Made by a program: the position numbers and the translations under genes | The notes under the pieces: model-generated | Told to the model about the DNA's origin: nothing | Database searches by the model: none | The model's input: the letters and a program-made list of their open reading frames with translations, nothing else | Assembly (NCBI GenBank): GCA_041666865.1 | Contig: JBAYGD010000005.1 | Location: 50,208-114,207, forward strand | DNA length: 64,000 nucleotides | Reading direction: 5' to 3' | Source of the DNA: Candidatus Omnitrophota bacterium | Lineage (GTDB): Bacteria; Omnitrophota; Omnitrophia; Omnitrophales; Aquincolibacteriaceae | Part shown: positions 1-64,000 of the stretch, one piece after another | Layout of the letters: each line of letters begins with the position of its first letter | Position numbering within the stretch: position 1 is the stretch's first letter

Positions 1-2423
1 GCCGAGCGCGAGGCGTCGATCGCCGCATTGCCGCCTCCGACCACCACCACCTTTTTTCCGACCGGCACTGATCCCCGAATATTGTATTGTTTGAGAAAAG
101 CCCCCGCCTGGACCACGCCCTCGGCGTCCTCGCCCACGACCCCAAGATTGAGATTTTGAGGCGCTCCGACACCGAGAAAAATCAGCTCAAACCCCTGATC
201 GCGCAGCTGCTGAATCGTAAAATCCTTGCCGAGCGTCTTGCCCGTCTGGATATCGACTCCAAGCTGTTCGATCATGCGGATCTCCCGGGCCACGGTCTCC
301 CGAGGAAGCCGGTAAGCAGGAATCATCTGGACCAGCATGCCGCCGGGCCGGGGCTCGGACTCGAACACCACCGGGCGGTAACCGAGGCGGGCCAGAAAAT
401 AAGCACAGGAAAGTCCGGCCGGTCCGGCCCCGACGATCGCGATTTTTCTGGAAGCGTTTTTCTCGTCCTGGCGGGACTCGGGGAGTTGGATTGTCACCTC
501 TTGATCGACCATGAAGCGTTTGACCGCGCGGATCGCGACAGGCGAATCCAGGGTCGAGCGGCGGCATTTTTCTTCGCAAGTATGAAAGCACACCCGCGCG
601 CAAACTGCCGCGAAGGGATTTCTTTCCCGGTGCAGTTTCAGCGCCTCGGCATACCTTTTTTCGCCGACAAGCGACACAAACCCGGGGACGTCCACACACG
701 CCGGGCAAGCGCTCTGACAGGAGGCGCGAACGAGCGAAGGGCAAACTCCGGCCTCACAGTGCCGGTCACGGATATGCTGTTCGTATTCTTCGCGGAAATG
801 ACGGATCGTCGACAAAACGGGATTAGGGGCCGTCTGCCCGAGGCCGCAAAGCGACGTATCCTTGATTTGAAGCCCAAGCTCAATCAGCCGCTCGATATCC
901 CCCTGCTCGCCCTGGCCCGAACAAATCCGTTCGACAATTTCGAGCATGCGCTTCGTGCCGACCCGGCACGGGACGCATTTCCCGCACGACTCCTCCTGCA
1001 CAAACTCGAGAAAAAAACGCGCCATATCGACCATGCAGGTGTCGTCGTCCATGACGATGAGGCCGCCGGAGCCCATGATGGCACTGAGCTCTTCGAGCGT
1101 TTTGTAGTCGAGCGGCACGCTCAGATGCTGTTTTGGGATGCATCCGCCGGAAGGTCCGCCCATCTGGGCCGCTTTGAACGTCTTGCCGCCTTTGACGCCG
1201 CCGCCGATGTCGTAGATCAGCTCGCCGAGCGAAGTCCCGATCGGAACCTCGACGAGGCCGGTGTTTTTGACCGAACCGGCCAGCGCGAAGACCTTCGTCC
1301 CCTTGCTCTGGTCCGTCCCGTAAGAAGCATACCAATCCGCTCCCTTGAGCAAAATCACGGGAACGTTCGCGTAGGTTTCGACATTATTCAGAAGGCTGGG
1401 CTTTCCCCAAAGCCCCTTGACAGCGGGAAAAGGCGGCCGCGGCCGGGGCTCCCCGCGCTTGCCTTCAATAGAATTCATGAGGGCCGTCTCCTCGCCGCAA
1501 ACGAACGCCCCCGATCCCATTCGGATTTCGAGGTCGAATTTGAAACCGGTGCCGAGGATATTTTCTCCGAGAAGCCCAGCCTGCCTTGCCTGTTCGATCG
1601 CTTTCGTGAGGCGCGACACCGCAAGAGGGTATTCGGCGCGCACATAGACGAAACCGCGCTCAGCCCCGATCGCAAAAGCCGCGATCGCCATGCCCTCCAT
1701 AACGCTATGAGGATCCCCTTCCAGGACACTGCGGTCCATGAACGCTCCGGGGTCTCCTTCGTCCGCATTGCAAAGCACGTATTTGACGGGGCCTTCCGAT
1801 TTGCGGGTAAATTCCCACTTGAGGCCCGTCGGAAATCCTGCGCCCCCGCGCCCGCGCAGGCCCGACTTTTTCATCTCGTCGACGACCGCTCCGGGGTTGG
1901 CAGCCGTCAGAACCTTCGCAAGGGCCTGATATCCGTCCTGGCCGATGTATTCGTCGATCCTCAAGGGATCGATTCTTCCGCAGTTCCTGAGGACGATCTT
2001 GACCTGGGTCGCAAAAAAATCGTTTTCGCTCAAAGAGGCCGCCGGCTTGTCGCCTTTGGCATTGCGGTGAATCAAGCGCTGGACGATCCTGCCGTGCCCA
2101 AGGTGCTCCTCGACGATCTCCTCGACGTCGTTCACCGAGACCTCCTCATAGAGAGTTTCCCCGGGCTGAACGACCATGACAGGCCCCTTCGCGCACGGCC
2201 CCAGACATCCGGTCTCGACGATCCGGACACTCATGCCGCGTTCGCGCATTTTTTCCTCGAGGCGCTTTTTGATATCCATCGCCCCGGAGGCAATGCACCC
2301 GGCCCCCGAGCACAAAAGGATCTGGGGCTTGGAGGCATTCCTCTCCTTCTCCTCCAGGACCCTCGCGCGGACCCGGTTCAAATCGTCGACCGATCGAATC
2401 ACCTGCGGTTCAGTCGCACTCAT
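1..2423 (-). CDS. NuoF-like flavoprotein (HndC/HydB-type, N-terminal thioredoxin-like [2Fe-2S] domain, C-terminal 2x[4Fe-4S]) fused in frame to an NfnB/GltD-like FAD/NAD(P)H oxidoreductase domain; 3' end runs off the window
   Basis: Not in the ORF track because it has no in-window stop. Manual minus-strand translation from the ATG at 2423-2421 (ATGA overlap with the stop of the NuoE-like gene) gives MSATEPQVIRSVDDLNRVRARVLEEKERNASKPQILLCSGAGCIASGAMDIKKRLEEKMRERGMSVRIVETGCLGPCAKGPVMVVQPGETLYEEVSVNDVEEIVEEHL... The same frame (codon low ends at multiples of 3) at 811..1 reads ...TIRHFREEYEQHIRDRHCEAGVCPSLVRASCQSACPACVDVPGFVSLVGEKRYAEALKLHRERNPFAAVCARVCFHTCEEKCRRSTLDSPVAIRAVKRFMVDQEVTIQLPESRQDEKNASRKIAIVGAGPAGLSCAYFLARLGYRPVVFESEPRPGGMLVQMIPAYRLPRETVAREIRMIEQLGVDIQTGK...GKKVVVVGGGNAAIDASRSA with no stop. 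These are a GltD-type Cys-rich N-terminus, an FAD Rossmann site and an NADPH Rossmann site. The stretch 2100..811 was not translated base by base. The 788-aa plus-strand ORF 87..2453 is its antisense shadow. Confidence 0.7.
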   Translation of the reverse strand, partial: MSATEPQVIRSVDDLNRVRARVLEEKERNASKPQILLCSGAGCIASGAMDIKKRLEEKMRERGMSVRIVETGCLGPCAKGPVMVVQPGETLYEEVSVNDVEEIVEEHLGHGRIVQRLIHRNAKGDKPAASLSENDFFATQVKIVLRNCGRIDPLRIDEYIGQDGYQALAKVLTAANPGAVVDEMKKSGLRGRGGAGFPTGLKWEFTRKSEGPVKYVLCNADEGDPGAFMDRSVLEGDPHSVMEGMAIAAFAIGAERGFVYVRAEYPLAVSRLTKAIEQARQAGLLGENILGTGFKFDLEIRMGSGAFVCGEETALMNSIEGKRGEPRPRPPFPAVKGLWGKPSLLNNVETYANVPVILLKGADWYASYGTDQSKGTKVFALAGSVKNTGLVEVPIGTSLGELIYDIGGGVKGGKTFKAAQMGGPSGGCIPKQHLSVPLDYKTLEELSAIMGSGGLIVMDDDTCMVDMARFFLEFVQEESCGKCVPCRVGTKRMLEIVERICSGQGEQGDIERLIELGLQIKDTSLCGLGQTAPNPVLSTIRHFREEYEQHIRDRHCEAGVCPSLVRASCQSACPACVDVPGFVSLVGEKRYAEALKLHRERNPFAAVCARVCFHTCEEKCRRSTLDSPVAIRAVKRFMVDQEVTIQLPESRQDEKNASRKIAIVGAGPAGLSCAYFLARLGYRPVVFESEPRPGGMLVQMIPAYRLPRETVAREIRMIEQLGVDIQTGKTLGKDFTIQQLRDQGFELIFLGVGAPQNLNLGVVGEDAEGVVQAGAFLKQYNIRGSVPVGKKVVVVGGGNAAIDASRS

Positions 2424-2974
2424 GAGACGGCCTTGACCTCCCTGCTTTCATAAGGATTCAAAAGCTCCTTGATTTTCGCCGGCTTCACCCTCTGATGGAC
2501 GTCGTCATTAATCATGACGGCGGGAGCAAGCCCGCAGGCGCCGAAGCAGCGGCCGACCTCGAGCGAAAAATTGCGGTCCGCGGTCGTCTCCCCGACATTG
2601 ATCGCCAGATGTTTCTTCATCCCTTCGAGCACTTCCTTGCCTCCCCGCACGTAACAGGCGGTCCCAAGGCAGACCCGAACGACGTTTTTGCCCCGCGGCA
2701 CAGTCGAAAAAAAAGAATAAAAGGAAACGACTCCGGCCACTTCACTGTAAGGGATGTTGAGCCGCTCGCTGATGCGCTTGAGGACCTTCTCGGGGAGATA
2801 ACCGAAGAGGTTTTGCGCCGTCTGGAGCACGGGGATAAGCGCCCCGTCGGTTTTCGCGTAGCTCGCGATCACTTCTTCGAGGCGGCTCAGCAAATCTTCT
2901 TCGGTCGTCTCGCAGGGGCACTGCGTCGCACTTTGAGGCACCGGATTTTCAACCCGCTTGGCTTCGTGAGTCAT
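2420..2974 (-). CDS. NuoE/HndA-like 24-kDa [2Fe-2S] thioredoxin-like subunit of an NADH-dependent flavin oxidoreductase
   Basis: 184 aa. The segment ...GKNVVRVCLGTACYVRGGKEVLEGMKKHLAINVGETTADRNFSLEVGRCFGACGLAPAVMINDDVHQRVKPAKIKELL is the classic NuoE/HoxE/HydC signature. Its stop overlaps the start of the NuoF-like fusion gene. Confidence 0.85.
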   Translation of the reverse strand: MTHEAKRVENPVPQSATQCPCETTEEDLLSRLEEVIASYAKTDGALIPVLQTAQNLFGYLPEKVLKRISERLNIPYSEVAGVVSFYSFFSTVPRGKNVVRVCLGTACYVRGGKEVLEGMKKHLAINVGETTADRNFSLEVGRCFGACGLAPAVMINDDVHQRVKPAKIKELLNPYESREVKAVS

Positions 2975-2996
2975 TCGAAACTCTCCTCAAAAAAAA

Positions 2997-3338
2997 CTAC
3001 CCTTTTAAATCTTCGATCGCCTTCTCCACAAACGTCACATAAGTCATCACGCTCGAACCGCCGACGAGGACGGCGACCATGCAAGCCTCGAGCATCTCCT
3101 CACGGCTCCACCCGAGCGTAAGGCAGTGCTCGACGGCACGCGGAATACAGACCGGGCATTTCAGACTGACGCCGGCCACCAGCAACATGAGCCATTTGGT
3201 CTTTTCCGGAATTTTACCGCTTTTGAGCGCCGCATGCTTTTCGGCAATCAAGGCGTCATACGAGCCCGGAACCGCGCTCCGGACATTGGTCATCAACCGG
3301 TTAAACTCGGACAATATTTTTTTCGGCTGGTATTCCAT
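2997..3338 (-). CDS. carboxymuconolactone decarboxylase / AhpD-like family protein
   Basis: 113 aa. AhpD-like fold pattern with Cys/His motif ...LKCPVCIPRAVEHCLTLGWSREEM... Lies between rex and the NuoE-like gene. Confidence 0.6.
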   Translation of the reverse strand: MEYQPKKILSEFNRLMTNVRSAVPGSYDALIAEKHAALKSGKIPEKTKWLMLLVAGVSLKCPVCIPRAVEHCLTLGWSREEMLEACMVAVLVGGSSVMTYVTFVEKAIEDLKG

Positions 3339-3362
3339 TGCGGCCCCCCTTCTCCGGTAGTC

Positions 3363-3980
3363 TTACTTATGGATTTCGCAAAAAAGCGATAAAAACTCGA
3401 TTGTCAGATCGATGTCTTTGACCCGGACTTCGGCCGGCACGCTGACCGAGGCCGGGGAAAAATTGACGATCCCCCTCAGCCCGGCAAGCACCATAAGATC
3501 CGCGACATCCTGGGAAAAACCCTGCGGCACGGCAATGATGCCGATATTGGCCCGCGTTTTCCGAATAATCTGCGGCGCCCGCTCAAAGGGATACACCGTC
3601 ACAAGTCCGACCTTTTTCCCGATCTTCTGGGGTTCCACGTCAAAGGCGGCCACGACCCGGATGCGGTCCTTCAGAAATCCCGGATATTTCAAAATCGCGG
3701 TGCCGAGGTTGCCCACCCCGAAAAGCGCGATCCTCAGCATGTCGTCCTGGAGGACGAAGTCCTCCAAAACATTTTTCAACTCCGCCGTCCGGTAACCGAT
3801 CCTGGGGCGCCCCACCTTGCCGAAGCTCGAAATGTCCTTGCGGATCTGGACGTCCGTGACGCCGGTGACCGCCGCAAGCTCTTTGGAGGAGACCAGCCGG
3901 TGTTTTTGCTTGATCAAATTCTCCAGGGCCCGGATGTAGCGCAGCGCCCTTGACACGGTTTTCTGCGAGATCTTCGTCAT
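3363..3980 (-). CDS. rex: redox-sensing transcriptional repressor Rex
   Basis: 205 aa. N-terminal winged-helix region (SRALRYIRALENLIKQ...LAAVTGVTDVQIRKDIS) followed by a Rossmann NADH-binding domain (LFGVGNLGTAIL...VVAAFDV...IGIIAVP). Confidence 0.9.
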   Translation of the reverse strand: MTKISQKTVSRALRYIRALENLIKQKHRLVSSKELAAVTGVTDVQIRKDISSFGKVGRPRIGYRTAELKNVLEDFVLQDDMLRIALFGVGNLGTAILKYPGFLKDRIRVVAAFDVEPQKIGKKVGLVTVYPFERAPQIIRKTRANIGIIAVPQGFSQDVADLMVLAGLRGIVNFSPASVSVPAEVRVKDIDLTIEFLSLFCEIHK

Positions 3981-4096
3981 GCCGGAACGGCCGTATGCCT
4001 TTTCAATCGTGATAAACGGAACAATTGGGAAATAATTGTATCACACCGCGGCAGGGACACAACAAAAAAATGCAAGCCGGCCGGAAAGCGTTTAGC

Positions 4097-5497
4097 TTAC
4101 CACTGGCCCGTGCGGAGATAGTCGTCGATGGAGCGCGCGGCCTTGCGCCCCGCCCCCATGGCCTCGATCACCGTCGCAGCGCCCGTGACGATGTCGCCTC
4201 CGGCCCAGACGCCCTTCTTGGTCGTTTTTCCGATGGCAGGGTCCGCGACGATGTAGCCGTACTTATTGGTCTCGAGCCCGTGCGTGGAACGCGGCACGAG
4301 TGGGCTGGCGCCGGTCCCGACGGCCACAATGACCATGTCCACCGCCCGTTTGAATTCGGAACCTTGAACGGCCACGGGACGCCGCCTGCCGGACGCGTCC
4401 GGCTCGCCGAGCTCCATGCGAATAAGTTCCATGGCGTTCACGCGCCCTTTCTCGTCGCCCAAGTAGCGGACGGGACTCATGAGGAAATCGAAAAAGATGC
4501 CCTCTTCTTCCGCATTTTCCACTTCTTCTTTCCGCGCGGGAACTTCCTGACGGCTCCGCCGGTAAACGATATGGACCTCTTCGGCCCCGAGGCGCAAAGC
4601 GCAGCGCGCGGCGTCCATGGCCACGTTGCCGGCCCCGACGACGGCGACCTGACGGCCGACTTGCACCGGGGTATCGTAAGACGGAAACCGGTAAGCCTTC
4701 ATCAGGTTGACACGGGTCAAAAATTCATTCGCCGAATACACGCCGGCAAGATTCTCGCCCGGGAGATTCATAAAAGACGGCAGGCCCGCCCCGAGCCCGA
4801 GAAAAACGGCATCGTATCCCATCTCGAAAAAATCATCCACCGTCGCGGTCCGGGCCGCGATGAAATCGAATTGAAACTCCACTCCCAGTTTTTCCAGAAC
4901 CTCGCACTCGCGCGCAACGATCGCCTTGGGCAGCCGGAACTCCGGGATCCCGTAAACAAGAACCCCGCCGGCCTTGTGAAGAGCCTCGAAGATCGTTACC
5001 TTATGACCAAGCTTGGCCAATTCCCCCGCCACGGTCAGGCCCGCCGGCCCGGACCCGACGACCGCCACTTTGCGGCCGGTCGGCGAGAGCTGTTCGGGCT
5101 TCGGGACCTTGCCTTGCCTGATTTCCCAGTCGGCCACAAAGCGTTCGAGGCGCCCGATCGCAACAGGCTCGTGTTTTTTCCCGACCACGCAGCGCGCTTC
5201 GCACTGCTCTTCCTGAGGGCACACCCGCCCGCAAATTCCGGGTAAAAAATTAGTTTCACGGACCTTGGCCAAGGCGCTTTCGAAGTCGCCGGTCGCCACC
5301 AGCTTGACGAATTCGGGAATCTTGATTTCGACGGGACACCCTTCGATGCACAGGGGTTTTTTGCACTGGATGCAGCGCTCCGCCTCGAGCTTGGCCTGCT
5401 CGGGAGTATATCCCGTGGCCACTTCGTCGTAATTACGGCGGCGTTCGCCGGGCTCCTGCTTGGGCATCTCCTGACGCGGAATTTTGAAATTCGCCAT
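4097..5497 (-). CDS. nfnB: NADH-dependent reduced ferredoxin:NADP+ oxidoreductase large subunit NfnB (GltD/SudA-like; 2x[4Fe-4S], FAD, NADPH)
   Basis: 466 aa. Cys clusters at the N-terminus (CIQCKKPLCIEGCPV..., ICGRVCPQEEQCEARC). FAD site VAVVGSGPAGLTVAGELAKLGHKVTIFE. NADPH site VAVVGAGNVAMDAARCALRLGA. Confidence 0.88.
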   Translation of the reverse strand: MANFKIPRQEMPKQEPGERRRNYDEVATGYTPEQAKLEAERCIQCKKPLCIEGCPVEIKIPEFVKLVATGDFESALAKVRETNFLPGICGRVCPQEEQCEARCVVGKKHEPVAIGRLERFVADWEIRQGKVPKPEQLSPTGRKVAVVGSGPAGLTVAGELAKLGHKVTIFEALHKAGGVLVYGIPEFRLPKAIVARECEVLEKLGVEFQFDFIAARTATVDDFFEMGYDAVFLGLGAGLPSFMNLPGENLAGVYSANEFLTRVNLMKAYRFPSYDTPVQVGRQVAVVGAGNVAMDAARCALRLGAEEVHIVYRRSRQEVPARKEEVENAEEEGIFFDFLMSPVRYLGDEKGRVNAMELIRMELGEPDASGRRRPVAVQGSEFKRAVDMVIVAVGTGASPLVPRSTHGLETNKYGYIVADPAIGKTTKKGVWAGGDIVTGAATVIEAMGAGRKAARSIDDYLRTGQW

Positions 5498-5503
5498 GGT
5501 CCC

Positions 5504-6355
5504 TTATTCCTTTATGTTCGCAAGATAACACTGATGGGAATGCTTCTCTTCCTTCTGATACGCTCCCAACCGCTGGATCAGGAGGTCAAAATTGATCTGG
5601 TGGCCGTCGAATTCCGGTCCGTCGACGCAGGTGTAACGCGTTTCATTGCCGACCTCGACGCGGCACCCTCCGCACATCCCGGTCCCGTCGATCATGATTG
5701 TATTGAGCGATACGAGCGTTCGGATCCCGGAAGGCCGGGTGACGTTGCAGACATTCTTCATCATGATGACGGGCCCCACGGCCACAACTTCCACAATCGG
5801 CCGTCCCTGCTCGAGATGGCTCTTGAGCTCGTCGGTCACGAACCCTTTGCGGCCGTAGCTTCCGTCATCGGTCGTGACGTAGACTTCGTCAGCGAAAGAG
5901 CGGAATTCCTTCTCTAGGATGACGATGTCGCGTGAGCGTGCGCCCAAAATGATCACGGTCTTGTTGCCGCTTTCCTTGTGCGCCCTGGCAATCGGAAGAA
6001 TTTCGGCGGCCCCGACCCCGCCCCCGATAAGAAAAACTTCTCCGCCGAGCTTCTCAAGCGGCGTCGGATGCCCCAGCGGACCCGCAACATTGGCAATCGC
6101 ATCCCCGGCCTTGAGGTTCCCCATCTCGGTCGTGGTCTTGCCAAGGGCCTGGACATAGACCGTAATGGTGCCGGCCGCAGAATCGGCGTCGGCAATCGTG
6201 ATCGGAAATCTCTCGCCTTCTTCGTGCAGGCGAAAAATGACGAATTGGCCGGGCTTGCGTTTGCGCGCGATCAAGGGAGCTTCGATGACGAAGCGGTTGA
6301 CCACGGGGTTGACTTTTTCCTTTTCGAGAATCCGGTACATGGTTTTTCCTTTCAA
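5504..6355 (-). CDS. nfnA: NfnA / sulfide dehydrogenase beta-like subunit (FAD and [2Fe-2S], dihydroorotate dehydrogenase electron-transfer subunit family)
   Basis: 283 aa. C-terminal Cys motif ...GTGMCGGCRVEVGNETRYTCVDGPEF is typical of PyrK/NfnA. Lies 6 bp upstream of nfnB. Confidence 0.85.
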   Translation of the reverse strand: MKGKTMYRILEKEKVNPVVNRFVIEAPLIARKRKPGQFVIFRLHEEGERFPITIADADSAAGTITVYVQALGKTTTEMGNLKAGDAIANVAGPLGHPTPLEKLGGEVFLIGGGVGAAEILPIARAHKESGNKTVIILGARSRDIVILEKEFRSFADEVYVTTDDGSYGRKGFVTDELKSHLEQGRPIVEVVAVGPVIMMKNVCNVTRPSGIRTLVSLNTIMIDGTGMCGGCRVEVGNETRYTCVDGPEFDGHQINFDLLIQRLGAYQKEEKHSHQCYLANIKE

Positions 6356-6373
6356 AAAAGCCGGGGCTGCCCG

Positions 6374-6805
6374 CTACCCGGCAGAAATGTAGTTGCCTAG
6401 TTCGCTGATGGTAAACTGCTGGTGGGCGATGATCTTTTTGACGATGTCACCGATGGAAACGACCCCGATGACGCGCTGATTCTGTAAAACCGGAAGATGG
6501 CGGATGCGCTTGTCGGTCATGAGCGCCAGGCATTCTTCCGTTGTTCTTTCCGGCGTAACGCCCATGACGGTCGTCGTCATGAGTTCACGGACTTTCATGG
6601 CTTTTGGGGACCGGGCGTCTTCGAGGACCTGCCGGCAGTAGTCCCTTTCCGAAAAAATTCCGGCGACGCTGTCACCGTCGAGAACGAGCAAGGCCCCGAC
6701 ATTTTTTTCGGCCATCAGTTCAAGTGCTTTCAAAACGGAATCGTCCGGACCAACTGACAAAACTTTGTTTCCCTTGTCTTTCAGAATGTCATGGACCGTA
6801 TTCAT
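6374..6805 (-). CDS. CBS-pair domain protein
   Basis: 143 aa. Two CBS-like repeats (...VGALLVLDGDSVAGIFSERD... and ...IRHLPVLQNQRVIGVVSIGDIVK...). Lies 18 bp upstream of nfnA. Confidence 0.75.
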   Translation of the reverse strand: MNTVHDILKDKGNKVLSVGPDDSVLKALELMAEKNVGALLVLDGDSVAGIFSERDYCRQVLEDARSPKAMKVRELMTTTVMGVTPERTTEECLALMTDKRIRHLPVLQNQRVIGVVSIGDIVKKIIAHQQFTISELGNYISAG

Positions 6806-6903
6806 AAGCTCCCCCTATGCCGTTGGGTGATTTTCGTGAATTATAACCCGAAGGCACCTTGCCTGGCCAGAATTCATTGTTTACAGGGGCATGGCCCCTT
6901 TGT

Positions 6904-7575
6904 CTACACCTCTAAAAACAGAACGGCCGCCGCGCAAAAGAAAATCACCACTCCCGCCAAAGCATGCCTGAAGCGTCCGAGCGGCACAAAGGAAAACCGG
7001 CTCAATCCGTAGACCCCGGCCGCCGTCAGTCCGAGCATAGTCCCGACGGTAGTGCCCCCAAAGACAATCGTCACGGCCCACATTTCCCATAAGTTTTGCC
7101 GGGCCGCAGGGATCATGACCAGAGGAATCAGGGGTTCGCAGGGCCCCAAAACAAAAATCACGAAGAGGGACCAGGGCAGTCCTTGCGCAAGCTTTCGGCG
7201 CACGGTTCTTCGGGGCAGTACAACACGGGCGTTTTCTGTGCGAAATAGGATTCCGAAAGCTTTTCGCATCCCGTAAACCAGATAAACAATCCCGAAGATC
7301 AAGAGGGCCCAACCGGCCCAGGCCCCGCGGACAGACTCGAGGGCCTCGAGCCGCATCATCTTCCACCCGAAACGCATCCCAAGAAGGCCTAGCAACACCG
7401 AAGCGCCGATATGCCCGCATCCGCATAGGGCAGTAACGGCAAACGTCTTGGCAAACGGCCACTTTCGCGCCTTGGCCATCACGATAAAAGGGACGGTGTG
7501 GTCGGGGCCCAAGAGGACATGGAAGAAGCCCAGGGAGACCGCCGCAGTCAGCAGGACACAGAATTCATGAGTCAT
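6904..7575 (-). CDS. polytopic membrane protein, putative Ni/Co-type metal transporter (NicO/HupE-UreJ-like, H-x5-DH motif)
   Basis: 223 aa with about 6 hydrophobic helices. Motif FHVLLGPDHTVP near the N-terminus plus conserved Cys/His (CGCGHIG). The family assignment comes from motif memory only. Confidence 0.4.
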   Translation of the reverse strand: MTHEFCVLLTAAVSLGFFHVLLGPDHTVPFIVMAKARKWPFAKTFAVTALCGCGHIGASVLLGLLGMRFGWKMMRLEALESVRGAWAGWALLIFGIVYLVYGMRKAFGILFRTENARVVLPRRTVRRKLAQGLPWSLFVIFVLGPCEPLIPLVMIPAARQNLWEMWAVTIVFGGTTVGTMLGLTAAGVYGLSRFSFVPLGRFRHALAGVVIFFCAAAVLFLEV

Positions 7576-7635
7576 AGCGCTCCTCCTTCATGCATGAAAA
7601 GTGAAACAATCGGATGCCGGGAAACAGGCTGGATG

Positions 7636-7664
7636 AATTTAGCCGAGGCCTCCCGCATTTGCAA
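7636..7664 (-). promoter_or_regulatory. candidate sigma70-type promoter (TTGCAA-N17-TAAATT) for the metal transporter-like gene
   Basis: On the minus strand the -35 TTGCAA is at 7664-7659 and the -10 TAAATT at 7641-7636, with an exact 17-nt spacer. The RBS GAAGGAGG lies 6 nt before the ATG at 7575. Confidence 0.35.
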
Positions 7665-7830
7665 GAATCAAATTCACATGCTAGTGTTTAAGTAAGGGCA
7701 AATCCCCCTTCTTGTATCCAAGAGGGCATCCTCCGATGGGGATGGAGAAATCGGGAGACGCAAAGCCACAGTCCCTACCACCCGGGCGTTCCGGGTGCGG
7801 GAGGCTGGGTTGCCGGAAAGGAAGCTTTTC

Positions 7831-8289
7831 GTGATACCTGGGGTCAAAAGGTCGCTGATCACTCTGATGATCGTGTCAGTCCCTCTCGTTTCCGCCGAAC
7901 CTATTTCCAGCCTGCAGGAGACCCTGTCTCCTGCGCCGCAAATCCTGGTTCCCGCGGAAAAGCAGCCCGTCCGACCGAAAATATCTTCTCCGGGCCGAAC
8001 CGGCGTCGCGTCCTGGTACAGCCAGTCGGACCCCTTCATCAACTTGAGGACCGCCAACGGAGAAATCTTCGACGATAAGCAGATGACCTGCGCGTCATGG
8101 CATTTTCCCTTCGGAACCCGCCTCAAAGTCACCAACCTCAAGAACGGCAAGTCCGTCATCGTCATCGTCAATGACCGCGGTCCGGCCAAGCGGCTCAACC
8201 GCCTAATCGACCTGACCCGGGCAGCTTTCCGGAAAATTTCCGACACCCGCCAGGGCCTGATCCGGGTACGCGTCACAAGACTGAACTAG
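7831..8289 (+). CDS. RlpA-like double-psi beta-barrel lytic transglycosylase-type protein, secreted
   Basis: DPBB signature GVASWYSQ...GEIFDDKQMTCASWHFPFGTRLKVTNLKNGKSVIVIVNDRGPAKRLNRLIDLTRAAFRKI. Probable GTG start at 7831 after GGAAAGGAAG, followed by a signal-like VIPGVKRSLITLMIVSVPLVSA. The listed ORF starts at 7795. Confidence 0.7.
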   Translation: MIPGVKRSLITLMIVSVPLVSAEPISSLQETLSPAPQILVPAEKQPVRPKISSPGRTGVASWYSQSDPFINLRTANGEIFDDKQMTCASWHFPFGTRLKVTNLKNGKSVIVIVNDRGPAKRLNRLIDLTRAAFRKISDTRQGLIRVRVTRLN

Positions 8290-8292
8290 GCC

Positions 8293-8508
8293 CTAAGCGC
8301 GCGATCCCTTCTCTCGGTAAGTCTGCATAAAATGCTGGATCGAACGGTCGTAGGTCTTTTCGGCGTCCGGTGAGAAAAAACAGGCGGGAAGTTCCCCGTT
8401 GGCGCGGTGATAATGGAGGCAGTCGCAGCAGTTCCCCTTGCGCGCACAGGGCTCATAGGTGCAATGACAGCGCTTTTTATTGATTTGCAGTTTGCAATCC
8501 ACGCTCAT
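8293..8508 (-). CDS. small cysteine-rich protein (about 10 Cys in 71 aa), unknown function
   Basis: [45 protein letters not shown]... Its start overlaps the NlpC/P60 gene stop by 4 nt (ATGA), so the two are likely co-transcribed. Confidence 0.5.
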
Positions 8509-9950
8509 TCCTTTAGGTTAATCTCGTTCATGTCGAGGATGCGGTCAAAGAGCGACCCCACGTAGGAATTGCCGTTCAGCCCAAGGTCGGAGACCACCAC
8601 CTGATTGATCCGGCGCTTTTCGTCGGAGGTCATGGAGATCCTCTCCGCCCAGGTGGAATGAATGGCGTAGAAATGTCCGTCGATCTCGCCCAGATACAGC
8701 ATCATGTGTTTCGACATGCGCAAAAGCGTGATCGCCGGCACCGCCGCCCGGATGGCCGCATCCTTGCGATCGAGATCGTGGAAAGCCTCGAAGTGGTCGA
8801 TCTGGGTCCCTACATACGCCTGGGGTTTTGAATTTCGCGGCATCGCGAAGCCAAAGGTCAGAAAAACATCATGGGTAAACCCGGAGCAGTCCCAGCCGTT
8901 GTACATGCCGCCCCAGCCGTAGCGGACCCCAAGCAGTTTGAAGGCCTGCTGGATCACATGCCGCTGGGTGTAGGCAAGATAGCCGTAGGACACATCACTC
9001 TTCGTGTCGATATAGGCTTTCTCGAGATAAACGGTGCCATCGGCCTTACGATAGGGCATCCGGACAACAAAAGAGCTTTTGCCCGGAGTTCCTTCTCGAA
9101 GCTGCTGCTTGATCGCGGTGCTGGCCAGGGGAATGACCGTGCCCATGACGGGCCTCAGCTCGACCGTTTGCATCACCGGATCCGAGTAGACGGCCACCGA
9201 TTTACCCGTCACCACGAGGAAATCCTTGTCGGGACGAGCCGCCTGCCGGAGGAGCTCACGTTTGGGAAAGAAAGCGATGTCCGCGGCCTTGACCCACCCG
9301 CGGGCGTAGGGGGCATGAACGTAAAGCCACTGGCCGTCTGAAGAAGCGGCATAAACCGCCACCGGGGTCCAAAGTTTGATCAGCGTAAACTGGAGCTGAT
9401 CGAATTCCACGTCCTCAGGGGCTTCGATCATGAGCATGTCCGTCGGAAGCGCGCGCACGGAAGTCGACTGGACGGCAACCCCCCATCGGACCTCGATATG
9501 TTTTGGAATCTCCTCCCAGGGAATAATCGGCTTGAGCGTTTCGTCAAAATAAGCGGCAGGGACCCGCTGGCCGCGGCGATCGTAGAGAATCCGGTTTCGT
9601 AAGGTCTGGAATTCGAGCTCCAACTGTCGGCGAATCCCGTCCCCGGGGAACAGCTTCGGAATCTTGAAGACATCGACGGCCTCGTGGGTCCATCGATAGA
9701 TTCGCTGATTAAATTCCTGGATGGCGTTGGGAGTCAAAATGACGTTGTCGGGATCCTGGAGATGCCGGATCCAAAACTCGGGCGTCAGCATTTCCTCGGT
9801 ACAGCTCGTCAAAAGCAGCGGGCCTTTCGGCAATGGCGGCAGATCCCCCTCCGCCAGGACCGGACCGCAAACAAGCGCAAAACACAAAAAGACTCTGACG
9901 CTTAAAAACAAAAACCTTGCGGCAAATTTCATAGAAGGGATGACAGGCAT
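8505..9950 (-). CDS. secreted SH3b-domain plus NlpC/P60 (C40) cell-wall peptidase
   Basis: 481 aa with a signal peptide. C-terminal catalytic region [23 protein letters not shown]...H matches the NlpC/P60 Cys-His core. Confidence 0.8.
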
Positions 9951-9991
9951 GAGGCTATTTTAACAAAAAAAGAGAGGAAGCGAAGGTGTTT

Positions 9992-10432
9992 TTATGAGCG
10001 AATCATCACCAGCATCATTTTGAACTTCGCAGGCGCCTTGACCGCATGAGGAACTTGAGCCGGCAGGATGATCATCTCTCCCTTGTGGAGCGCGTGCGGC
10101 TTCCCGGCAATTAAAATCTCGCCCCGGCCTTCCACCCCTTGAACGATGGCATCGTAAGGCGACGTGTGTTCGCTCAGGCTTTGCCCCTTGTCGAAGGCAA
10201 AAAGCGTCACCGTCCCGGCTTTTTTGGTGAGCAGGGTCCGGCTGACGATCGATGCCTCCTGATAAGCGATCATTCCTGCGGGATCGAGGATCTGCCCCGT
10301 CAATTTTTCCGTGCTCTGGCGACTGTTTTCCATGGAGAACCTCCGCGTTTTCGATCGATTTTCAGGAAAAATATCCGCGCGCCTTGAGGACTTCCTCGAT
10401 CGCTCCCAAACACTCTGCGGGAACATTGACAA
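9992..10432 (-). CDS. cupin-domain protein
   Basis: 146 aa. Cupin beta-barrel motifs ...GEILIAGKPHALHKGEMIILPAQVPHAVKA... Confidence 0.6.
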   Translation of the reverse strand: MSMFPQSVWERSRKSSRRADIFPENRSKTRRFSMENSRQSTEKLTGQILDPAGMIAYQEASIVSRTLLTKKAGTVTLFAFDKGQSLSEHTSPYDAIVQGVEGRGEILIAGKPHALHKGEMIILPAQVPHAVKAPAKFKMMLVMIRS

Positions 10433-11864
10433 GGGAGTCGAGGGCCAGGCGCCGGATCACATCGTCGGGAGTCCTGGCCATTTCCGCTTCGACGGCATGA
10501 ACGATCTGGGCCTTGAGAATGAGGGGGGCCTCGCAGACGATTTGTCCAAACTCCGGACGCCCCAGGACCCTCTGTAAAACATCCCGGTAGGCGGTGCCGT
10601 GGGCGGACATCACGGCACGCGCCGCCTCCGGCGGCACATTGAACTCCCGGGCAGAGTCTTCGGCGGTCTGCAAAAGGTTTCCGCCGCCGTGAAGGCGGAA
10701 ATGCTTCAGGCCGTAAGTCCCCCGTCTGATTTTATCGAGACAATCCACGGCCACCCTCCGGTAAGTCGTGTATTTTCCGCCAGCCACAAACCAGATGCCC
10801 GAATGCGACCGGTGGATCATATGCTTGCGCGACACTTTCGAGGGAGAACCTCCCCGGCGGATGAGCGGACGTATCCCCGCAAAAGTCGAGAGGACGGAGG
10901 ACTTTTCGAAACGGACTCCGGGGAAAACCCGGTCCGCCTCGGAAAGCAGATAATCGACGTCCTCACTTTCGGTCCTCACGTCGTCGGGGGAGCCGCTGTA
11001 GACCGTATCCGTGGTCCCGATCAGGGAATTCCCTCTCCAGGGCAGGATGAAAAACACGCGGTCGTCCTTTTTCGCGGGAATCAAAAAGCCGTGCGCCGAG
11101 ACTTTCCCGGGATACACAAGATGAATTCCCTTGGTCATCCGGATCCGCTTGGGGGCGCTGGGATTGTCCATCCTCAGCAGCTGGTTGGTCCAGGGCCCCA
11201 GGGCGCACACAACGTTCTTCGCATAAACTTCGAGGGTGTGATCGGCCAAAAGATCGACAGCCCGCACACCCACAGCACGATCATTATCCTTGATGAAGGA
11301 AATGACCTCGACATAATTGACCGCCTGGGCGCCGGCCTGAACCGCCGAGACGACATTGGCCAGGCACAGCCTGAAATCGTCCATCTGAGCGTCCCAGTAA
11401 AGCACTCCCCCGCGCAGGCCCTCGCGCCGAGCAGCCGGTGCGAGTTCCAAAACCTCGGCGGCCGTCAAATTCCGGTGTTTTTGGATGACGGCCTTACCGG
11501 CCAAACCGTCGTAACAGGACACGCCCAACTTCATCATCCACAAGGGCCGCTTGTCGCCGTGATAAACCGGAATGACGATACTCAGGGGCTTGACCAGGTG
11601 AGGCGCCGCTTCGAGCTGGAGGCGGCGCTCGTGAAGGGACTCGTAGACGAGATCCAGTTCGAGGTTCTCGAGATACCGAATGCCGCCGTGGATCAGTTTG
11701 GTAGATTTACTGGAGGTGCCGCTTGCAAAATCGCCCTTTTCCAGAAGCGCAACTTTCAGACCCCGGCGTGCGCCGATATGGGCGATCGCCGCGCCGTTGA
11801 TTCCTCCTCCGACGACGAGAAGATCGAACGGAGTCTTCGCAAGATGATCCGGATTGCGTTCCAT
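10362..11864 (-). CDS. glpD: FAD-dependent glycerol-3-phosphate dehydrogenase
   Basis: 500 aa. N-terminal FAD site FDLLVVGGGINGAAIAHIGARRGLKVALLEKGDFASGTSSKSTKLIHGGIRYLE. The 511-aa plus-strand ORF 10599..12134 is its antisense shadow. Confidence 0.85.
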   Translation of the reverse strand: MERNPDHLAKTPFDLLVVGGGINGAAIAHIGARRGLKVALLEKGDFASGTSSKSTKLIHGGIRYLENLELDLVYESLHERRLQLEAAPHLVKPLSIVIPVYHGDKRPLWMMKLGVSCYDGLAGKAVIQKHRNLTAAEVLELAPAARREGLRGGVLYWDAQMDDFRLCLANVVSAVQAGAQAVNYVEVISFIKDNDRAVGVRAVDLLADHTLEVYAKNVVCALGPWTNQLLRMDNPSAPKRIRMTKGIHLVYPGKVSAHGFLIPAKKDDRVFFILPWRGNSLIGTTDTVYSGSPDDVRTESEDVDYLLSEADRVFPGVRFEKSSVLSTFAGIRPLIRRGGSPSKVSRKHMIHRSHSGIWFVAGGKYTTYRRVAVDCLDKIRRGTYGLKHFRLHGGGNLLQTAEDSAREFNVPPEAARAVMSAHGTAYRDVLQRVLGRPEFGQIVCEAPLILKAQIVHAVEAEMARTPDDVIRRLALDSLVNVPAECLGAIEEVLKARGYFS

Positions 11865-11920
11865 CGGAAAATTATACCGCCGCTTGATCCGCCCACCAAG
11901 ATCATTATAATGCTTTTGAT

Positions 11921-12559
11921 ATGGAAACCACGTGGTGGATTGCGCCGTTTTTTGCGGGACTGTCCACAGGGCTCTATTGCCTCGGCTCCTGCTTCCCGTT
12001 CATCACGTCCTTCCTCGTCGCCGAACGCCGTAGTTTCCGGGAAAACGTCTGGCTGCTCGCGCAATTTATGGCGGGAAGACTCGCCGGTTATCTGGCTTTC
12101 GGGGCGGTTTTCGGATTTTTGGGCGCGGCCCTAGACCAGACGTGGATCCGCCTTCTCGCCGATGTCGCCATGATCGGGCTTTCCGTTCTTTTGGCCGTTT
12201 ATCTCATCCGTCTCCAGGCGCAAAAACGGCAAGCCTGCTGTCCGGCCTCCCGGCTCGGCGCCCAAAGCCCGGTCGCGATGGGGTTCTTCATGGGCATCAA
12301 TCTCTGTCCGCCGTTTCTCATCTCCCTGACTTATGTCTTTACCCTCCACAGCACTTGCCGGGGCATCGCCTATTTCCTGATTTTTTTCCTCTCGAGCTCC
12401 CTCTACTTTCTGCCGCTCGTCTTTGCGGGCGCCCTGGCCCGTCTCCGCGGCTTTCAGGCCGCGGCTCGCCTCGGCGGCTTTTTCGCGGCAGTTCTTTTTT
12501 TTGTTGTCGGGATTCTTTCCATGGCGGATAATCTGATTCGCTGGTTTCAAAAAGGCTAG
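11921..12559 (+). CDS. polytopic membrane protein with CxxxC motif (DsbD_2/CcdA-like or TauE-like)
   Basis: 212 aa with 6 predicted TM helices. LYCLGSC motif in the first helix. Ends at the TAG at 12557-12559, immediately at the left arm of the palindromic repeat. Confidence 0.4.
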   Translation: METTWWIAPFFAGLSTGLYCLGSCFPFITSFLVAERRSFRENVWLLAQFMAGRLAGYLAFGAVFGFLGAALDQTWIRLLADVAMIGLSVLLAVYLIRLQAQKRQACCPASRLGAQSPVAMGFFMGINLCPPFLISLTYVFTLHSTCRGIAYFLIFFLSSSLYFLPLVFAGALARLRGFQAAARLGGFFAAVLFFVVGILSMADNLIRWFQKG

Positions 12560-12629
12560 GGGCCATTTCCTACAGGTACAGGCCTCTTCACGACCAAAGC
12601 CAAGGCCTGTACCTGTAGGAAATGGCCCC
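12559..12629. repeat. perfect 27-bp inverted-repeat element, copy 1 (arms GGGGCCATTTCCTACAGGTACAGGCCT)
   Basis: Left arm 12559-12585, 17-nt loop (cttcacgaccaaagcca), right arm 12603-12629 is the exact reverse complement. A second copy with identical arms is at 22141-22213. Confidence 0.9.
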
Positions 12630-12768
12630 TTCGTTGCACAAAAAATTTACCTTCATCCTCCCGGGACTTTTCCTGATCGCCCTCATCGCCCCCTCTCTAT
12701 GGCTTATTTCAGGCCTTGCCCACAGCGCCGGCTGGTTCGAAGAGCAGCCGGGGACTGAACATCTCGCC

Positions 12769-13761
12769 ATGTATTACGACAAACTGCCGAACCGGATGGT
12801 CCAGTGCCGCCTGTGCCCCAACCGGTGCATGCTTGCACCCGGCCAATTCGGCACATGCAAGGCGCGGAAAAATATCGGCGGAGATTTGTATTCGATGGTC
12901 TACGGTAAAATCGCCTCGGCGCACGTCGACCCCATCGAGAAGAAACCTTTTTTTCATGTCCTCCCCGGAAGCAAGGCCTTTTCCATCGCCACGACCGGCT
13001 GCAATATGCACTGCCTTTTCTGCCAAAACTGGGAGCTTTCCCAAGCCTTCCCTCATGAAGTCCCCTCCATCCCCATGACCCCGGCCCAGGTCGTCGAAGA
13101 GGCTGCGCGCAGCGGCTCGCGTTCCATTGCCTTCACCTATAATGAGCCTGTCATCAACTACGAGTTCATGCTCGAAACGGCAAGGATCGCCCGTTCGCGG
13201 GGAATCAAAAGCATCGTCATAAGCGCGGGGTATATCAACCCGGAGCCGCTCGCCGAGCTGCTTAGGACGGTCGACGCTTACAAGGTCGACTTCAAGGCCT
13301 TCCGCGAGGAATTCTATCAAAAGCTGACCGGCGGTCATTTGGCCGATGTTCTCGAAACCATGCAACTCATCCACAAAAGCGGCGTCTGGCTCGAAGTCCT
13401 GAACCTTCTCGTTCCGGGTGAAAACGACAGCGAGGCCGAAATCCGCGAGCTTTCCCGCTGGATCCGGGAGAACCTGGGCCCGGATGTGCCCCTCCATTTT
13501 TCCCGCCATTTTCCTCAGTACAAGCTTCGCAATCTGCCGCCCACGCCGATCGAAACGGTTTTGCGTGCGCGCGCCATCGCGCGGGAGGAGGGCCTCCGGT
13601 ACGTGTACACGGGCAACGTCGCCTTCCCCGAGGGAGAAGCAACCCTTTGTCCGGGCTCGGGCCAAAAGGTCATCGAGCGGATCGCTCATGCTGTCATTTC
13701 GAACAACCTCAAGAACGGAGAGTGCGCCGATGGAGAAAAAATTCCCGGAATCTGGAATTAA
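12769..13761 (+). CDS. amrS: AmmeMemoRadiSam system radical SAM enzyme
   Basis: Family-typical N-terminus MYYDKLPNRMVQCRLCPNRCMLAPGQFGTCKARKN... and radical SAM CxxxCxxC (ATTGCNMHCLFCQNW). The listed ORF starts at 12622 inside the palindromic repeat, which is probably an artefactual extension. Confidence 0.8.
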   Translation: MYYDKLPNRMVQCRLCPNRCMLAPGQFGTCKARKNIGGDLYSMVYGKIASAHVDPIEKKPFFHVLPGSKAFSIATTGCNMHCLFCQNWELSQAFPHEVPSIPMTPAQVVEEAARSGSRSIAFTYNEPVINYEFMLETARIARSRGIKSIVISAGYINPEPLAELLRTVDAYKVDFKAFREEFYQKLTGGHLADVLETMQLIHKSGVWLEVLNLLVPGENDSEAEIRELSRWIRENLGPDVPLHFSRHFPQYKLRNLPPTPIETVLRARAIAREEGLRYVYTGNVAFPEGEATLCPGSGQKVIERIAHAVISNNLKNGECADGEKIPGIWN

Positions 13762-13891
13762 ACGCCTTTGCAAGTGGATGGAGTGCATGGCCGTAGTTGC
13801 AATCAATAAAAGACAAGCCCTGACCGCCTTGACGTGCAACTACGGCCATGCATCCGTGTGGATAGTGATTTTTCTGATTGGGGGGATTTTC

Positions 13892-14509
13892 ATGGCTCCG
13901 GCCGCATATCCGGCGACTCCCGCACCCAAACCTTCCGAAACTGCAGGCTCCGTTGACAAAGAGTTGAGTCCCGGGGAGCAAGCGGAGCTCTTGAGGATCG
14001 CACGCGGGACGGTCGAGGCTCTCGTTCGCACCGGGAAAGCTCCGACCGCAAGCTCCACTCTGCCGGCCCTCAACCAGCCGCTCGGCGCCTTCGTCACTCT
14101 GAAGATTCACGGAGAGCTCCGGGGGTGCATCGGGCGTTTCGAACCGAATCAGCCTCTGCACGAGGTCGTCCGGGAGATGGCCATCTCCGCCGCCACACAA
14201 GACCCCCGTTTCAAACCAGTCACTGCGGAGGAGCTCCCCCGGCTCGAATACGAGGTCTCGGTCCTCAGTCCCCTTCGGGCGGTCGCAAGCGCTGACGACA
14301 TCGAAGTGGGTAAGCACGGCGTCCAGATCCGGAAAGGTTTTCGGGGCGGCGTCTTTTTACCCCAGGTCGCTACCGAAAACCAATGGGACAAAGAAACGTT
14401 TTTGAGCGTGCTGTGCACGCAAAAAGCGGGGCTCGCGCCCGACTGCTGGAAGGATCCCTCGGCCCGTCTATCGGTATTTACGGCCCAGGTTTTTGATGAG
14501 AAAAAATAA
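13892..14509 (+). CDS. amrA: AmmeMemoRadiSam system protein A (AMMECR1 domain)
   Basis: AMMECR1 core ...GAFVTLKIHGELRGCIGRFEPNQPLHEVVREMAISAATQDPRFKPV...GVFLPQVATENQWDKETFLSVLC. The start is uncertain (candidates 13778 and 13892). The listed ORF start at 13418 overlaps amrS. Confidence 0.7.
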   Translation: MAPAAYPATPAPKPSETAGSVDKELSPGEQAELLRIARGTVEALVRTGKAPTASSTLPALNQPLGAFVTLKIHGELRGCIGRFEPNQPLHEVVREMAISAATQDPRFKPVTAEELPRLEYEVSVLSPLRAVASADDIEVGKHGVQIRKGFRGGVFLPQVATENQWDKETFLSVLCTQKAGLAPDCWKDPSARLSVFTAQVFDEKK

Positions 14510-16738
14510 GAGCGACGCAACCAGGTTGACGGCACACAACAAAATAAGCGTTTTCTCGATCCCGTAGAGCGGCAGGAGAAAGACGCTGACCGATAGGGCT
14601 CCGAACCCCGACCCGATAAGATCTGCCGTGTAAATACTCCCCGTCTTCTGCTGGAGGTTGCTTTCGCCCCGGAAGTAGAGTTTGTTTGCAATCGGAAACT
14701 CGAAGCCAATCAGGCCTCCGATCGCGACCGCGAGAGCCAGGTACACCGTCTGGACCATCTCCGGCGTCACAAGCAGCCGGTCGTGGCCGTAGCGGACGAG
14801 CCCAAGCCACGCCAAAAAGACCACCGCCGTCCAGAAGTGGATATAAAACAAACTCAGGGTCGAAAACTTATGGCGGCGCTGGCTACCCCAAAGGGCCCCG
14901 AGCCCCATGCCCGCCATAAAGCAGGCGATGATCCAGGCGATTTTGTAATAGAGATTGCCGTAAAAAACCTGAAAGCTGTAGATCACCAGAACTTCGGCCG
15001 CCATCAGGGAAAACCCCCCGACCGACATGGCGACGAAACAAACCGTCTTTTTCCGCCGGGGCGAGCCGAGGAAAAGGACGAGCGGCAGGGCGACGACCAA
15101 AAGGATCGAACCGAAAACCGTACGGAAGGGCACCCACCCGGCCGCGGCAAACGCGCCGGACAGCTTCGAGTAAAAAACGCTGAGCCAATAGACCAGGTTG
15201 TAGTAGGTGCCTCGCGGCTGAAAATCGTAATTCGTTTTCGCCCCGTAATTATGTTTCAGGGCCTCGCGCACCTGGGCCACCCGGTCATTGGTCATCCGGT
15301 ACTGGATGTAGGATGGCACCACAAAATAGTTTTCGATCCCGCGTGAGCGCAGCCTCTCGGTCAAGATCTCCGGGGTCACCGCCCATCCGGGCTCCGGCGA
15401 TGCGATAAAGTAGAGAGTATCCTCCGGGAGCAGCAGCACCGAAGAAAAAGACCTCTGCAAAGTGCGGCTCACGCAAGCGGCAAGGTCGTTGAGCTGGCGA
15501 GGCAAAAAGTTCGGCGAAAAATCAAGGCGAGCGGCCACGATGCCGCCGGGGCGAAGATGGGCTTTCAAGGAGGCGTAGAACTCGTCGGTATAGCAGCGGT
15601 TGAGAAGCGCCGTCGAGGGATTCGGGACATTGACCAGGATCACATCGTACGGGTCCGCGTTCTGCTTGAGAAAACGCCGGCTGTCGTCGTAAAAAATACG
15701 GACCCTCCGGTCCTCGAGAAACGAGTCGAGATAGACCGGCCCGTACTGATGGGCAAGCCGGATCAGGGTGTCATCCACTTCCAGGTAGGCGACCTGATCG
15801 GGATGATGTTTCAGGATCTCGCGCAAGGCGCCGTTGTAGCCTGTCCCGATCAAAAGGACCCTTTTGGGATTCGGGTGCGCCAGCATCGGAAAATGGACGA
15901 GGTATTCGTTGGCGACCTGCTCGTCATCGGACCCGACGAACAATCCGTTTTGGTAAAAATTATGCTGGTTCCGGGTCCTGGTCACGGTGATATTGCCGTG
16001 GACCGAATTAATTGAGGAGACCAGCGTCTGGGAAGGATACCGCAAGGCCGTGGTACGGAAATTCAGCCCGTCCGCCTTGAGAAGAAGAGTGACGCTGAAA
16101 ATCAGGGTCAGAACGATGAGGGTAAGGGCCGCGTTGCGTTTCAGGGACGGACGGGCGTACAAGAGCCCGCTCATGGCCGCCAGGTTGACAAAAGCCACCG
16201 CCGCGGCCACAAAGAACTCATTGCTGAAAACGAAAGAATAGCTGAAGAGAATCCCCCCCGCGACAAATCCCAGGGTCTCGGCAAGGTAGGAGCGGCCGAT
16301 CAGGACCCCCGATTCGATTTCATCGTGCCGGAAAATCGTGTTCCGGGTCCCGGCCACGAACTGCAGGCCGAACACCAGACACAGCGGGGCCATCACCAGG
16401 AACGACAAAATGAGAGCGGGGAGAATATTGGGCACCTGCCCCGCCGCCGTGTGGAGCACAAGGCGGCTTGCGCGCACCGCGACGAGCGTCGCGGGAAAAC
16501 TGACCGCCGTCAGGAAATGACAGGCCATGGAGGCCCGGTAAACCGTAAGAAGCTCCCTGAAAAGTTTCTCGCCGAGGAGACTTCCCACCCCCGTCCAAAG
16601 GAGCCATGAGAACAGGATCCAGCCGATGAAAAACTCGTTGCCGTAAAAACTGATCATCAGCTCACGGACCAGCACGACCTGGGAAATCAGGGAAGAAAAT
16701 CCAAGGATAAAGAAAGAAAACGCGAAGACGCGCTTCAT
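14468..16738 (-). CDS. membrane-embedded spermidine synthase-family protein (multi-TM N- and C-terminal regions flanking an aminopropyltransferase domain)
   Basis: 756 aa. SpeE-like core VLLIGTGYNGALREILKHHPDQVAYLEVDDTLIRLA...DVILVNVPNPSTALLNRCYTDEFYASLKAHLRPGGIVA between long hydrophobic regions. Confidence 0.7.
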   Translation of the reverse strand: MKRVFAFSFFILGFSSLISQVVLVRELMISFYGNEFFIGWILFSWLLWTGVGSLLGEKLFRELLTVYRASMACHFLTAVSFPATLVAVRASRLVLHTAAGQVPNILPALILSFLVMAPLCLVFGLQFVAGTRNTIFRHDEIESGVLIGRSYLAETLGFVAGGILFSYSFVFSNEFFVAAAVAFVNLAAMSGLLYARPSLKRNAALTLIVLTLIFSVTLLLKADGLNFRTTALRYPSQTLVSSINSVHGNITVTRTRNQHNFYQNGLFVGSDDEQVANEYLVHFPMLAHPNPKRVLLIGTGYNGALREILKHHPDQVAYLEVDDTLIRLAHQYGPVYLDSFLEDRRVRIFYDDSRRFLKQNADPYDVILVNVPNPSTALLNRCYTDEFYASLKAHLRPGGIVAARLDFSPNFLPRQLNDLAACVSRTLQRSFSSVLLLPEDTLYFIASPEPGWAVTPEILTERLRSRGIENYFVVPSYIQYRMTNDRVAQVREALKHNYGAKTNYDFQPRGTYYNLVYWLSVFYSKLSGAFAAAGWVPFRTVFGSILLVVALPLVLFLGSPRRKKTVCFVAMSVGGFSLMAAEVLVIYSFQVFYGNLYYKIAWIIACFMAGMGLGALWGSQRRHKFSTLSLFYIHFWTAVVFLAWLGLVRYGHDRLLVTPEMVQTVYLALAVAIGGLIGFEFPIANKLYFRGESNLQQKTGSIYTADLIGSGFGALSVSVFLLPLYGIEKTLILLCAVNLVASLLFFLIKNLGRKYR

Positions 16739-16786
16739 GTCAGCGGCACCCCTCCTCTACGTCATTGAAGTTACTTTTCGTCCGGA

Positions 16787-17281
16787 TCAGTATTTTTCCC
16801 AGTGAAGTACTTCTCCCAAACCCCGCCGGCGAATCGCCGCAGGCTCCTCGGCCGGCCATCCCGCAGAGATCAGACTCACCAGCCTGACGTCCGGCGGAAC
16901 CTGGAGCAGCCGGGCCACTTCGGAGGCGTAGGGCTTTTTGTCGCCCGCAATCCAGCAGGCGCCCAACCCGCTCGCGGCGGCCGCAATCAAAATATTCTCC
17001 GTGGCCGCGCAGCCGTCCTCGAGATAATACTTCGTTTCCCGGCAAAAAACGGCGATACAGAAAGCCGCCCCTTCAAGGAAGGCCCCGTTGGTCGCAAGAC
17101 GCCCCAACTCCTTCAAAACCTCCGTATGAGTAACGACCACAAACTCCCAGGGCTGAATAGCCCTTGCGCTGGGGGCATAGCGGGCCGCTTCCACCAGTTT
17201 TTCGATCAAATCCTTAGGAACGGCCCCCGGCGCGTATTTCCGGATGCTCCTACGTTCCTCCATGGCGCTAAAGGTGTCCAT
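16787..17281 (-). CDS. nitroreductase-family protein
   Basis: 164 aa. ...RRSIRKYAPGAVPKDLIEKLVEAARYAPSARAIQPWEFVVV... Confidence 0.75.
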   Translation of the reverse strand: MDTFSAMEERRSIRKYAPGAVPKDLIEKLVEAARYAPSARAIQPWEFVVVTHTEVLKELGRLATNGAFLEGAAFCIAVFCRETKYYLEDGCAATENILIAAAASGLGACWIAGDKKPYASEVARLLQVPPDVRLVSLISAGWPAEEPAAIRRRGLGEVLHWEKY

Positions 17282-18593
17282 CCCGGCCTCCTATTTGTTC
17301 GGCTTTTGCGTCCGAGGACGATTTCTCTCCGAGGGCATCCCTCAGGACAGGACTTGCGACAAGAGCATCCGCCACGACATGATTGGCCGCAGGCGTGAAG
17401 TGTCCGTCATAGGGAAAATAAAGCTCCTGGTCGTTATGGCGTCTCAAATCCTCAAGCAGGTTGATGGAAGGAATTCCGTTTTCCCGGGCAAAAGACTCCA
17501 CCAAATCGAAGGAAAAGGTGTCCATCACCGTCTTGCCCTTCTCGAAGCCCCAGGAAACTCTCCCCTCCCGCCACTGGTCCGGTCCGACGTGCACCCCGTA
17601 GGGGTACATCACGAGGATAAAGCCCGCTCCAAACTGGCGCGCCAGGTCCCGGCACTTAAGGACATAGTGGGAGGTCCTTTTAAAGTGCTCCCGGATTTCC
17701 GCTTCCTTGTCCCGTCCGCGCAAAAAAAGTTTCCCGTCGAATTCGATGGTTTCGTTTTCAGTCGTGGCAATGACCGCTTTGACTTTTTTGCCCTGCGCAA
17801 TGGCATCGAGATAGCGGCGTAGCCCGATCTTCTGGATCTGCTGGACCGTCCGGACAACTTTGTTGTGGAGATAAGAAGCAAAAACGCTGTTGGCCCTCAG
17901 AAAATTCCAAAATTGGAATTTTCCGTACTCGTAGTAGGGACTCAGAGCAATGATTTCCCCTTTCGCGTCATAACGCAAGTTCTTCTCGAAATGCCAGTCT
18001 TCCCATAGGTCTGAAAAGTCGAGCATCATCACGATCAAATTCGGCTTGAACCTCGGGATTTCGTCGCGCAGTCTCAAGTCATAAATCAGCGGGCAGGTAC
18101 TGCCCCGGCCGACATTGATCACTTCGAACATCTTGCGGCCCGGGTCCAAACGCGCCTGAAGCAGGGAAGGAATTGTCTCATCGTCCTTCGCGCCAACCCC
18201 GAAGGTATAGGAATCGCCGACAAGGAAGATCCGGGTCACCCCTTCAGGCTTTTCTTCGGTCATGTCCGGCCCCCGAAACCCGAAGTTGTTGATGTGCGCC
18301 GTGACGTCGAACTCGCCGGGAATGCTTGAGACCATATGGAGAGCCGAACCGGGTTCGAAGGTGTGGTGATAGCGGGCATCGACCCGGCCCATCGAAAGCT
18401 TCAGGGCGTCGTCTTTACGGGCCAGGCGGAAAATGCCTTCCAAAACGAGAAGCAGAAGGACCAGGCTGAGGAGCGACAGCGTCAGATTGCGAAGAAAACG
18501 GAGGAACAACGGGGCTATCCGTGCGATGGAGTGCTCCCGGCGGGTTTGGGCCAAATCACCGAAGCAACCACCGACAGGGCCAAAATGACGCAA
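17268..18593 (-). CDS. SGNH/GDSL-type hydrolase with N-terminal membrane anchor
   Basis: GDS(Y) block IFLVGDSYTFGVGA. The N-terminal hydrophobic helix LTLSLLSLVLLLLVLEGIF is a likely signal anchor. The listed start at 18593 overlaps the terC stop, so the true start is uncertain. Confidence 0.55.
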   Translation of the reverse strand: MRHFGPVGGCFGDLAQTRREHSIARIAPLFLRFLRNLTLSLLSLVLLLLVLEGIFRLARKDDALKLSMGRVDARYHHTFEPGSALHMVSSIPGEFDVTAHINNFGFRGPDMTEEKPEGVTRIFLVGDSYTFGVGAKDDETIPSLLQARLDPGRKMFEVINVGRGSTCPLIYDLRLRDEIPRFKPNLIVMMLDFSDLWEDWHFEKNLRYDAKGEIIALSPYYEYGKFQFWNFLRANSVFASYLHNKVVRTVQQIQKIGLRRYLDAIAQGKKVKAVIATTENETIEFDGKLFLRGRDKEAEIREHFKRTSHYVLKCRDLARQFGAGFILVMYPYGVHVGPDQWREGRVSWGFEKGKTVMDTFSFDLVESFARENGIPSINLLEDLRRHNDQELYFPYDGHFTPAANHVVADALVASPVLRDALGEKSSSDAKAEQIGGRDGHL

Positions 18594-19447
18594 ATGGCGA
18601 GAAGCGCCGCCACCGTCGGGACCTTGACAAGATCGATCAGAAGCATCTTGACCCCGATCAAAATCAAGATCACCGACAGGCCGTAATGCAGGTGATGGAA
18701 AAGCTGCATGAGCCCCTCGAGCGCAAAATAAAGCGCCCGCAATCCCAAAATGGCCAAAACATTCGACGTGTAGACGATAAAAGGATCCGTAGAGATGGCA
18801 AGGACTGCGGGAATGGAATCTACGGCAAAAATCACGTCGGTCGTTTCGATGACAAGAAGAACAACCATCAGCGGCGTCGCGAAAAGCCTGCCGCTCTTAC
18901 GGAGGAAAAATTTCCCGCCCTCGTCGCCCTCGGAAACCGGCATGAACCGCCGGAAAACTTTGATGAGCAGATTTTTTTCCGGTTCTATCTGCTTGTCCTT
19001 TTCAAACAGCAATTTGAATCCGGTCAGCAGCAGGATGACTCCGAACACGTAGAGCATCCAATGGAACATATGAATAAGCGCGATGCCGGAGGCAATGAAG
19101 ATCGCGCGCATCACCAGCGCGCCGAGGATGCCCCAAAAAAGAATGCTGTGGTGGTACTTGCGCGGAACCCGGAAGTAATTAAAAATCAACAGAAAGACAA
19201 ACAGATTATCAAAACTCAGACTCCGTTCGAGAATGTATGCTGAGAGAAACTGAAAGGCCAGATCGGCGCCGCGGACCCAATAGATACCCAGGTTGAAAAG
19301 TAAAGCGACGACAATCCAGACAGCGCTCCAGATCAGAGCCTCTTTCATCCCGACCGCGTGGGAGCCCCGGTGAAACACTCCGAGATCAAGCGCCAGCATG
19401 ACGAGAATGACAGCACTGAAAATGATCCAAGCCAGAACAGGGGTCAT
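18515..19447 (-). CDS. terC: TerC-family integral membrane protein
   Basis: 310 aa. Typical TerC helices and motifs (...SLSFDNLFVFLLIF..., ...ETTDVIFAVDSIPAVLAIS...). Confidence 0.85.
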   Translation of the reverse strand: MTPVLAWIIFSAVILVMLALDLGVFHRGSHAVGMKEALIWSAVWIVVALLFNLGIYWVRGADLAFQFLSAYILERSLSFDNLFVFLLIFNYFRVPRKYHHSILFWGILGALVMRAIFIASGIALIHMFHWMLYVFGVILLLTGFKLLFEKDKQIEPEKNLLIKVFRRFMPVSEGDEGGKFFLRKSGRLFATPLMVVLLVIETTDVIFAVDSIPAVLAISTDPFIVYTSNVLAILGLRALYFALEGLMQLFHHLHYGLSVILILIGVKMLLIDLVKVPTVAALLAICVILALSVVASVIWPKPAGSTPSHG

Positions 19448-19465
19448 GGTTATCTCCGAAAGGTT

Positions 19466-19504
19466 TTTGAGAGAAAAAGGGCCAGTGAGTCATCACTGGC
19501 CCTT
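19466..19504 (-). terminator. rho-independent terminator downstream of the small secreted-protein gene
   Basis: Perfect 11-bp stem AGGGCCAGTGA / TCACTGGCCCT (19479-19504) with a 4-nt loop. On the minus strand it is followed by TTTTTCTCTC. Confidence 0.65.
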
Positions 19505-19535
19505 GGTGAGGAAAAGGTCATCCGACGCTCGGGAA

Positions 19536-19841
19536 TCAGGCTTGTGAAACCTTGACCGTGGTCGCCGTCCACTTTCCGGAGGAAGCCTCGAGGTCCGCGT
19601 CGAGCGACACTTGGTCGCCCGGCCGCAGTTCCGCCGCGGATGCCACCCCGGAAAAAGACGTTCCCATGGTCAGCCCGACAACGACCTTCTCGCCGCCGTT
19701 TTGCTGGGCCACTTCCATGACGCCGGCCCGGGAATCTACGGCCGCGATTTTTCCGGAAACCGACTTCGCCGACGCCGTGCCCTGACCAAGCATAAGTACG
19801 GCACAAAAAACCAACCCCAAGTATATTTTCATCATACGCAA
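19536..19841 (-). CDS. small secreted/periplasmic protein, unknown function
   Basis: 101 aa with signal peptide MRMMKIYLGLVFCAVLMLGQGTASA. Confidence 0.5.
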   Translation of the reverse strand: MRMMKIYLGLVFCAVLMLGQGTASAKSVSGKIAAVDSRAGVMEVAQQNGGEKVVVGLTMGTSFSGVASAAELRPGDQVSLDADLEASSGKWTATTVKVSQA

Positions 19842-19871
19842 TTCCTTTTACCGTCCGAATCGTTGAACCGT

Positions 19872-20447
19872 TTACTTCTTCGCCTCGGCAACCTGCGCTT
19901 GGACCGCCGCAACCTTGGCCCCGCCGGTCTTCGCGGTTTGAGCAACGGTCTTCGCAGCAGCTTGACCGGAAGCGGGGATTTTCGGAGTCACGACGGTAGG
20001 CGACTTTGCCACCGAAGGCATAAGATCCCGAACCACCGGTTTCGCCGAAACTGCCGGCGTGGCCGGAACCGCCGACCTCATCCCGGGGACAGCGGGCAAA
20101 GCGGGCTTGGCGGGAACCGCGGGCCCCGTCGGCTTCACAGCCATAGCGGAGACCGTCTTGGACACATTCCCCGCCGGAACGTTGACAGCTGCCTTTTTCT
20201 GGACCACCGCCGGAACAGCCGGAACCACAGACCGCGCCGGAGTTGCGGGAATAGCCGGCTTCACCTCGGCCGGAACCGCGGGAACCGCAGGGACGGCCTT
20301 GGCAACTTCTTTCTTTGCCTGCCCTTGATTGACTTGGGCAGCCGCAGCAGATTTCTTATTGATGTCCTGTGCAGCAGCAAAAGCCGCCGTCTGAAACGCA
20401 AAACATACCGCAACCAAAATGACGATGATGCAGGTCAACTTCTTCAT
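19872..20447 (-). CDS. secreted Ala/Pro/Val-rich low-complexity protein (AVPAVPA-type repeats)
   Basis: 191 aa with a signal peptide and iterated PAVPA / KPA motifs. The plus-strand ORF 19611..20480 is its antisense shadow. Confidence 0.55.
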   Translation of the reverse strand: MKKLTCIIVILVAVCFAFQTAAFAAAQDINKKSAAAAQVNQGQAKKEVAKAVPAVPAVPAEVKPAIPATPARSVVPAVPAVVQKKAAVNVPAGNVSKTVSAMAVKPTGPAVPAKPALPAVPGMRSAVPATPAVSAKPVVRDLMPSVAKSPTVVTPKIPASGQAAAKTVAQTAKTGGAKVAAVQAQVAEAKK

Positions 20448-20639
20448 CGATTCATTCTCCTTTCAATTCGATACCGTTGATGCTCGTGATGAAACTGAAA
20501 TGGCTAAAAAAAACCACCGCTACTTTATGCCAAAACCAACGGGCTGTCAATAGGACGTCCGGAAGGAAAGATTCATTCAACCACCAACCCGGCGTGAACA
20601 TACATCCTTCGAGCCGAAGGATGATGTGAACGCACCTAA

Positions 20640-20830
20640 ACCGACCGTTTAGGTGTTGGGGTTGGTGCGTAACCACCACCATTCCACACGAGACCGTCAA
20701 GGTCTCGGTGGATGGCACTCAACCAACAAGGTTGAGTGCTCGCCTGCGGACTCGTGCGCTTTGCGCAGCACCAACCCGGTTGGGGTTGGTGCGTAACCAC
20801 CACTCGCCTGCGGACTCGTGCGTGGTTACG
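20640..20830. repeat. tRNA-trailer repeat block: two direct copies of GGTTGGGGTTGGTGCGTAACCACCAC ... (C)TCGCCTGCGGACTCGTGCG, plus 9-bp-stem hairpins
   Basis: Unit A is at 20653-20678 and 20778-20803. Unit B is at 20739-20758 and 20804-20822. Hairpins: cacctaaac/gtttaggtg, cactcaacc/ggttgagtg, gcaccaacc/ggttggtgc. Similar pieces occur next to tRNA-Phe (23461-23530, inverted) and tRNA-Met (39080-39140). Confidence 0.7.
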
Positions 20831-20912
20831 TGCGGCGAGAGGGAATTGAACCCCCACCCCTTTCGGGACAGGATCCTAAGTCCTGCGCGTCTGCCAGTTT
20901 CGCCATCGCCGC
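20831..20912 (-). tRNA. tRNA-Leu (anticodon TAG), long variable arm
   Basis: The minus-strand sequence GCGGCGATGGCGAAACTGGCAGACGCGCAGGACTTAGGATCCTGTCCCGAAAGGGGTGGGGGTTCAATTCCCTCTCGCCGCA folds as a cloverleaf with anticodon loop CTTAGGA. CCA is not encoded. Confidence 0.85.
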
Positions 20913-20931
20913 AAGAAGAGGGAGAGAAGAG

Positions 20932-21005
20932 TGCGCCCTGAAGGACTTGAACCTTCGACCCACTGATTAAGAGTCAGTTGCTCTACCAAACTGAGCTAAG
21001 GGCGC
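20932..21005 (-). tRNA. tRNA-Lys (anticodon CTT)
   Basis: GCGCCCTTAGCTCAGTTTGGTAGAGCAACTGACTCTTAATCAGTGGGTCGAAGGTTCAAGTCCTTCAGGGCGCA is 74 nt with a 7-bp acceptor stem and T-loop TTCAAGT. Confidence 0.9.
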
Positions 21006-21099
21006 ATGTCTTGAAACAGTACGCGATTTGATGACCGGCAAGGAATGCGTATTCTAAAGACAGTCGGGCAATTAGTAAAGGGCCTAAATCGCCGTTTTT

Positions 21100-21948
21100 T
21101 CACTGCGGGGCCATCTGCCGGATCCCCTTCGTGGCCTCCTGATAGGCCTCCCGGTTGGTCGTAAAACTTTTTCCTTCGAGCGGAAGATTGGCAAATTCTT
21201 TCTGTAGATTTTTAAAACGCTTCTGGGTAATCGGATGGGATTGGTAATAGTCGAGAAAATAAGGGCGAAGCGCCTTGTCGGCCTCGAGAAAACGGTACTG
21301 AACGTCGATGAGCCCCTGGGGATCATAACCTGCCGCGACCATGTAGCCGAGGGCCTTTGCATCGGCCCGCTGCCCTCTTTTCTCCGACCGCGGGCGGACG
21401 GCTTCGAACAGGATTTGCATTACCAGGAGCCCGGCCATCGCCGCCGCCCCAATTTGCCCCACCAAAGGAGCCGCCATGGCCGCCCCTTGAGTCATCTGAT
21501 CCATCACCTTCTTGAGTCTCGAAAGACGGGGGTCCCGCGACTGCAACTGGGCGATTTCATGGGCAAGGACGCCGGCCAGTTCCGATTCGTTATCCAGGAA
21601 CCGAAGCATGCCGGTCGTCAGGTAAACGTATCCGCCCGGCGCAGAAGTCGCGTGAATTTTCTCGTCGTACAAAATCGTGAAACTGTACGGCAGTTCCTGG
21701 CGCTGGGCGTGGTCCGCCAGCGAGTGCCCGATCTGGTTGACGTAGGACACGACTTCCGGCTCCGTATAGGGATAAAAAGCGGCCAGGATCGATTCATTGA
21801 TCTCGCGGCCGGCCGCGATTTCCCGGCCAAGCTCGCCAGTCATTGCCTGGGAGTCGTTGACGCCCTCCCCCCGGGCCTTGGCCCCCTGGGACGCACATCC
21901 TGGAAAACCGAGCACAAGGACCAGCAGGAAAGCCGTTACCGCACGCAC
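21100..21948 (-). CDS. M48-family zinc metalloprotease lipoprotein (BepA/YfgC-like)
   Basis: 282 aa. Lipobox LVLGFPGCAS and HExxH motif (LAHEIAQLQ). Confidence 0.7.
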   Translation of the reverse strand: MRAVTAFLLVLVLGFPGCASQGAKARGEGVNDSQAMTGELGREIAAGREINESILAAFYPYTEPEVVSYVNQIGHSLADHAQRQELPYSFTILYDEKIHATSAPGGYVYLTTGMLRFLDNESELAGVLAHEIAQLQSRDPRLSRLKKVMDQMTQGAAMAAPLVGQIGAAAMAGLLVMQILFEAVRPRSEKRGQRADAKALGYMVAAGYDPQGLIDVQYRFLEADKALRPYFLDYYQSHPITQKRFKNLQKEFANLPLEGKSFTTNREAYQEATKGIRQMAPQ

Positions 21949-22051
21949 GGAAAACCCCTCCTTCCGGGATTCTTCCTATCATCGGCAAAAAACAATCGGT
22001 TTTTTCTGTTTTTTGCCGCCATTCCTCTTTATAATCTTCTCCACAATACAA

Positions 22052-22125
22052 GCGCCCGTAGCTCAATTGGATAGAGCATTTGCCTTCGGAGCAAAGGGTT
22101 GCGTGTTCAAGTCACGCCGGGCGCA
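22052..22125 (+). tRNA. tRNA-Arg (anticodon TCG)
   Basis: GCGCCCGTAGCTCAATTGGATAGAGCATTTGCCTTCGGAGCAAAGGGTTGCGTGTTCAAGTCACGCCGGGCGCA is 74 nt with anticodon loop CTTCGGA. Confidence 0.85.
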
Positions 22126-22140
22126 CTCCTTCTCGCATCA

Positions 22141-22213
22141 GGGGCCATTTCCTACAGGTACAGGCCTCCTCTTACTTGCCAAGTTTAGGCCTGTACCTGT
22201 AGGAAATGGCCCC
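22141..22213. repeat. perfect 27-bp inverted-repeat element, copy 2 (same arms as 12559-12629, different 19-nt core)
   Basis: Left arm 22141-22167, core cctcttacttgccaagttt, right arm 22187-22213. Sits between convergent tRNA-Arg (+) and the ROK kinase gene (-). Confidence 0.9.
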
Positions 22214-22218
22214 TATTG

Positions 22219-23169
22219 CTATGGCTCAAACGCCAGGGCAAGAGCGCCCAAATTCCCGACACGGTCGCCGAGCGTCGTCCTCACAATGCGCACCGCGCGG
22301 TAGGCTTGCTTCCACGATTTTTGGCGGCAGGTTTTTCGGAAGGTTTTCCAAAAAACGGGCGGAGCTGACTTGAGCATGCCCCCTCCCAGGATAATTTTTC
22401 CCGGATTCAAAATATTCAGGAGATTGGCCACCCCGACCCCGAGGTAGAAACCCGCCCGCTCATAGGCCCCGAGTGCCAGCCGGTCGCCCCGCGCAGCCTG
22501 GGCCCCGATCGCCCGAGCACTCACCTGCCCGCCAGGATCCCTGTATTTTTTGAGTCCGGCCGGCGTCCCGACGCGGGACCGGACATAACGGGCCACCGCC
22601 GTCCCGGAAGCATAGGCCTCCAGCACTCCCACTTCGCCAAGCTTCCATTTTTCACCTCGGGGTTCGACCGTCATATGACCGACTTCCCCGGCGACAAAGC
22701 TGACCCCCTCGAGGAGTTTGCCGTTCGATACGATCCCTCCCCCGACTCCGGTACTGACTGTCATATAAATGAAATGCGCAACACCGCGGCCTGCTCCGAA
22801 TAATTTTTCGGCCAAAGCGGCGGCATTGGCGTCATTGGCCAAGCGCACGGGTAAACGGAACTTTCGGGAAAGTTTTTCGGCGAGAGGAAACCCCGCCCAG
22901 CCTTCCAGATGAGGAGAAACGGGGACCACGCCTTTGGCCGTGTTGACGGCTCCGGGAAGACAAACGCCGATGCCCCGAATCCGGGCTTTCGGAATGTCGG
23001 CCTCGGCCAGAAGACCCTCGAGGGCTTCGAGAAGTTTGCGCACGCACAGGGCAGCATGACGTCCCTTGAGGGTCCTGATCTCACAATGCGCGAGGATCTT
23101 TCCCCGTTCATTTCCGATGGACGCTGAAATTTTCGTCCCGCCGATATCGATCCCGATTGCGTAGCGCAT
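22219..23169 (-). CDS. ROK-family sugar kinase (glucokinase-like)
   Basis: 316 aa. N-terminal IGIDIGGTKI and a ROK Cys/His block (...GHMTV...). Confidence 0.8.
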   Translation of the reverse strand: MRYAIGIDIGGTKISASIGNERGKILAHCEIRTLKGRHAALCVRKLLEALEGLLAEADIPKARIRGIGVCLPGAVNTAKGVVPVSPHLEGWAGFPLAEKLSRKFRLPVRLANDANAAALAEKLFGAGRGVAHFIYMTVSTGVGGGIVSNGKLLEGVSFVAGEVGHMTVEPRGEKWKLGEVGVLEAYASGTAVARYVRSRVGTPAGLKKYRDPGGQVSARAIGAQAARGDRLALGAYERAGFYLGVGVANLLNILNPGKIILGGGMLKSAPPVFWKTFRKTCRQKSWKQAYRAVRIVRTTLGDRVGNLGALALAFEP

Positions 23170-23316
23170 ACGAAAATTAATATATCAGAAAGTAAAAGGG
23201 GTCACACCTATTTAAATGCGGACGGGTTCGTGGGATGCCGATGCCGTTCGCATCGGCAAGGTTTGATCGGAGGTGCACTCATAATTGGTTGCGGAATAAT
23301 AGATGGGCGTTACTAT

Positions 23317-23343
23317 GGCCCTTTTGCTAGCGGCAAAAGGGCC
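23317..23343. other. perfect 11-bp stem-loop GGCCCTTTTGC-tagcg-GCAAAAGGGCC just downstream of tRNA-Phe
   Basis: Palindrome at 23317-23343. There is no U-tract on either strand, so it could be a processing or structural element rather than an intrinsic terminator. Confidence 0.5.
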
Positions 23344-23378
23344 ATTCCACCACTCACCCTGCTGGGTTCGTGTGTGGA

Positions 23379-23451
23379 ATGGGCAGGGAGGGAATTGAAC
23401 CCCCGACACAGGGATTTTCAGTCCCTTGCTCTACCGACTGAGCTACCTGCC
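23379..23451 (-). tRNA. tRNA-Phe (anticodon GAA)
   Basis: GGGCAGGTAGCTCAGTCGGTAGAGCAAGGGACTGAAAATCCCTGTGTCGGGGGTTCAATTCCCTCCCTGCCCA is 73 nt. Confidence 0.9.
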
Positions 23452-23582
23452 CGTAAACATACATGAGCCCGCAGGCGAATGATGATCACGCACCAACCCC
23501 CACCGGGTTGGTGCCAGCATCCTCATCCTGCAAGCGTGCGATGGGACGCCAATCATACTGGACATGCAAAAATGTGTCAAGC

Positions 23583-24035
23583 TCAGGCTGGATTCAGCCA
23601 CCGGTCAAGGCTGAGCGGATGATTCTTCCAAAGGAACAGCCGCAAACCGATAAAAACATTCGCGAGATCCATAAAAAAAATCTGAGGGACCGTCGGCCGG
23701 AAGAACCCCGTCCCGAAACATCCGCAGTCGCTCGGAAACCGCCCTGTCGCGGCAAACTCCCAGCCCAGCAAGGCCACGAAAATCAGGCTGCAAGACGTCA
23801 GGGCCAGGGCGCTCCAGCGCGTTCCGTAGCCGAGAATCAGGAATGTTCCGAAGACGAGCTCGATCCACGGCGAGACCGCGGCGAGCGCGGGGACCACAGC
23901 ATAAGGAATGAGCCGGTAAGCCGCCAGAACAGCTTGAAAGTTCTCGACGGGATTGACGAGCTTCGTGAAGCCGGCATAGACGAAAATCAGACCGAGGAAA
24001 AGCCGGGCCAAGAACCAGGGCGCGTAGGATTTCAT
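23583..24035 (-). CDS. MauE/DoxX-family membrane protein
   Basis: 150 aa with 4 TM helices and the Cys motif DCGCFG typical of MauE-type proteins. Overlaps the upstream DsbA-like gene by 4 nt. Confidence 0.6.
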   Translation of the reverse strand: MKSYAPWFLARLFLGLIFVYAGFTKLVNPVENFQAVLAAYRLIPYAVVPALAAVSPWIELVFGTFLILGYGTRWSALALTSCSLIFVALLGWEFAATGRFPSDCGCFGTGFFRPTVPQIFFMDLANVFIGLRLFLWKNHPLSLDRWLNPA

Positions 24036-24790
24036 GCTTTGTCGGAAACTTTGGCAGGGGGGGTATCGACGCTCACCGGATTCGCGGGCGTCATCGGCGC
24101 CGGCAGCACGGAAAGACCGGGCGAAGGCGTCACGGGCTCCGGCGGAGGCAGACCCAAAATGCCGCGAATGACGGAAGGCGCCTGCATTTCGAGCGCCACC
24201 GGGCCAACCATCCGTTCACCGTTGATAAAAAAAGTCGGAGTGGCCTGGACTTTCAGGACGTCCCCTTCGCGAGACTCCCTCGCGACCACTTCCTTGACTT
24301 CAGGATCCACAAGGCACTTTGCGAACACCTCGGGATTCAATCCTAATTCCTGCGCATAAACCAGGAAGGTCTGCGCGGGATTTGCCCCGAGCGGCCATTT
24401 GTCCTGCTCCTGAAACAAACGCTGCATATAAGGCCAGAAGACTCCGCCGCGGTGCGCACACTCGGCAGCCTGGTGGGCCACCGGCGACCAGGCGTGATTG
24501 GGAAGCGGAAAGTGTTTGAAAACGATCCGTATTTTTCCCGGATAGTCGCTCTCGAGCTGACTGAGGACGCCTTCAGCCTTCCTGCAGGCCCCGCACCGGA
24601 AATCGCTGAATTCGATGATCTGGACGGGCGCCCCGGCGGGCCCTTTGGACTTCTCCCCCGCCAAGGCAGGGCCCTTCGGAGATAAGTTCACGGCCCCCCG
24701 GTAACGGACGAACAGCACAGCGCCAGCGACGGCGGCGACGATGACAATGCCCGCGAATGCGTAGCGCACCGGCTTCATGGATTTACCCAT
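24032..24790 (-). CDS. DsbA-like thioredoxin-fold thiol:disulfide oxidoreductase (membrane-anchored, CGAC active site)
   Basis: 252 aa. N-terminal TM anchor, then ...IIEFSDFRCGACRKAEG... and a Pro/Ala-rich C-terminal tail. Confidence 0.75.
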   Translation of the reverse strand: MGKSMKPVRYAFAGIVIVAAVAGAVLFVRYRGAVNLSPKGPALAGEKSKGPAGAPVQIIEFSDFRCGACRKAEGVLSQLESDYPGKIRIVFKHFPLPNHAWSPVAHQAAECAHRGGVFWPYMQRLFQEQDKWPLGANPAQTFLVYAQELGLNPEVFAKCLVDPEVKEVVARESREGDVLKVQATPTFFINGERMVGPVALEMQAPSVIRGILGLPPPEPVTPSPGLSVLPAPMTPANPVSVDTPPAKVSDKA

Positions 24791-24791
24791 T

Positions 24792-26618
24792 TCAGACCCG
24801 CCCCGATTTCCGATTGAGTTTCAAAATGGTATCGTTCACCGCCGCCTCGTTCATCTGCTCAAGCGCGAGCGGCACAACCAGCGACCAGTTCCGGTCGTTC
24901 ATCGTCCCGGGAAAGTTAATGCGGTACTCCCACGGGTCTTCGCGGAATCCTTCGTCCAGGGAAAGCCAGTCCTGCAGGAGCTGGACGGAAAAAACCGCAG
25001 AGGTCGCAAGCACCTTTTCGAGCGCCCGGGCGACGAGACGGACGGAACATTTCTCGGCGCATTTTCCGCTCATGCCGGCGTATTTCCAGAACCGGTTCTT
25101 CTCGTCGTAGGACCCACGATAGTAATCCAGAATTTTATCGACCTCCCACTCCTGGCGATTCAAGGCGGCAAGGACAGAAGCTTTGTCCGTCAGTTCTTTT
25201 TTCCAGCGCAAACGGCCGTGTGCCGAGCGCTCCGGATCGAATAAGCGCTCTTGGGCCCATAGCGGATCGATTCCCCGCATTTCGCAAAGCCTCCTGAAAA
25301 TGATCTCGTCGACCGTGCCGGCCTCAAAGGCCCACCAGCCCCGAAACGACGAGGAATCGTGCGTCGAGATAACGGCGATCGAATTCTTCCTGAATTTTTC
25401 GGGCGGCGTGAAGCTGGCGTCCCCGGTCCAGTCCTTGGTCCAGCGCTGAACGTTGATCCCGGGGATTCCGTACTCGGCAAGGACCCGATAGGAACAATCC
25501 GGAACGGTCCCCAAATCCTCCGCGCAGGGAATCATCCGGGTATTTTCGATCCACGCACGCAGGATCCTCTTGCCGTGATCCTCCCACAAAGACTCCTCGG
25601 GCGGATCGAAAGCGCCGATCTGGCCCTCGTGCTCGAGAGGCTCCTCAAGGCGGATGGTCCAAAGGCGAAAGCATCCGACCACGTGGTCGATCCGGAAAAA
25701 ATCGTAAAACTGTTCGGCATAGCGAACCTTCGCCGCGGGATAGGCATAGCCGCCCTGCGCGATCGAATCCCAGCGGTAGGCCGGCATCCCCCAGCGCTGT
25801 CCCTTCGCGTAATAGTCATCGGGCGGTGCGCCCGAAACAAGGTCGAGTTTGAAGTCCTGCTGGCGGCTCCAGACATCGGCGCTGTCCCTTGACACAAGAA
25901 ACGGCAAGTCCCCCATCAGAAGGATCCCCTTTCCCGACGCATAGGCCTTGACCTCCCGAAACTGCTCGGCCAGCTGCCACTGAAGCCACTTGTGAAAGCG
26001 GATCACCCCGGCATGTTCCCGCTCGAAAGCCCTGAGAGCGTCAGGATTTCTGTGCTTGTAAGGATCCTCCCAGGACTCCCAGCCGGCCTGGCCGAATTTT
26101 TCTTTCAAGGCCTTATAAACCGCGTAATCGCCCAGCCAAAACCGGTTTTCTTCCTCGTAGGCGTCAAGCCCGGCGAGGCTTTTCCCGGAGCAGCCTTCAT
26201 AGATTCTCCAAAGTAGTTTGAGCTTCGCACCCTTGATCCGGTAATCCACGCGCGGTTTGCCGGCAGGGTATTCCATGCGGAGTTTCTCGAGGGCTTTTCG
26301 GAAAGGGGCCGCAGCCACTCCGCGCAGCTGTCCGACGGCCAAATACATCGGGTCCAGGGCAAAAGAACTCTGAGCGTCGTAAGGCCGAAACTCGAACCCG
26401 ACGTCATTCATCGGAAGGAGCTGGATGACGCTCATTCCCGTCTTGACGCACCAGTCGGCAAGAAGTTTGAGGTCCGGAATCTCTCCGATCCCGGCGCTTT
26501 CCCCGGAAAAAAGAGAAAACAGGGGCGTCACGACCCCTGAACGCCTCTGGACGCCGAGGCGCTTCCACTGGGGTCCGCTCAACGAATCAACGAGAAATTG
26601 ATAGGTTTCTTCATTCAT
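24792..26618 (-). CDS. malQ: 4-alpha-glucanotransferase (amylomaltase, GH77)
   Basis: 608 aa. GH77-like N-terminus ...GVVTPLFSLFSGESAGIGEIPDLKLLADWCVKTGMSVIQLLPMND... Confidence 0.75.
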   Translation of the reverse strand: MNEETYQFLVDSLSGPQWKRLGVQRRSGVVTPLFSLFSGESAGIGEIPDLKLLADWCVKTGMSVIQLLPMNDVGFEFRPYDAQSSFALDPMYLAVGQLRGVAAAPFRKALEKLRMEYPAGKPRVDYRIKGAKLKLLWRIYEGCSGKSLAGLDAYEEENRFWLGDYAVYKALKEKFGQAGWESWEDPYKHRNPDALRAFEREHAGVIRFHKWLQWQLAEQFREVKAYASGKGILLMGDLPFLVSRDSADVWSRQQDFKLDLVSGAPPDDYYAKGQRWGMPAYRWDSIAQGGYAYPAAKVRYAEQFYDFFRIDHVVGCFRLWTIRLEEPLEHEGQIGAFDPPEESLWEDHGKRILRAWIENTRMIPCAEDLGTVPDCSYRVLAEYGIPGINVQRWTKDWTGDASFTPPEKFRKNSIAVISTHDSSSFRGWWAFEAGTVDEIIFRRLCEMRGIDPLWAQERLFDPERSAHGRLRWKKELTDKASVLAALNRQEWEVDKILDYYRGSYDEKNRFWKYAGMSGKCAEKCSVRLVARALEKVLATSAVFSVQLLQDWLSLDEGFREDPWEYRINFPGTMNDRNWSLVVPLALEQMNEAAVNDTILKLNRKSGRV

Positions 26619-26635
26619 AGAAAAATGATCTTAAA

Positions 26636-27724
26636 TCATGTTTTGCGAAAAGGGAAATAAAATTCGCTTTTCGAGGGGATACGCAAGCGTTTGCTCAGTT
26701 TTTCGACGAGCGCCGCTTCCGCCTGAAGCCACAACGCCTCATCCGCACCGGCGGCGACTTTCAAACTGCCTCCGGCGATCGAGTCGTGTCCCCCGGCGTC
26801 TCCGCGGTTTTGAAAGATATCGCGAAGGATTTCGCCCGCTTCCGCGTTCGGGTTCGTCATGCGCAAAGAGACGTGAAGCCTTCCCTTGTAGCGGCCCGTG
26901 ACAAAAGACCACCGGAGCCCCTTGTAGGTTAGAAGAAAATCGGCCGCTTGCGCGATCAGGTCGGGATTTTCAACGTCTCCAAGATGGGACACGATCAGCT
27001 GCCGGCGGATCATCGCCCGATGGATCGCCTTGCTCAAGGTCGAGAAAAACCTCCGGGACCTCGGAGGGTTTTGGATTTGCGCGAGCGAGCGCAAATCGCA
27101 GCGCAGGAGCATGTCCAAATAAGTCCGGCTGATGTGCGGCTGGCCGGCACGGTAGAGATTGAGCGTATCGGACTGGATGCCGTAGGCCAAGGCAGTCGCC
27201 ACATTGGCCGGGATGTCGGAATGAGAAACGAGGAGGGCCTGCGCAAGGATCACGGACGTCGCCCCGCATTCGGGGTCGATAATCGAAAAGTCCGCGGCGG
27301 GCTTCGAGACCGAGACGTGCTGGTCGATCACGATGGCAGCCTTCCGGCCTCCGGGAAAAGGGTTGTTCTTGAAGTCCGGCTGGGTGTCGACGAGCGCCAC
27401 CGCCGAGAACTTGCGAAAGTCGCGGGGACGGATTTTGTGAGCGGGAATTTTCAGGAGACGGACCATGGCCCGGTTTTCCATGCGCCCGACGATCCCTCCG
27501 TAGACGATCCTGGCCTCAATCCCAAAACCCTTTTGGGCGAGGAACTGTAAGGCAAACGCGCTGGCCAGCGCATCGGGATCGGGATAGTCATGGGTCAGAA
27601 TGAGAAGCGGGCTGATGGCTTCCCGGCGCTCGGACATGAATTTCAGAAGTTTGCGGGCATTCCGGCTCACAAGTTCCTTGCCGATTTTGGTCATGAGCTC
27701 CGTGCCGGACTGGGAACAGGCCAT
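26636..27724 (-). CDS. nrnA: DHH-family phosphoesterase (NrnA-like bifunctional oligoribonuclease/pAp phosphatase)
   Basis: DHH motifs ...LILTHDYPDPDALASAFAL... and DHHA1 GGHDSIAGG. Start placed at MACSQSGTELMTKIG (27724). The upstream 200 codons of the listed 569-aa ORF overlap another real gene in a different frame and look spurious. Confidence 0.7.
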   Translation of the reverse strand: MACSQSGTELMTKIGKELVSRNARKLLKFMSERREAISPLLILTHDYPDPDALASAFALQFLAQKGFGIEARIVYGGIVGRMENRAMVRLLKIPAHKIRPRDFRKFSAVALVDTQPDFKNNPFPGGRKAAIVIDQHVSVSKPAADFSIIDPECGATSVILAQALLVSHSDIPANVATALAYGIQSDTLNLYRAGQPHISRTYLDMLLRCDLRSLAQIQNPPRSRRFFSTLSKAIHRAMIRRQLIVSHLGDVENPDLIAQAADFLLTYKGLRWSFVTGRYKGRLHVSLRMTNPNAEAGEILRDIFQNRGDAGGHDSIAGGSLKVAAGADEALWLQAEAALVEKLSKRLRIPSKSEFYFPFRKT

Positions 27725-27831
27725 CGCTTCGCCTTTGCTGTGATCAATTGACGGTTGAGGACACACTGCTACTAGTATCGGCTTTTTAACGCAATTTTGT
27801 AGGGGGGGGCGACGCCCGGCGCACAAGGCCG

Positions 27832-28398
27832 TCAATGTTCTTCGCGGTAACGCTCCCACAAGCGGCGGATGTCGTTCTCGGCCGAACGCAGGACCGCCGA
27901 ACCGATATAGACCATGACCGAGAACGGCCAGCAGTCCTCCGGACCGATCACAAGCCCCGTCGAGACGTTCTCGGCGCGCTGGAGTTCCCTCTCGTAGTGA
28001 CCGACGGCCTCTCCGAGTTTCCCTTCCCGGACATCGACCGACTCGGTTTTGTTGTGATAATTCATTGAAGGAAAGCGCACCCCCCGCACAAGCAAAAAGT
28101 CGGCGAGAGTATCCAGGTCCGACTTCGACGCGTGATCCGACTCGAACCCCTCGAAAAGCGGAAGATTGGGCGGAAGGAGGAGCGACGGTTTTTCGACGGT
28201 GACCTCCCCCTTGCGCACGACCGTATCCCCGGCATTGACCGCCGACTCGGCCAAAAAGATGTAGGGAAGGAGAGTTTTGTCGAACGTTTGAAGCGGCTGA
28301 ATGCGGGGCCTGACGATCTCGGTCTGCTTCATCGCCCTGTCCCAAGCGTCCCGGAAATCCATGGCGAGGATGCTACTTGGCTTTCGCGAGTTTCGCAA
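27832..28398 (-). CDS. conserved hypothetical protein
   Basis: 188 aa with protein-like composition. No family recognised from the sequence. Confidence 0.4.
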   Translation of the reverse strand: MRNSRKPSSILAMDFRDAWDRAMKQTEIVRPRIQPLQTFDKTLLPYIFLAESAVNAGDTVVRKGEVTVEKPSLLLPPNLPLFEGFESDHASKSDLDTLADFLLVRGVRFPSMNYHNKTESVDVREGKLGEAVGHYERELQRAENVSTGLVIGPEDCWPFSVMVYIGSAVLRSAENDIRRLWERYREEH

Positions 28399-28416
28399 GG
28401 GAATTTGGAAGGCCCA

Positions 28417-29286
28417 TCAAAAGCCAAGGGTCTTGCGGATGACTTGGGGAAGGAAAGTCAGTAAATCGCCGGCCGTCATCGAAATTTCTCCGAACTTACG
28501 GGCAGCAAGGTCTCCGGCTAGGCCGTGCAGGTAAGCGCCGAAGCGGGCCGCGTCCCACGGCGAAAAACCCTGGCCCAGAAGCGCCGCAATCATGCCGGTG
28601 AGCACATCCCCCGAGCCACCGGTCGCCATCCCGGGATTTCCCGTCGTATTCACGTAGGTTTTTCCGTTCGGGGCAGCCACAACGGTCCCCCGGCCTTTGA
28701 GGAGGACGATGCCCCCGCAGGACTTGGCGGCCTGGGCGGCTCTTTTCTTTCTCACGGAAGGTGCTCCGGTCAAAGGACCGCCGAAAAGCCTTAGAAATTC
28801 TCCCGGGTGCGGCGTCAAGATGAAGCGGCCCGTGATTTTTTTTAAGAGGGCAGGGTGCCCTTCGAGCGCGTTCAGTCCGTCAGCATCAAGAACCACCGGC
28901 AGGGAAACTTCCCGTATGAGCGCCCGGACAAGAGCCTGGGTTTCACTTTGACGAGAAAGGCCGGGGCCGACGGCGAGCACATCCTGGGTTCGCGCAAAAT
29001 CGAGAATCGCCCTGAGCGAGCGGCGGCTCAAAGTCCCTTCGTGCGTCGAAGCGAAGGGCTTGACCATCACCTCGGCTTCGCGCCTCGCAAGAACCGTGTA
29101 AATTTTTTCCGGAACGCCGAGCGTGACAAGCCCCGCACCAGCGCGAAGACAGGCGGAGGCCGCGAGGTGAGCGGCGCCCGCGTATCCTTTGGACCCGGCA
29201 AGGATCAAAACGCGCCCGAAATCGCCCTTGTGGGCCGCCCGTGCGCGGCGCTTCCATGACTTACGGATTTCCGGAGCCAGGTTCAT
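28417..29286 (-). CDS. nnrD: ADP-dependent (S)-NAD(P)H-hydrate dehydratase (YjeF C-terminal domain family)
   Basis: 289 aa. ...GDFGRVLILAGSKGYAGAAHLA...GNPGMATGGSGDVLTGMIAALLGQG... Confidence 0.8.
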   Translation of the reverse strand: MNLAPEIRKSWKRRARAAHKGDFGRVLILAGSKGYAGAAHLAASACLRAGAGLVTLGVPEKIYTVLARREAEVMVKPFASTHEGTLSRRSLRAILDFARTQDVLAVGPGLSRQSETQALVRALIREVSLPVVLDADGLNALEGHPALLKKITGRFILTPHPGEFLRLFGGPLTGAPSVRKKRAAQAAKSCGGIVLLKGRGTVVAAPNGKTYVNTTGNPGMATGGSGDVLTGMIAALLGQGFSPWDAARFGAYLHGLAGDLAARKFGEISMTAGDLLTFLPQVIRKTLGF

Positions 29287-30026
29287 TTCGAGCGTGTCTT
29301 CTGCCGTCCGGCACGGATCGCAGTTTTCATGAGCCGCACGGCCTTACTTAAACCCACGAACACCGCGAGGGCCACAATTGAGTGCCCGATATTGAGCTCT
29401 TCGAGTTCCGGGATCCGGGCGATCGCGGCCACGTTTTCGTAATTGAGCCCGTGGCCCGCATTGACCTTGAGACCGAGCCGGCGCGCGTATTGCGCGGCCG
29501 AGCGGATCTTGTTCAGTTCGTGCAGCCGTGCCCTACCCACCGCATTCGCGTAGGCGCCGGTATGGATTTCAATGGCATTCGCTCCCGAGCAGGCCGCAGC
29601 ACGGATCTGCGGCTTGGAAGGGGCGATGAATAGGCTGACTTCGATCTTGCGTTTCCGGAGCCCGGAAGTCACCTTTTCGAGAGCCTTCTGATTTCTTACG
29701 GCATCCAGTCCCCCTTCGGTCGTCACCTCCCGGCGGCGCTCGGGGACAATGCAAACTTTGTTCGGCCGGAACCGGAGCGCGATCCGGACGATCGCGGGAT
29801 GAAGGGCCATTTCGAGATTCAGCGGGACCCGGCAAGCTTTTCGGATAGCGGGCAAATCATGATCCTGAATGTGCCGCCGGTCTTCACGCAGGTGGAACGT
29901 AATGCCGTCGGCGCCGCCGAGAACCGCTTCACGGGCCGCACGGGAGGGACTCGGGACCTGCCCTCCCCTGGCCTGCCGCAGCGTCGCAACATGATCGATA
30001 TTGACGCCCAAAGAAATTTTTTTCAT
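29283..30026 (-). CDS. pdxJ: pyridoxine 5'-phosphate synthase
   Basis: 247 aa. LGVNIDHVATLRQARGG...ITFHLREDRRHI...NLEMA... Overlaps nnrD by 4 nt. Confidence 0.85.
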   Translation of the reverse strand: MKKISLGVNIDHVATLRQARGGQVPSPSRAAREAVLGGADGITFHLREDRRHIQDHDLPAIRKACRVPLNLEMALHPAIVRIALRFRPNKVCIVPERRREVTTEGGLDAVRNQKALEKVTSGLRKRKIEVSLFIAPSKPQIRAAACSGANAIEIHTGAYANAVGRARLHELNKIRSAAQYARRLGLKVNAGHGLNYENVAAIARIPELEELNIGHSIVALAVFVGLSKAVRLMKTAIRAGRQKTRSK

Positions 30027-30050
30027 CGCAGGTCACCCCGGAACATTTTT

Positions 30051-30980
30051 TTAAGTTTTCCGGACCGTCACTTTGACCCCAAGGGACTGGCCCTCCTTGA
30101 GGCTGACCGTTTCCGGCACCACCATGCGGACCGGAACCTCTTGGGAGCCGTCCGAAATCCCCGAAGCGTCCGCATAAAGCAGGATTTTGTCGGCCGTAAG
30201 CTCGGCAAGCGCCTTTTTGGATCCCCGAAGCATGAACGACACGGCCGCAGGCTCAATCGTGACGGCGCTGGCGGCTTCCGGTCCCCGGAGGATTTTCACC
30301 GGAATATTTTCGAAATTTTTCTCTTCGGATTCCTCGCGGATCGGCACGTAAATGTCGATGGGGGTTTCATTCATCGACTTGACGAGCGCCGGAAGATTCA
30401 AGGCGGCAGTCCTGCGAAAAGGGCGGACTCTGCCCACGAGATCGATTTTCTCGGTTTCGATCGATTCCTGTTTTTCGAGTATCCCCCGGGGCCCTTCGAT
30501 CAGCACCGCGTTCGGATCCAGTTGAATTTCCTCCTGCATAATCTTATAGCCGAAGGCCGGATCGCCCCGGAAAACCGGGACGATCTTGATCTTCTTTGTG
30601 ATGATCTCGTCGAGCGTCACGTGGACCGCGGCGGGTTCGATCTTGACCACGCGGATCTGAGGGTTCGGCACCCGGATTTCGCCCGGCTCGACCCGGAAAG
30701 AATAATCTCCGGCCGCCGAGATTTCCCGGCCCACGGCGTGGACCGCGACAATTTTATCGGAGACGAGCTGGGAAAAAAGGGCGCGGGGAGCCGTCAAAGT
30801 GACCTGAAGGTTCTTCACGCTGGTTTTGAGCATGCTCAGCTGGGCGTTATCGATCCGGATCTCGAGGGGAACGGTCCGGGTAATCCCCACGACCTCTTCG
30901 CCGACCGCGTAATACCAGAGGCCGACGGCTAGCAGCAGGGAAAAGAGTTTGATGCCCCAATTTTGCGCGAACCACTTCAT
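30051..30980 (-). CDS. cdaR: YbbR-domain protein (CdaR-type regulator of diadenylate cyclase)
   Basis: 309 aa. N-terminal TM helix plus repeated YbbR-like beta domains. Overlaps cdaA by 4 nt. Confidence 0.7.
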   Translation of the reverse strand: MKWFAQNWGIKLFSLLLAVGLWYYAVGEEVVGITRTVPLEIRIDNAQLSMLKTSVKNLQVTLTAPRALFSQLVSDKIVAVHAVGREISAAGDYSFRVEPGEIRVPNPQIRVVKIEPAAVHVTLDEIITKKIKIVPVFRGDPAFGYKIMQEEIQLDPNAVLIEGPRGILEKQESIETEKIDLVGRVRPFRRTAALNLPALVKSMNETPIDIYVPIREESEEKNFENIPVKILRGPEAASAVTIEPAAVSFMLRGSKKALAELTADKILLYADASGISDGSQEVPVRMVVPETVSLKEGQSLGVKVTVRKT

Positions 30981-31789
30981 GGCGCTTTTTCCTTGCGAAA
31001 GGTGCTCCAGTTTTTCTCCAAAAACTCCCGGAAGGTCTTCTTGTCTTCGGCGGGTTTGAAAAGCCCGACGAGTTGTTCCCTCAAGCCTTCGCTGTCAAGG
31101 TCCGGCGACAGCCGGCCCGCGGCCGCGACCGAAATGGTCCCGCGCTCCTCGGACACGACGACACAAACGGCATCCGTCTCTTCCGTCAGCCCGAGGGCCG
31201 CCCGGTGGCGGGTCCCAAGGTGGCGGGCCAGGTCCGGATTCTGGCTCAAGGGAAAAAGCGATCCACACGCGGCCAGGCGGTCGTTCTGGATGATGACTCC
31301 CCCGTCGTGCGTGGGCGTATTGGGAGCAAAAAGGGTCATCAGCAGTTCGGCGCTCACCCGCGCATCGACGGCGATGCCGCTTTCGATGAAATTTTTGAGC
31401 CCGATGTCCCTCTCGATCGCAATCAGCGCCCCGATCCGGTTGCGCGACAGGTACTCACAGGCCTGGATCAGCTCGTCGACGGTGCCCCCTTTTTTGAGGA
31501 ACCCTCCGAAAAAGGTATTCTGCCCGATCCTGGCAAGTCCGCGTCGCAGCTCGGGCTGAAAGATGATGAGGAAGGCCACAACTCCGACGGCGAACATCTT
31601 AGTCAGTACCCAGTTGATCGTGTGGAGGTTCAGGAATTTCGCGATATTGAAAATGACGGCCATCACGACCAAGCCAAGGAGAACGTTGAGGGCGCGCGTC
31701 CCCTCAAAAAACCGAAAGAGATTGTAGATCAGGATCCAGATGAAGAGGATCTCCAGGATGGGGCGCCAGCTGGCAATCAGTAGGTCCAT
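30977..31789 (-). CDS. cdaA: diadenylate cyclase CdaA (3 TM + DAC domain)
   Basis: 270 aa. DAC motifs ...GALIAIERD... and ...THDGGVIIQNDRLAACGSLFPLS...RHRAALGLTEETDAVCVVVSEERGTIS. Confidence 0.85.
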   Translation of the reverse strand: MDLLIASWRPILEILFIWILIYNLFRFFEGTRALNVLLGLVVMAVIFNIAKFLNLHTINWVLTKMFAVGVVAFLIIFQPELRRGLARIGQNTFFGGFLKKGGTVDELIQACEYLSRNRIGALIAIERDIGLKNFIESGIAVDARVSAELLMTLFAPNTPTHDGGVIIQNDRLAACGSLFPLSQNPDLARHLGTRHRAALGLTEETDAVCVVVSEERGTISVAAAGRLSPDLDSEGLREQLVGLFKPAEDKKTFREFLEKNWSTFRKEKAP

Positions 31790-31876
31790 GTCAGTGTCTC
31801 GAAAAATGCGTTACCAATAGGCCTATACTAACACAGCCCCCGAAGAACGCGCAACGCTCCGAGGAGAAAAGTTTCG

Positions 31877-32914
31877 TCAAAACAGATCCGTTGGCCTGCC
31901 CGCGGGGATCGGGCGCTTAAAGTGATCGAAGGCGCGGCGCGTGGCGACGCGGCCCGTCGCCGTTCTCTTAAGAAACCCGCGCTGAATCAGGTAGGGCTCG
32001 TAAATTTCCTCGAGGGTCTCGGCCTCCTCGCCCACGCCGACCGCCAGATTCGCGATCCCGACCGGTCCACCCTGGCACTGGTCCAGAATGTACTCGAGGA
32101 CCCGTTTGTCCATGACGTCGAGGCCTTCGCGGTCCACGTCGAGCATCTGGAGCGCGGCGTCGGCCACCTCGGAGGTGATCCGGCCGTCGAAGCGGACCTG
32201 GGCGAAGTCGCGCACACGCCGCAGCAGGCGGTTCGCGATGCGCGGGGTCCCGCGCGAGCGCCGCGCGATTTCCCTCTCCCCCTCCGGATCCATTTCCACT
32301 TTCAGGATCCGGCTCGAGCGGTTCAGAATGCAGGCGAGATCCGGGTCCTCATAATAGTTGAGGTGCTCGACGATGCCGAAACGCGAACGCAGAGGCGCCG
32401 TCAAAAGCCCGCTTCGGGTCGTCGCCCCGACAAGCGTAAAAGGCGGGATGTTGATCTTGACCGAACGGGCGTTGGGCCCCTTGTCGATCATGATGTCGAT
32501 GCAGAAATCCTCCATCGCCGGGTACAGGTATTCCTCCACCACGTGGGAGATGCGGTGGATCTCGTCGATAAAAAGGACATCTCCTTCTTCGAGATTGGTG
32601 AGAATACCGGCCAGATCGCCCGGCCGCTCGAGCACCGGACCGGAGGTAAGCCGGATATTGGCGCCCATCTCCCGCGCCAGAATGTGGGCCAGCGTCGTTT
32701 TGCCAAGGCCGGGCGGCCCGAAAAACAGGCTGTGGTCGAGCGGCTCCTTGCGCCGGCGCGCGGCCTCAATGAAGATTCCGAGATTCTCCTTCAGTTTTTC
32801 CTGGCCGATGAACTCGGCCAGCACCGTGGGGCGCAGAGAAAGCTCCCAGGGCGCGTCTTCGGGGCTCCTTTCCTTTCCCGTTAAAGGCGTCGATCCCATA
32901 GCGCTTTCAGACAT
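31877..32914 (-). CDS. ruvB: Holliday junction branch migration helicase RuvB
   Basis: 345 aa. Walker [12 protein letters not shown] and DEIHR. Confidence 0.9.
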
Positions 32915-33329
32915 GGGCGGCTTCGATTTTCCTCTGGATCACTCCGGGCTGATCGAGCAGTTCGCGCGCCGACTCGGTATGCGAGATGTACTCGACGAAG
33001 TCGCGGATCGCCGACTGATCGTCCTGCGACAATTCCAGGAAGGAAACCGCCACGTAGTCGAAATGTCCTCCGCGGGCGGGCCTTACACGCACCACGCGTC
33101 CGAGAGCCCGGATTTCGCGGTCCGCCGGCGCGAGCAAAACGCTCGTCTGGAGCAGGCTCCCTTCAGGCAATCCCTTGTCGCTCCAGAAACGCAGTCCCCC
33201 CTCGCTCAGGTCACTGAGGTTAGAAACGTAGGGCTCGCCAAGCATTCCCGGAATTTTGTACTTCACCAGATAATCCACCCGAAGCCGGAGAAACCGCCGA
33301 GAATTTGCAGCATGATATTTTTTTGTCAT
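32907..33329 (-). CDS. PilZ-domain protein (c-di-GMP-binding type)
   Basis: 140 aa. RRFLRLRV (RxxxR) and DLSEGGLRF (D/NxSxxG) motifs. Located between ruvA and ruvB. Confidence 0.7.
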
Positions 33330-33345
33330 CGGGAAATCCTCCCTT

Positions 33346-33948
33346 TTATACGTATTTTAACGCCGCACGGATCAAATCGGAAACGGAAAGCTTTGCCGCC
33401 CCGTTCATCGTCATGGCTTTCTGGACCGCCTCCCGCGCGCCGGCCTTCCGGTACCCGAGCTCCACCAGGGCCCCAACCGCGTCCTCGGAAATGCCCTGCA
33501 AAGGCCCTTCCCCGGACGCCGAAGTCGTTCCGACGGCTCTGTCCTCAACCACCATTTTTTCCCGGAGCTCGATGATCAAACGTTCAGCCGTCTTCTTACC
33601 GATTCCCGAAATTCCCGTCAGCACAACCAGGGATCCTTCGGCAATGGCACGCTTCAGCTCCGGGACCGGAATTCCGGACAGGATCGTCGTCGCCATTTTG
33701 GGGCCGATGCCCGAAACGGACAGCAGCAGACGGAAAATTTTCCGTTCTTCTTCGGTCGCGAACCCGTACAAAAGATGCGCGTCTTCGCGGACCACCAGGT
33801 GGGTCAGGATCCGGACCATTTCGGTCGTCGCGGGCAGCGCCGCGTAAGTTGAAATCGGAATCAGGACGCGATACCCGACGCCGTTCACGTCCAGCGTCAG
33901 ATGCGTCGGCGTCTTTTCGATCAGTTTTCCCGCCAGGTACTGGTACAT
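33346..33948 (-). CDS. ruvA: Holliday junction DNA helicase RuvA
   Basis: 200 aa. MYQYLAGKLIEKTPTHLTLDVNGVGYRVLIP...LLSVSGIGPKMA... Confidence 0.9.
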   Translation of the reverse strand: MYQYLAGKLIEKTPTHLTLDVNGVGYRVLIPISTYAALPATTEMVRILTHLVVREDAHLLYGFATEEERKIFRLLLSVSGIGPKMATTILSGIPVPELKRAIAEGSLVVLTGISGIGKKTAERLIIELREKMVVEDRAVGTTSASGEGPLQGISEDAVGALVELGYRKAGAREAVQKAMTMNGAAKLSVSDLIRAALKYV

Positions 33949-33951
33949 CCG

Positions 33952-34452
33952 TCACCTCCCGAGGGTCGCGAGGACCTTCCGTAAGCCCCCCGAACTATGC
34001 ACGTGGCAAATCGCAATGGCAAGGGCGTCGGCGCTGTCTTCTTGCGGCAGGGCCTTGAGGTTGAGGAGAGTTTTGACCATGTGCTGAACCTGGTCCTTCG
34101 CCGCATGGCCGTTGCCACTGACGGCCTGTTTGACGCGCGTGGGCGTATATTCGACCACGTCGATCCCCGATTCCGAGGCGGCCAACATCGCACAGGAGCG
34201 GGCCTGGCCAACCCGCATCATGGCGCGAAGGTCCTTGCCGTAAAGAAATCCTTCAATCGCCATCACTTCGGGCTTGTATTCGGTGATCACTTCCAGGATC
34301 CGCCGGTAGATCCAGTGGACCTTTTGGGCCATCTCAAGGTCCTTGGGCACAGCCAAGGTCGTCTCATAAATCATCCGGTACGACTGCGCCTGGGCCTCAA
34401 TGATCCCGATCCCCGTATAGCGAGTCCCCGGATCGATGCCCAGTACCCGCAT
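33952..34452 (-). CDS. ruvC: crossover junction endodeoxyribonuclease RuvC
   Basis: Start placed at MRVLGIDPGTRYTGIGI (internal Met of the listed ORF 33952..34494). RNase H-like motifs. Confidence 0.85.
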   Translation of the reverse strand: MRVLGIDPGTRYTGIGIIEAQAQSYRMIYETTLAVPKDLEMAQKVHWIYRRILEVITEYKPEVMAIEGFLYGKDLRAMMRVGQARSCAMLAASESGIDVVEYTPTRVKQAVSGNGHAAKDQVQHMVKTLLNLKALPQEDSADALAIAICHVHSSGGLRKVLATLGR

Positions 34453-35201
34453 CAGGCGCTGACCTCTTTCATGACCTCGTCGGGGATGTCGCAATTGGCG
34501 TAAACGTTCTGGACGTCATCGTGGTCTTCGAGGGCGTCGATCAGCTTAAGGATCGAGCGGGCCGAGTCGACGCTCACCGTCACTTGATTCTTGGGAATCA
34601 TCGTCACTTGGGCCGATTCCATCGCAACCTTCGCCTTTTCGAGGGCCGTGCGAACGGCCTCAAAATCATGCAGAGAGGTCGTAATTTCAAATTTGTCACC
34701 GGCCTGGGCCAGATCCTCGGCGCCGGCCGAAAGGGCGATCTCCATGAGGGCTTCTTCGGTCGCGTTTTTCTGGTCCACCACGATCAGCCCCTTCTTCTCG
34801 AAGATCCAGGCCACCGAGCCGGCTCCGGCCATCGAGCCGCCGCTTTTGCTGAAAAGGGTTCGGATCTCCGCCGCCGTGCGGTTTTTGTTGTCGGTCAGAC
34901 AGAGCGCGAGCATCGCCACCCCCTGCGCCCCGTAGCCCTCGTAAGTCACTTCCTCAAAAGTCACGCCCTCGGTTTCTCCGGTTCCTTTCTTGATGGCACG
35001 GTCAACGTTCTCGGCGGGCATATTGGCGGCACGCGCGGTTTGCATCGCCGTACGCAAGCGCGGATTGGCCGTCACGTCGCCCCCGCCCATTCTGGCGGCC
35101 GCCGTGATTTCGCGCATGATTTTTGTAAACACTTTTCCCCGCTTGGCATCCGCCGCGCCCTTCTTATGTTTGATCGTAGCCCATTTAGAATGTCCCGACA
35201 T
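34452..35201 (-). CDS. yebC: YebC/PmpR-family transcriptional regulator
   Basis: 249 aa. MSGHSKWATIKHKKGAADAKRGKVFTKIMREI... Confidence 0.9.
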   Translation of the reverse strand: MSGHSKWATIKHKKGAADAKRGKVFTKIMREITAAARMGGGDVTANPRLRTAMQTARAANMPAENVDRAIKKGTGETEGVTFEEVTYEGYGAQGVAMLALCLTDNKNRTAAEIRTLFSKSGGSMAGAGSVAWIFEKKGLIVVDQKNATEEALMEIALSAGAEDLAQAGDKFEITTSLHDFEAVRTALEKAKVAMESAQVTMIPKNQVTVSVDSARSILKLIDALEDHDDVQNVYANCDIPDEVMKEVSA

Positions 35202-36009
35202 GGCACTCTCCTCTTAATTTTTCCGCGACACACGCGACATCCCGCGTCGCCGCGACGTCATGGATCCGTAGTAGATGAATTCCCGCGCAAACGGCCGCCG
35301 CACTCACGGCCGCCGCCCCGTAACCGCGCTCCCGCGCGTCCCTGCCTGTCCATTCTCCGATGAAGGACTTCCGGGAATGCCCGAGGACGACGGGAAATCC
35401 CAGGTTTAAGAAGGCATCCAGATGTTTCAAAATTTCAAGGTTCTGCTCCGCAGTTTTGGAGAAACCAAGGCCGGGATCGACCGCCAGACAGTCCCGCTCG
35501 ATTCCGGCGACCAGCGCAAGCGCGACGCTCCCGGAGAGTTCAGCGGCAACCTCGGAAACCACATCGGCGTATTGCGCTAAGCCCTGCATCGAAACCGGGG
35601 TCCCCCGACGGTGCATGAGAATCAGCCCGGCACCGTAGTGCTTGACCGCTTCGGCCATTTCAGAACCTGAGTCGCGAAGGCCGCTAACGTCATTGATGAT
35701 ATCCGCGCCAAGCTCCAGACAGCGCCTAGCCACCGCCGGCTTGGTCGTATCGATCGAAACGGGCGCATCGGTCTTCTTCCGGATTTCCGACAGCACGGGA
35801 AGAATGCGCTCCAGCTCTTCCTTGCATGAAACCGGCGAGGCCCCCGGCCGGGTGGACTCAGCCCCGATGTCCAGAACGTCCGCGCCCTCGGCCAAAAGCC
35901 GCACGGCGTGAGCCACGGCCGCTTGAGGTTCCGAAAAACACCCCCCGTCCGAAAAAGAGTCCGGGGTCAAATTCAGGATGCCCATCAGCCTCGTTTTCGA
36001 AAAGTCCAT
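35185..36009 (-). CDS. folP: dihydropteroate synthase
   Basis: Pterin-binding motifs GILNLTPDSFSDGG...DIGAESTRPGA...D..SIDT. Start is probably the internal Met MDFSKTRLMGILN (36009). The listed ORF extends to 36036. Confidence 0.8.
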   Translation of the reverse strand: MDFSKTRLMGILNLTPDSFSDGGCFSEPQAAVAHAVRLLAEGADVLDIGAESTRPGASPVSCKEELERILPVLSEIRKKTDAPVSIDTTKPAVARRCLELGADIINDVSGLRDSGSEMAEAVKHYGAGLILMHRRGTPVSMQGLAQYADVVSEVAAELSGSVALALVAGIERDCLAVDPGLGFSKTAEQNLEILKHLDAFLNLGFPVVLGHSRKSFIGEWTGRDARERGYGAAAVSAAAVCAGIHLLRIHDVAATRDVACVAEKLRGECHVGTF

Positions 36010-36032
36010 CCGGCGGGAACGAAACCGCCAGA

Positions 36033-37964
36033 TCATACGGCAGGACCCGGCCCCGGAACGATCCCGGGCGCTTCCGGCTTTGCCGGCAGTAGGCCGATCA
36101 CGGTCTTGATCTCATCGGCATCCAGAACTTCTTTCTCAAGCAGCCGCTCGGAAAGCTTGCGCAGCTGCTCACCGTGCTCCTGGATAATTCGCCGCGCCCG
36201 GTCGTAGGATTCGTTGACGATTCGGCGGACCTCTTCGTCGATCATCACGGCAGTGTTCTCGGAGTAATCCTTCTCGTGGAAAAGGTCGCGGCCCAGAAAA
36301 ACCTGGCTCTCGCTCTTGCCGTAAGTCAGATGGCCGAGCTTCGGGCTCATGCCGAGTTCGCAGACCATCATCTGCGCGTATTGAGTCGCCTTGCGAAGAT
36401 CGTCCTGCGCCCCCGAAGTCACTTCGTTAAAATAGGCTTCCTCGGCCGCACGGCCTCCGAGGAGGACCTTGATCCGGTCGAGCAGTTCCCCTTCGGAAAT
36501 CAGATTTTTGTCTTCGCTCGGAAGCTGGAGCGTATAACCCCCGACGCCATAGCCGCGGGGAATGATGGAAATCTTGTGAACGGGATCGGATTTCGGCAGG
36601 TAGAGCGCCACGAGCGCGTGCCCCGACTCGTGGACCGCCTTGATTTCTTTTTCTTTGTTCGAAATGACCCGGCTTTTGCGCTCGGGCCCCACCATGACTC
36701 GCTCGATGGACTCCTCGAGCTCCCGCTGGCTGACCGCGTTCTTTTTTCGGCGCGCGGCCAGAAGAGCGGCTTCGTTGACCAGGTTCGCGAGATCGGCGCC
36801 CGAAAACCCAGGAGTCTGGCGCGCGATCTGGTTCAGATTGCAGTCCTTGTCCATTTTGACCTTGCGAACGTGAACCATTAAAATTTCTTCGCGTCCTTTG
36901 ATGTCCGGGCGGTCGATGACGACCTGACGGTCGAAGCGTCCCGGACGCAAGAGCGCCGGGTCAAGCACGTCGGGCCGGTTCGTCGCGCCGATCAGGATCA
37001 CGCCGGCATGGGTATCAAATCCGTCCATCTCCACCAAAAGAGCGTTCAACGTCTGCTCGCGCTCGTCGTGACCGCCTCCGATCCCGGCAAAGCGCTGGCG
37101 GCCGACAGCATCGATTTCGTCGACAAAGAGGATGGCACCGCGTCCGCCGGCTTTCGCAGCGCGCTTTCCTTGCTCAAACAAATCCCTCACCCGGGAGGCC
37201 CCGACCCCGACGAACATTTCGACGAAGTCCGACCCGCTGATCGAAAAAAACGGAACGTTGGCTTCTCCCGCAACAGCCTTGGCGAGAAGCGTTTTCCCCG
37301 TTCCCGGAGGCCCCATGAGAAGCACGCCTTTGGGGATTCGCCCTCCGAGTTTCTGGAACCGCGCAGGCTCCTTCAGGAATTCAATAATTTCCTGGAGCTC
37401 CTCTTTGGCCTCGTCGACGCCCGCGACGTCTTTAAACGTGATGACGTTTTCCTTGCCGAAGAGCTTGGCCCTGGATTTTCCGAAGGTGAAGATCTTGCCG
37501 CCCCCCTGCTGGACTCCGCGGTAGACGAAGAACCAGAAGAATGCGATCAGCAGGAGAACCGGCATGACGGAATAAAACATATTTCTCCAGAAGACCTGGG
37601 GAGGATTGACGGTAAAGGACGGAACGTTCTGACGTAAGGAAGGCACCAGCTCGGGATCGTTGTCCGGGATATTGACCTGAAAGTAAGTCCCGTCCTTGAG
37701 CTTGCCGTGGATCACGCCCTCGACAAGTTCGCAAGATACGATCTGCTGAGTTTGCGGATTGGAAACGACCCACTGATAAAACTCCGAGTACGGGACCCTT
37801 TTCATATCGAAGCCGGGAAAGATGAAAATCTGGAGGACAATAAAGAAAACGAGAGGAATGAGAAAGAGAGTCACCATCTTTCTGCGGTCGGCCTCGGGAT
37901 CTTTTTTCCCCGGCGATTTTCCTGCGCCGGGGGGCAAATTCTTCTTAAACTGATTTCCTGCCAT
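36033..37964 (-). CDS. ftsH: ATP-dependent zinc metalloprotease FtsH
   Basis: 643 aa. TM anchors, AAA+ module ([17 protein letters not shown]) and HExxH (HESGHALV). Confidence 0.92.
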
Positions 37965-38054
37965 GAGTTACCTCAATCCGTTGTGCCCGGTGGTCCGGAC
38001 CGATCTTTTGTCTGGAAACTGTTGGGAGCGCGGTATTTTATCATTCTGCCCAGG

Positions 38055-39053
38055 TTATGGCAATTTTCTTTCCGCCAAAGTGACATCCCGGGGGGAAACG
38101 ATAAGATCAATGCTTTTGGGGAGGGAGTGGCGATCACGGGGCCGTAAGAGACGGGGGCGCAAAGTCATCCAAGCCGCGAAACTCAGGCCGCTGGCGGGGT
38201 TGATCCTCTTAAGTGCACGATCGATGACCCGGAACTGAAGCGGCGGCGAAAGTTCCGAAAAAATCTTTCGGCGAAGAGTGAGGCGCCCGCTGCGGAGCCC
38301 CCCGAAGGCGGCCTTCCAGGCTTCCTTCTCGAGCTGAATCATCATCCGGTTTTCATCCTCCAGGATGGCGGGGATGCGGGCCAGCGCGTGTGCGGCACGG
38401 GGATTGATTTCTTTTTCGATCCAGGGGAGGAGCTTTCGTCGGATCCGATTGCGCACCATGGCAAGCGAACGATTGCTTGAGTCCGTACGGAAACGAAGCC
38501 GGTTCCGGCGAAGCCAATCAAGGATCTCGGCTTTGCCGAAATCCAGAAGCGGCCTGACGAACGACCGGCCGCCCGCAGAAAGTGAACGCCGGATGCCGGC
38601 CAGCCCGCGCAAGCCCGTCCCCTGCAAAATGCGCATGAGGACGGTTTCTGCTTGATCGTCCCGGGTATGGGCCAGCGCGATTTTTCGAACGCGGTGTTTT
38701 CGGGCCGCCCGAATAAAAAAATCATACCGCATCTTGCGTGCGGCTTCTTCGAGCGACAGGTTTTGGCTGCGGCGCAGCCGCGCGACCTTCCCCCGCCCGC
38801 AATAGCACGGAATGCCGGAGCGCTTCGCAAGATCGCGGACAAAGCATTCGTCCCGGTCCGCAGCCGGTCCCCTCAATCCATGATTGAAATGGAGGAGCCC
38901 CAGTTTAAGGCGCCAGGAGACGGCAATTCGGCAGAAAAGAGACAAAAGAGCGACGGAATCCGGGCCTCCGGAACAAGCAACCCAAATCTGCTCGCCGGGG
39001 GACACAAGCTTGCCGCTCTTCAGGTTTTCTTCGAATGCTTTGAGGAGGTCCAT
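38055..39053 (-). CDS. tilS: tRNA(Ile)-lysidine synthetase
   Basis: 332 aa. PP-loop ...VACSGGPDSVALL... Confidence 0.85.
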   Translation of the reverse strand: MDLLKAFEENLKSGKLVSPGEQIWVACSGGPDSVALLSLFCRIAVSWRLKLGLLHFNHGLRGPAADRDECFVRDLAKRSGIPCYCGRGKVARLRRSQNLSLEEAARKMRYDFFIRAARKHRVRKIALAHTRDDQAETVLMRILQGTGLRGLAGIRRSLSAGGRSFVRPLLDFGKAEILDWLRRNRLRFRTDSSNRSLAMVRNRIRRKLLPWIEKEINPRAAHALARIPAILEDENRMMIQLEKEAWKAAFGGLRSGRLTLRRKIFSELSPPLQFRVIDRALKRINPASGLSFAAWMTLRPRLLRPRDRHSLPKSIDLIVSPRDVTLAERKLP

Positions 39054-39144
39054 AAGGTTGAGGGCTCGTGTCTCTTGCGCTGCACCTATCCGGTTGGGAT
39101 AGGTGCGTATCCATCACTCGCCTGCGGGCTCGTGTATGGAGACG

Positions 39145-39217
39145 TGGCGGGGAGGAGAATCGAACTCCTGACACGAGGCTTATGAGTCCTCTGCTCTACC
39201 AACTGAGCTACCCCGCC
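39145..39217 (-). tRNA. tRNA-Met (anticodon CAT), elongator-like (G1:C72). A tRNA-Ile2(LAU) identity cannot be excluded from sequence alone.
   Basis: GGCGGGGTAGCTCAGTTGGTAGAGCAGAGGACTCATAAGCCTCGTGTCAGGAGTTCGATTCTCCTCCCCGCCA is 73 nt. Lies 92 nt upstream of tilS on the same strand. Confidence 0.8.
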
Positions 39218-39269
39218 ATGAATGGGTATAATATCGTCATCTTCGGCCGGATGTCAAATCGCAGTCATC

Positions 39270-42200
39270 CTAAGCAAAGGTTCGCGTTCCGTCCTTCTGG
39301 TGCCGGTAACGAAAATTCGTGGTTTCCCCGAGAGCTCCCGCCCATGAAGTCGACTGGACCAGTGCGTAAGTGCCGTCCGCAAGTTTGATCGCATAAGTAT
39401 TGCCTTCGAGGGCCCCCACGGACGTCGTGTAACCGCTAAGAGGGACTTCCGTCACGGTGTCGATGCCCACTCCCCCCATATCCACGATACCGTTCGAGGC
39501 ATTGACCTGCAGCTCATTCCCATTAAAATTTCGTCTGAAATCATACACGGGGCCGAGAACGCCTGCCCCCAAGGGATTAACCCGTTTTGCCGTGAAATCG
39601 TATTCCTGAATCCATCCGTCGGCAGCGGCCATCATATCGGTCTGAACCAAGCTGAAAGTCCCGGTTTCGATCTGGGATGACGAAGCACCCCCGGAATCTT
39701 GCGTCTCGCCCGCTCCGGGCTGCACGGGAATGCGCTCCACCTCCGCCACGCGAATCTCCTCAACGACCGTTTGACTCAAACCGCTGGATTCAGCGATTTG
39801 CGGCGAGAGGGTGGCGTAAATCAGGTTGCCGCGCAGGTTCTGGATCTTCATCTCGCCGTCCTCGAGCACGAAGATCATCGTGGTCCGGCCGGTCGTTTTC
39901 TGGTCCTGGCCGGTCTGGCGCGGAGTTTGGGTCTTGTCCCACTTCGTGTCCGCGATGTAGGTATTTCCGCGGACCTCGATCCGGTTGACGAAGATCATGA
40001 GCCGGATGTTCATAAACATGTCGAAATCGTAGCGTACCCCTTCCGCTAGAAAAACCCGGTCTCCGATAAAATCCCGGGCAATCAAGCGCTCGAATTTCCC
40101 AAGGTCCTGGGTCTCGTAGGCTTCTGCAAGCTTTTTCGTCGTCGCCACGACAAGATCTTCATATTTGATCGGTTGATGAATGATTCCGAAGAGATTGGGA
40201 AAGAACGGAAGCATCGCTTCCTGGCCGTCGTTCGTCCTGATCCTGAGGACCAGTTGGTAGAGCTTGTCAGGGACCGGATAGAACCGGTAAGAGATGTTCG
40301 CATTGAGCGGGATCTCGTTCCAGGTACGCCCGTCGTCCTCGGAAACCAGCAGCTTCTCGATCCTGTCCGTGCTCGACAGCCTGGCCGTAATCTCGACCGC
40401 CCCAGCGACAAGATCAGAGTTGGTGATCACCACTTCTCCGGAAGCACTGTCAAGGCGGCGCGTATTCAGCCGCACATCCGTCAGCTGGTAAAATCCCGAC
40501 ATGACAGGATCCATGTCCACCGCGCCCACACCGCCGCCTGTCGCCCCTCCCTGGCCGGATCCGGACAAGCCGCCCGTGACTCCCCCTCCGCCTCCGGCGC
40601 CTCCGAGCGAACTTCCGCCGGGGGGACCGGCCTGCATGATTTTTTTGCAGTTCTCGATCATGCCGTCCACTTCGGTCTCGATCATTTTCATGCCCTCGAT
40701 GTCTTGGAGGGCATCGGGGACCAGAATTTCGGTGTTCTTTCGCATGGACACCGTTTCCCTTTGATAGGCTTCGAGTTTTTGCAAAAGCGGCGTGGAGGGA
40801 AGGGCATATTGAACTTCACGTTTGAAATTTTCAAACCTTTCCTGCATCACCTTGAGATTGTTCTTGGTCGCCACACGGGACGTTTTGAATTTGGCGATTT
40901 CCGTTGCAAGCTGCTTTTCGAATTCGGCAAGGCGCACCGGGATCTTCACGTACTCGTCGAAAAGTCTGCTCGTCGTGGGATCTGCGGTGCCAAAAAACGA
41001 TTTTCCCAGGGCCGCGTAGGTCCCATGGATCTTTTGGGCCGCCTCGATCTGATCCTTTCGGGCCTCCCAAGCTTTTTTCATTTCGGCAATATACGCGGCG
41101 GCGTCAGATTCCTCGGGTTTGACCGAAGCGCTCCATTTGCCGTCCTTCATGTGGGCAGTGCGTTCGATATCCACTCTGCGCAGGTCCTCCGCCTCGTATT
41201 TCCTGAGCTCCGGAGCGTCGAGCAGCCGCCAAAACCGGGCCGCCAAAGCCGCCGGCCCTTCCAACTCCTCGAGTTTTGTGATCTCCTCGGAAATCCACCG
41301 GAGCCCCGCCTGGTAGCCGGTCGCCACATCCACTTCATCTTTCAATCGCTCCCATGGCCGGTCGCCGATATAAACCGTGACGACAGGCGCACCCTCGTCG
41401 CGAAGGGCCTGAAGCGGCTCCAGAGGTCCCGCCACCATCCACGTCACATGCATCATCGCCGTCCACGACTCCGGATCCCCATAACCGCCTCCGTAGTATT
41501 CACGGTAATCTTTTTGAACGATGCTTTCGAATTCGTTTTTGAGAGCGTCGTAAGCATCTCTGAGTTTTTTGGCGTTCGCGCGGTGCTCGGACTGAATGCC
41601 AGCGGCCACGGGGGCATCCTTTTCGATGTCCCGTTTGTACATCCGAAGAGGTTCGCCGACCTTGAGCACCTCCTCGGGAATCCTCCGGTCTCCCATGTAA
41701 GGCGCCTCATATTTAACCTGGGATTCCGGCCCGCTGTAGACCGCCGGATATTTGAGAAGGGTCTGAACCTTGTCGCCCAGAGCCTCTTCGCCGTCGGTGT
41801 AAGCTTTGTAGGCCTTCTCCCACGTTTCCCTCATTTTTTCACAATCGGCCTTGAGGTCGTCGACCATTTTCTTGTTCCGCTGAAAAGCCTCGAGCGTGAC
41901 CAAGGCTTCCCTGGCCGCAAGGGCCTCCAGATCCTTCCCCCTTTTTGCAGGCCATTCCATGTAAAGAGCGCTCGTGATACGGTTCTGCGCGCCGGGATCC
42001 ATATCGGGCTTCAGCTGGGCCGCCAGATCCGAAAACTGCTTGTCGTTTTCCGCGATGACCTTTTTCCTGCTCTCGACATAATAATTCCACAACTCCTGCG
42101 CCTTCTTGTAATCGTAACCGGAACTGTAATTATCCGTGATTTCCGAATACGCCGCCTCGAGATCGCTGAGAATCGTTCCGGCGGCAATCGGCGTATACGC

Positions 42201-43361
42201 AATCGACGTCTTGACGGCATTCATTTCCGACTCAACCTCGGAAATGCCGGATTCGAGGTCCTTCTTTTGGTTCCCGTAGAGGTTGGTCTTGTAGTCCTCG
42301 ATCATCTTGAGGTAGGGATCGGCCTGCGCAAAAACACTTTCCAAGGCCGAGCGGGCCTCCTTGTTGGCGGCATCGCTTTTTTGCTCCAGCTCGCGAATTT
42401 TTTCCGCAAACTCTCGTTCGATCGCCTCCATTTTTCTCTTCTCTTCCAGAACATTCGCTTTCATTTTTTCGAGAGTGGCAAGGATGGCCGCTTTCATTTC
42501 GTCCCCCGCCTCCTCGTGGGTCTCGGAGTTCCCGTCATATCGGGCATACAAGCGGGTATTCGAGCCGATATAATCATTCCATTCATTCTCGACATGAGCC
42601 TTGAGGTCGGTCGTTTGGATCCACTCGGCAAAGGCCTTGGGATTCGATTCCGGCGGAAAAGGAAGGACATCCCGGACATTGCCCTCGAGCGCCGAGGTAA
42701 AAGCTTCGCTCATGATGTAAGCGCCAAGGGCCTCCACAATGCCCTGCGCGACACGGTAAAGCTTCCAGCCCGGAACGAGATATTCGAGAACCTCATCCGC
42801 CGCGGCCTTGCCGAAAGCCTCAAACCCCTTTCTCAGGTCGCCCGTTTTGCGCCATTCCGTCAGTCCTTTGACGGCCACCTTCGCCGACGTAATTCCCGTC
42901 TTCAGGGCATTGAGGCGCGTGTCGATCTTGCTCACGAGCTCCGCGTTTGCGGCACTCCAGGCGGCGCTTGTGGTCATCTTCTCGACCAAAACCTGGTGCA
43001 TCATCGCAGGGACCTTCTCCTTGAACATCGCTTCGCGCATCTTGGCGGCGGCGACGTTCGCCATCTCTTTTTTCAGGCGGTCCCAGGCCAACTCCCCGCT
43101 CTTGGCCACAATCCGCTCGGTCCCCTTCGTGAGAAGATACTGGACCTTCTCCTCGTCTGTTTTGAGCGATTGGTATTCCGTCACGTCCTTGAGAAAATCC
43201 CGAACCCCTTCAAGCAAGGCTTTGGAGGCGCGTTTCGACGCCCCGCTGTCGGCAGATGCTTTGGCGGCAAAAAGCGCCGGATTCGAGCCGGAAGTCATGA
43301 CCAACGAAACAGCAAGTCCTGCACAAAACAACGCCTTCAGTGCTTTGGGTATCATAAACAT
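39270..43361 (-). CDS. giant secreted helical/coiled-coil protein, paralog A (1363 aa), unknown family
   Basis: Signal peptide (MFMIPKALKALFCAGLAVSLVMTSGSNPALFA). About 900 aa rich in A/E/K with a predicted helical body. Gly-rich linker (GGSSLGGAGGGGGVTGGLSGSGQGGATGGGVG). C-terminal conserved module shared with B and C. The second ATG (43355) has better SD spacing. Confidence 0.8.
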   Translation of the reverse strand: MFMIPKALKALFCAGLAVSLVMTSGSNPALFAAKASADSGASKRASKALLEGVRDFLKDVTEYQSLKTDEEKVQYLLTKGTERIVAKSGELAWDRLKKEMANVAAAKMREAMFKEKVPAMMHQVLVEKMTTSAAWSAANAELVSKIDTRLNALKTGITSAKVAVKGLTEWRKTGDLRKGFEAFGKAAADEVLEYLVPGWKLYRVAQGIVEALGAYIMSEAFTSALEGNVRDVLPFPPESNPKAFAEWIQTTDLKAHVENEWNDYIGSNTRLYARYDGNSETHEEAGDEMKAAILATLEKMKANVLEEKRKMEAIEREFAEKIRELEQKSDAANKEARSALESVFAQADPYLKMIEDYKTNLYGNQKKDLESGISEVESEMNAVKTSIAYTPIAAGTILSDLEAAYSEITDNYSSGYDYKKAQELWNYYVESRKKVIAENDKQFSDLAAQLKPDMDPGAQNRITSALYMEWPAKRGKDLEALAAREALVTLEAFQRNKKMVDDLKADCEKMRETWEKAYKAYTDGEEALGDKVQTLLKYPAVYSGPESQVKYEAPYMGDRRIPEEVLKVGEPLRMYKRDIEKDAPVAAGIQSEHRANAKKLRDAYDALKNEFESIVQKDYREYYGGGYGDPESWTAMMHVTWMVAGPLEPLQALRDEGAPVVTVYIGDRPWERLKDEVDVATGYQAGLRWISEEITKLEELEGPAALAARFWRLLDAPELRKYEAEDLRRVDIERTAHMKDGKWSASVKPEESDAAAYIAEMKKAWEARKDQIEAAQKIHGTYAALGKSFFGTADPTTSRLFDEYVKIPVRLAEFEKQLATEIAKFKTSRVATKNNLKVMQERFENFKREVQYALPSTPLLQKLEAYQRETVSMRKNTEILVPDALQDIEGMKMIETEVDGMIENCKKIMQAGPPGGSSLGGAGGGGGVTGGLSGSGQGGATGGGVGAVDMDPVMSGFYQLTDVRLNTRRLDSASGEVVITNSDLVAGAVEITARLSSTDRIEKLLVSEDDGRTWNEIPLNANISYRFYPVPDKLYQLVLRIRTNDGQEAMLPFFPNLFGIIHQPIKYEDLVVATTKKLAEAYETQDLGKFERLIARDFIGDRVFLAEGVRYDFDMFMNIRLMIFVNRIEVRGNTYIADTKWDKTQTPRQTGQDQKTTGRTTMIFVLEDGEMKIQNLRGNLIYATLSPQIAESSGLSQTVVEEIRVAEVERIPVQPGAGETQDSGGASSSQIETGTFSLVQTDMMAAADGWIQEYDFTAKRVNPLGAGVLGPVYDFRRNFNGNELQVNASNGIVDMGGVGIDTVTEVPLSGYTTSVGALEGNTYAIKLADGTYALVQSTSWAGALGETTNFRYRHQKDGTRTFA

Positions 43362-43468
43362 TCTCTCCGTATTTTCTTACGTCCACCGCTGTCGCAACAG
43401 GATGATTCGATTACGAGGACTAAAAAACCATGTAATATAGCATAACGAACCTCGTCTGCGCGAGGGGG

Positions 43469-46400
43469 TTACGTAAAACTCCGTGTTCCGTTCTTCTGGT
43501 GCCGGTAATGGAACGTCGTCGTATACGGCATCGGGACATCCCCCCAGGCCGTCGACTGAACGAGCGCGAACGTCCCATCCGCAAGCCTGATCGCGTAGGT
43601 ATTCCCCGCCGTCGCGCTGATCGAGGTGGCGTATCCGGACTCAGGAACCTCTTTCACGCCGTTGATATCGACCGCTCCCATATCGAGGACTCCGTTGCTC
43701 GCGTTGACCTCCATCCATCCTTCCCGCCGCCGGAAATCATAGACCGGACCAAAATTGTCGATCGCGGCCACCTGTTTCGAGCTAAAACGATATTCCTGGA
43801 TCCAACCCGCCGCCGGATGGCCCGTGGTTTGGACGAGACTGAACGTGCCCGTCTCGATGTTCGTGGCGCCGCTTGCGAGCCCGCCGGAATCTTCCGTCGT
43901 GCCGGCTCCGGGTTGTACCGGCTCTCTTTGCTCTTGGGCGATGCGGATCTCATCGACCGCCGTCTGGCTCAGACCGCTGGATTCCGCAATCTGCGGCGAG
44001 AGAGTGGCGTAAATTAGGTTGCCGCGAAGATTCTGGATCTTCATCTCGCCGTCCTCGAAGACAAAGATCATGGCCGTTCTTCCGCTCGTTTTCTGCTCTT
44101 GCCCGGTTTTCCGCGGCGTCTGGGTCTTATCCCACTTCGTCTCTGCGACAAAAGTATTTCCGCGCATCTCGATCCGGTTGATGTAGAGCGCCAGACGGAT
44201 AGACATGAACATATCGAAATCAAAACGCACGCCTTCGGACAAGAAGACCCGGTTTCCGAGAAAATCGCGCGAAACGAGACGTTCAAAACGCGCAAGATCC
44301 TGCGTCTCGTACGCCTCGGCGATTTTGGTGACGGTCTCCATCAAAAGCTTTTCGTAATTGATCGAGCGGTAGAGGATCCCGTTGATATTCGGAAAAAAGG
44401 GAATGCTCGCCTCCCCGCCGGCCGCATTCTTGATCTTCAAAACCGGCTGATAGAGCCGTTCCGGTGCCGGTACAAAACGGTAAAGGATATCGGAATTCAC
44501 CGGAATTTCATTCCACGATCCGCCGTTGCCCTCGGAAACAAGGAGGGTCCGCACTCCGTCGATCGTGTCGAGGCGTGCGGTCACCTCGAAGGCACCGCTT
44601 CGAAGGTCGGCAGGGGTCGCGATCACGTCCCCGGAGGCGTTCTGGAGGCTTCGAGTATTGAGCCGCGTGTCGAGGAGGCGGTAGTCTTTCATCTCGGCTT
44701 TACGGGTTTCTTCTTCTTTCTTCTTTCTCTCCGCTTCATCCTCTTCGCGTCGCCGGCGCTCCTCTTCGTCCCTTCGCATCTGGTCGTCGAATTTTTTCTT
44801 GTCCTCTTCGGACTGCTTGACAGCCTCGTTAATCGCCTTTTCGACATCCTCTTTCAGTTTGCCCCACCCCGCATTCACCGCCTTGAGGTGATCCGTACCG
44901 CCGTGCGTCAGCCAAACCCCGGTCAACTGGGCGCCGTTCTTGGCATTGGCCAAAACAGGCTTCAGCCGGTCGGGCCTGTAAGCGGCAATCGTCTCCTTGA
45001 CGATCCTGTCGAATTCCTGACGGGCCTCCGTCAGATATTTTTCCGAAAGGGCCGTCCGGTCCTCATAACTCTTTTTCCCGCGCTCCAGGGCCGCTTCATA
45101 AATGCGGATTCTTTCGGGCACCGAATCCCACGCATCCAAAAGGCGGTACGTGTGGTCGTAGAAATCAAACTTGTATTTGACGGCTCTTCCGATCTTTTTT
45201 CTGAGCTTGTCGAGCCGGTCCACCAGCTCCTTGTTGGCCTCCCAGGCCGCTTTGAGCTCGGCAAGATACTTGGCCCCCTCGGAGTTTTCCGGCACGACGA
45301 ACATATGCGCGCTGTCGTTGTATTGATAAGGAGTCGCTTCGTCAGCCTTCCTTTTTTCATCGTCCACCGTCCGGTCTGGGAGCATCATCATGATGCGTGT
45401 CTCCGTGACACGAGTCATGACCGAAAGAAATATTTTGGCCAGTTCGTCCGGATAGGACAGGTTCTCCGCCTCCGTAATCTTCGGCTGCAGAGCCCTCAAG
45501 GCCTTGTCGGCCTCATAGGGATTTTTCGCGAGGAAGGTCCGGTAATCGGCCGCCGGCATATAGCCCCACACGCGGTAGATCACGACCCCGCCGGACTCAT
45601 ACCAGACCTCCGAAAGAAGCTCGGACCCCCAAGGCGCGTAAAAACGGTTCATGAAGCAAAAAGCCTCCACCGCATCATTGGTGGGACCTTCCTGGAGGAT
45701 GAGGGCCTTGGGGATCACCGACCGGTAGACCTTGAGGACCTCCATGGCAGTCGCATAAAATTTCTCGAAGTTCTCTTTCTCTTTGGCGTGAAGCGGCCCC
45801 GCCGCCGCAACGTCCGCCGTGATCGCATCCTTTTGCCGGAGCAGTCCTTCCCTCGCCTTGACCACATCGCCGACCCACTCGTATTCGCCGCTCAAAGCAT
45901 TCACCATACTCTCCAAGAAATCCGGGCTACGCCACGCCCCCGCATAATTCAGGGCCCCCACGGCCGCTTCCAATTCATTGCGCGACTGGGCATACCCTTC
46001 TACAGCGCTGTTCAGTTTCTCGGCCGCTTCGCCGAGCTTCGTCACAATTTCCTGCCGTTTTTTTGCGGCCCGTTCCGCGGCCCCGGCGTATGCCACCTGC
46101 TCCTTGGCCGCAAGGACTTCGATGTCCTTGGCCTGCTCCGAGTGGAGAATCCAAGCATTCACGACATTAAAGTGCGGCGTAGCGGCATTGCTCCAAGCAT
46201 TCGAAATCGCATTGTATTGCGCCGCAAGCGCGTTGCGATGGGCTTCGTCTCTTGCAGCGTTCATCTGATCGCCGATCGAACGCAGCTGGGGCAAATACTG
46301 GGCCGACAGCTGTTCCAGGACCTTGGAAGACGCCTCAATTTTATTTGCGATATCCTCGCTCGACTTCTGAATCGCTTTGGTTCGGACTTCCTGATAATGT

Positions 46401-47656
46401 TTGTACAAATCGGAAATCTTTTCGGCGTCGTAGCCGTCCGTACCGCTCTCCTTGATCCCGTCGAGCGCCGCCTCCAGGGCACTCAACACCGACCCCTGAT
46501 CCATCGGAGTATACTGCGCGGCCATGCGAACTTTTGTGTACCAGGCCTTCTGCTGCGCCTGCTCCTGCTCTTCCTCGGTCACATTTTCTTGGGCGTCCTG
46601 TTTCGCGAACCCGCCGATTGCATTTTCGTAATTTTGGATAACTTTGAAGGCAGGCTCAAATTGGCTCATCGCCTTGTCCGCGGTATCCTTGACGGCATCC
46701 GAGGCCTTGGCCGCCTGGTCGTCGAGCTCGCTGAGCTTCTGGCGCAGTTCGGACTCGACCTGCTTTTTCTGCTGGACCTCGCCCTTGAGCTTGTTGAGTT
46801 CGGCAATAATCGCCATCTTCATATTCTCGCCCTCATTGCCCGCGCCCTTCAGATACCACCCCCCATAGGCTAGCTGCTCGTCCCACTCCCGTTGGACATA
46901 CGAGGCAATATCGACCTTCTGGATCCAGTCGACAAATCCGGCCGGATTGGTCTGGGGATCGTTCGCACCTAGAACCACCTTCATCTTGGCCTCAAGGGCC
47001 GTATCGAAGGCATAGTTCACCACGTACTCCCCGATGGCTTTCACGAGATCCTGAGCCAGCTTATACCAGCCCCAGCCCGGGACCAAATAAGCGACGATTT
47101 TGTCGCCGATCTTTTCCCCGAGCTTCCGGAGCCCGGCCTCTGTCCCTTTTTTGCTCCAGGCATCCAGGACATCCCACCCGATCTCGACCGCATCCAGGGC
47201 GCCCTTGACAGCGTTCATCTGGGTGTCAAGTTTGCTTTTCATGGTCGCGTCGACCTGCGACCAAATCCCACTCACCGTCTTTCCTTCCACGACCACCTGG
47301 TGAAGCATCGAGGGAATTTCCGCTTTGAAGAGGTCCGACTTGAGACGTGCTTTCGCGTACTCGAGGAGCTTCGCCTTGATCGTATCTTTCACGAGCTTGA
47401 CGGACTGCTTCTGGATGCGCTCCCTGCCCTTGGTCAAAATGTACTGGACCTTCTGCTGATCCGACATGCCGCTCATCTCGTCGAGGTCTTTGACGAGGTT
47501 CGTAAACTGCTTGATCAGTTCCTGGGCCGCTTTGCCCGCCGCAGTTTTTTCGAACGGTTTTTCTTCGGCAAAAGCGCAGGGGTTCAGAGACAGGAAAGCA
47601 ACAAGCAAGAAGCTGGCGGCTCCCTTCAAGGCTTCGCGCAAAATATTCCTTTCCAT
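43469..47656 (-). CDS. giant secreted helical/coiled-coil protein, paralog B (1395 aa), unknown family
   Basis: Signal peptide (…AASFLLVAFLSLNPCAFA-EEKP). N-terminal block collinear with A and C (YLVPGWGWYKLAQDLVKAIGEYVVNYAFDTALEA). E/R/K-rich linker (DEEERRRREEDEAERKKKEEETRKAE). C-terminal module is 70-80% identical to A by eye. Confidence 0.8.
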   Translation of the reverse strand: MERNILREALKGAASFLLVAFLSLNPCAFAEEKPFEKTAAGKAAQELIKQFTNLVKDLDEMSGMSDQQKVQYILTKGRERIQKQSVKLVKDTIKAKLLEYAKARLKSDLFKAEIPSMLHQVVVEGKTVSGIWSQVDATMKSKLDTQMNAVKGALDAVEIGWDVLDAWSKKGTEAGLRKLGEKIGDKIVAYLVPGWGWYKLAQDLVKAIGEYVVNYAFDTALEAKMKVVLGANDPQTNPAGFVDWIQKVDIASYVQREWDEQLAYGGWYLKGAGNEGENMKMAIIAELNKLKGEVQQKKQVESELRQKLSELDDQAAKASDAVKDTADKAMSQFEPAFKVIQNYENAIGGFAKQDAQENVTEEEQEQAQQKAWYTKVRMAAQYTPMDQGSVLSALEAALDGIKESGTDGYDAEKISDLYKHYQEVRTKAIQKSSEDIANKIEASSKVLEQLSAQYLPQLRSIGDQMNAARDEAHRNALAAQYNAISNAWSNAATPHFNVVNAWILHSEQAKDIEVLAAKEQVAYAGAAERAAKKRQEIVTKLGEAAEKLNSAVEGYAQSRNELEAAVGALNYAGAWRSPDFLESMVNALSGEYEWVGDVVKAREGLLRQKDAITADVAAAGPLHAKEKENFEKFYATAMEVLKVYRSVIPKALILQEGPTNDAVEAFCFMNRFYAPWGSELLSEVWYESGGVVIYRVWGYMPAADYRTFLAKNPYEADKALRALQPKITEAENLSYPDELAKIFLSVMTRVTETRIMMMLPDRTVDDEKRKADEATPYQYNDSAHMFVVPENSEGAKYLAELKAAWEANKELVDRLDKLRKKIGRAVKYKFDFYDHTYRLLDAWDSVPERIRIYEAALERGKKSYEDRTALSEKYLTEARQEFDRIVKETIAAYRPDRLKPVLANAKNGAQLTGVWLTHGGTDHLKAVNAGWGKLKEDVEKAINEAVKQSEEDKKKFDDQMRRDEEERRRREEDEAERKKKEEETRKAEMKDYRLLDTRLNTRSLQNASGDVIATPADLRSGAFEVTARLDTIDGVRTLLVSEGNGGSWNEIPVNSDILYRFVPAPERLYQPVLKIKNAAGGEASIPFFPNINGILYRSINYEKLLMETVTKIAEAYETQDLARFERLVSRDFLGNRVFLSEGVRFDFDMFMSIRLALYINRIEMRGNTFVAETKWDKTQTPRKTGQEQKTSGRTAMIFVFEDGEMKIQNLRGNLIYATLSPQIAESSGLSQTAVDEIRIAQEQREPVQPGAGTTEDSGGLASGATNIETGTFSLVQTTGHPAAGWIQEYRFSSKQVAAIDNFGPVYDFRRREGWMEVNASNGVLDMGAVDINGVKEVPESGYATSISATAGNTYAIRLADGTFALVQSTAWGDVPMPYTTTFHYRHQKNGTRSFT

Positions 47657-47759
47657 ACCGACACCCTTTCGACACCTTGTTTTTTCTCAGCCCTCTTTAC
47701 AAAAGAACCGGACAAAATAAGGATGAAATTGTAACACGAGAAATCCGCCGGGCGAATGG

Positions 47760-47816
47760 CAATTTGTGGAAGCCCGCGGGGCGGGAATGCTATAATACTC
47801 CCCTTCAAAAAGGAGC
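47760..47816 (+). promoter_or_regulatory. candidate promoter and RBS of giant gene C inside the B/C divergent intergenic region
   Basis: TATAAT at 47791-47796. AAAGGAG at 47809-47815, 6 nt before ATG 47822. A back-to-back TACAAT-like -10 for gene B lies on the minus strand at 47738-47743. Confidence 0.4.
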
Positions 47817-47821
47817 CCCAT

Positions 47822-50800
47822 ATGAAAATGATCCGAACCCTCGCCCTATTGACTTTCGCTACCCTCTTATGCGGCGGAACCCCGCCGCCGCTTTTTGCCG
47901 AAGAAGAGGAAAGCCTTACGTCGAAGGCCGCTTCCGGCCTTCTCGACAGCCTTCCCGATTATTTCTCGGATGTGGAAGCGATGAGGAACATGACGGCGAG
48001 CCAGCGGGTCGACTACGTTCTGACCAAGGCCGAAGACAGGATCAAGGAAAAGATCGCGGCTAAATTCCAGGACGACATGAAAAAGGGCGCCGTTGAATAC
48101 GCCAAAGCGGCCTGGCGGGCGAAGGCCTTTATGGAAATTGCCATGCCGAAGATCCGAAGCGCCATCCTGATGGACCCCAAGGCCCCTAAGTTCGACTGGT
48201 CCACAATCGACGCCGAGCTCAATCATGAGGTCGAGGTCAAGGCCAATCTGGCCGTCAAGGCCATCGACACGGCCATGTTCACCTATGAGATTTACCAAAA
48301 AGCGAGCCAGGACGGCGCCTTCGAGGCCTTCAAGGCGGCCAGCTCGAAGGTTTACGATTCTCTGGCCGGTTCGTACATCCCCGGCTGGGCTTACACTAAA
48401 ATCGGCGTCGAAATGGTCAAGTTCCTCGGCAATTTCATTCTCGACTATGCGACGGACACCGCCATCGAAGGCATGATGGAAGCCATGTACGACATCAAGA
48501 GCAATCCCGGCGGGCTCGCCAAGTGGCTCGTCGACAAATCCCCGGCCGAAATTGCAAAGGACGTCGACAGCAAATGGGAGTTCGTGCAAAGCGGCTATCT
48601 ATACAAAGGCCAGGGAACCGACAAGGCCGACGACGCGATGAGACAGAGGATCACGGATACGCTCGTCAGCATGCGCGGAGAGATCCTCGTCAAAATGAAG
48701 GAGGCCGAGCAAAAAGAGGCGGAGGCGCGAAGCCGGGCCGAGGGTTACCTGCGCGACGCCAAAAACGCCGAGGACCGCATCCGCGAAACCGGGAAAAAGG
48801 CCGAAACCGCCGCGGCGCCCGCCCTGTCGGCCATTCGGGACTTCAAGTCGAAAGTTTTGGGAATCAAAAAGCAGGAAGCCGAGGTCCGGGTCGCCGAGGC
48901 CGAGAAGATTTTTCAGGCCAGCTCGTCTGGAACCAAAAGCGCAAAGTCGGTGTATGTTCCCCTGCCTCGCGCGGCCATTGTCGGAGCCCTCGAAAAAGCG
49001 CTCGCCGAAATCCAAGAATCCGGAACCTCGGGTTATGACGCGCAAAAAATGAATGACGCCTATACCGCCTATCAAAAATACCGGGAAATCGCGCTCGCAG
49101 ACGCGAACACGGCCGCCTCGAGAGACTTCAACCAAGCCAGCCTCATGGATCCGGACCTGAAGCTTTTGGCCGCCGAAGAGGCTGCCGCATGGGCCGCCGC
49201 CGAGGAGCGCGCAGGCAAGATGGGAGCAAAAATCGAAGAGGGCATCCGGGCACTGAACGCAAAAATGCTCGCGGCACTCAAGGAGCTCGAGCAAGGCTTG
49301 CAAACAATCACCCGGGACATGCCGGGCGAGCTCAATTTTCCGGAGGCTCTCACCGACCACCGCTATGTGGAGAAAATCCTGGAAGCGACTTACAGGCCTT
49401 CGCGGCGGCCCGGAGACTACCAAACGACCCTGGGCGTCTGCGAAGAGGTCCTCGAAAAGGTGAAGCGCGACAAAGCCGTCATGGTCCGGTTTGCCGGGGT
49501 CAAAAAGCAGCTCTACGCAAAATACAAGAATACGATCCGCGAAATCCGGGATGAATTCACCCGGCTCGTTCCGGCCAAAATTGCCCGGATCACCGTGACC
49601 GAAGCTTCGGGGGCCGAAACCTACCAGCTCGCACTCGAGCCTTTTCAGTCCATCGTCAAGCTTCCGAGAGGCCCGGATTTTATCGCGACCATGGTGCAAG
49701 CCCCGGATTCCTGGGGTTTGATCGACCTGGAAGCCGATATGAAAGAACCGGACAAACTGGCCGCGGACTATGCCCCGGTCTTTGAGGCATTGGAAAGACG
49801 CCTCGAGGAAGCGCGCACCCTGGCGGGAAAAGACAAGCTGGCCGTCGAATTCACCAAAACCTTCACCGCCGTCGCCGCCGACCCCGCCCTGCGCGAAGCC
49901 CTCGAGCGCGACGCGGCGCGAGACATCGCCCGCGCCGAAGAAATCTTCCCCTTGGAATCGAACGGCACGGTGATGACGGTCCTTCCCAAAAAATCCGAAG
50001 GCGCCCGGTACCTCGAGGGACTGAAAGACGGCTTTCAAAAACACTCGGGAGCCATCAAGCGCCTGACCGAACTTCGGGAGCGCATTCAAAACGACGTCCT
50101 TTACGCCATGAATTTTCAGGGCAGTTTTTACGCCCCTCTCGACCGTCTCAACTCAATCCCGGAACGCATCCGGGCGTATGAGGCGGGGTTGGAGCAGGCC
50201 GAGAAAGACTACCGGGCCGCCGTCAGCAAAGCCGCCCTCGAATCGAAGAATGCCCGCGAGGCCCTCGAACTTCTCCGAAAAGATTCCGCCATGAAAACCC
50301 CCGACAAGATCGAACGGCTGAAAGGGCTCAAGCAGAGCGCGTCGCTCGCGGCCGAAAGACAGAAGGCATGGGACGCCTCGCCGGAACTGGCCGCCGTCGT
50401 CCAAGGCTGGCCGGTGCTTGTCGCGCAAATCAACGGTGAAATTTCCGCGCTGGAGAAGCAGGCGGCCGCCGACGAAGAAGAGAAAAAACGCGTCCTTGAG
50501 GAAAGCGCCCGCAAATCCCGCGAGGCCGAGCAAGCGAGAAAACGTGAAGAGCAGATGAAGTTCCTGGAGCAGAGCCGCCGGGAAGAGGAACGCCGGCGCC
50601 AGGAATCATCGCAACAAGCCGCAGAAGCTGCCCCGGCTAACGCGGAGCAACTCGTCGCCGAAGCTATGAAAAAAATCGCCGACGCCTATGAAGCCCAGGA
50701 CCTCAACCGTTTCGGCGATTCGATTTCGCGGGATTTTTTAGGCAGCAAGGCAACGCTCCTCGACGGAGTCCGCCAGGATTTCGATTGCTTCAGCGGCGTC

Positions 50801-51514
50801 CGGCTCGCCCTTTACATCAACCGGATCCAAAAAAACGGCGGCCAATATGCGGCCGACGTCCGCTGGGACAAAAACCAAATCGCCAAAAAAAACGGGCAGG
50901 GGCAGAAAATCAGCGGGAATACGACGTTTCTCTTCGTCCTGGAGGACGGCGCCATGAAGGTCAAAAGCCTCAAGGGCAGCCTGCTCTACGCGTCCTTGTC
51001 CGTGGAAATTGCCGAATCGAGCGGCCTGAGCTCGAAAGCGGTCGAGGAGGTCCGAAAGGCCCGAGAGGAGGATGGGACCGTTCCCCCCACCGCAGAAACG
51101 AACCAGCCTTCTTCCTCAGCTTCCGCCCAGAATCAGCAGCCGATGCTCGAAGTCCGCCGCGGCACGGTTCGCTCGTCCCAAAACTTAGGCTCTTTCAGTT
51201 TCGACTTTTCAGGAGGCTCCGAGGGGCCTACCCGCTCAGGCGATGTCGATTTTGAGGAAAATATCTTTCTGCCGGTTGGCTCCGTCAGCCTTCAGAAAGT
51301 GAACGGGTCCTTTGACCAGCTCAACATGGCCCCCGACTCGGGCTATTCGCAGGACACCTTCATCCTCGAAAGCGGGGATGTCATCGCTTTTATCACGCAG
51401 GAAGGCTACTACGGAAAACTCAGGATCACCTCCGTGAATACCGGATCGGACTCTCAGTGCAGTTTCGAATACGCCCTGCAGACCGACCGCTCCTACGACC
51501 TTCGGACCCGTTAG
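47822..51514 (+). CDS. giant secreted helical/coiled-coil protein, paralog C (about 1230 aa from ATG 47822), unknown family
   Basis: Signal peptide MKMIRTLALLTFATLLCGGTPPPLFA-EEE. N-terminal block homologous to A and B (SYIPGWAYTKIGVEMVKFLGNFILDYATDTAIEG). The C-terminal NTF2-like block (ADAYEAQDLNRFGDSISRDFLG...IRLALYINRIQ...WDKNQ...GQGQKISGNTTFLFVLEDGAMKVKSLKGSLLYASLS) and the final beta domain are more divergent. The listed ORF starts at 47756, upstream of the promoter. Confidence 0.8.
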   Translation: MKMIRTLALLTFATLLCGGTPPPLFAEEEESLTSKAASGLLDSLPDYFSDVEAMRNMTASQRVDYVLTKAEDRIKEKIAAKFQDDMKKGAVEYAKAAWRAKAFMEIAMPKIRSAILMDPKAPKFDWSTIDAELNHEVEVKANLAVKAIDTAMFTYEIYQKASQDGAFEAFKAASSKVYDSLAGSYIPGWAYTKIGVEMVKFLGNFILDYATDTAIEGMMEAMYDIKSNPGGLAKWLVDKSPAEIAKDVDSKWEFVQSGYLYKGQGTDKADDAMRQRITDTLVSMRGEILVKMKEAEQKEAEARSRAEGYLRDAKNAEDRIRETGKKAETAAAPALSAIRDFKSKVLGIKKQEAEVRVAEAEKIFQASSSGTKSAKSVYVPLPRAAIVGALEKALAEIQESGTSGYDAQKMNDAYTAYQKYREIALADANTAASRDFNQASLMDPDLKLLAAEEAAAWAAAEERAGKMGAKIEEGIRALNAKMLAALKELEQGLQTITRDMPGELNFPEALTDHRYVEKILEATYRPSRRPGDYQTTLGVCEEVLEKVKRDKAVMVRFAGVKKQLYAKYKNTIREIRDEFTRLVPAKIARITVTEASGAETYQLALEPFQSIVKLPRGPDFIATMVQAPDSWGLIDLEADMKEPDKLAADYAPVFEALERRLEEARTLAGKDKLAVEFTKTFTAVAADPALREALERDAARDIARAEEIFPLESNGTVMTVLPKKSEGARYLEGLKDGFQKHSGAIKRLTELRERIQNDVLYAMNFQGSFYAPLDRLNSIPERIRAYEAGLEQAEKDYRAAVSKAALESKNAREALELLRKDSAMKTPDKIERLKGLKQSASLAAERQKAWDASPELAAVVQGWPVLVAQINGEISALEKQAAADEEEKKRVLEESARKSREAEQARKREEQMKFLEQSRREEERRRQESSQQAAEAAPANAEQLVAEAMKKIADAYEAQDLNRFGDSISRDFLGSKATLLDGVRQDFDCFSGVRLALYINRIQKNGGQYAADVRWDKNQIAKKNGQGQKISGNTTFLFVLEDGAMKVKSLKGSLLYASLSVEIAESSGLSSKAVEEVRKAREEDGTVPPTAETNQPSSSASAQNQQPMLEVRRGTVRSSQNLGSFSFDFSGGSEGPTRSGDVDFEENIFLPVGSVSLQKVNGSFDQLNMAPDSGYSQDTFILESGDVIAFITQEGYYGKLRITSVNTGSDSQCSFEYALQTDRSYDLRTR

Positions 51515-51541
51515 AACGCGCCCATACGAAAAGAGGCTCTT

Positions 51542-52975
51542 CTAAGCAGCCTTCGAATCCTGCACGCCCATCCTGTCGGGAAAATCCATGTGCCGCGTTT
51601 TAGGCAATAAAATCACCATGCGCTTGCCTGACGTGTAATAGGGATCACCGGTGAGATTGGCTGCAGGCTTGTCTTCCGTACTTGGAGGGACACCCGTCGC
51701 GACGGCGAATTTTTCGATCCGGTGCCAATAGAGCAGGTCCGAAAAAGTGTAAAGCGCCGCTTCGTCGATATCGGGGTCGATTTTGTGAGTCGTCAGATTC
51801 CACGTCTTGGTCGTCAAGCGGACCCCGATATCACGGCTCACGGAGCCCACCCAGACGGGTTTCCCCTGATACCGCAGCGGGCTGGACCAAAGCCTCAGGT
51901 GCATCCTCTCGTTGATGGTGTCACGGGCCTTCTGGAACGCAATATCCTGGCTGCGGCCGTATAAGAAGAGCGGGCTGACCGGCGAGTATTCGTACCGTTT
52001 AGCGAAAAGGACGGATTGGACCATTTTCCAGGACGTCGCCAGGGAAATGATTTCCGTTTCGGCCCATTTTGCCGCAGAAAACGAAGCGAGAAGATCGTCG
52101 AGCTCTCCGATCATGACCAGATTGACGGGGTCCCCGCTCTTCGTTTTCTTTCGATTCGTCATGCAGCTCGGCAGTTCCTCCACAGCCTTCATCAGGGCGG
52201 CCTCGTCGCGCAGCTCCATCATCTGATCCTTCGCATAGTAGGTCTCGAGCTCGTGACCGCGGTAGTCCTGCTTGATTCCCGGGACCGGGATGAAGAAAAA
52301 AAAGCTCGTGCATTTGTCCGCGCCCGTCTTCAGCGCATCGGCGTATAAATCAACGGGGATCTCCTTTGTTCCGAGGCCCAGGGGAATAAAAACAAATCCG
52401 GAGCGCGTTTCCTTCGGCGGGATCCATCCGTATTTGAGCGACTGCTTCTGGAATGCCGCACGCATCCTCTCATTGGCCCGGCCTGTCAGCATCGTATCGA
52501 ACGGAAGAAAAAGGGTTCGAAGCAGATCCACCAAAAACTCCGGCAGAACTTTCCCCGATACCCGGTAACCGATATGATATTGCGATTTGAAGGCCGCCTC
52601 GCCGGGGGTGTAGTACTCGGGGTCCACCGCGCGTTCCATGAAAAAGTACGAGTGTTCGGGATCGTTATTCTCGATCTTGATCCAGACGGGAAGGATCTTA
52701 CTCGCCGCGAGATTGACCCCGAAGGTCTTTTTACTTTCTTCGGGCCCGAGCCCGACCACGCTCACCTTGAGAGGGCCCTTCTCCTGCGTCGCCAGGCGGC
52801 TGAAGTAAGCCGCCTGGGGATCGAAAACGGGCTTGTACGACGCGCAGCCGCCGGAAACAAAACACAGCAGCAGGGCAACCGCGCAAATCGCCCTCCGGAT
52901 TGAGCGGCCTTTGCGAAGTCCCTTTTTACCGTGCCTTACTCCTAAAAGATTTGACGCGTTTTTCATTCGTGCCAT
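51542..52975 (-). CDS. large lipoprotein of unknown function (possibly LssY C-terminal-like domain)
   Basis: Start placed at MARMKNASNLLGV... with lipobox LLCFVSGGCAS. The gene starts 3 nt after the upstream gene's stop. The domain guess is from memory only. Confidence 0.45.
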   Translation of the reverse strand: MARMKNASNLLGVRHGKKGLRKGRSIRRAICAVALLLCFVSGGCASYKPVFDPQAAYFSRLATQEKGPLKVSVVGLGPEESKKTFGVNLAASKILPVWIKIENNDPEHSYFFMERAVDPEYYTPGEAAFKSQYHIGYRVSGKVLPEFLVDLLRTLFLPFDTMLTGRANERMRAAFQKQSLKYGWIPPKETRSGFVFIPLGLGTKEIPVDLYADALKTGADKCTSFFFFIPVPGIKQDYRGHELETYYAKDQMMELRDEAALMKAVEELPSCMTNRKKTKSGDPVNLVMIGELDDLLASFSAAKWAETEIISLATSWKMVQSVLFAKRYEYSPVSPLFLYGRSQDIAFQKARDTINERMHLRLWSSPLRYQGKPVWVGSVSRDIGVRLTTKTWNLTTHKIDPDIDEAALYTFSDLLYWHRIEKFAVATGVPPSTEDKPAANLTGDPYYTSGKRMVILLPKTRHMDFPDRMGVQDSKAA

Positions 52976-52977
52976 AC

Positions 52978-53622
52978 TCAAAACGGTGAATTGATCACGA
53001 CATAGGATACCTGCCCGTCCTGACTCACCTCTTGCACCCATGTGGAACCGCATTGATAATACGTCTGGCCATCCACCGTCATCGAACTACAGTCGTCGCT
53101 TACCGAGTAGAATTCAGCCGTATCCAGGGTCGCCCCGATCACCGCACCGGAAAGCACCGCTAGCCTGCGGGCGGCGGCCGCAGGATATCCGGACCCGCCG
53201 TGGGCATAATCGTCATAATCCGAGAGGGTTTCCTGACGGTCCTGCTGCCGCTCGAGAGCGTCTTGGCGCAGGTCCTCCCGGTTGTCGGAGTTCTGCGACC
53301 GCACCTCACGGTTTTGAGGTCTATCCGAGGCTAACTGCCGGCTCTCCCGGGCCACCAGGTCCTTCGGCGGAGGATTGGCCGGCTTTTCCGGCAGGTTTCC
53401 TGACCGTCCGGCGGGGCTGCTCCCCTGCCTTCCGGAAGGCGCTCTGCCGCTCTTTCCGCTGCCGCTAAAACTCCCGCTGCTTGCGGCTCCGCCACGGGAA
53501 TATCCCCCGCCGCCACCGCCACGGCCCCCGCGAGCATAGGCATCGGTCACGCAAAGGGCAACCATCGCCAAAAAAAGCAGCGCTCCCAAAAAAAATCCTT
53601 CGAGCCGTTTGCGCGACGTCAT
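52978..53622 (-). CDS. secreted Gly/Ser/Arg-rich low-complexity protein with small Cys-containing C-terminal domain
   Basis: 214 aa. Signal peptide, then RGGRGGGGGGYSRGGAASSGSFSGSGKSGRAPSGRQG..., then a QD/RE-rich stretch. C-terminus ...CSSMTVDGQTYYQCGSTWVQEVSQDGQVSYVVINSPF. Confidence 0.55.
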   Translation of the reverse strand: MTSRKRLEGFFLGALLFLAMVALCVTDAYARGGRGGGGGGYSRGGAASSGSFSGSGKSGRAPSGRQGSSPAGRSGNLPEKPANPPPKDLVARESRQLASDRPQNREVRSQNSDNREDLRQDALERQQDRQETLSDYDDYAHGGSGYPAAAARRLAVLSGAVIGATLDTAEFYSVSDDCSSMTVDGQTYYQCGSTWVQEVSQDGQVSYVVINSPF

Positions 53623-54458
53623 GAGACCTCCCCCTCCGCCATCTCCGGCGTTTCACTCACGTCCGTTTTTTGCACGGGCGAAAACGCGATCTTTTTCGCT
53701 TCCTGCGGCGGCTCAAACGCAAAGAGAGCTTCCGCCGTTTCGGGCGAAAAGTTCCAGTGGCTGAATTGAGCCCAAAACTGAGGTCTGCCCGCGACATGTT
53801 TGTACGTAATCACGACGCGTTGGGGCAGCGGCTGATCGCCCTTCGCGACCCAAACCTGCATATCGACCTCTGTCCCCCGCAGCGCCAGGTGATCGCAGAG
53901 AACGCCGGCAATTACGGATTCTTCCACGATCGCGGCTTCCCGCGCCTCTCGGATCAAACCTTCTTTGAGGCGGGTCGACAACATTTCGGCAAGCGGAACT
54001 CTCACTTCGAGATCCTTGGTCAAGTGCCGGATCACCTCGTCGACATCGCCGTCAATTGGCTCAATCGCGTAAACTTGTCCGCTCTCTTCATAGAGAGCGG
54101 CCCTCTGGCCATCAAAGGTCAGCGTGCTTTTTTCCCCGCTGCGCTTGGCGGTGTCCACGCGCAGATGATTGGGCCGTTCGAGAAGAACCTCGCGGGTCTC
54201 CCCGAACTCGATCTTCTGGCCGGAGTCCTGGACGGCATCAAAACCCATGTCAATCGTAACGCTAAACTTCGGCGCACCCGCAAGCGAATCGGCCATGTGG
54301 CCGACGACGGCCATCGCTTGGGACATTTCTTCAGCATCGCCGGCGGGAGGAGCCGGTTCGGCTCCGGCAAGCGTCCCCGCCAATACGGTCATCCCGGCAA
54401 AAGCCGTCACCCCCGAAAAAATTGTCTTTACGTTCATGAGCGACCTTGAGATCCTCAT
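53619..54458 (-). CDS. DUF2092 / LolA-like periplasmic protein
   Basis: Start placed at MRISRSLMNVKTIFSGVTAFAGMTVLAGTLAGA (signal). The start abuts the stop of the Cys-rich gene, and the stop overlaps the start of the Gly-rich gene by 4 nt. Confidence 0.5.
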   Translation of the reverse strand: MRISRSLMNVKTIFSGVTAFAGMTVLAGTLAGAEPAPPAGDAEEMSQAMAVVGHMADSLAGAPKFSVTIDMGFDAVQDSGQKIEFGETREVLLERPNHLRVDTAKRSGEKSTLTFDGQRAALYEESGQVYAIEPIDGDVDEVIRHLTKDLEVRVPLAEMLSTRLKEGLIREAREAAIVEESVIAGVLCDHLALRGTEVDMQVWVAKGDQPLPQRVVITYKHVAGRPQFWAQFSHWNFSPETAEALFAFEPPQEAKKIAFSPVQKTDVSETPEMAEGEVS

Positions 54459-54925
54459 GTTCCCATCTCCTTCTTCTGCCCAAGATCGCCGCCAGAAGCT
54501 TTGAGAGCCTGATTGCATTTTGAGGAAATCTTTCCCTTGTTCACCTCAAGACACGCCAAAATGCGGCCGGCCCCTGCCTCGACCTTGGGACAAACCGCCG
54601 CGATATCCTTCGTGCAGGCCTCGGAAAATGCGTCCATATTTTCAGCAGCGTTGCGGAATTCCTTGGACGATTCATAGAGAGCGCTTTCGCAGGTTTGAGA
54701 AAGCTTGTCGCCGTGAGCGTAGATGCACGCAGCCAAGCGGCCCTCGCCGGGCGTGACGTTTTGACAGTACTTGTCGAGCTCGGCCTGACAGCCCGCCACC
54801 AGCTTGGCGGCGGTCTTCGTTGCAAATTTCTCCACCGGGCCCTGTCCTTCTGCCGCCTGTACGGGCAAGCAGGACAACACAAGCACCAGCAGAACCGTGG
54901 CTAGCGTGATTCTCTTTTTCATCAT
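54455..54925 (-). CDS. secreted cysteine-rich-repeat protein (Cys_rich_FGFR-type repeats)
   Basis: 156 aa. Signal peptide, then repeats CQAELDKYCQNVTPGEGRLAACI / CTKDIAAVCPKVEAGAGRILACL matching the C-x8-C-x5-G-x-G-R-[IL]-x2-C[IL] pattern. Confidence 0.7.
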   Translation of the reverse strand: MMKKRITLATVLLVLVLSCLPVQAAEGQGPVEKFATKTAAKLVAGCQAELDKYCQNVTPGEGRLAACIYAHGDKLSQTCESALYESSKEFRNAAENMDAFSEACTKDIAAVCPKVEAGAGRILACLEVNKGKISSKCNQALKASGGDLGQKKEMGT

Positions 54926-54941
54926 TGTCTCCTTTTTTTTC

Positions 54942-56318
54942 TTATCGGTGGAGCCTTGTTGCTCTTGAGCTCATGGGTTCTCTTTTTTTCTGACCCGATG
55001 GGCCATGGGAAGCCCAGAGATACTTCCGTGTTTCATTCACGACCACTTTGTTTAACAGAATGAGGGATACAAGGTTCGGCAGGGCCATGAATGCGTTCGC
55101 GATATCGGCAAAAGTCCAGACCACAGGCATGCTGACCACCGAGCCCACCATGACTGCCGCAACCCACAGCCAGCGGTAGGGCAAAACCGCCGCATGACCG
55201 AATAAATATTCGATCGCCCGCTCGCCGTAATACGACCAGCCAAGAATGGTCGAAAAGACGAACGTCAGGAGGCCGAGGGAAAGGATCACCGGGCCGATAA
55301 CCGGAATGGCCGCAAACGCCGTTTGAGTAAGGGCCGCGCCGTTCAGTCCGCGCACCCACGCCCCGGAATTGACGATGACCAAGCCGGTCATGGCGCACAC
55401 CACGACCGTGTCCCAGAACGTGCCGGTCGAGGACACGAGGGCCTGCTCGACGGGGTTTTTCGTTTTCGCGGCCGCGGCCACGATGGGCGCACTCCCAAGG
55501 CCCGATTCGTTTGAGAACAGTCCGCGCGCAACGCCGTAGCGGATTGCGTCGCGGATTCCCGCACCGGCAAAGCCGCCGATTGCGGCCTGCCCCGTCAAGG
55601 CCGTGCCGATAATCTCGAGGACAGTCTGAGGGAGGCTATGCCATCGCATGAAAAGGAGGATCAGACACCCCCCGCAATAACCGATTGCCATGAACGGAAC
55701 CAGCATTTCACAGACTTTCGCGATCGACTGAATACCGCCCAATATCACGACCGCTGTCAGAAGGGTCATGATGGCGCCGCTGATCCAGGGGGAGACGTGA
55801 AAAGTTTGTTCGACCATCGTCGCAATCGAATTCGCCTGAACGGTATTGCCGATTCCAAAAGCAGCAATCGCCGTAAAGGCTGCAAAGCAGACCGCCATCC
55901 ATTTCGACTTGAGCCCGAGCGCCATCACGTACATCGGCCCGCCCGCAAAATGCCCCCGGTGCGTTTTGATTCGGTACTTGATGGAAAGGACCGCTTCCGC
56001 GTATTTGGTTGCAATCCCGAAAACGCCTGTGAGCCACATCCACAGGACCGCACCCGGACCGCCCAGAGCAATGGCAGTCGAAACGCCGACGATATTTCCT
56101 GTTCCGATCGTTGCGGCAAGCGCCGTGGTCAGAGCGCCGAAATGGCCGACATCCCCGCGCCCTTCCCCGGTTTTCTTCAAGGACAGCCGGATGGCCTGGC
56201 CTAAAAATCCCTGGATCCACTTCAGGCGGAAGGTCAAAAACAGGTGCGTGCCGCAAAGCAGGATAATGAGAGGCCAACCCCACAGGACATCGCTGATACT
56301 CTGAAGAATTTTTTCCAT
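54942..56318 (-). CDS. agcS: sodium:alanine (amino acid) symporter family transporter
   Basis: 458 aa. ...ALTTALAATIGTGNIVGVSTAIALGGPGAVLWMW... is the AGCS family signature. Confidence 0.85.
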   Translation of the reverse strand: MEKILQSISDVLWGWPLIILLCGTHLFLTFRLKWIQGFLGQAIRLSLKKTGEGRGDVGHFGALTTALAATIGTGNIVGVSTAIALGGPGAVLWMWLTGVFGIATKYAEAVLSIKYRIKTHRGHFAGGPMYVMALGLKSKWMAVCFAAFTAIAAFGIGNTVQANSIATMVEQTFHVSPWISGAIMTLLTAVVILGGIQSIAKVCEMLVPFMAIGYCGGCLILLFMRWHSLPQTVLEIIGTALTGQAAIGGFAGAGIRDAIRYGVARGLFSNESGLGSAPIVAAAAKTKNPVEQALVSSTGTFWDTVVVCAMTGLVIVNSGAWVRGLNGAALTQTAFAAIPVIGPVILSLGLLTFVFSTILGWSYYGERAIEYLFGHAAVLPYRWLWVAAVMVGSVVSMPVVWTFADIANAFMALPNLVSLILLNKVVVNETRKYLWASHGPSGQKKREPMSSRATRLHR

Positions 56319-56369
56319 GGATGGATAGGCATTATAAGGAATGCGGGAGGAAAAATCTATAGCCCCCTG

Positions 56370-58115
56370 TTAAACTTTCGGGGTTGGGTTGGCGGCCTTG
56401 TCCTCCTTCTCTTCGGGTCCGAGGACCTCGACATCCCCGACCCCCAGGATCCGCTCTCCTTTGAGCGTTTCGCCGCGTAAAATCGCCGAGGTGTCTCCCG
56501 GGTGAAAGATGGGCAGCGGCTCGCCCCGCAGGTCCCAGACCAGATCGAATTCGCACAAAAGATCATTCAGGCCGTCCTTGTCGACGTCTTGCGCGCGGCA
56601 CCCCGCCCAGCAGGCCTCGTATCCCGTCCTTCCGAGGGTCAGAGAATCCGCTCGCACCTCGGTCGCGGTCTCAAAGTTCGGTTTCGCGATCAGGGCCACT
56701 TCCATTCTCTTTCTTTTTTTCTCCATGGCCTGGTCCGGCAAAACGATCCGGTGATCCGGACGATCCGGCTGAATCTCGAGGGCCACTCCCTTTTGCGGAC
56801 GGACCAGAAATTTCAGAAGGAATATGTCTTTATTGGGCTTGTCCGCGTCGCTGAGGCCATAGGGCTGAGTCGTCCCGGCCACATAGACCTCCGGCTTGAT
56901 CCATGCCACGCCGGCCGAAGTCGTCGTCTGGTCTCCGAGGTTGAAAAAATGTTTCCCGAGGACCGTCCCGTAAGAAGGGTCCACCTCCAGCAACAGGAGG
57001 TCCCGCGTGGACAACAATTCCCCCACCGGCCTTTGCTCAATATGAGCGGAGACGAAGAGCCGGTCCTCACCGGCCGCAAGCCCCGAAAGCCCCATCTGGA
57101 GCGTATCGACTGTTTTCGTGTCGCCCTCCCAGTTCGTTTCCCACAGAAGCTTCCCGTCCGGCCTAAAGCTCATGAGCAGCAAATGCCCCGGGCTGTTTAA
57201 CTTCGGCAGTTTCAGCTTCGAGGCCGCCACGTAAATCAAGCCTCCTTCGAAAAGAACCCGGGCTTCGAGCCCGTTCTGCGTGAGGACGTCGGGGTCAAGA
57301 CCGGCGGTCATCAAACCGGCGCTTGTTTTCATCCACTCCAGATGCCCCTGCGGGTCATACCGCCACAAGGTCAGATGCGGCGGCAAGCCGGACTCTTTGG
57401 CGGCATCCGCAACGTCGGCCGATTTGGAAAAACCGGCCACATAGACCGTCCCTTCGACCAGAATCACATCCGTCCCGCCGCTCAAAGCAAGGTGGCAGTC
57501 CTCGGCGAGCGACCGGAACCACAAAAGTTTTCCTTCGCCGTTATATTTGACAAGGATCGCTGCGCTGGCCTGTCCCGGCCTTCCGGCGTAGCCGGTCGCA
57601 TAAATTTCGTCGGAGCCGTTGACCGTAGCGGCTGCCACCGCGCGAAAGCTCCCCCATTGAAAGCCGTACACGCTCTTCGTGTCCGCAGCCCATACGGGCT
57701 TGCCGCTTTTGAGATCTTCCCCGACCGGAAATTTTACGAGCCGGGGCGAGACCTCACCCGTTCGCCTGAGCGACGTCTGAATGGAACTTGCGCCCGAAGC
57801 GTAAACGGCATCCCCCAGGACGGCGATGTCCGTAAAAGCGGTGGAGAGCACAGTCCTCTTCTCGACGGGCCAGAGGAAATTGACGTCGGGCTTCTTTTCG
57901 AGGGGCATGGTGTGGGCGGTCACAAGCGCCCGCTCGCTTGTGCGGGTCGTATCGAGACCGGAAATAAAAAGTTCCCCGTCACGCTCGACCATGGCGGTCG
58001 CAGCCTCGGCCTCGTGATTTTCGTGGATGAACCGGTCCTTGTATTCGAGCGCCGTGTCAGCCGACACAGGGCCCGTCACAAGAATCAGAACGAGCAGCAG
58101 AGAAACGGCGCGCAA
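56370..58115 (-). CDS. secreted beta-propeller-like repeat protein with C-terminal Ca-binding/dockerin-like motif
   Basis: 581 aa. Signal MRAVSLLLVLILVTGPVSA. Repeated ...GTVYVAG / ...IYATGYAG / ...VYVAGTT strands. C-terminal DVDKDGLNDLLCEFD. Confidence 0.45.
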   Translation of the reverse strand: MRAVSLLLVLILVTGPVSADTALEYKDRFIHENHEAEAATAMVERDGELFISGLDTTRTSERALVTAHTMPLEKKPDVNFLWPVEKRTVLSTAFTDIAVLGDAVYASGASSIQTSLRRTGEVSPRLVKFPVGEDLKSGKPVWAADTKSVYGFQWGSFRAVAAATVNGSDEIYATGYAGRPGQASAAILVKYNGEGKLLWFRSLAEDCHLALSGGTDVILVEGTVYVAGFSKSADVADAAKESGLPPHLTLWRYDPQGHLEWMKTSAGLMTAGLDPDVLTQNGLEARVLFEGGLIYVAASKLKLPKLNSPGHLLLMSFRPDGKLLWETNWEGDTKTVDTLQMGLSGLAAGEDRLFVSAHIEQRPVGELLSTRDLLLLEVDPSYGTVLGKHFFNLGDQTTTSAGVAWIKPEVYVAGTTQPYGLSDADKPNKDIFLLKFLVRPQKGVALEIQPDRPDHRIVLPDQAMEKKRKRMEVALIAKPNFETATEVRADSLTLGRTGYEACWAGCRAQDVDKDGLNDLLCEFDLVWDLRGEPLPIFHPGDTSAILRGETLKGERILGVGDVEVLGPEEKEDKAANPTPKV

Positions 58116-58143
58116 AAGGGCCTCGCCTTCCGGGGTCTTTGGG

Positions 58144-59001
58144 TTAATAAACCGCCGGCACGAATTTTTGCTTGTTCAAAGGAGGGCGTTTATAGCCTTT
58201 GTCCTTCTGCCTCTTCGGAATCTCGAGTTTCTTCTGGGTCACGTCTTTATAGGGAATCCGGGACAAAAGATGCGCCATGCAATTCAAGCGCGCACATTTT
58301 TTATCATCCGCGTCCACCACAAACCAGGGAGAATGCTTCGTGTCCGTGTATTCGAACATCACGTCTTTGGCCTTGGAATAGTCCACCCAGCGGGCCCGGG
58401 CTTCAAGGTCCATCGGGCTGAGCTTCCAGCGCCGGGCGGGATCCTTGAATCTTTCCTGGAAGCGCGCTTCCTGGACGTCGTCGGAGACCGAAAACCAGTA
58501 CTTGATGAGGATGATCCCCGCATGGATCAGCATCTTCTCGAACTCGGGGCAAAAATTCAAAAAATCCCAATATTCCTTGTCCGTGCAAAAACCCATCACG
58601 CGCTCCACGCCGGCCCGATTGTACCAGCTGCGGTCAAAAAGCACCATCTCGCCGGCAGACGGCAGATAGGCGGCATAGCGCTGAAAATACCACTGGGTTC
58701 TTTCCTTCTCGGTGGGAGTGCCCAAAGCTGCGGTCCGCACGATGCGCGGATTCGTAAGGGCCGAAAGGCGCTTGATGACGCCCCCCTTGCCGGCCGCGTC
58801 CCGCCCTTCGAAGAGCACCACTACTTTGAGGCCTTTGAGCTTGATCCACTCCTGCAGCTTGACCATTTCGGTTTGCAGCCGTTCGATCTCCCGGTTATAA
58901 ATCTTGCTTTTCATTTTCTTGGACAAACCGTTTAACTTCCCGGTTTTCCTCTCCAAGGCCTTTTTCATTTCTTTCATCCGTTTATTTTTCTTGCTCATCA
59001 A
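58144..59001 (-). CDS. ppk2: polyphosphate kinase 2 (single-domain PPK2)
   Basis: 285 aa. Walker A EGRDAAGKGG and lid ...FDRSWYNRAG... Confidence 0.85.
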   Translation of the reverse strand: MMSKKNKRMKEMKKALERKTGKLNGLSKKMKSKIYNREIERLQTEMVKLQEWIKLKGLKVVVLFEGRDAAGKGGVIKRLSALTNPRIVRTAALGTPTEKERTQWYFQRYAAYLPSAGEMVLFDRSWYNRAGVERVMGFCTDKEYWDFLNFCPEFEKMLIHAGIILIKYWFSVSDDVQEARFQERFKDPARRWKLSPMDLEARARWVDYSKAKDVMFEYTDTKHSPWFVVDADDKKCARLNCMAHLLSRIPYKDVTQKKLEIPKRQKDKGYKRPPLNKQKFVPAVY

Positions 59002-59044
59002 AGTTCTCCTCTCGGTTTAAAGCTGTCTCAAACCCGTCCCCTCG

Positions 59045-60046
59045 TCACCCCTTGGCGAATAAGCTTCTGATCTTTTTCGAAAACTCCGGGTCCTGATCCG
59101 CCGCCTGAGCGATGGCATTGACCTTGCTTTGGGCGCGAAGCTGCGGGAACGGTTTGCCGAGGGGCTCGAGAAGCCCCCCCTCATAAAGCCGCCGGTCCAC
59201 GGATCCGGTAAGAATCCGGCGCTTCCAGAAAGGCAGGTCATAGAGTTTGGCCTTGACGACGTGGTCCCCGATGGTATTGGTACAGCTTTCGGTCACCGTG
59301 TTGTAGAACTCCGGCTTCTCATGAAGGGCGTTCGTCCGTTCGATCATGCTCACAAAAAGCCTCCGGACTTGGTCCGGAGAAAGCCGGGTCCGGTAAAGGT
59401 ACACGTCTTCTTTGCGGTAGTTCGTGCGCAGGCGCGCGACGTCCCGCTCATCCGCCCACACGTAAATAATCTCGTATTGTTTGAAGAGCCCGTTGAACGT
59501 GCCGTAGCTTTCGCCCACTTCCGGCCGGTATTCGATGGAAACGGCCTGGTAGCGGCCGTCGGCAAAGCCAAAGCTCACGAAAACGTGCGCAACGGCATCC
59601 ACCCCCCAGTAATTGACAAAAATATCCAGGGTCCGGATATCTTTCAGATCGTATTCGCGTGTCTCCCACCGGACGTCAAAATCGTCGACCGTCCGGTAGT
59701 CGGCGTTCCGGATATTGTGGAGCGCGACCCGGTCGCCGTTCAAATCCGCATACGCCGTCTTTTCGACGGCGGGAGGATAATGGGCATTCGTTTTGGGCTG
59801 AATCTGCCATTCGTAGGCCAGCACGCACAAGAATCCCGCAAGCGGCAGGATGACCGCCCATTTTTTGGAACGCAGGACCAGGATGGCGAGCGGGATGGCG
59901 GCCGCGTACGCGTACGCCAGAGCGGTCCTGAGCGGCTCGGGCTGGATCGGCGAAAAGTAAAGCGCCCCGAAACTCCAAAGATGCAGAATCAGAAGAAGAA
60001 CCGGAAGACAAATCCACCGCAGCAAAAACGAAAAGCATGTTCTCAT
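59045..60046 (-). CDS. DUF4105 (Lnb N-terminal periplasmic domain-like) membrane-anchored protein
   Basis: 333 aa. N-terminal TM helices, then a periplasmic domain (...DIFVNYWGVDAVAHVFVSFGF...YEIIYVWADERD...). Family call from memory, low certainty. Confidence 0.4.
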   Translation of the reverse strand: MRTCFSFLLRWICLPVLLLILHLWSFGALYFSPIQPEPLRTALAYAYAAAIPLAILVLRSKKWAVILPLAGFLCVLAYEWQIQPKTNAHYPPAVEKTAYADLNGDRVALHNIRNADYRTVDDFDVRWETREYDLKDIRTLDIFVNYWGVDAVAHVFVSFGFADGRYQAVSIEYRPEVGESYGTFNGLFKQYEIIYVWADERDVARLRTNYRKEDVYLYRTRLSPDQVRRLFVSMIERTNALHEKPEFYNTVTESCTNTIGDHVVKAKLYDLPFWKRRILTGSVDRRLYEGGLLEPLGKPFPQLRAQSKVNAIAQAADQDPEFSKKIRSLFAKG

Positions 60047-60063
60047 AGCATCTCCTTGACGGG

Positions 60064-60630
60064 TTATTGCCCGAGCAGCCCTTTGCCGAACTCCTTATTG
60101 GGCGGATATTTCAACCACACGGTCAAAAGGGCTTCGATAAAATCACGGCCCTGAATGGCGGCCTTGGACTCCCCTCGGACCAGGATTTCGACCCGGTCGT
60201 CCGTGAAGGAATAAATCATCTCCTCCCCTTTTTTCATGTCGCTCATGGCACCCATCAACTGAGGGATCCTGTCGGAAATGTTCGGATAGGCTTTGGACGC
60301 TTTTTCGAGCCCCTTCGTCCAGGCTTCCCGGGACTGGTCCGCGCTGACATCGCGCTGGAATTTCATGTGAAGCTGCTTGAGCCCCTTCGACTGAATCAGC
60401 GTGTCAGCATCAGTGATTTTTGCCGGCAAATAAAGCCCGGCCACGTAGACACGGATCTTCGCCATGGTTGCAAACCTCGGGCCGAGGCCGTTTAGGACCA
60501 GGGTTTCACTGCCGGCCTTGATCGAATCGGGAAATTCCAAACCTTCGAAATTCGCCGCCTGCAGGCCGCCCGTGGCCAGACATTGAACCGCCATCATCCA
60601 CAAACCGACTTTCAGCATTCTCGACATCAT
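60064..60630 (-). CDS. chalcone isomerase-like secreted protein
   Basis: 188 aa. Signal peptide and the pattern ...TLVLNGLGPRFATMAKIRVYVAGLYLP... typical of bacterial CHI-like proteins. Confidence 0.55.
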   Translation of the reverse strand: MMSRMLKVGLWMMAVQCLATGGLQAANFEGLEFPDSIKAGSETLVLNGLGPRFATMAKIRVYVAGLYLPAKITDADTLIQSKGLKQLHMKFQRDVSADQSREAWTKGLEKASKAYPNISDRIPQLMGAMSDMKKGEEMIYSFTDDRVEILVRGESKAAIQGRDFIEALLTVWLKYPPNKEFGKGLLGQ

Positions 60631-60663
60631 GTTGGGTCCCTCCTGAAAAAATTTTCTCGCATT

Positions 60664-61113
60664 TTATTGCCCGTTCAGGGGCTCACGAATGAAAGACACG
60701 TCAAAGGTTTCCCCGAGGAGCGGCTGGTGATACTCCCCTGTCAGCTGTTCGCTTCGCGGATCGTAACGCAAACGGTAGGTCGCACCGGGGTAATTCCTGT
60801 CGGTCAGCTCAACGAAGACCGACAGAACCCCGCCGTCTTGACTCCATTCGGAGCGCGAAACATGGATCGGATTCGGATTGAAATAAGCCGCGTCGAGTTT
60901 CCCGCCGTCTTGAACACCCCGGATGTCGATCACATACCCACCGTCCGGCCGCACCCACCGCCCCGTGAGGCGATGTTCATCCGTCTTGGCGGGGGCATCC
61001 GCCGCCTCGGCGGCCGAAAACACCGGCCAGGGACAGACTGCCAGGATAACACCCACCGCCATTACGGCCGCAAAGAATCTCGTTTTCATGCCCAAGTCCT
61101 CACGCGGTTTCAT
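60664..61113 (-). CDS. secreted hypothetical protein
   Basis: 149 aa. Probable start at the internal MKTRFFAAVMAVGVILAVCPWPVFSA (61089). Overlaps the upstream gene if started at 61113. Confidence 0.4.
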   Translation of the reverse strand: MKPREDLGMKTRFFAAVMAVGVILAVCPWPVFSAAEAADAPAKTDEHRLTGRWVRPDGGYVIDIRGVQDGGKLDAAYFNPNPIHVSRSEWSQDGGVLSVFVELTDRNYPGATYRLRYDPRSEQLTGEYHQPLLGETFDVSFIREPLNGQ

Positions 61114-61997
61114 TCCTCATTTTTATCCTCCGGCGCATGCCGGTACCGGTCCCAAAGCCCGCCGGCATTCTTCCAGAAATTCGGGAAAAGAAAGGTGATT
61201 CCCACGCTGACTCCGTAGCGAGGGTACGCCCTCTCGCTGCCGGAAAAATTCCAGTACGGCTGAACATACCAGCTGATCATATGGCCGCGAAGGTTGAACG
61301 TATTGCCCGCCCCGAAGTCGACCGGGAAGACCTTTTCGCCCCGCTCGAGATTAAAATAAATCTGCGGCTGAGAGCGGACAAACCAGCCCCGCCCTAGCTG
61401 ATAGGTCACGAAAGGCTGCAGGAAAAGATCGTTGACCGGGCGCCGGTCCTTATCGCCGCCCACCGACATCGGATTCTGGACAATCAACCCCGCAAGACAG
61501 CGCTTCGACATAACGGCAAATCCGCCGGCTGGTCCGATCTGCCACTTCCCCTGCCCGAACCTGCGGTCGTCCGCCGTGGGCATTACCAAAGTGGGCCCGA
61601 TCCCCCACAGGAAGTGTTTCCTTTCCCGCAAGATAGCCAGGTCCATAAAACGCAGATCGCCGCCCCCCGTTTTATGGTCCGGATTCGTCAAGACCGCAGG
61701 AATCGTCAAGCGGGTCAAATGGCGAATCGGCAGCAACCGGTATGCGGGAAGCGGCATGGTAACATCGATGCCAAAAAGGTTGCTTTTTCCCGACAAATGT
61801 TCGTACTTCGGAATCCAAGTATCCCGGAGGCGGACTTGCATGATGGACGAAAGCGGAGCATTCGCCTGATTGGCGAGTTCTTCCCGCGTCAGAGCAGGCC
61901 CCTCGGGCCGGGCGCCCCAAGCATTTCCAAGGAGGACTACCCATAGAAACAGGAATCCGGCCCCGTTAAGGAGGCGAGCCTTCCATCGTTTTTTCAT
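61110..61997 (-). CDS. putative outer-membrane beta-barrel protein (transporter/MetA-like family)
   Basis: 295 aa. Signal peptide, alternating amphipathic beta-strand pattern, and an aromatic C-terminal region. Confidence 0.4.
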   Translation of the reverse strand: MKKRWKARLLNGAGFLFLWVVLLGNAWGARPEGPALTREELANQANAPLSSIMQVRLRDTWIPKYEHLSGKSNLFGIDVTMPLPAYRLLPIRHLTRLTIPAVLTNPDHKTGGGDLRFMDLAILRERKHFLWGIGPTLVMPTADDRRFGQGKWQIGPAGGFAVMSKRCLAGLIVQNPMSVGGDKDRRPVNDLFLQPFVTYQLGRGWFVRSQPQIYFNLERGEKVFPVDFGAGNTFNLRGHMISWYVQPYWNFSGSERAYPRYGVSVGITFLFPNFWKNAGGLWDRYRHAPEDKNEE

Positions 61998-62002
61998 GAA
62001 GA

Positions 62003-62743
62003 TTAGATCCAGCCCTGACGTTCGAATGCCTGCCGGAGTTTCGACGCCACCAGCTTGGCAATCCGCCGGCCTTCCCCTTCGATGGTGTCCTTGCCGGTCA
62101 CTTCACCGGCCCCCTTCACGCTGCTGCCGACAATGACGCCGACCGGATTTGCGGTCGCAATCGCGACGGCAATGCCAACGGCCGCTCCGGGGGTTTTGGC
62201 GCCGTCGGCGCTGGCTTCCCCACCCGCAAGATACTTCAAGCCGGTCGCGGTCATTTGATAACCCTCCACCCTCACTTTCAATTCGGCGTTCCCGGAACCG
62301 AAGCCGAGCCCCATGCGCTGGGCCGCGCTGCCTTCGTCAAGAGTCATAAAATAGCCTTTGATCACAATGTCCCCTTGACGGGGAGGAGTCGCTTTTGCGG
62401 AGCGTGTTGCAATCAGCCCCATCCCTTGGATTTCAGAGGCCAAATCACTTGCGATTTGGACACCCAGCTTCCGGCCGACCTCCCCGCTCTCGACAGAATT
62501 CGGCGCGGTCTTAGCGGACAATTGGCTCCGCAACGGAGAAGTTGCCGGCACATCGGACAGATTGGAAGTAAAATCATCAATGAGGATCCGCTTGGGTCTC
62601 GCAATCTTGGGGCCCGTATACTTCGTTTCGGACGTCACCTCCGTCGAGGCGCACCCGGCAAAAACGGCCAGAAGCAGACACCCTGCCATCCACTTGAAGG
62701 GGGATCGATATTTTCCGGAATCTTTTCTGACCGTCATGGACAT
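62003..62743 (-). CDS. lipoprotein (DUF4410-like)
   Basis: Start at ATG 62743 (MSMTVRKD, GGAG 8 nt upstream). Lipobox LLLAVFAGCAS. The listed ORF extends to 63010 and overlaps the next gene. Confidence 0.5.
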   Translation of the reverse strand: MSMTVRKDSGKYRSPFKWMAGCLLLAVFAGCASTEVTSETKYTGPKIARPKRILIDDFTSNLSDVPATSPLRSQLSAKTAPNSVESGEVGRKLGVQIASDLASEIQGMGLIATRSAKATPPRQGDIVIKGYFMTLDEGSAAQRMGLGFGSGNAELKVRVEGYQMTATGLKYLAGGEASADGAKTPGAAVGIAVAIATANPVGVIVGSSVKGAGEVTGKDTIEGEGRRIAKLVASKLRQAFERQGWI

Positions 62744-62763
62744 CGGTGCAGCTCCTTTAGTTT

Positions 62764-63573
62764 TTAGGGTTCCGCCATCATGGTTTGAGAGGATTTCACT
62801 TCCAATTGCTTCTGCAAGGCAAGCATGGTGTCCTGGGAGTTTTTGATCAGGCCCCTGCGGGGGCTGTCGAGGTCCGCAATCAAAACGATGACGGCCGAAA
62901 ACGTCAAGGCCAGGATGATGGCCCCTAGAACGCTTCTCGTCCCGTCGATTCCGAATTGGTAGCCGACGGCCAGCATGGACAAGCCGGTCATAAAATAAAG
63001 GGAGAGCCAAATGACCCCCGGAATCCGCTTGGTCTGCCCCAGCATTACCCGCTCCGAATGGACGTCGATGACCTCGTTTAACGCCTGGACAAAAAGCCCG
63101 GTCAGGACGGTGGGCGGATTTTTATCCGCCAAAACCGCCGCCCGGGCCCAAAGGGCATCCAGGATCTCTTCGGACCGCCGGATGGAAGCCTCCGTTTTGC
63201 CGAGCTCGGTCCCTGTCAAACGGAGCCGGACATACTCGCGCAAAAAATCGCGGATTTCGGAGCGTGCGGGCTGCGGAATAAAATCCGCCCGCAAATAAAG
63301 CGTCCCAATGGCATTGGACTCCTTCAGGACCCCCATGCGCCTGGCCTCGAAGTTGGAACCCGCCATTCCAAAAGTAAAAGCCAGAATAAAAGCCAGCAGC
63401 CCAAGCATCGCGCCGACCAGCGTGCCGATCGGAGCATCGGTTTCACACGGATTGCGCTTGCGGCTCGCTCTTCCGTAACGCAGGCCCGCTTCGATCGCAA
63501 TCAACACCACAAGCACCGTCAAAAAAAACAGCGCTTCGAAAGGGGCCTGCTGAAAAACTTTGTCGAGAGTCAT
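62764..63573 (-). CDS. DUF4239-like membrane protein
   Basis: 269 aa with several TM helices. Family call from memory. Confidence 0.4.
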   Translation of the reverse strand: MTLDKVFQQAPFEALFFLTVLVVLIAIEAGLRYGRASRKRNPCETDAPIGTLVGAMLGLLAFILAFTFGMAGSNFEARRMGVLKESNAIGTLYLRADFIPQPARSEIRDFLREYVRLRLTGTELGKTEASIRRSEEILDALWARAAVLADKNPPTVLTGLFVQALNEVIDVHSERVMLGQTKRIPGVIWLSLYFMTGLSMLAVGYQFGIDGTRSVLGAIILALTFSAVIVLIADLDSPRRGLIKNSQDTMLALQKQLEVKSSQTMMAEP

Positions 63574-64000
63574 GAACCTTTTCCTTTCAGCTCGAAATCG
63601 GAGGATTTCAGATGGAGATCACGCTGGGGAAAAGGAATGGTGATCCCTTTTTCTTTGAATTGCTCATAAATCGAAAAATTGATCTCGCTTTTGACCTCCA
63701 GGCGGTCCGCCACGTCCGTCCAGTAGAACACCTTGAAAAGAAGCGCGCTTTCCGCGAATTCCTCGAAAATGACAAACGGTTCCGGACGCGCGAGAATCCT
63801 GGAGTTGGCCTTCGCAATCCCGAGAAGGATTTGCTTCACGAGCGCCACGTCCGACCCATAAGCGACTCCGATCCGCGATTCCACACGGACCGTCCGGTCG
63901 GAATGGCTCCAGTTGACCACTCGGCGGTTCAGAAAATCGGAATTGGGCACCACCATCGAGATATTGTCGAAGGAATTGACGATGGTGCTCCGGGTCCGGA
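63570..64000 (-). CDS. mechanosensitive channel MscS-family protein, C-terminal part (5' end beyond window)
   Basis: MscS beta/alpha-beta C-terminal domain pattern (...VVNWSHSDRTVRVESRIGVAYGSDV...). The ORF is open to the window edge. Confidence 0.55.
   Translation of the reverse strand, partial: RTRSTIVNSFDNISMVVPNSDFLNRRVVNWSHSDRTVRVESRIGVAYGSDVALVKQILLGIAKANSRILARPEPFVIFEEFAESALLFKVFYWTDVADRLEVKSEINFSIYEQFKEKGITIPFPQRDLHLKSSDFELKGKGS

Follow-up and report, generated by a model that had tools for sequence, protein, structure and literature searches.

Related Bifurcating Enzymes

HydABC of Acetobacterium woodii, Thermoanaerobacter kivui, and Thermotoga maritima (7q4v, 8a6t, and 7p5h) are the nearest solved relatives of all three subunits encoded at the locus described here, which lies at the left end of a 64,000-nucleotide stretch of Omnitrophota DNA (the window). 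The minimal bifurcating site of such enzymes is B1-FMN-C1, from which low-potential electrons pass from C1 through B3/B4 to ferredoxin (PMC11829005; PMC12018979). The locus shares with electron-bifurcating HydABC the FMN site, B1, C1, the B5 domain, and the zinc-hinge motif, and its HydA carries TSCSPGW as does that of A. woodii. Unlike HydABC, the HydB encoded here lacks the ferredoxin-like C-terminal domain (B3/B4) and has about 500 extra residues, a predicted NADP(H)/FAD module.

A module of the same lineage (328-372 bits) is found in StnABC/NfnABC of S. ovata, C. saccharolyticus, and T. sibiricus (8oh5, 9bov, and 9n5u), with a Lys ligand on the FAD-proximal cluster and a permuted ...RCLxC tail, and the type of BC core is common to both. 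In StnABC/NfnABC, by contrast, the NuoG/Fdh-like A subunit, a large protein, contains the module as an insertion on the mid-potential entry path, and B3/B4 remain in BfuB to serve ferredoxin. In the locus described here, the module instead forms part of B, at what would be the low-potential exit, and a true hydrogenase serves as the A subunit. NfnAB/NfnSL (T. maritima 4ylf, P. furiosus 5jca) has a canonical member in the window (4097-6340), to whose NfnB the fusion module is 40% identical; unlike NfnAB, the module has Lys for the Glu ligand, a circular permutation at the CxxC segment, and no NfnS partner domain. The [FeFe] group A2 "glutamate synthase-linked" hydrogenases (HydDB) likewise combine a hydrogenase with a GltD-like NADPH flavoprotein. 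However, the A2 rule of HydDB requires a GltD-type neighbor without a NuoF domain, and the NuoF present here leads to A3 by that rule.

The predicted architecture matches sub-type I BfuABC, a group A3 [FeFe]-hydrogenase described from genomes (Zheng and Huang, 2024, mSystems, PMC11406978). As here, the B3/B4 domain of its BfuB is replaced by a DPD_II-type 2x[4Fe-4S] domain and a C-terminal FAD/NAD(P)-binding domain; bfuC and an M3-type bfuA accompany the gene, the small BfuD being present or absent. Ser at the fifth P1 position is common in this sub-type, in agreement with the HydA here. Sub-type I ranges over Spirochaetota, Planctomycetota, Verrucomicrobiota, and other phyla (PMC11406978); that paper covers Hydrogenedentota and reference genomes, and describes neither Omnitrophota members, nor linkage to rex, CMD, and nfnAB, nor a Lys ligand of the Stn type, nor a permuted tail.

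Organization of the Locus

The genes rex, CMD/AhpD-like, hydC, hydB* (the fusion), and hydA form a five-gene unit on the minus strand, the first four at the left end of the window (Table 1) and hydA just outside it. Pfam and NCBIfam searches bore out the initial annotation of the NuoE-like, CMD/AhpD-like, Rex, NfnB, and NfnA genes, all on the minus strand, with rex beside the CMD/AhpD-like gene upstream of the fusion unit.

Table 1. Features of the locus in window coordinates.
Feature	Position	Strand	Evidence and remarks
hydB*/bfuB*, 5' part	1..2423	-	Fused HydB (NuoF-like) and Stn-type NfnL-like NADP(H)/FAD module; Pfam, NCBIfam; rest beyond position 1
NfnL-like module, window part	1..767	-	PF14691, PF07992; Fer4_20 2x[4Fe-4S], FAD Rossmann GAGPAG, start of second Rossmann GGGNAA
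Zinc/B2 hinge motif H550-x5-C556-x4-C561 (HIRDRHCEAGVC)	741..776	-	Aligns to EYEAHIRDKKCPAGVC; fusion point directly after
NuoF core: FMN/NAD(H) domain, SLBB, [4Fe-4S] B1 (Cys480, 483, 486, 526)	774..1874	-	PF01512, PF10531, PF10589
N-terminal thioredoxin-like [2Fe-2S] domain (B5 site; Cys38, 43, 73, 77)	2106..2336	-	PF01257, residues 30-106
hydC/bfuC, NuoE-like [2Fe-2S] subunit (cluster C1)	2420..2974	-	PF01257 8.4e-51; translationally coupled to the fusion via ATGA overlap
CMD/AhpD-like small protein, CxxC motif (CPVC)	2997..3338	-	PF02627 8.9e-08
rex, redox-sensing NADH/NAD+ repressor	3363..3980	-	NCBIfam NF003995 201.6 bits (cut-off 126); Put_DNA-bind_N and CoA_binding
Candidate Rex operator AATTGTTCCGTTTATCACGATT	4005..4026	-	24 nt upstream of rex ATG, just downstream of TACAAT -10-like hexamer
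nfnB (NfnL), canonical large subunit, Glu-type ligand motif LERF	4097..5497	-	4ylf_B 2.9e-173 (580 bits), 5jca_L 3.3e-146; TIGR01316 601 bits
nfnA (NfnS), canonical small subunit	5504..6340	-	5jca_S 9.3e-96 (323 bits), 4ylf_A 2.6e-75; NF004862 390.8 bits
CBS-pair protein, first gene of CBS-nfnA-nfnB group	6374..6805	-	PF00571 2.6e-24
Sigma-70-like promoter TGGCCA-18-TATAAT, upstream of CBS gene	6840..6869	-	Consensus scan, 10/12 matches; weak

The fusion had been proposed from manual translation as one continuous gene of at least 807 codons, open to the window start. Translation of the region gives 807 codons without a stop, beginning MSATEPQ..., with all Pfam domains in frame, so that no in-frame stop splits the NuoF-like and GltD-like parts. 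Its first codon runs into the NuoE-like ORF's stop codon (ctcATGAgt), again as proposed. On the source contig, the full-length protein has 1060 aa and is 100% identical to the window part; the GltD-like module is therefore not complete in the window, as had been claimed, but truncated at residue 807, inside the second Rossmann motif (GGGNAAID). The gene was missing from the ORF list because it runs past the window end. In its place the list gives an antisense shadow ORF at 87-2453 (+) of 788 aa.

The fusion is not an assembly artefact. At least 8000 scored candidates, all at E <= 1e-30, include NuoF-only and GltD-only relatives, and the top relatives among the matches listed are fusion proteins, the complete ones being 1014-1060 aa long. 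Genome loci of many phyla yielded 70 full-length fusions, and the family retains about 70% identity across phyla.

Domains and Cluster Ligands of the Fused Subunit

The window-resident part of the fusion contains, in order, 2Fe-2S_thioredx, Complex1_51K (residues 184-355, 2e-47), SLBB, NADH_4Fe-4S (466-550, 1.7e-35), Fer4_20 (553-643, 8e-18), and Pyr_redox_2 (660-805) domains. These matches substantiate the claim that the N-terminal part is NuoF-like. Its best solved relatives are A. woodii HydB (7q4v_B, 783 bits), NiFe-HydB, and S. ovata StnB. All 70 relatives retain the B1 cysteines, along with H550, C556, and C561 of the hinge. The B5 part of the core is not universal: all four of its cysteines are present in this protein and Cys73/77 in 69 of the 70 relatives, but Cys38/43 are found in 41 and absent from 29.

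The hinge HIRDRHCEAGVC aligns to EYEAHIRDKKCPAGVC of A. woodii, T. kivui, and A. mobile HydB and of S. ovata StnB, matching the HydB/StnB form HIRDKKCPAGxC, and the NfnL-like sequence begins past this motif. The ferredoxin-like domain of BfuB that carries clusters B3/B4 is absent from the fusion, according to both Pfam and the hinge alignment.

The C-terminal module had been described as GltD/NfnB-like. It is indeed an NfnB/GltD-related flavoprotein, but it lies nearer the Stn/Nfn-Bfu lineage (Csac NfnA, 9bov_A, 372 bits; Tsi NfnA, 360; Sov StnC, 328) than T. maritima NfnB (298 bits) or plain GltD (167 bits). It aligns end to end with residues 101-567 of Csac NfnA, including the permuted tail ...RCLRC. 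The ligands within the window are Cys569, 573, 608, 612, 616, and 620, together with Lys635, the Stn-type cluster ligand where NfnB has Glu. Across the 70 fusions, position 635 is K in 55, H in 15, and E in none; Cys569, 573, 612, 616, 620, 1032, and 1035 are kept in every one. The GGGNAA motif presumably binds NADPH, and the YRR motif, found in 69/70, probably takes part in this binding.

The Associated Hydrogenase Genes

A complete hydA [FeFe]-hydrogenase gene (590 aa) follows the fusion gene after 12 nt on the source contig, just beyond window position 1. Its product has Fe_hyd_lg_C and Fe_hyd_SSU domains with intact P1, P2, and P3 motifs; among solved proteins it is closest to A. woodii HydA (7q4v_A, 620 bits). 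The best PDB relatives of HydC are the HydC proteins of T. kivui (8a6t_C), A. mobile, and A. woodii. HydE/F/G-type maturase genes are located on the same contig, past hydA. The order nuoE-like, fusion, hydA is found in 11/11 orthologs (60-71% identical) with enough downstream DNA, as well as in all six further Omnitrophota-like contigs examined; in close orthologs hydA lies 0-150 nt after the fusion gene or overlaps it. The invariance of this trio in close orthologs argues for a HydABC-type hydrogenase rather than a second stand-alone transhydrogenase.

The initial annotation had favored a Stn/Bfu-type NADH/ferredoxin/NADP transhydrogenase. The fusion itself, its HydB/BfuB-like N-terminal part, and its Stn-type module stand, but the stand-alone unit does not, since hydA follows at 12 nt. 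That the NuoE-like protein and the fusion alone constitute a self-contained two-subunit Stn/Nfn-Bfu-type transhydrogenase for NADH, ferredoxin, and NADP, with no need of a hydrogenase, is highly improbable. Such an enzyme would agree with the Lys ligand and permuted tail of the module and with the Bfu-like BC core, and a transhydrogenase-like role is plausible in Acidobacteriota and certain other phyla, where the third gene encodes only a NuoG-N-terminal-like FeS protein of about 240 aa without a catalytic domain. Against it stand the close linkage of a complete hydA here and in all close orthologs, the absence of a NuoG/Fdh-like StnC scaffold at this locus, the missing B3/B4 domain that Stn uses to bind ferredoxin, and a canonical NfnAB already adjoining in the genome.

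A second, canonical hydC-bfuD-hydB-hydA set, whose HydB has the ferredoxin-like C-terminal domain, adjoins the trio. The two sets are 55% (B), 35% (C), and 47% (A) identical, a divergence that speaks for distinct functions.

Proposed Reaction

HydC, HydB*, and HydA probably, though far from certainly, constitute a Bfu/HydABC-type trimeric [FeFe]-hydrogenase that reaches NADP(H) via the NfnL-like module; coupling of H2 to both NAD(H) and NADP(H) is the most likely activity judging from the sequences. In favor of this reading, all three subunits are nearest, among solved proteins, to proven bifurcating HydABC (7q4v_B, 8a6t_C, and 7q4v_A). The enzyme retains the bifurcating core (FMN with its NAD(H) site, [4Fe-4S] B1, [2Fe-2S] C1, the B5 domain, and the zinc hinge). 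The mobile B3/B4 domain of HydB, which passes low-potential electrons to ferredoxin in characterized enzymes, is exchanged exactly at the hinge for an NfnL-like module of the Stn/Nfn-Bfu type, equipped with FAD, an NADP(H) site, and a pair of [4Fe-4S] clusters, one of them Lys-ligated. Electrons from H2 would pass through the HydA clusters to the B1-FMN-C1 site, where the high-potential pair would reduce NAD+ at FMN, and the low-potential pair would travel from C1 through the two NfnL-type clusters and FAD to NADP+. In the reverse direction, which is physiologically likely, NADH and NADPH would be confurcated to H2, so that the cell could shed NADH as H2 without ferredoxin at about 100 Pa H2; the adjacent NfnAB would connect the ferredoxin and NADPH pools. 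The NADP(H) specificity, the placement of NADP(H) on the low-potential branch, and the stoichiometry are predictions of this scheme. NAD and NADP have the same standard potential, and the scheme depends on in vivo ratios.

It is quite doubtful that the loss of B3/B4 left a non-bifurcating NAD(P)H-dependent hydrogenase, exchanging electrons between H2 and either nucleotide independently, as the S. wolfei HydABC that lacks B3/B4 does with NADH alone. The canonical definition of Bfu demands B3/B4, and HydB proteins without them are reported not to bifurcate but to work with NADH at low H2 (summarized in PMC11406978). However, the flavobicluster (B1, FMN, C1) and the hinge are intact at 70/70, a two-cluster module of about 500 aa stands exactly in the place of B3/B4, which is no simple loss, and the identity of about 70% across phyla suggests a constrained, coupled machine.

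Unlikely, but to be weighed, is continued use of ferredoxin by a HydABC-type hydrogenase, which would then handle four substrates (H2, NAD, NADP, and ferredoxin), the module serving as NADP(H) site and ferredoxin-docking cluster as in NfnSL and maybe as a second, FAD-based bifurcation center. Ferredoxin could dock on the NfnL-like module: the two homologous [4Fe-4S] clusters of NfnSL are its ferredoxin exit (PMC10482914), and Greening et al. suggested ferredoxin at the GltA domain of the HydB of an archaeal relative. Zheng and Huang (PMC11406978) considered two bifurcating centers, with a possible second bifurcating FAD, and nfnAB is a frequent neighbor in Omnitrophota, indicating ferredoxin-linked redox traffic. 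Yet in modules of the StnC/NfnA type, to which this one belongs, FAD ends a single path and was judged non-bifurcating (PMC12018979; PMC10482914). Moreover, the ligand at the proximal cluster is Lys or His, in no case the low-potential Glu seen in NfnL, and an NfnS-like partner is neither fused nor invariably linked.

Rex Operator and Neighboring Genes

Hydrogenase-related genes are known Rex targets, and the published Rex consensus is TTGTGAAN4TTCACAA, with a spacing of N4 rather than the N6 quoted in the initial annotation. The operator search recommended there gave a conserved Rex-like site, AATTGTTCCGTTTATCACGATT, before rex, and neither a site for nfnAB nor a canonical box within 3 mismatches. 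The window contains no second site like this candidate, which departs from the canonical 18-mer at 5/14 specified positions. The same 22-mer is present upstream of rex in loci L084, L085, and L087, and upstream of the nuoE-like gene in L085 and L087; the operator matrix was built from four related sites, with L087 left out. Rex presumably represses the rex-CMD-hydCBA unit, and would do so, together with its own gene, via the divergent operator until NADH rises. The suggestion that two enzymes answer to one redox sensor is not supported for nfnAB, since the sole Rex-like site lies downstream of that pair. The sigma-70-like promoter upstream of the CBS gene is weak because such sites are as many in the region as chance would give.

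The classical nfnA-nfnB pair is canonical, as first described; nfnA begins at an ATG (278 aa), or at a TTG at 6355 that would give 283 aa. The CBS-pair gene occupies the same place in L084. In Omnitrophota the CMD gene accompanies rex or hyd genes, as a rex-CMD pair in L084, L085, and L087 and after hydA in L086.

Gene Structure and Domain Organization

Translation of the fusion gene, hydB*, gives one open frame that joins a NuoF-like protein to a GltD-like module, with a start that overlaps the stop of the NuoE-like gene (hydC), in agreement with the initial annotation. All of the domains recognized by Pfam lie in this frame. The NuoF-like nature of the N-terminal part, which had also been proposed, is confirmed by PF01512 and PF10589 as well as by the NCBIfam model nuoF_fam (4.7e-153), and GltD-type NCBIfam models match at ~1e-84. 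The GltD-like module had been taken as complete within the window; however, the window edge cuts it at residue 807. A database protein from Candidatus Omnitrophota (P0001, 1060 aa) is 100% identical across these 807 residues, and extension of the contig past position 1 recovers the full 1060-aa fusion, followed by hydA. The gene is absent from the mechanical ORF list because it runs off the window. An antisense shadow ORF, which spans the fusion gene, appears in that list. Such genes are currently labeled "NuoF" or "FAD-dependent oxidoreductase".

Coordinates of genes, domains and sites in the window, the full-length fusion protein and related loci
Feature	Sequence	Position	Strand	Details
hydB* (fusion)	window	1-2423	-	807 stop-free codons
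ATG of fusion	window	2423-2421	-	shares ATGA with TGA of hydC
Antisense shadow ORF	window	87-2453	+	788 aa
hydC/bfuC (NuoE-like)	window	2420-2974	-	184 aa
CMD (AhpD-like, CxxC)	window	2997-3338	-	
rex	window	3363-3980	-	
Conserved 22-mer, candidate operator (same element as next row)	window	4005-4026		TTGTTCCGTTTATCACGA
Conserved 22-mer	window	4005-4026	-	AATTGTTCCGTTTATCACGATT
nfnAB	window	4097-6340	-	genes 6 nt apart
Hydrophobic protein	window	6904-7575	-	223 aa
c-di-GMP-I riboswitch aptamer	window	7687-7817	+	RF01051, 42 bits (gathering score 35)
DPBB_1/RlpA-like ORF	window	7795-8289	+	
tRNA genes (Leu, Lys, Arg, Phe, Met)	window	20830-23452 and 39144-39217		five genes
Thioredoxin-like [2Fe-2S] domain	fusion	residues 30-106		
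NuoF FMN domain	fusion	residues 184-355		PF01512, 2e-47
SLBB domain	fusion			same frame
NuoF [4Fe-4S] domain	fusion	residues 466-550		PF10589, 1.7e-35
Fer4_20	fusion	residues 553-643		
Pyr_redox_2 Rossmann region	fusion	residues 660-805		
C-terminal tail	P0001	residues 998-1036		outside window
bfuC-bfuB-bfuA	L001	9450-14968		contiguous
Second, canonical hyd set	L001	15102-23183		
Fused B subunit with non-HydA partner	L028	6743-9397		
Fused B subunit with non-HydA partner	L053	13041-16106		
Fused B subunit with non-HydA partner	L069	13218-13961		
Fused B subunit with non-HydA partner	L064	13128-16433		
Archaeal fusion locus	L060	9499-13827		Promethearchaeota Loki_b31
Archaeal fusion locus	L073			uncultured archaeon

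Gene Neighborhood and Hydrogenase Assignment

The window belongs to a 204-kb contig (L001), in which window position w corresponds to position 12424 - w. The gene order in L001 is CBS, nfnA and nfnB; rex, CMD, the nuoE-like gene and the fusion; and then hydA. All of the neighbors encoded within the window (NuoE-like, CMD/AhpD-like, Rex, NfnB, NfnA and the CBS protein) are on the minus strand, and rex, CMD, the nuoE-like gene and the fusion are consecutive; the initial annotation had described both the rex adjacency and, apart from CBS, these neighbors. A complete hydA, which encodes a 590-aa protein with Fe_hyd_lg_C and Fe_hyd_SSU domains, begins 12 nt past the fusion, outside the window. The window edge had hidden this gene and so led to the reading of hydC and the fusion as a second transhydrogenase beside nfnAB. 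The wider context does not support that reading; judged from gene order and sequence, the supposed transhydrogenase is in fact a predicted hydrogenase subunit.

A scan of species-representative genomes gave 80 loci, which were surveyed by ORF calling and BLAST, and in nearly all of them a nuoE-like gene precedes the fusion. Full-length hydA lies directly downstream in 11/11 loci of 60-71% identity with enough downstream DNA (labeled Hyphomicrobiales, Nitrospiraceae, Spirochaetes, Prolixibacteraceae, Verrucomicrobiota, Planctomycetota and Brocadiia), and the same trio occurs in six further metagenomic contigs, where the proteins are 73-91% identical. The partner of the fused B subunit in the clade of the window is, from these predicted proteins, a hydrogenase.

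The subunits themselves point in the same direction. In HydA, the H-cluster motifs P1, P2 and P3 are intact (TSCSPGW, MPCTAK and EVMTCPGGCIGG), and the best solved relative is the bifurcating HydA of A. woodii (620 bits). The TSCSPGW motif was considered as an inactivating change, but this was rejected because the characterized A. woodii HydA shares it and because it dominates among the partner HydAs. The hydC product matches PF01257 (8.4e-51), and its best PDB relatives are the HydC proteins of T. kivui, A. mobile and A. woodii. The N-terminal 550 residues of the fusion are nearest to A. woodii HydB (783 bits), NiFe-HydB, S. ovata StnB and T. kivui HydB. The fusion has the FMN/NAD(H) site and [4Fe-4S] B1 cluster by which BfuB is recognized in the Bfu family, together with the four cysteines of the B5 domain and the B2/Zn hinge. 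However, Pfam and alignment detect no Fer4-type dicluster of the ferredoxin-like C-terminal domain (B3/B4) in the fusion, where the hinge leads into Fer4_20 and Pyr_redox_2. The fusion matches a BfuB in which DPD_II (2x[4Fe-4S]) and FAD/NAD(P) domains replace B3/B4. The presence of a GltD-type domain raised the [FeFe] group A2 (glutamate synthase-linked) as an alternative. The HydDB rule for A2 asks for a neighboring protein with a GltD-type domain and without a NuoF domain; the neighbor here has both, which rejects A2 and places this hydrogenase in A3.

Next in L001 is a second, canonical set, which consists of hydC, a 117-aa 2Fe-2S protein (BfuD-like), hydB and hydA. Its HydB2 carries the ferredoxin-like C-terminal domain. 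HydB2 is without the N-terminal B5 cysteines. Compared with this HydABC(D) paralog, the subunits of the hydB* enzyme are 55% (B), 35% (C) and 47% (A) identical. This set is followed by TM1266-like, aspartase-like, hydF and radical-SAM/BATS genes, so that HydF domains and a Radical_SAM+BATS maturase gene lie downstream of the hyd genes, in keeping with the H-cluster maturases HydE, HydF and HydG expected beside a group A3 enzyme; L086, another relative, has two radical-SAM genes. In Omnitrophota, nfnAB is a frequent neighbor of hyd genes.

The Junction and the NfnL-like Module

At the junction of the fusion, each residue of EYEQHIRDRHCEAGVCPSL has its counterpart in EYEAHIRDKKCPAGVC, from solved HydB and StnB proteins. 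The stretch takes in a Cys-rich linker, which in the HydB and StnB structures holds a zinc at the B2 site and joins the ferredoxin-like C-terminal domain (PMC10482914, PMC11829005). Past the junction, the B3/B4 dicluster domain comes next in HydB, whereas the fusion continues into an NfnL-like module. This module aligns end to end with residues 101-567 of C. saccharolyticus NfnA (372 bits), followed by T. sibiricus NfnA (360) and S. ovata StnC (328); the scores are lower for T. maritima NfnB (298), P. furiosus NfnL (260) and GltD (167). The relationship to Bfu and Stn enzymes noted in the initial annotation thus holds, with the core nearest to HydB/StnB and the module nearest to NfnA/StnC.

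Two further characters place the module with NfnA and StnC. First, Lys635 (in AVKRF) aligns with LKRF of the T. sibiricus (Tsi), C. saccharolyticus (Csac) and S. ovata (Sov) proteins. A lysine ligates the FAD-proximal cluster in StnC/NfnA, where NfnB has a glutamate (PMC10482914, PMC12018979), and it is reported to be strictly conserved in StnC (PMC10482914). The NfnB of the window itself has LERF at this position. Second, the tail of P0001 (ERRRSNFDEV...AKRCLRC) matches residues 7-45 of NfnB (ERRRNYDEV...AERCIQC) with a pairwise E-value of 1e-4, and this alignment indicates that the tail is the circular permutation common to NfnA/StnC. Most of the ligands are invariant over 70 full-length fusions, and glutamate is never found at position 635. 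The YRR motif that follows the second Rossmann motif is also present in the canonical, NADPH-binding NfnB of the window, and would specify NADPH by analogy with GltD/NfnB enzymology.

Conservation of ligands and of the YRR motif counted over 70 full-length fusions
Site	Residues	Conserved
B1 cluster	Cys480, 483, 486, 526	70/70
Hinge	H550, C556, C561	70/70
Module clusters	Cys569, 573, 612, 616, 620, 1032, 1035	70/70
Module cluster	Cys608	53/70; replaced in 17/70
Proximal-cluster ligand	K635	K 55/70, H 15/70, Glu 0/70
YRR	820-822	69/70
B5 domain	Cys73, 77	69/70
B5 domain	Cys38, 43	41/70

Relation to Known Systems

In sub-type I BfuABC, B3/B4 is replaced by DPD_II and an FAD/NAD(P) domain (Zheng and Huang, 2024; PMC11406978). 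Sub-type I occurs in several of the phyla met here, with or without BfuD, and a Ser at the fifth P1 position is noted for it (PMC11406978). Its carriers in culture include Syntrophus gentianae DSM 8423 and Desulfotignum balticum DSM 7044 (PMC11406978). A GltA domain has also been reported on the HydB of archaeal hybrid hydrogenases (Greening et al., 2024). The window locus has exactly the architecture of group A3 sub-type I. Compared with the core of the Bfu family (Schut et al., 2022), C1, FMN/B1, B5 and the hinge are present and B3/B4 is missing. With StnABC/NfnABC, the locus shares the NfnL-like FAD/NADP(H) module and the Lys at the FAD-proximal ligand position. In those enzymes, however, a large NuoG/Fdh-like A subunit of 955-1178 aa contains the module and feeds B1, whereas here the module is fused to the B subunit, and the A subunit is a HydA with an H-cluster domain. 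On the other hand, the neighboring nfnAB genes conform to NfnAB (NfnSL), with a PyrK-like small subunit (nfnA against 5jca_S, 323 bits) and a GltD-like large subunit (nfnB against 4ylf_B, 580 bits) that has the Glu ligand, and are canonical, as had been annotated.

Since this architecture has already been described computationally, the window locus is another example of it, from Omnitrophota. To our knowledge, four points add to what has been published: the fusion sits exactly at the zinc hinge; the module is of Stn type, with its Lys ligand and permuted tail; the A-subunit partners vary; and the locus is linked to Rex, CMD and nfnAB, with a divergent candidate operator. This case is of a kind already known, but the enzymology of the widespread fused-HydB subtype can be put to the test.

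Distribution and Other Partners

The fusion is carried by thousands of database proteins, which come from over 15 bacterial phyla and also from some archaea. In distant fusions (43-55% identity), the partner is an FdhA-like molybdopterin protein, a NuoG-N-terminal-like FeS protein of ~240 aa, or a Pyr_redox_2-containing protein. Because the partners vary across phyla, the fused B subunit is a modular unit, and this variety suggests that it may serve as a portable NAD/NADP module. Archaeal MAGs contain homologues (43-45% identity), accompanied by a NuoE-like gene as well as a small Fer2_4 protein.

Rex and a Candidate Operator

Rex matches NF003995 at 201.6 bits (cut-off 126) and contains a winged-helix N-terminal domain (PF06971) and an NADH-binding Rossmann domain (PF02629). 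The published Rex operator is TTGTGAAN4TTCACAA. With as many as 3 mismatches allowed, this sequence was found in neither the window nor L001, and scoring of Rex half-sites with spacers of 2-8 gave weak matches only. A candidate was found only through comparison of orthologous intergenic regions. It is a conserved 22-mer, unique within the 64-kb window, that lies directly downstream of a -10-like hexamer, with the rex ATG 24 nt further on, and that retains the TTGT-N10-ACAA frame of Rex boxes. The 22-mer is also upstream of rex in the related loci L084 and L085; in L085, rex lies apart from the nuoE-like gene, which has a copy of the 22-mer upstream of its own. A matrix built from these four sites, with L087 excluded from training, found two further sites in L087 at the same two positions, and in L089 it placed a near-canonical ATGTGAAAGACATCACGA ahead of the nuoE-like gene. 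Both 3981-4096 and 6806-6903 had been proposed as regions in which to search for Rex operators. The first of these regions contains the divergent 22-mer; the second has just a TCAC(G/A)A half-site near TATAAT and was rejected.

The 22-mer is thus a candidate Rex operator, which may control rex-CMD-hydC-hydB*-hydA. The intergenic gaps in this series are, in order, 24, 22, -4 and 12 nt, with no terminator predicted in them, and the terminator and promoter scan counts are at chance expectation (12 vs 10.7 and 2 vs 2.0). No operator of this type was found in front of CBS-nfnAB. We know of no Rex operator described previously for Omnitrophota, for which this locus offers a divergent candidate.

The CMD/AhpD-like protein accompanies rex or hyd genes in 5/8 Omnitrophota-type loci (L001, L084, L085, L086 and L087). 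Its possible roles include peroxide protection and redox relay.

Proposed Function

In Bfu structures, B1-FMN-C1 forms the bifurcating site, NAD(H) binds at the FMN, and the mobile C1 domain carries low-potential electrons to B3/B4 and then to ferredoxin (PMC12018979, PMC11829005). The fusion retains everything up to the hinge, and B3/B4 alone is exchanged for two [4Fe-4S] clusters, an FAD and a presumptive NADP(H) site. In the simplest reading, NADP(H) would lie on the low-potential branch, with the reaction 2 H2 + NAD+ + NADP+ <-> NADH + NADPH + 2 H+, and the flavobicluster would pass low-potential electrons to an NADP(H)-reducing flavin in place of ferredoxin. Ferredoxin could, however, still dock on the NfnL-like module, or the enzyme could contain two bifurcation centers, both of which have been proposed by published authors; or it may be an NAD(P)H hydrogenase that does not bifurcate. 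A search of the literature found no biochemical work on any member of the fused-HydB subtype. We suggest only tentatively, and with considerable doubt, that the hydB* enzyme might be a ferredoxin-independent hydrogenase that links the NAD and NADP pools, and that the fused B subunit might give Fdh-like and minimal FeS partners the same dual coupling.

A ferredoxin-independent enzyme of this kind would catalyze the above reaction by bifurcation or confurcation. Textbook in vivo potentials lie at about -280 mV (NAD) and about -380 mV (NADP). With these values, an H2 pressure of roughly 100 Pa would bring the reaction close to equilibrium, and below it NADH could be oxidized to H2 without ferredoxin. 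The canonical HydABC(D) paralog next door and nfnAB, a possible bridge between the ferredoxin and NADPH pools, fit a non-redundant role for the hydB* enzyme. If NADP(H) does take the place of ferredoxin, this would be a new coupling of H2 to both nucleotide pools, and the H2 thresholds and redox balancing of uncultured fermenters, such as Omnitrophota, would be inferred differently.

Other Features of the Window

The hydrophobic protein encoded upstream of the CBS gene has no Pfam or NCBIfam match, and L084 has a 226-aa protein in the equivalent place. The c-di-GMP-I aptamer is directly upstream of the DPBB_1/RlpA-like ORF and overlaps its start. Five tRNA genes lie further along the window.

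Follow-up and report, generated by a model that had tools for sequence, protein, structure and literature searches.

The window, a 64,000-nt stretch of DNA from an uncultured Candidatus Omnitrophota species, carries two copies of a short hairpin-forming repeat, each closely packed between neighboring genes. Copy 1 (12558-12630, 73 nt, no strand assigned) lies between the gene of a DsbD_2-family membrane protein (11921-12559, forward strand; Pfam PF13386, E 6.5e-19) and amrS (12634-13761, forward strand; Pfam Radical_SAM), the gene of the AmmeMemoRadiSam radical SAM enzyme. The stop codon TAG of the DsbD_2-family gene occupies positions 12557-12559, and its A and G are at the same time nucleotides 1-2 of the element. 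The start of amrS was chosen to match the orthologue and is the TTG at 12634, 4 nt past copy 1, which agrees with the length of the orthologue and with the 375-aa model of NCBI. The longest amrS open reading frame opens at an ATG at 12622, within the right arm of copy 1; the repeat can thus mislead start-codon calling by stretching the frame into the arm. Copy 2 (22140-22214, 75 nt, no strand assigned) begins 13 nt after the 3′ end (22126) of a tRNA-Arg(TCG) (22052-22126, forward strand; identified by ARAGORN and Rfam), and its right arm is 4 nt away from the stop codon of a convergent ROK-family kinase gene (22219-23169, reverse strand; Pfam PF00480, E 6.8e-63). An earlier examination of the window, hereafter the sequence-only reading, had placed the two copies between these genes and had noticed the extended amrS frame; these descriptions agree with what is found here.

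Each copy is formed by two inverted arms around a loop. The left arm (12558-12585) and the right arm (12603-12630) of copy 1 enclose a loop of 17 nt (12586-12602, CTTCACGACCAAAGCCA), and those of copy 2 (22140-22167 and 22187-22214) enclose a loop of 19 nt (22168-22186, CCTCTTACTTGCCAAGTTT). The 27-mer GGGGCCATTTCCTACAGGTACAGGCCT is located on the forward strand at 12559-12585 and 22141-22167, and its exact reverse complement at 12603-12629 and 22187-22213. The identical inverted arms and the different 17- and 19-nt cores of the sequence-only reading were therefore all recovered. Its claim of perfect arms of 27 bp stands as to the perfection and is corrected as to the length: the repeat finder identified one extra A...T pair in both window copies, so that the arms measure 28 nt, and 28 of 28 arm positions pair in both. 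The window holds no additional match to the 27-mer at up to 3 mismatches, and no arm match was obtained in 100 dinucleotide-preserving shuffles of the window. The folding energy of copy 1 is -35.8 kcal/mol as DNA (z -12) and -59.3 kcal/mol as RNA; for copy 2 the corresponding values are -37.7 kcal/mol and -64.9 to -68 kcal/mol, and the z scores of the whole-element DNA fold range from -12 to -13 for the window copies. An isolated arm, folded as DNA, reaches -2.8 kcal/mol and is no better than its shuffles (z 0.04 and -0.19). A search of Rfam at a permissive threshold returned no family at the gathering threshold for the element, and the sub-threshold matches were generic long-hairpin, miRNA-like models, such as mir-879 with 29.7 bits against a gathering score of 90.

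The DNA of the window is also present in the ENA assembly ERZ27249449 (a 204-kb contig), in JGI sample 3300037810 (NCBI MAG GCA_041671405.1) and in the Logan assembly of SRR6484324, which are 99.98-100 % identical to the window at the DNA level. The element has the same sequence, loops included, in four independent assemblies and is therefore not an assembly artefact. Copies outside the window were identified by scanning JGI metagenome contigs with an exact 20-mer of the arm, which matched ten stretches. Eight of these are full elements and are distributed over seven long contigs of metagenome Ga0172379. The remaining two (L003 and L012) consist of a partnerless half-arm in AT-rich DNA and were set aside as chance, since chance alone predicts about two partial matches for a 20-mer. 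The MetH protein encoded beside one of the Ga0172379 copies is 100 % identical to one that the window's own assembly and sample also encode, while the 13.8-kb metH locus of Ga0172379 is identical base for base; given these identities and the DNA identity of 99.98-100 %, the eight copies are assigned to the same species as the window.

Collectively, ten distinct sites are known in one species, two within the 76 kb of contiguous DNA around the window and eight elsewhere. The arms are accordingly not confined to the two sites seen by the sequence-only reading, which had asked for the copy number of the 27-mer beyond the window. This number is a lower bound (at least 10 copies), reached from about 5 % of the genome. 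In two other assemblies, contigs are interrupted at the element and begin 3 nt before it or end 20 nt inside it. Breaks of this kind are typical of assemblers at multi-copy repeats, so the true copy number is probably several-fold higher, and the repeat fragments assemblies of the host organism. The exact arm matched neither the GTDB representative genomes, the nearest of which share only 60-67 % AmrS identity, nor the viral contigs of IMG/VR. In blastn of the element against plasmids and phages only chance matches were obtained (E about 6-7), and the arm occurs in no plasmid, phage or transposon record.

Comparison of the ten copies, which measure 70-79 bp, revealed a rigid outer stem and a variable interior. 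All ten sites are inverted arm pairs, though detection required one intact arm only, and no solo arm was found at up to 7 mismatches in about 140 kb. The 20 arms contain nine mismatches in 560 positions (98.4 % identity). Positions 2-19 (GGGGCCATTTCCTACAGG) are invariant in all 20 arms, the arm ends read AGGGGCC/GGCCCCT, and eight of the nine mismatches fall on the loop-proximal positions 20-27. One compensated pair is present in L010 (C27T in both arms), and six of the seven unpaired single-arm substitutions break the pairing and are uncompensated. The copies L006 and L010 share the arm variant T20G and have unrelated loops. Direct repeats of 2-10 nt are absent from the element ends in all ten copies, so the check for target-site duplications proposed earlier gave a negative answer at every copy.

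The loops range from 12 to 23 nt in length, and their GC content is 0.39 versus 0.57 for the genome. No pairwise similarity among the loops of the ten copies rises above that of shuffled controls, and the loops are not copies of nearby or flanking sequence. A motif GCCAAG/TTGGCA occurs in four loops; it was rejected as a real similarity, as the global loop comparison is not above shuffles. At any one locus the loop is identical in every assembly, which indicates that the loops are inherited stably and are not hypervariable. The right flank TTTTGCTATAATC is common to L008 and L011, and its interpretation as part of a longer element was discarded in favor of a simpler one, an extended -10 promoter that immediately precedes the start codons downstream. 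TGCTATAAT occurs once in the window, at 47788, as an ordinary promoter.

All ten copies are intergenic, save for the one or two bases which four of them share with a stop codon. A stop codon lies within 10 nt of one end in eight of the ten copies. Four copies are situated between convergent transcription units, L010 lies between divergent gene starts, and L009 is located 33 nt upstream of a gene start. The median intergenic spacer of the genome is 17.5 nt, and at the element sites the spacer that remains after removal of the element has a median of 16 nt. The compactness of the genome is therefore sufficient to explain the proximity to stop codons, and special targeting of stop codons is not needed. 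The surviving insertions are presumably those that left the flanking genes intact. The initial AG of the element can in principle complete a stop codon, TAG behind a T or TAA behind TA, and the sharing of a stop codon by four copies would follow from this.

Relatives with 65-78 % protein identity enabled us to compare the orthologous sites, which are empty. In the closest relative (Ga0451520, GC about 50 %, AmrS identity 78 %) the DsbD_2 stop and the amrS start overlap by 4 nt (ATGA), and in a relative at 71 % the two genes are separated by 10 nt. In the window, the 73-nt element sits exactly between the stop codon, for which the host contributes the T and the element the AG, and the TTG at 12634, a start that gives AmrS the same N-terminal length as in the relative. 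The element is also missing from the metH site in the relative, where the downstream gene differs, and from the interval between ROK and tRNA-Arg in two relatives (L108 and L110). About 80 kb of relatives were inspected for diverged forms of the family (up to 5 mismatches in the invariant 19-mer, together with a hairpin scan), and none was found. The direction of change was assigned by parsimony with two or more outgroups per site, and on this basis the comparison shows that the copies were gained by insertion in the host lineage, without target-site duplication. The comparison with related genomes that had been suggested earlier thus favors a mobile dispersed repeat. Site 1 provides a clean natural case, in which a perfect hairpin of 73 nt has come to lie precisely at the junction of two genes whose counterparts in a relative overlap. 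In three dimensions the foot of the stem would hold the stop codon of DsbD_2 a few nucleotides from the start of amrS, which may be the reason why an insertion into a formerly overlapping pair is tolerated.

At site 2 the insertion coincides with a rearrangement. The genes for ROK, tRNA-Arg and an M48 peptidase have one common orientation in two relatives, which do not carry the element there. Against these two genomes, the tRNA-Arg of the window is inverted relative to its neighbors, together with 13 nt of DNA on its 3′ side. In the alignment, homology of the tRNA-Arg region to L108 is found in the reverse orientation only and runs precisely up to the left boundary of copy 2. The opposite breakpoint of the inversion coincides with, or lies close to, a 12-bp inverted repeat (CGGCAAAAAACA / TGTTTTTTGCCG) with a 12-nt spacer (21983-22018, no strand assigned); one of its arms overlaps a conserved motif upstream of the gene for the M48 peptidase. 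A link between this repeat and the hairpin element is conceivable. Only for copy 2 was such a coincidence with an inversion breakpoint observed.

The near-identity of the arms could result from function as well as from copying. The hairpins may be RNA or DNA signals selected by the host, whose function keeps the arms identical and for which mobility accounts only for the initial spread; candidate roles are factor-dependent or U-tract-independent terminators, stabilizers of mRNA 3′ ends, RNase III sites and sequence-specific protein binding sites. A long RNA helix is expected to block 3′ exonucleases or to be cut by RNase III, and in E. coli ribosomes reportedly stall at REPs that lie no more than about 15 nt from a stop codon. 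Near-invariant arms around AT-rich loops that have drifted apart look like long residence under a constraint on the stem only, and the compensated C27T pair of L010 points in the same direction. The frequent stop codons near the element, the four copies between convergent units, the very stable RNA helix (-59 to -68 kcal/mol) and the scarcity of canonical terminators in the window (14 found versus 22.9 expected in shuffles) also favor a function in the host. However, a T-run follows the stem in only two of the ten copies (TTTT in L008 and L011), and the terminator scan does not call the element. A canonical terminator role is thus not supported by these sequence features, and the bidirectional terminator which the sequence-only reading had offered as an alternative finds little backing. 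Placement between divergent starts (L010) or upstream of a start (L009) speaks against a host signal too, as do the six single-arm substitutions left uncompensated. Moreover, the orthologous sites of the relatives work hairpin-free, the ancestral state of site 1 being an overlapping and presumably translationally coupled pair, and the proximity to stop codons is already accounted for by genome compactness. Since identity over 28 nt at ten loci requires copying whatever function was acquired later, we consider it unlikely, though still worth keeping in view, that selection for a host signal explains the family.

Perfect terminal inverted repeats, small size, intergenic position and multiple dispersed copies would also suit a classical MITE, that is, an internally deleted derivative of a DDE-type IS with 28-bp terminal inverted repeats that is mobilized by the transposase of full-length copies. 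Such an element should leave a target-site duplication of 2-10 bp, which is found at none of the ten copies. There is no conserved internal sequence, and the loops begin with unrelated sequences, so no single parent gave rise to the copies by nested deletion. The metagenome scan gave no contig with widely spaced arms, as would be expected at the ends of a full-length element, and the arm is absent from plasmid, phage and transposon records. A MITE is accordingly very improbable. Two particular transposon types were also considered and rejected: for a TA target (Tc1/IS630-like), only four of the ten left flanks have a T before the element, and the A/T ends are part of the palindrome; for the Tn3 family, whose GGGG... 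ends are about 38 bp long and whose insertions produce a 5-bp duplication, the duplication is missing and the arms are 28 bp. The inverted tRNA-Arg raises a further option, in which the arms are sites of a site-specific recombination or inversion system and their inverted pairing and variable spacer reflect crossover sites. The exact end of the inverted homology, including the 13-nt flank, at the left end of copy 2 and the short inverted duplication in the region of the other breakpoint are consistent with it. Yet this is one case only: the other breakpoint lacks a second copy of the element, no gene for a recombinase lies nearby (76 kb around the window), the other nine copies show no assessable rearrangement, and spacers of 12-23 nt without a conserved core are unlike the known sites of tyrosine or serine recombinases; we would give this option hardly any credence. 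Integron attC sites were dismissed as well, as the copies are not in an array, have no R″/R′ core motifs and pair perfectly without extrahelical bases, and palindromes of the telomere-resolvase or dif type were dismissed on account of the variable 12-23 nt spacer.

We therefore return to a mobile repeat without a transposase gene of its own: the copies are probably lineage-specific, non-autonomous, hairpin-forming dispersed repeats of the REPIN or REP-doublet type. REPIN fits better than MITE because target-site duplications and a conserved core are both absent. The sequence-only reading had spoken of a recently mobile MITE-like or REP-like element. Its REP-like half is upheld by the ten sites, the contig breaks and the empty orthologous sites, and its MITE-like half is disfavored; the word recent goes further than these data strictly show, since all assemblies are about 100 % identical (99.98-100 %) and no within-species insertion polymorphism is seen among them.

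For a REPIN-type repeat, the following mechanism can be envisaged. An enzyme whose gene lies elsewhere in the genome would copy or move the element in trans and would recognize the arms by their invariant outer 19 bp. Its most likely substrate would be the folded single-stranded hairpin, as for RAYTs, the Y1 (HUH) transposases related to IS200/IS605, whose activity likewise leaves no duplication. Neither the inner stem nor the loop would be required for recognition, and both would be free to change. Once inserted, the element would be transcribed together with its neighbors, and the upstream message would carry a 28-bp RNA helix at its 3′ end. Blocking of 3′ exonucleases by this helix, or its cleavage by RNase III, would then be a by-product and not the reason why the family exists. 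Within the share of the genome that was read, about 5 %, neither the 76 kb around the window nor the neighborhoods of the eight outside copies yielded a transposase gene of any kind, RAYTs (Y1/HUH, PF01797) included, and tblastn with an IS200 TnpA sequence gave no match; with so small a share covered, this absence is weak evidence against such an enzyme.

The loops do not follow easily from this mechanism. If whole elements had been copied recently, related copies should have common loops, and none do. The arms may be held by selection while the loops of old copies drift, with which the AT-rich loops agree; the loop may be made anew at each event; or position 20 may be a mutational hot spot, which bears on the T20G variant common to L006 and L010. 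The same puzzle is on record for REPINs, where its mechanism is likewise unexplained. A more radical version holds that the copied unit is the 28-nt arm without its loop, laid down as an inverted pair around a new spacer of 12-23 nt and sometimes inverting adjacent DNA, as at the tRNA-Arg. The unrelated loops, the T20G variant of L006 and L010 and the position of copy 2 at an inversion breakpoint lead us to grant such a new insertion mechanism a slim chance. If true, arm-only copying would be an insertion chemistry undescribed for REPINs, MITEs or IS elements, and it could explain why no two REPIN spacers are alike.

Among known repeats, bacterial MITEs such as Correia/NEMIS of Neisseria and ERIC/RU-1 of enterobacteria resemble the element in being small, non-coding and dispersed, in having terminal inverted repeats, and in being co-transcribed as hairpins with neighboring genes. 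In contrast to the family described here, where none of these features is seen, they have a conserved core, duplicate the target site (TA in the case of Correia) and are usually accompanied by a full-length IS related to them. The REP families tagged by GTAG or CGTC (Di Nocera et al. 2013; PMC3733652) are closer. They are short, extragenic, palindromic and located at gene ends, and they often occur as inverted dimers, head-to-head or tail-to-tail, whose spacers vary in sequence and size (PMC3733652). In members of these superfamilies, a stem-loop of 5-13 bp bears on one side the tetranucleotide GTAG or CGTC, which stays unpaired (PMC3733652), whereas the Omnitrophota stem has 28 bp and its sole GTAG is base-paired inside it. 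One doublet of this kind was observed in a Terriglobia MAG (L074, 5969-6047), whose arm is a textbook REP (GTAG + CGGCGGG-TTTA-CCCCGCC). Similar long hairpins, one copy of each seen, are present in Poribacteria (L029, 13-91) and in another Omnitrophota MAG (L042, 32-100). These three hairpins match the present element in dimensions (stems of 28-30 bp, loops of 13-21 nt), and their arm sequences are unrelated to it.

The closest likeness is to the REPINs of Pseudomonas and other Proteobacteria (Bertels & Rainey 2011; PMC3116915, PMC3337134). In both cases two inverted units of about 25-30 nt form one long hairpin, doublets outnumber singlets, and the spacer is unconserved and of variable length; among the REPINs of Pseudomonas no two spacers are identical (PMC3337134). 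Both are extragenic and dispersed, belong to lineage-specific families and make no target duplication. The copy numbers of REPINs are in the tens to hundreds, compared with at least 10 copies here. The differences lie in the details of the unit and in the partner enzyme. The halves of a REPIN are REPs with an imperfect palindromic core of their own, whereas the Omnitrophota arm alone contains no small palindrome; the Omnitrophota spacer is shorter (12-23 nt), and its stem is perfect over 28 bp. REPINs also come with a cognate RAYT transposase, encoded by a single-copy gene that the repeats usually flank; none was found here in the roughly 5 % of the genome that was read. No REPIN family from Omnitrophota is described in the literature searched, and the present repeat now adds a REPIN-like family from a phylum known almost only from metagenomes, a datum on the reach of such elements beyond Proteobacteria. 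It suggests that a doublet hairpin is possible without the small REP palindrome and the GTAG tag, which are thought to be the features that RAYTs recognize; their absence would imply either that a different enzyme is at work or that the rules of recognition are broader than assumed. In conclusion, the repeat leaves the general understanding of such elements unchanged and is a new family of a familiar kind, the REP/REPIN class of small mobile DNA, and not a new kind of system.

Comparison with two related Omnitrophota genomes (loci L108 and L110) revealed that the tRNA-Arg(TCG) gene beside copy 2 of the hairpin element is flipped in orientation relative to the ROK and M48 peptidase genes. The inverted homology, formed by tRNA-Arg and its 3' flank (window 22052-22139, compared with L108 5078-5170 and L110 5835-5910), runs up to the left end of copy 2 and stops exactly there. 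At 21983-22018, at or near the second breakpoint of the inversion, CGGCAAAAAACA and TGTTTTTTGCCG form an A/T-rich inverted repeat of 12 bp with a 12-nt spacer. One of its arms overlaps the motif TTTG(C/T)CGATGATAG, which is conserved in the relative, upstream of its M48 gene; because of this overlap, the other arm looks like a local inverted duplication.

Other repeats and hairpins were also observed beside tRNA genes. Imperfect repeats of 57-110 nt with 75-83% identity, both direct and inverted, adjoin the tRNA-Leu, tRNA-Phe, and tRNA-Met genes (window 20745-20854, 23449-23514, and 39059-39168), and an exact 25-nt direct repeat occurs at 20655-20679 and 20779-20803, 124 nt apart. The tRNA-Phe gene is further adjoined by a 13-bp hairpin (ATGGC[C/A]CTTTTGC...; 23315-23345), which is kept in the relative with 65% ROK identity (L110 3076-3106) and has related hairpins recurring within that locus. 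Downstream of tRNA-Arg, L110 carries a tandem array of approximately 55-nt units (5910-6230), each holding a 9-11 bp hairpin such as GCACATTTCC-GGATG-GGAAATGTGC. This array is a hairpin repeat family separate from the window element.

Two further copies of the element, on contig loci of the same species (L008 and L011), have the right flank TTTTGCTATAATC in common (L008 4038-4052 and L011 729-743). The flank matches the extended -10 consensus and is probably a promoter lying outside the element proper. Only 5-7 nt separate its end from the probable start codon of the gene that follows, which suggests leaderless transcripts.

Gene calls around copy 1 differ among annotation sources. The DsbD_2 gene is present in the JGI and NCBI calls; the ENA calls omit it and have in its place an opposite-strand ORF of 139 aa (L101 14189-14608 and L107 2948-3367, two other loci covering this region, corresponding to window positions of about 12131-12550). 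For amrS, JGI starts the gene at an ATG inside the element arm (379 aa) versus 375 aa in the NCBI call. Just 3' of the amrS stop (13761), the AMMECR1 coding region contains an inverted repeat (13784-13852) whose 18-bp arms pair perfectly around a loop of 33 nt.

Elsewhere in the window, a c-di-GMP-I riboswitch aptamer was detected at 7687-7817 on the plus strand (42 bits against an Rfam gathering threshold of 35). Two neighboring paralogous genes on the minus strand (39270-43361 and 43469-47656), with products of about 1360-1395 aa and no Pfam hit on record, have repeats in common that are spaced 4193-4199 nt apart, indicating a tandem gene duplication. Giant proteins of 8849 and 9630 residues, likewise with no Pfam hit on record, are encoded beside metH in the relative Ga0451520 (L099 1-1630 and 13579-23492; L100 8174-18087).

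Perfect long hairpins with the dimensions of the element, with stems of 26-30 bp and loops of 13-21 nt, were found in a Terriglobia MAG (L074 5969-6047 and 2586-2654), in Poribacteria (L029 13-91), and in another Omnitrophota MAG (L042 32-100). The arms of the Terriglobia hairpin at 2586-2654 consist of three CTTGGTG direct repeats, and those of the hairpin at 5969-6047, with GTAG and a small palindrome, match a textbook REP.

Follow-up and report, generated by a model that had tools for sequence, protein, structure and literature searches.

The window analysed here, ie the whole stretch of DNA of 64 kb, comes from a Candidatus Omnitrophota bacterium and is part of a 204-kb metagenomic contig (ENA ERZ27249449, k141_1568265). 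Downstream of a tRNA-Leu gene it carries short direct repeats and hairpins, and related units lie at other tRNA genes, which raises the question of what these repeats are and how they came to be there. The initial annotation offered two answers, relics of integrative elements with decayed att sites, or a species-specific REP-like family at tRNA trailers. All that it listed, namely the direct repeats, the hairpins and the units at tRNA-Phe and at the tRNA with anticodon CAT, tRNA(CAT), is present in the DNA.

Repeats beside the tRNA genes

Five tRNA genes were found in the window using ARAGORN and the Rfam tRNA model (Table 1); tRNA(CAT) is possibly tRNA-Ile2. Since tRNA-Leu(TAG) is on the minus strand, the annotated interval 20640-20830 is on its 3' (downstream) side, as had been reported, but the array of repeats reaches further left and occupies 20582-20830. 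The M48 protease adjoining this Leu array has a closest relative of only 67% identity among 5.8 billion proteins. The interval 39270-47656 codes for giant hypothetical proteins, and an rpoB/rpoC identity considered for it was dropped.

The first direct repeat, D1 (GTTGGGGTTGGTGCGTAACCACCAC, 25 nt), has two exact copies, at 20655-20679 and 20779-20803; the extra G with which it had been said to begin is not common to both. The second, D2 (CTCGCCTGCGGACTCGTGCG, 20 nt), is exact at 20739-20758 and 20803-20822, as described. With up to three mismatches allowed, the motif CTCGCCTGCGGRCTCGTG matches four times in the window against 0.26 expected, a number reached by none of 100 shuffles, and each match (20739, 20803, 23462 on the minus strand, and 39117) is beside a tRNA gene. 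Hairpins with a 10-bp stem and a 5-nt loop are located at 20768-20792, 20715-20739, 20633-20655, 23490-23514 and 39082-39106, and all five of the 23-nt CAC...GTG hairpins in the 64 kb are within 175 nt of a tRNA. Both the Leu array and the tRNA(CAT) unit are 100% identical in a separate JGI assembly (sample 3300037810, contigs L134 and L135), and the repeats are therefore not an assembly artefact.

The repeats and hairpins are copies of one non-coding module of about 63 nt, which consists of two hairpins, H1 then H2. H1 has an outer stem of 7-9 bp and a 1-nt bulge, followed by CAY-GA-(3-4 bp)-loop-(3-4 bp)-GA-RTG. H2 comes directly after H1, has the form CAC-N6-loop-N6-GTG and is always 23 nt. 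The architecture is fixed, as are the ends of the module (CGT... to ...GTG), and the conserved feet are CGT...ACG on H1 and CAC...GTG on both the H1 core and H2. At tRNA-Leu the outer stem, CGTAACCAC...GTGGTTACG, begins at the base after the discriminator. It had been proposed that CGTAACCAC echoes the tRNA-Leu trailer; what was seen are the two strands of this one stem, CGTAACCAC/GTGGTTACG, and no tRNA sequence is repeated. The motif CTCGCCTGCGG of the initial annotation is the complement of the H1 core.

Fold z-scores of the modules range from -4.6 to -7.8. When seven copies were aligned with MAFFT, 89% of the cells were paired, compared to 73% when shuffled and 32-43% with slid partners, and 14 of the 24 pairs had changed on both sides. 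For 19 copies aligned to the covariance model, an alignment which leans towards the model, 94.9% of the cells were paired and 18 of the 24 pairs had double changes. These compensatory changes in the H1 and H2 pairs support the two-hairpin structure. The stems are hypervariable yet compensated; the conserved parts are the CAC/GTG closures, the CGT/ACG ends and the GA/GA internal loop, which is present in most copies and is replaced by ordinary pairs in some. There were seven G.U and five A.C wobble cells in the alignment, so neither strand is favoured, and the fold energies of the two strands of the Leu array are -137.5 and -137.7 kcal/mol. The polarity of the module comes from the GA/GA loop, which is TC/TC on the opposite strand, and from the G-poor 5' arm of H2.

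Four known structures were tried for H1 and rejected. A hammerhead (GA-stem-GA) reading lacks the CUGANGA...GAAA core, in a K-turn or C/D box (GUGAUGA) reading the bulge is 3 bp from the G.A pairs, group II intron domain V would need an AGC triad that is missing, and a tRNA-like minihelix is contradicted by the lack of ACCA after a stem. The motifs might also have belonged to a longer known ncRNA, but no Rfam family match was found at the gathering threshold, nor with E up to 10 over 20400-21100. Weak Rfam matches, to miRNA and HIV-SD, were noise.

Table 1. Positions of the tRNA genes, modules and module fragments in the window. R1, covariance model of the module; z, z-score of the fold.
Feature	Position	Strand	Details
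tRNA-Leu(TAG)	20831-20912	minus	ARAGORN; Rfam tRNA 56.2 bits; discriminator A, then module A
tRNA-Lys	20932-21005	minus	
tRNA-Arg	22052-22126	plus	
tRNA-Phe(GAA)	23380-23452	minus	ARAGORN, Rfam; module on each side
tRNA with anticodon CAT	39145-39217	minus	directly upstream of tilS
Module A, H1	20792-20830	minus	CGTAACCAC-G-CAC-GA-GTC-CGCA-GGC-GA-GTG-GTGGTTACG; fold -39.2 kcal/mol, z -6.2
Module A, H2	20769-20791	minus	CACCAACCC-CAACC-GGGTTGGTG, 23 nt
Linker CTGCGCAAAG between modules A and B	20759-20768	minus	alignment
Module B, H1 core (CGCACGAGTCCGCAGGCGAG)	20739-20758	minus	exact copy of module A core; 5' strand of outer stem missing
Module C, whole H1-H2 module nested in H1 of module B	20679-20738	plus	R1 match 20679-20742, 27.8 bits
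Module B, 3' strand of outer stem (GTGGTTACG) with 5' arm and part of loop of H2	20656-20679	minus	first copy of the 25-mer of the initial annotation
Module D, exactly one H1-H2 module (CGTGAACAT...GTTTAGGTG), 63 nt	20593-20655	plus	R1 match 20593-20659, 41 bits
Module B, 3' arm of split H2 (CCGGGTTGGTG on minus strand)	20582-20592	minus	end of array
Module PheU	23452-23513	plus	H1 23452-23490, H2 23491-23513; R1 79.1 bits
Module PheD, diverged copy	23315-23380	minus	abuts tRNA-Phe 3' end; z -7.8; R1 72.6 bits
tRNA(CAT) module	39083-39144	minus	abuts tRNA(CAT) 3' end; H1 39106-39144, H2 39083-39105; R1 83.7 bits
Linker and decayed remnant of a second module (CAGCGCAAGAGACACGAGCCC..TCAACCTT)	39054-39082	minus	reaches tilS start codon at 39053; alignment

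The Leu array is made up of four modules, with C and D inverted and nested inside module B. Module A is matched by R1 at 20765-20830 with 80.5 bits, and its H1 holds the second copy of D2. Module B matches module A exactly apart from lacking the first nine bases, and is split by the two inserts into the three pieces given in Table 1. Module C has an H1 of CCATTCCAC-A-CGAGACC-GTCAA-GGTCTCG-GTGGATGG and an H2 of CACTCAACC-AACAA-GGTTGAGTG, and at most one ambiguous nucleotide is duplicated at its insertion. Module D, also inverted, sits in the loop of the module B H2 (GG^TTG), with no target duplication. This nesting of A to D accounts for the direct repeats and all of the hairpins that had been annotated. 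The linker CTGCGCAAAG is also found after the tRNA(CAT) copy and after a copy on another contig (L143).

PheU, a 64-nt copy, abuts the 5' end of tRNA-Phe and lies between a promoter-like site at 23580-23552 and tRNA position +1. The unit at tRNA-Phe had been described as inverted, as it is, and it is positioned upstream of the gene. PheU is missing from the matching site in three relatives, L126, L128 and L131, where the promoter is about 37 nt from the tRNA. On the other side of the gene, the H1 of PheD reads (A)TTCCAC-A-CAC-GA-ACCC-AGCA-GGGT-GA-GTG-GTGGAA(T), and next after it is a 13-bp hairpin, ATGGCCCTTTTGC-CGCTA-GCAAAAGGGCCAT. The tRNA(CAT) module has CGTCTCCAT-A-CAC-GA-GCC-CGCA-GGC-GA-GTG-ATGGATACG as H1 and CACCTATCC-CAACC-GGATAGGTG as H2. 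No terminator was found between tRNA(CAT), this module and tilS, and judging from the sequence the three are probably one transcript.

Copies at other loci and in relatives

Scanning the H2 23-mer, a pattern blind to tRNAs, against the JGI metagenomes gave four contigs, L142-L145, which have only the element in common with the window. One L143 protein is identical to a protein from the same NCBI MAGs as the window proteins, so L143 is from the same species; L142, L144 and L145 are assumed to be so as well, coming from the same metagenome and carrying the same H2 23-mer. In L142 the module abuts tRNA-Leu(GAG) and a phosphoglucomutase gene is next, a layout like that at tRNA(CAT)-tilS. In L144, 17 nt of the tRNA-Val 3' end are repeated directly at a distance of 108 nt downstream from the gene, and the module comes after this duplicated end; as it is outside the duplicated segment, the module is older than the duplication event. 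The other two of the four copies follow protein-coding genes. In L143 the stop codon of a 486-aa ORF is directly followed by the module, with a terminator downstream, and in L145 an array comes after a 537-aa ORF, not a tRNA. That paralogous array is 91% identical over 176 nt to window positions 20655-20830. It contains module C and lacks module D, which marks D as a precise 63-nt insertion, from CGT to GTG.

In the roughly 111 kb of the species covered, near-identical modules or composites are present at no fewer than seven unrelated loci, ie at least seven. Over approximately 230 kb of clade sequence there are 19 copies, all intergenic, and in the same amount of Omnitrophota sequence R1 matches are confined to these arrays. 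Five of seven loci found without reference to tRNAs abut tRNA genes and the other two start at stop codons, each with a terminator further on; given that 3.7% of the window is within 250 nt of a tRNA, P for five of seven is about 1e-6. The initial annotation had asked whether other tRNA genes carry the units. Five of the seven tRNA transcription units in the sampled part of the species do, and the tRNA-Arg and Cys-Leu(TAA) units are without modules. The outer stem starts exactly at +1 after the discriminator at Leu(TAG), CAT and Leu(GAG), at Arg and Phe in L126 and at Leu in L123, and in 10 of 11 loci the first module has the same sense as the gene. The association of the family with tRNAs is strong, but not exclusive.

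Comparison with relatives, proposed earlier as a way to find insertion differences, revealed single modules gained or lost at matching sites. The tRNA(CAT)-tilS spacer of L139 is without a module, and none was found in L131 and L132. H1 is still present at the orthologous tRNA-Leu(TAG) of L123, the relative whose neighbouring protein is 67% identical. Several modules are present in one relative genome (L126, L141 and L127), where they follow tRNA-Arg and tRNA-Phe and precede tilS; their stems are quite different and their loops are genome-specific (GAACG, against CAACC in the window species). R1 has a minus-strand match at L126 2716-2782. True tandem repeats were also seen in relatives, with 2.5 copies of a 144-nt unit at tRNA-Lys in L123, each unit starting with the last 18 nt of the tRNA, 2.5 copies of an approximately 64-nt unit at tRNA-Arg in L128, and 60-nt repeats in L141. 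The contigs of relatives tend to end inside arrays, as expected of multi-copy repeats.

Other pattern scans were less productive. The H2 23-mer had no matches in viral contigs, and so gave no sign of a phage origin. The 33-nt H1 pattern had no match in the first metagenome collection, and the clade's samples evidently lie mostly outside that collection. The 17-mer TCGCCTGCGGRCTCRTG was too short a pattern, the 120 matches listed for it in genome contigs all being due to chance, inside coding regions of GC-rich genomes.

Origin and possible function of the module

We hold with moderate confidence that the module is a small non-coding mobile or dispersed repeat of one Candidatus Omnitrophota clade, behaving like REP/BIME/REPIN or palindromic-MITE elements. 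A lineage-specific, non-autonomous element, REP/BIME-like or palindromic-MITE-like, fits the observations best. Modules are found in both orientations, nested in one another and at the outer edges of genes, and they are gained or lost between relatives. Single modules have been inserted precisely at two places, the loop of another module and the stretch between the promoter and tRNA-Phe, in neither case with a target-site duplication. The earlier proposal of a species-specific REP-like family at tRNA trailers largely holds, the family being lineage-specific, dispersed, hairpin-forming and strongly enriched at tRNAs, but the unit is a defined two-hairpin module of about 63 nt, it is not exclusive to tRNAs and one copy is inverted at a tRNA 5' end.

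Under the mobile-element reading, copies would arise as DNA, through insertion where the DNA is transiently single-stranded; candidate targets would be the loops of hairpins and, at heavily transcribed tRNA genes, the displaced strand. Insertion would be catalysed in trans by an enzyme recognising hairpins closed by CAC...GTG. A HUH/Y1 transposase of the RAYT or TnpA type is the obvious candidate; none was found in the ORFs scanned, and neither these window ORFs nor the surroundings of the other loci checked (approximately 111 kb of the species) gave any integrase or transposase domain. As the first module is nearly always in gene sense, modules would be transcribed as tRNA trailers or 3' UTR hairpins, and the transcribed modules may double as exonuclease barriers or processing sites. 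The 176-nt composite common to two loci could have arisen by gene conversion or recombination instead of transposition.

Some observations count against the mobile reading. The H2 stems vary yet are perfectly paired, unlike those of ordinary decaying MITEs; this suggests that the hairpin is under selection, and it could equally be explained by a function as RNA. Retention of H1 at tRNA-Leu(TAG) in L123 is long for a selfish element. A role at the RNA level, in the trailer or 3' UTR, fits the data and may explain the compensated stems, the sense orientation and the exact +1 start; the last two could come from selection on transcripts, without any insertion specificity. Going further, the modules may be primarily functional RNA, ie a trailer or 3' UTR element which directs 3'-end processing or blocks 3'-to-5' exonucleases, with the tandem G.A hairpin as a putative protein-binding site, the copies being kept by selection and their spread incidental. 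The strong covariation, the exact start at six tRNA genes, the GA/GA loop of most copies and the L123 H1 all agree with this, as do the terminator-free and probably single transcript of tRNA(CAT), module and tilS, the like layout of tRNA-Leu(GAG), module and phosphoglucomutase gene, and the module array upstream of tilS in a second genome. We nevertheless regard it as doubtful, as PheU runs antisense within the leader of tRNA-Phe, C and D are nested modules in inverted orientation, both strands fold equally, the G.U and A.C cells are balanced, and in some copies ordinary pairs take the place of the GA/GA loop. Modules are also missing at orthologous sites of close relatives and, in the same species, at tRNA-Arg and tRNA-Leu(TAA). 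A different account of the exact abutment, which we put forward only as an unlikely one, is that the module homes to the precise boundary of the tRNA gene, at its 5' or its 3' side and with H1 always next to the acceptor-stem end, by means of the folded tRNA gene in single-stranded DNA or a tRNA-processing cut site. If true, this would be a structure-guided mode of targeting that has not been described for bacterial repeats. As part of the same unlikely account, the stems could be kept perfectly paired, while their sequence drifts, by a step that copies the hairpin.

Tandem duplication of a tRNA trailer by slippage or unequal crossing-over, like that of the 178-bp RtT repeats after E. coli tyrT/tyrV, would account for module B being an exact copy of the adjacent module A, and it has parallels in the tandem arrays after tRNAs in L123 and L128, in the 60-nt repeats of L141 and in E. 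coli itself, where 3.1 copies of the 178-bp repeat and four RtT matches were verified. It gives no account of copies at unrelated loci, including those after protein genes, or of the inverted nested modules and the copy on the 5' side of tRNA-Phe; the window repeats contain no tRNA sequence and do not match RtT (RF00391). We consider it very improbable that the array is nothing more than such a duplication. The dispersed copies contradict it as the sole explanation, and it survives only as a secondary process within arrays.

The decayed attL/attR sites of integrative elements that use tRNA genes for attachment, which was the first suggestion of the initial annotation, are in our judgement an extremely improbable source. 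tRNA genes are classic integration sites, and the 17-nt repeat of the tRNA-Val 3' end in L144 indicates that integration-like events do happen at these loci; the L144 module, however, lies outside the duplicated segment and so predates that event. For none of the five window tRNAs is there, close by in the window, a second copy of the terminal 16 nt, 3' or 5', with up to three mismatches. The supposed trailer echo is a hairpin stem, none of the repeated sequence derives from a tRNA, various tRNAs as well as protein genes are followed by the same module, and no integrase was encoded in the window ORFs scanned or at the other loci checked. For the window this reading is contradicted, and we reject it.

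Comparison with known systems

The REP/BIME/REPIN elements of Enterobacteria and Pseudomonas are mobilised by RAYT transposases (PMC3116915, PMC3337134, PMC5581495). Like them, the module is a short, non-coding, lineage-specific palindromic repeat that is multi-copy in one genome, extragenic and mostly at gene 3' ends, upstream of terminators. Members of either kind can stand alone or in mosaic clusters, in one orientation or the other, and pass on by vertical inheritance, with copies gained and lost; REPs are transcribed together with the gene before them, as the modules probably are. A REPIN, however, is two inverted copies of one REP that form one long hairpin, whereas module D and PheU are a polar pair of different hairpins, and on this unit structure membership of the REPIN family proper fails. 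The foot of a REP is a conserved tetranucleotide of the GTAG/CTAC type, recognised by the RAYT, compared to CGT...ACG and CAC...GTG in the module. Unlike REPs, the module has hypervariable but perfectly compensated stems, most copies start exactly at a tRNA gene boundary, and modules nest in each other's loops. REP systems also include a single-copy RAYT (Y1 transposase, PF01797) which is typically flanked by REPs; no RAYT was found in the ORFs scanned in approximately 111 kb of the species.

MITEs derived from IS200/IS605, known as palindrome-associated transposable elements, have no terminal inverted repeats or target-site duplications, carry a hairpin near each end with fixed polarity, and depend on the Y1 HUH mechanism of TnpA. 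The module is similar in having neither terminal inverted repeats nor target-site duplication, in having a hairpin near each end and a fixed polarity, and in its putative insertion into DNA able to become single-stranded. It differs in lacking a conserved 4-5 nt target at the left flank (..GCCGCA, ..CGCCA, ..TGCCC, ..GCGTAA, ..GGCAG and ..ACCCGG), in being much shorter than known examples, and in that no TnpA or TnpB was found in the ORFs scanned. Integron attC sites were rejected, since the outer stems (CGTAACCAC/GTGGTTACG, CGTCTCCAT/ATGGATACG and similar) are without RYYYAAC/GTTRRRY cores.

RtT RNA and the 178-bp repeats of E. coli tyrT (RF00391) also consist of repeated units rich in hairpins that come directly after a tRNA gene, and they are released from the tRNA precursor, as the modules probably would be. 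Their anatomy, in which each unit starts with the tRNA 3' end, is shared by the 144-nt repeats at the L123 tRNA-Lys. The window modules, in contrast, have no tRNA 3'-end sequence and are dispersed, also inverted and after protein genes. RF00391 had no match in the window (20400-21100, E up to 10) or, at the gathering threshold, in L123, L126 and L128, while the E. coli control gave four matches of 133-138 bits.

In compact eukaryotic genomes, retrotransposons such as Dictyostelium TRE and yeast Ty3 target tRNA genes (PMC5006619, PMC6101501), and the module resembles them in that mobile DNA finds 'safe havens' at the tRNA genes of a genome densely packed with genes. However, TRE and Ty3 are autonomous and, under the guidance of RNA polymerase III factors, insert at a distance of tens of bases, whereas the module is 63 nt, non-coding and bacterial, and abuts the tRNA gene. 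If the exact abutment reflects targeting, it would be a bacterial counterpart of this eukaryotic safe-haven strategy; if it reflects selection, H1 with its tandem G.A loop would be a candidate for a new signal acting in the processing or stability of tRNA precursors. In the literature we found no account of repeats flanking tRNAs in Omnitrophota, and none of bacterial MITEs that target tRNAs.

The Omnitrophota are an uncultivated phylum of mostly tiny cells whose non-coding DNA has hardly been described. With the present family, a REP-like repeat is seen to have two parts and a polarity, together with a strong tie to tRNA gene ends. In this clade the modules shape the tRNA loci, lengthening a tRNA leader, separating tRNA(CAT) from tilS and nesting into arrays. 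The covariance model can serve as a clade marker, and it points out one reason why contigs break in the MAGs of this clade. The modules also coincide with inversion and replacement of tRNA genes, and with assembly breaks.

Repeats and partial copies beside tRNA genes

Tandem repeats lie 3' of tRNA genes in two contigs of relatives. In L123, 2.5 tandem units of 144 nt, 96% identical, follow tRNA-Lys, each opening with the final 18 nt of that tRNA and containing four hairpins. Their anatomy is that of the 178-bp RtT repeats of E. coli tyrT/tyrV, but the sequences are unrelated. In L128, about 2.5 copies of a two-hairpin unit of about 64 nt stand immediately 3' of tRNA-Arg. The covariance model of the H1-H2 module, the two-hairpin repeat of about 63 nt which mostly abuts tRNA genes, found no match in this unit; the two differ entirely in sequence and are unrelated.

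Partial tRNA copies also occur. About 100 nt 5' of tRNA-Arg in L123, a copy of the first 12 nt of that tRNA, GCGCCCGTAGCT, and an inverted copy, GCTACGGTCGCGC, flank two hairpins, giving a cloverleaf-like pseudo-structure. GCGCCCG fragments are found 5' of tRNA-Arg in L126 and L128 too. In L144, a metagenome contig, the 3' end of tRNA-Val recurs as a 17-nt direct repeat 108 nt 3' of the gene, with an inverted T-arm copy in between and an H1-H2 module directly after the repeat. This repeat is an att-like or duplication event, separate from the module.

Coordinates of the features in the window and in other contigs
Feature	Contig	Position	Strand	Remark
Riboswitch aptamer	window	7687-7817	+	c-di-GMP-I (RF01051)
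tRNA-Arg(TCG)	window	22052-22126	+
tRNA-Phe	window	23380-23452		5' of ROK-family gene
tilS	window	38055-39053	-	first gene of tilS-ftsH-folP-yebC-ruvC, 3' of tRNA(CAT)
tRNA(CAT)	window	39145-39217	-	immediately 5' of tilS-ftsH-folP-yebC-ruvC
Giant ORF 1	window	39270-43361	-
Giant ORF 2	window	43469-47656	-
Giant ORF 3	window	47756-51514	+
tRNA-Met(CAT)	L123	8503-8576		5' of ROK-family gene
Partial tRNA-Arg copies	L123	9696-9780
tRNA-Lys repeats	L123	10994-11412
tRNA-Arg repeats	L128	4853-5030
tRNA-Val repeat	L144	10847-11045

Rearranged tRNA genes and the tilS linkage

The window's tRNA-Arg(TCG) lies on the strand opposite to its neighbouring genes, unlike that of L123, L126, L128 and L131, where it is co-oriented with them. 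In the window this tRNA gene has undergone a small local inversion, the inverted segment taking in about 15 nt of trailer. At the conserved position 5' of the ROK-family gene, the tRNA-Phe of the window, L126, L128 and L131 stands where L123 has tRNA-Met(CAT); the tRNA gene in this slot has been replaced.

The window's tRNA(CAT) is preceded by a promoter-like site, no terminator lies between it and tilS, and the linkage recurs in the relative L139. It may be tRNA-Ile2, co-transcribed with its own modifying enzyme.

Contig ends, giant ORFs and a riboswitch

In several independent assemblies, contigs of relatives terminate in or beside tRNA/module arrays (the end of L126 and the starts of L127, L141 and L136-L138), an indication that the repeats break up MAG assemblies.

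The three neighbouring giant ORFs (1250-1400 aa) encode lineage-specific giant proteins. For ORF 1, a search of 5.8 billion proteins gave just two homologues at E<1e-100, and no Pfam domain is recorded for it. An rpoB/rpoC identity, first suggested by ORF size, was rejected for all three.

The riboswitch aptamer reached 42 bits, where the gathering score is 35.
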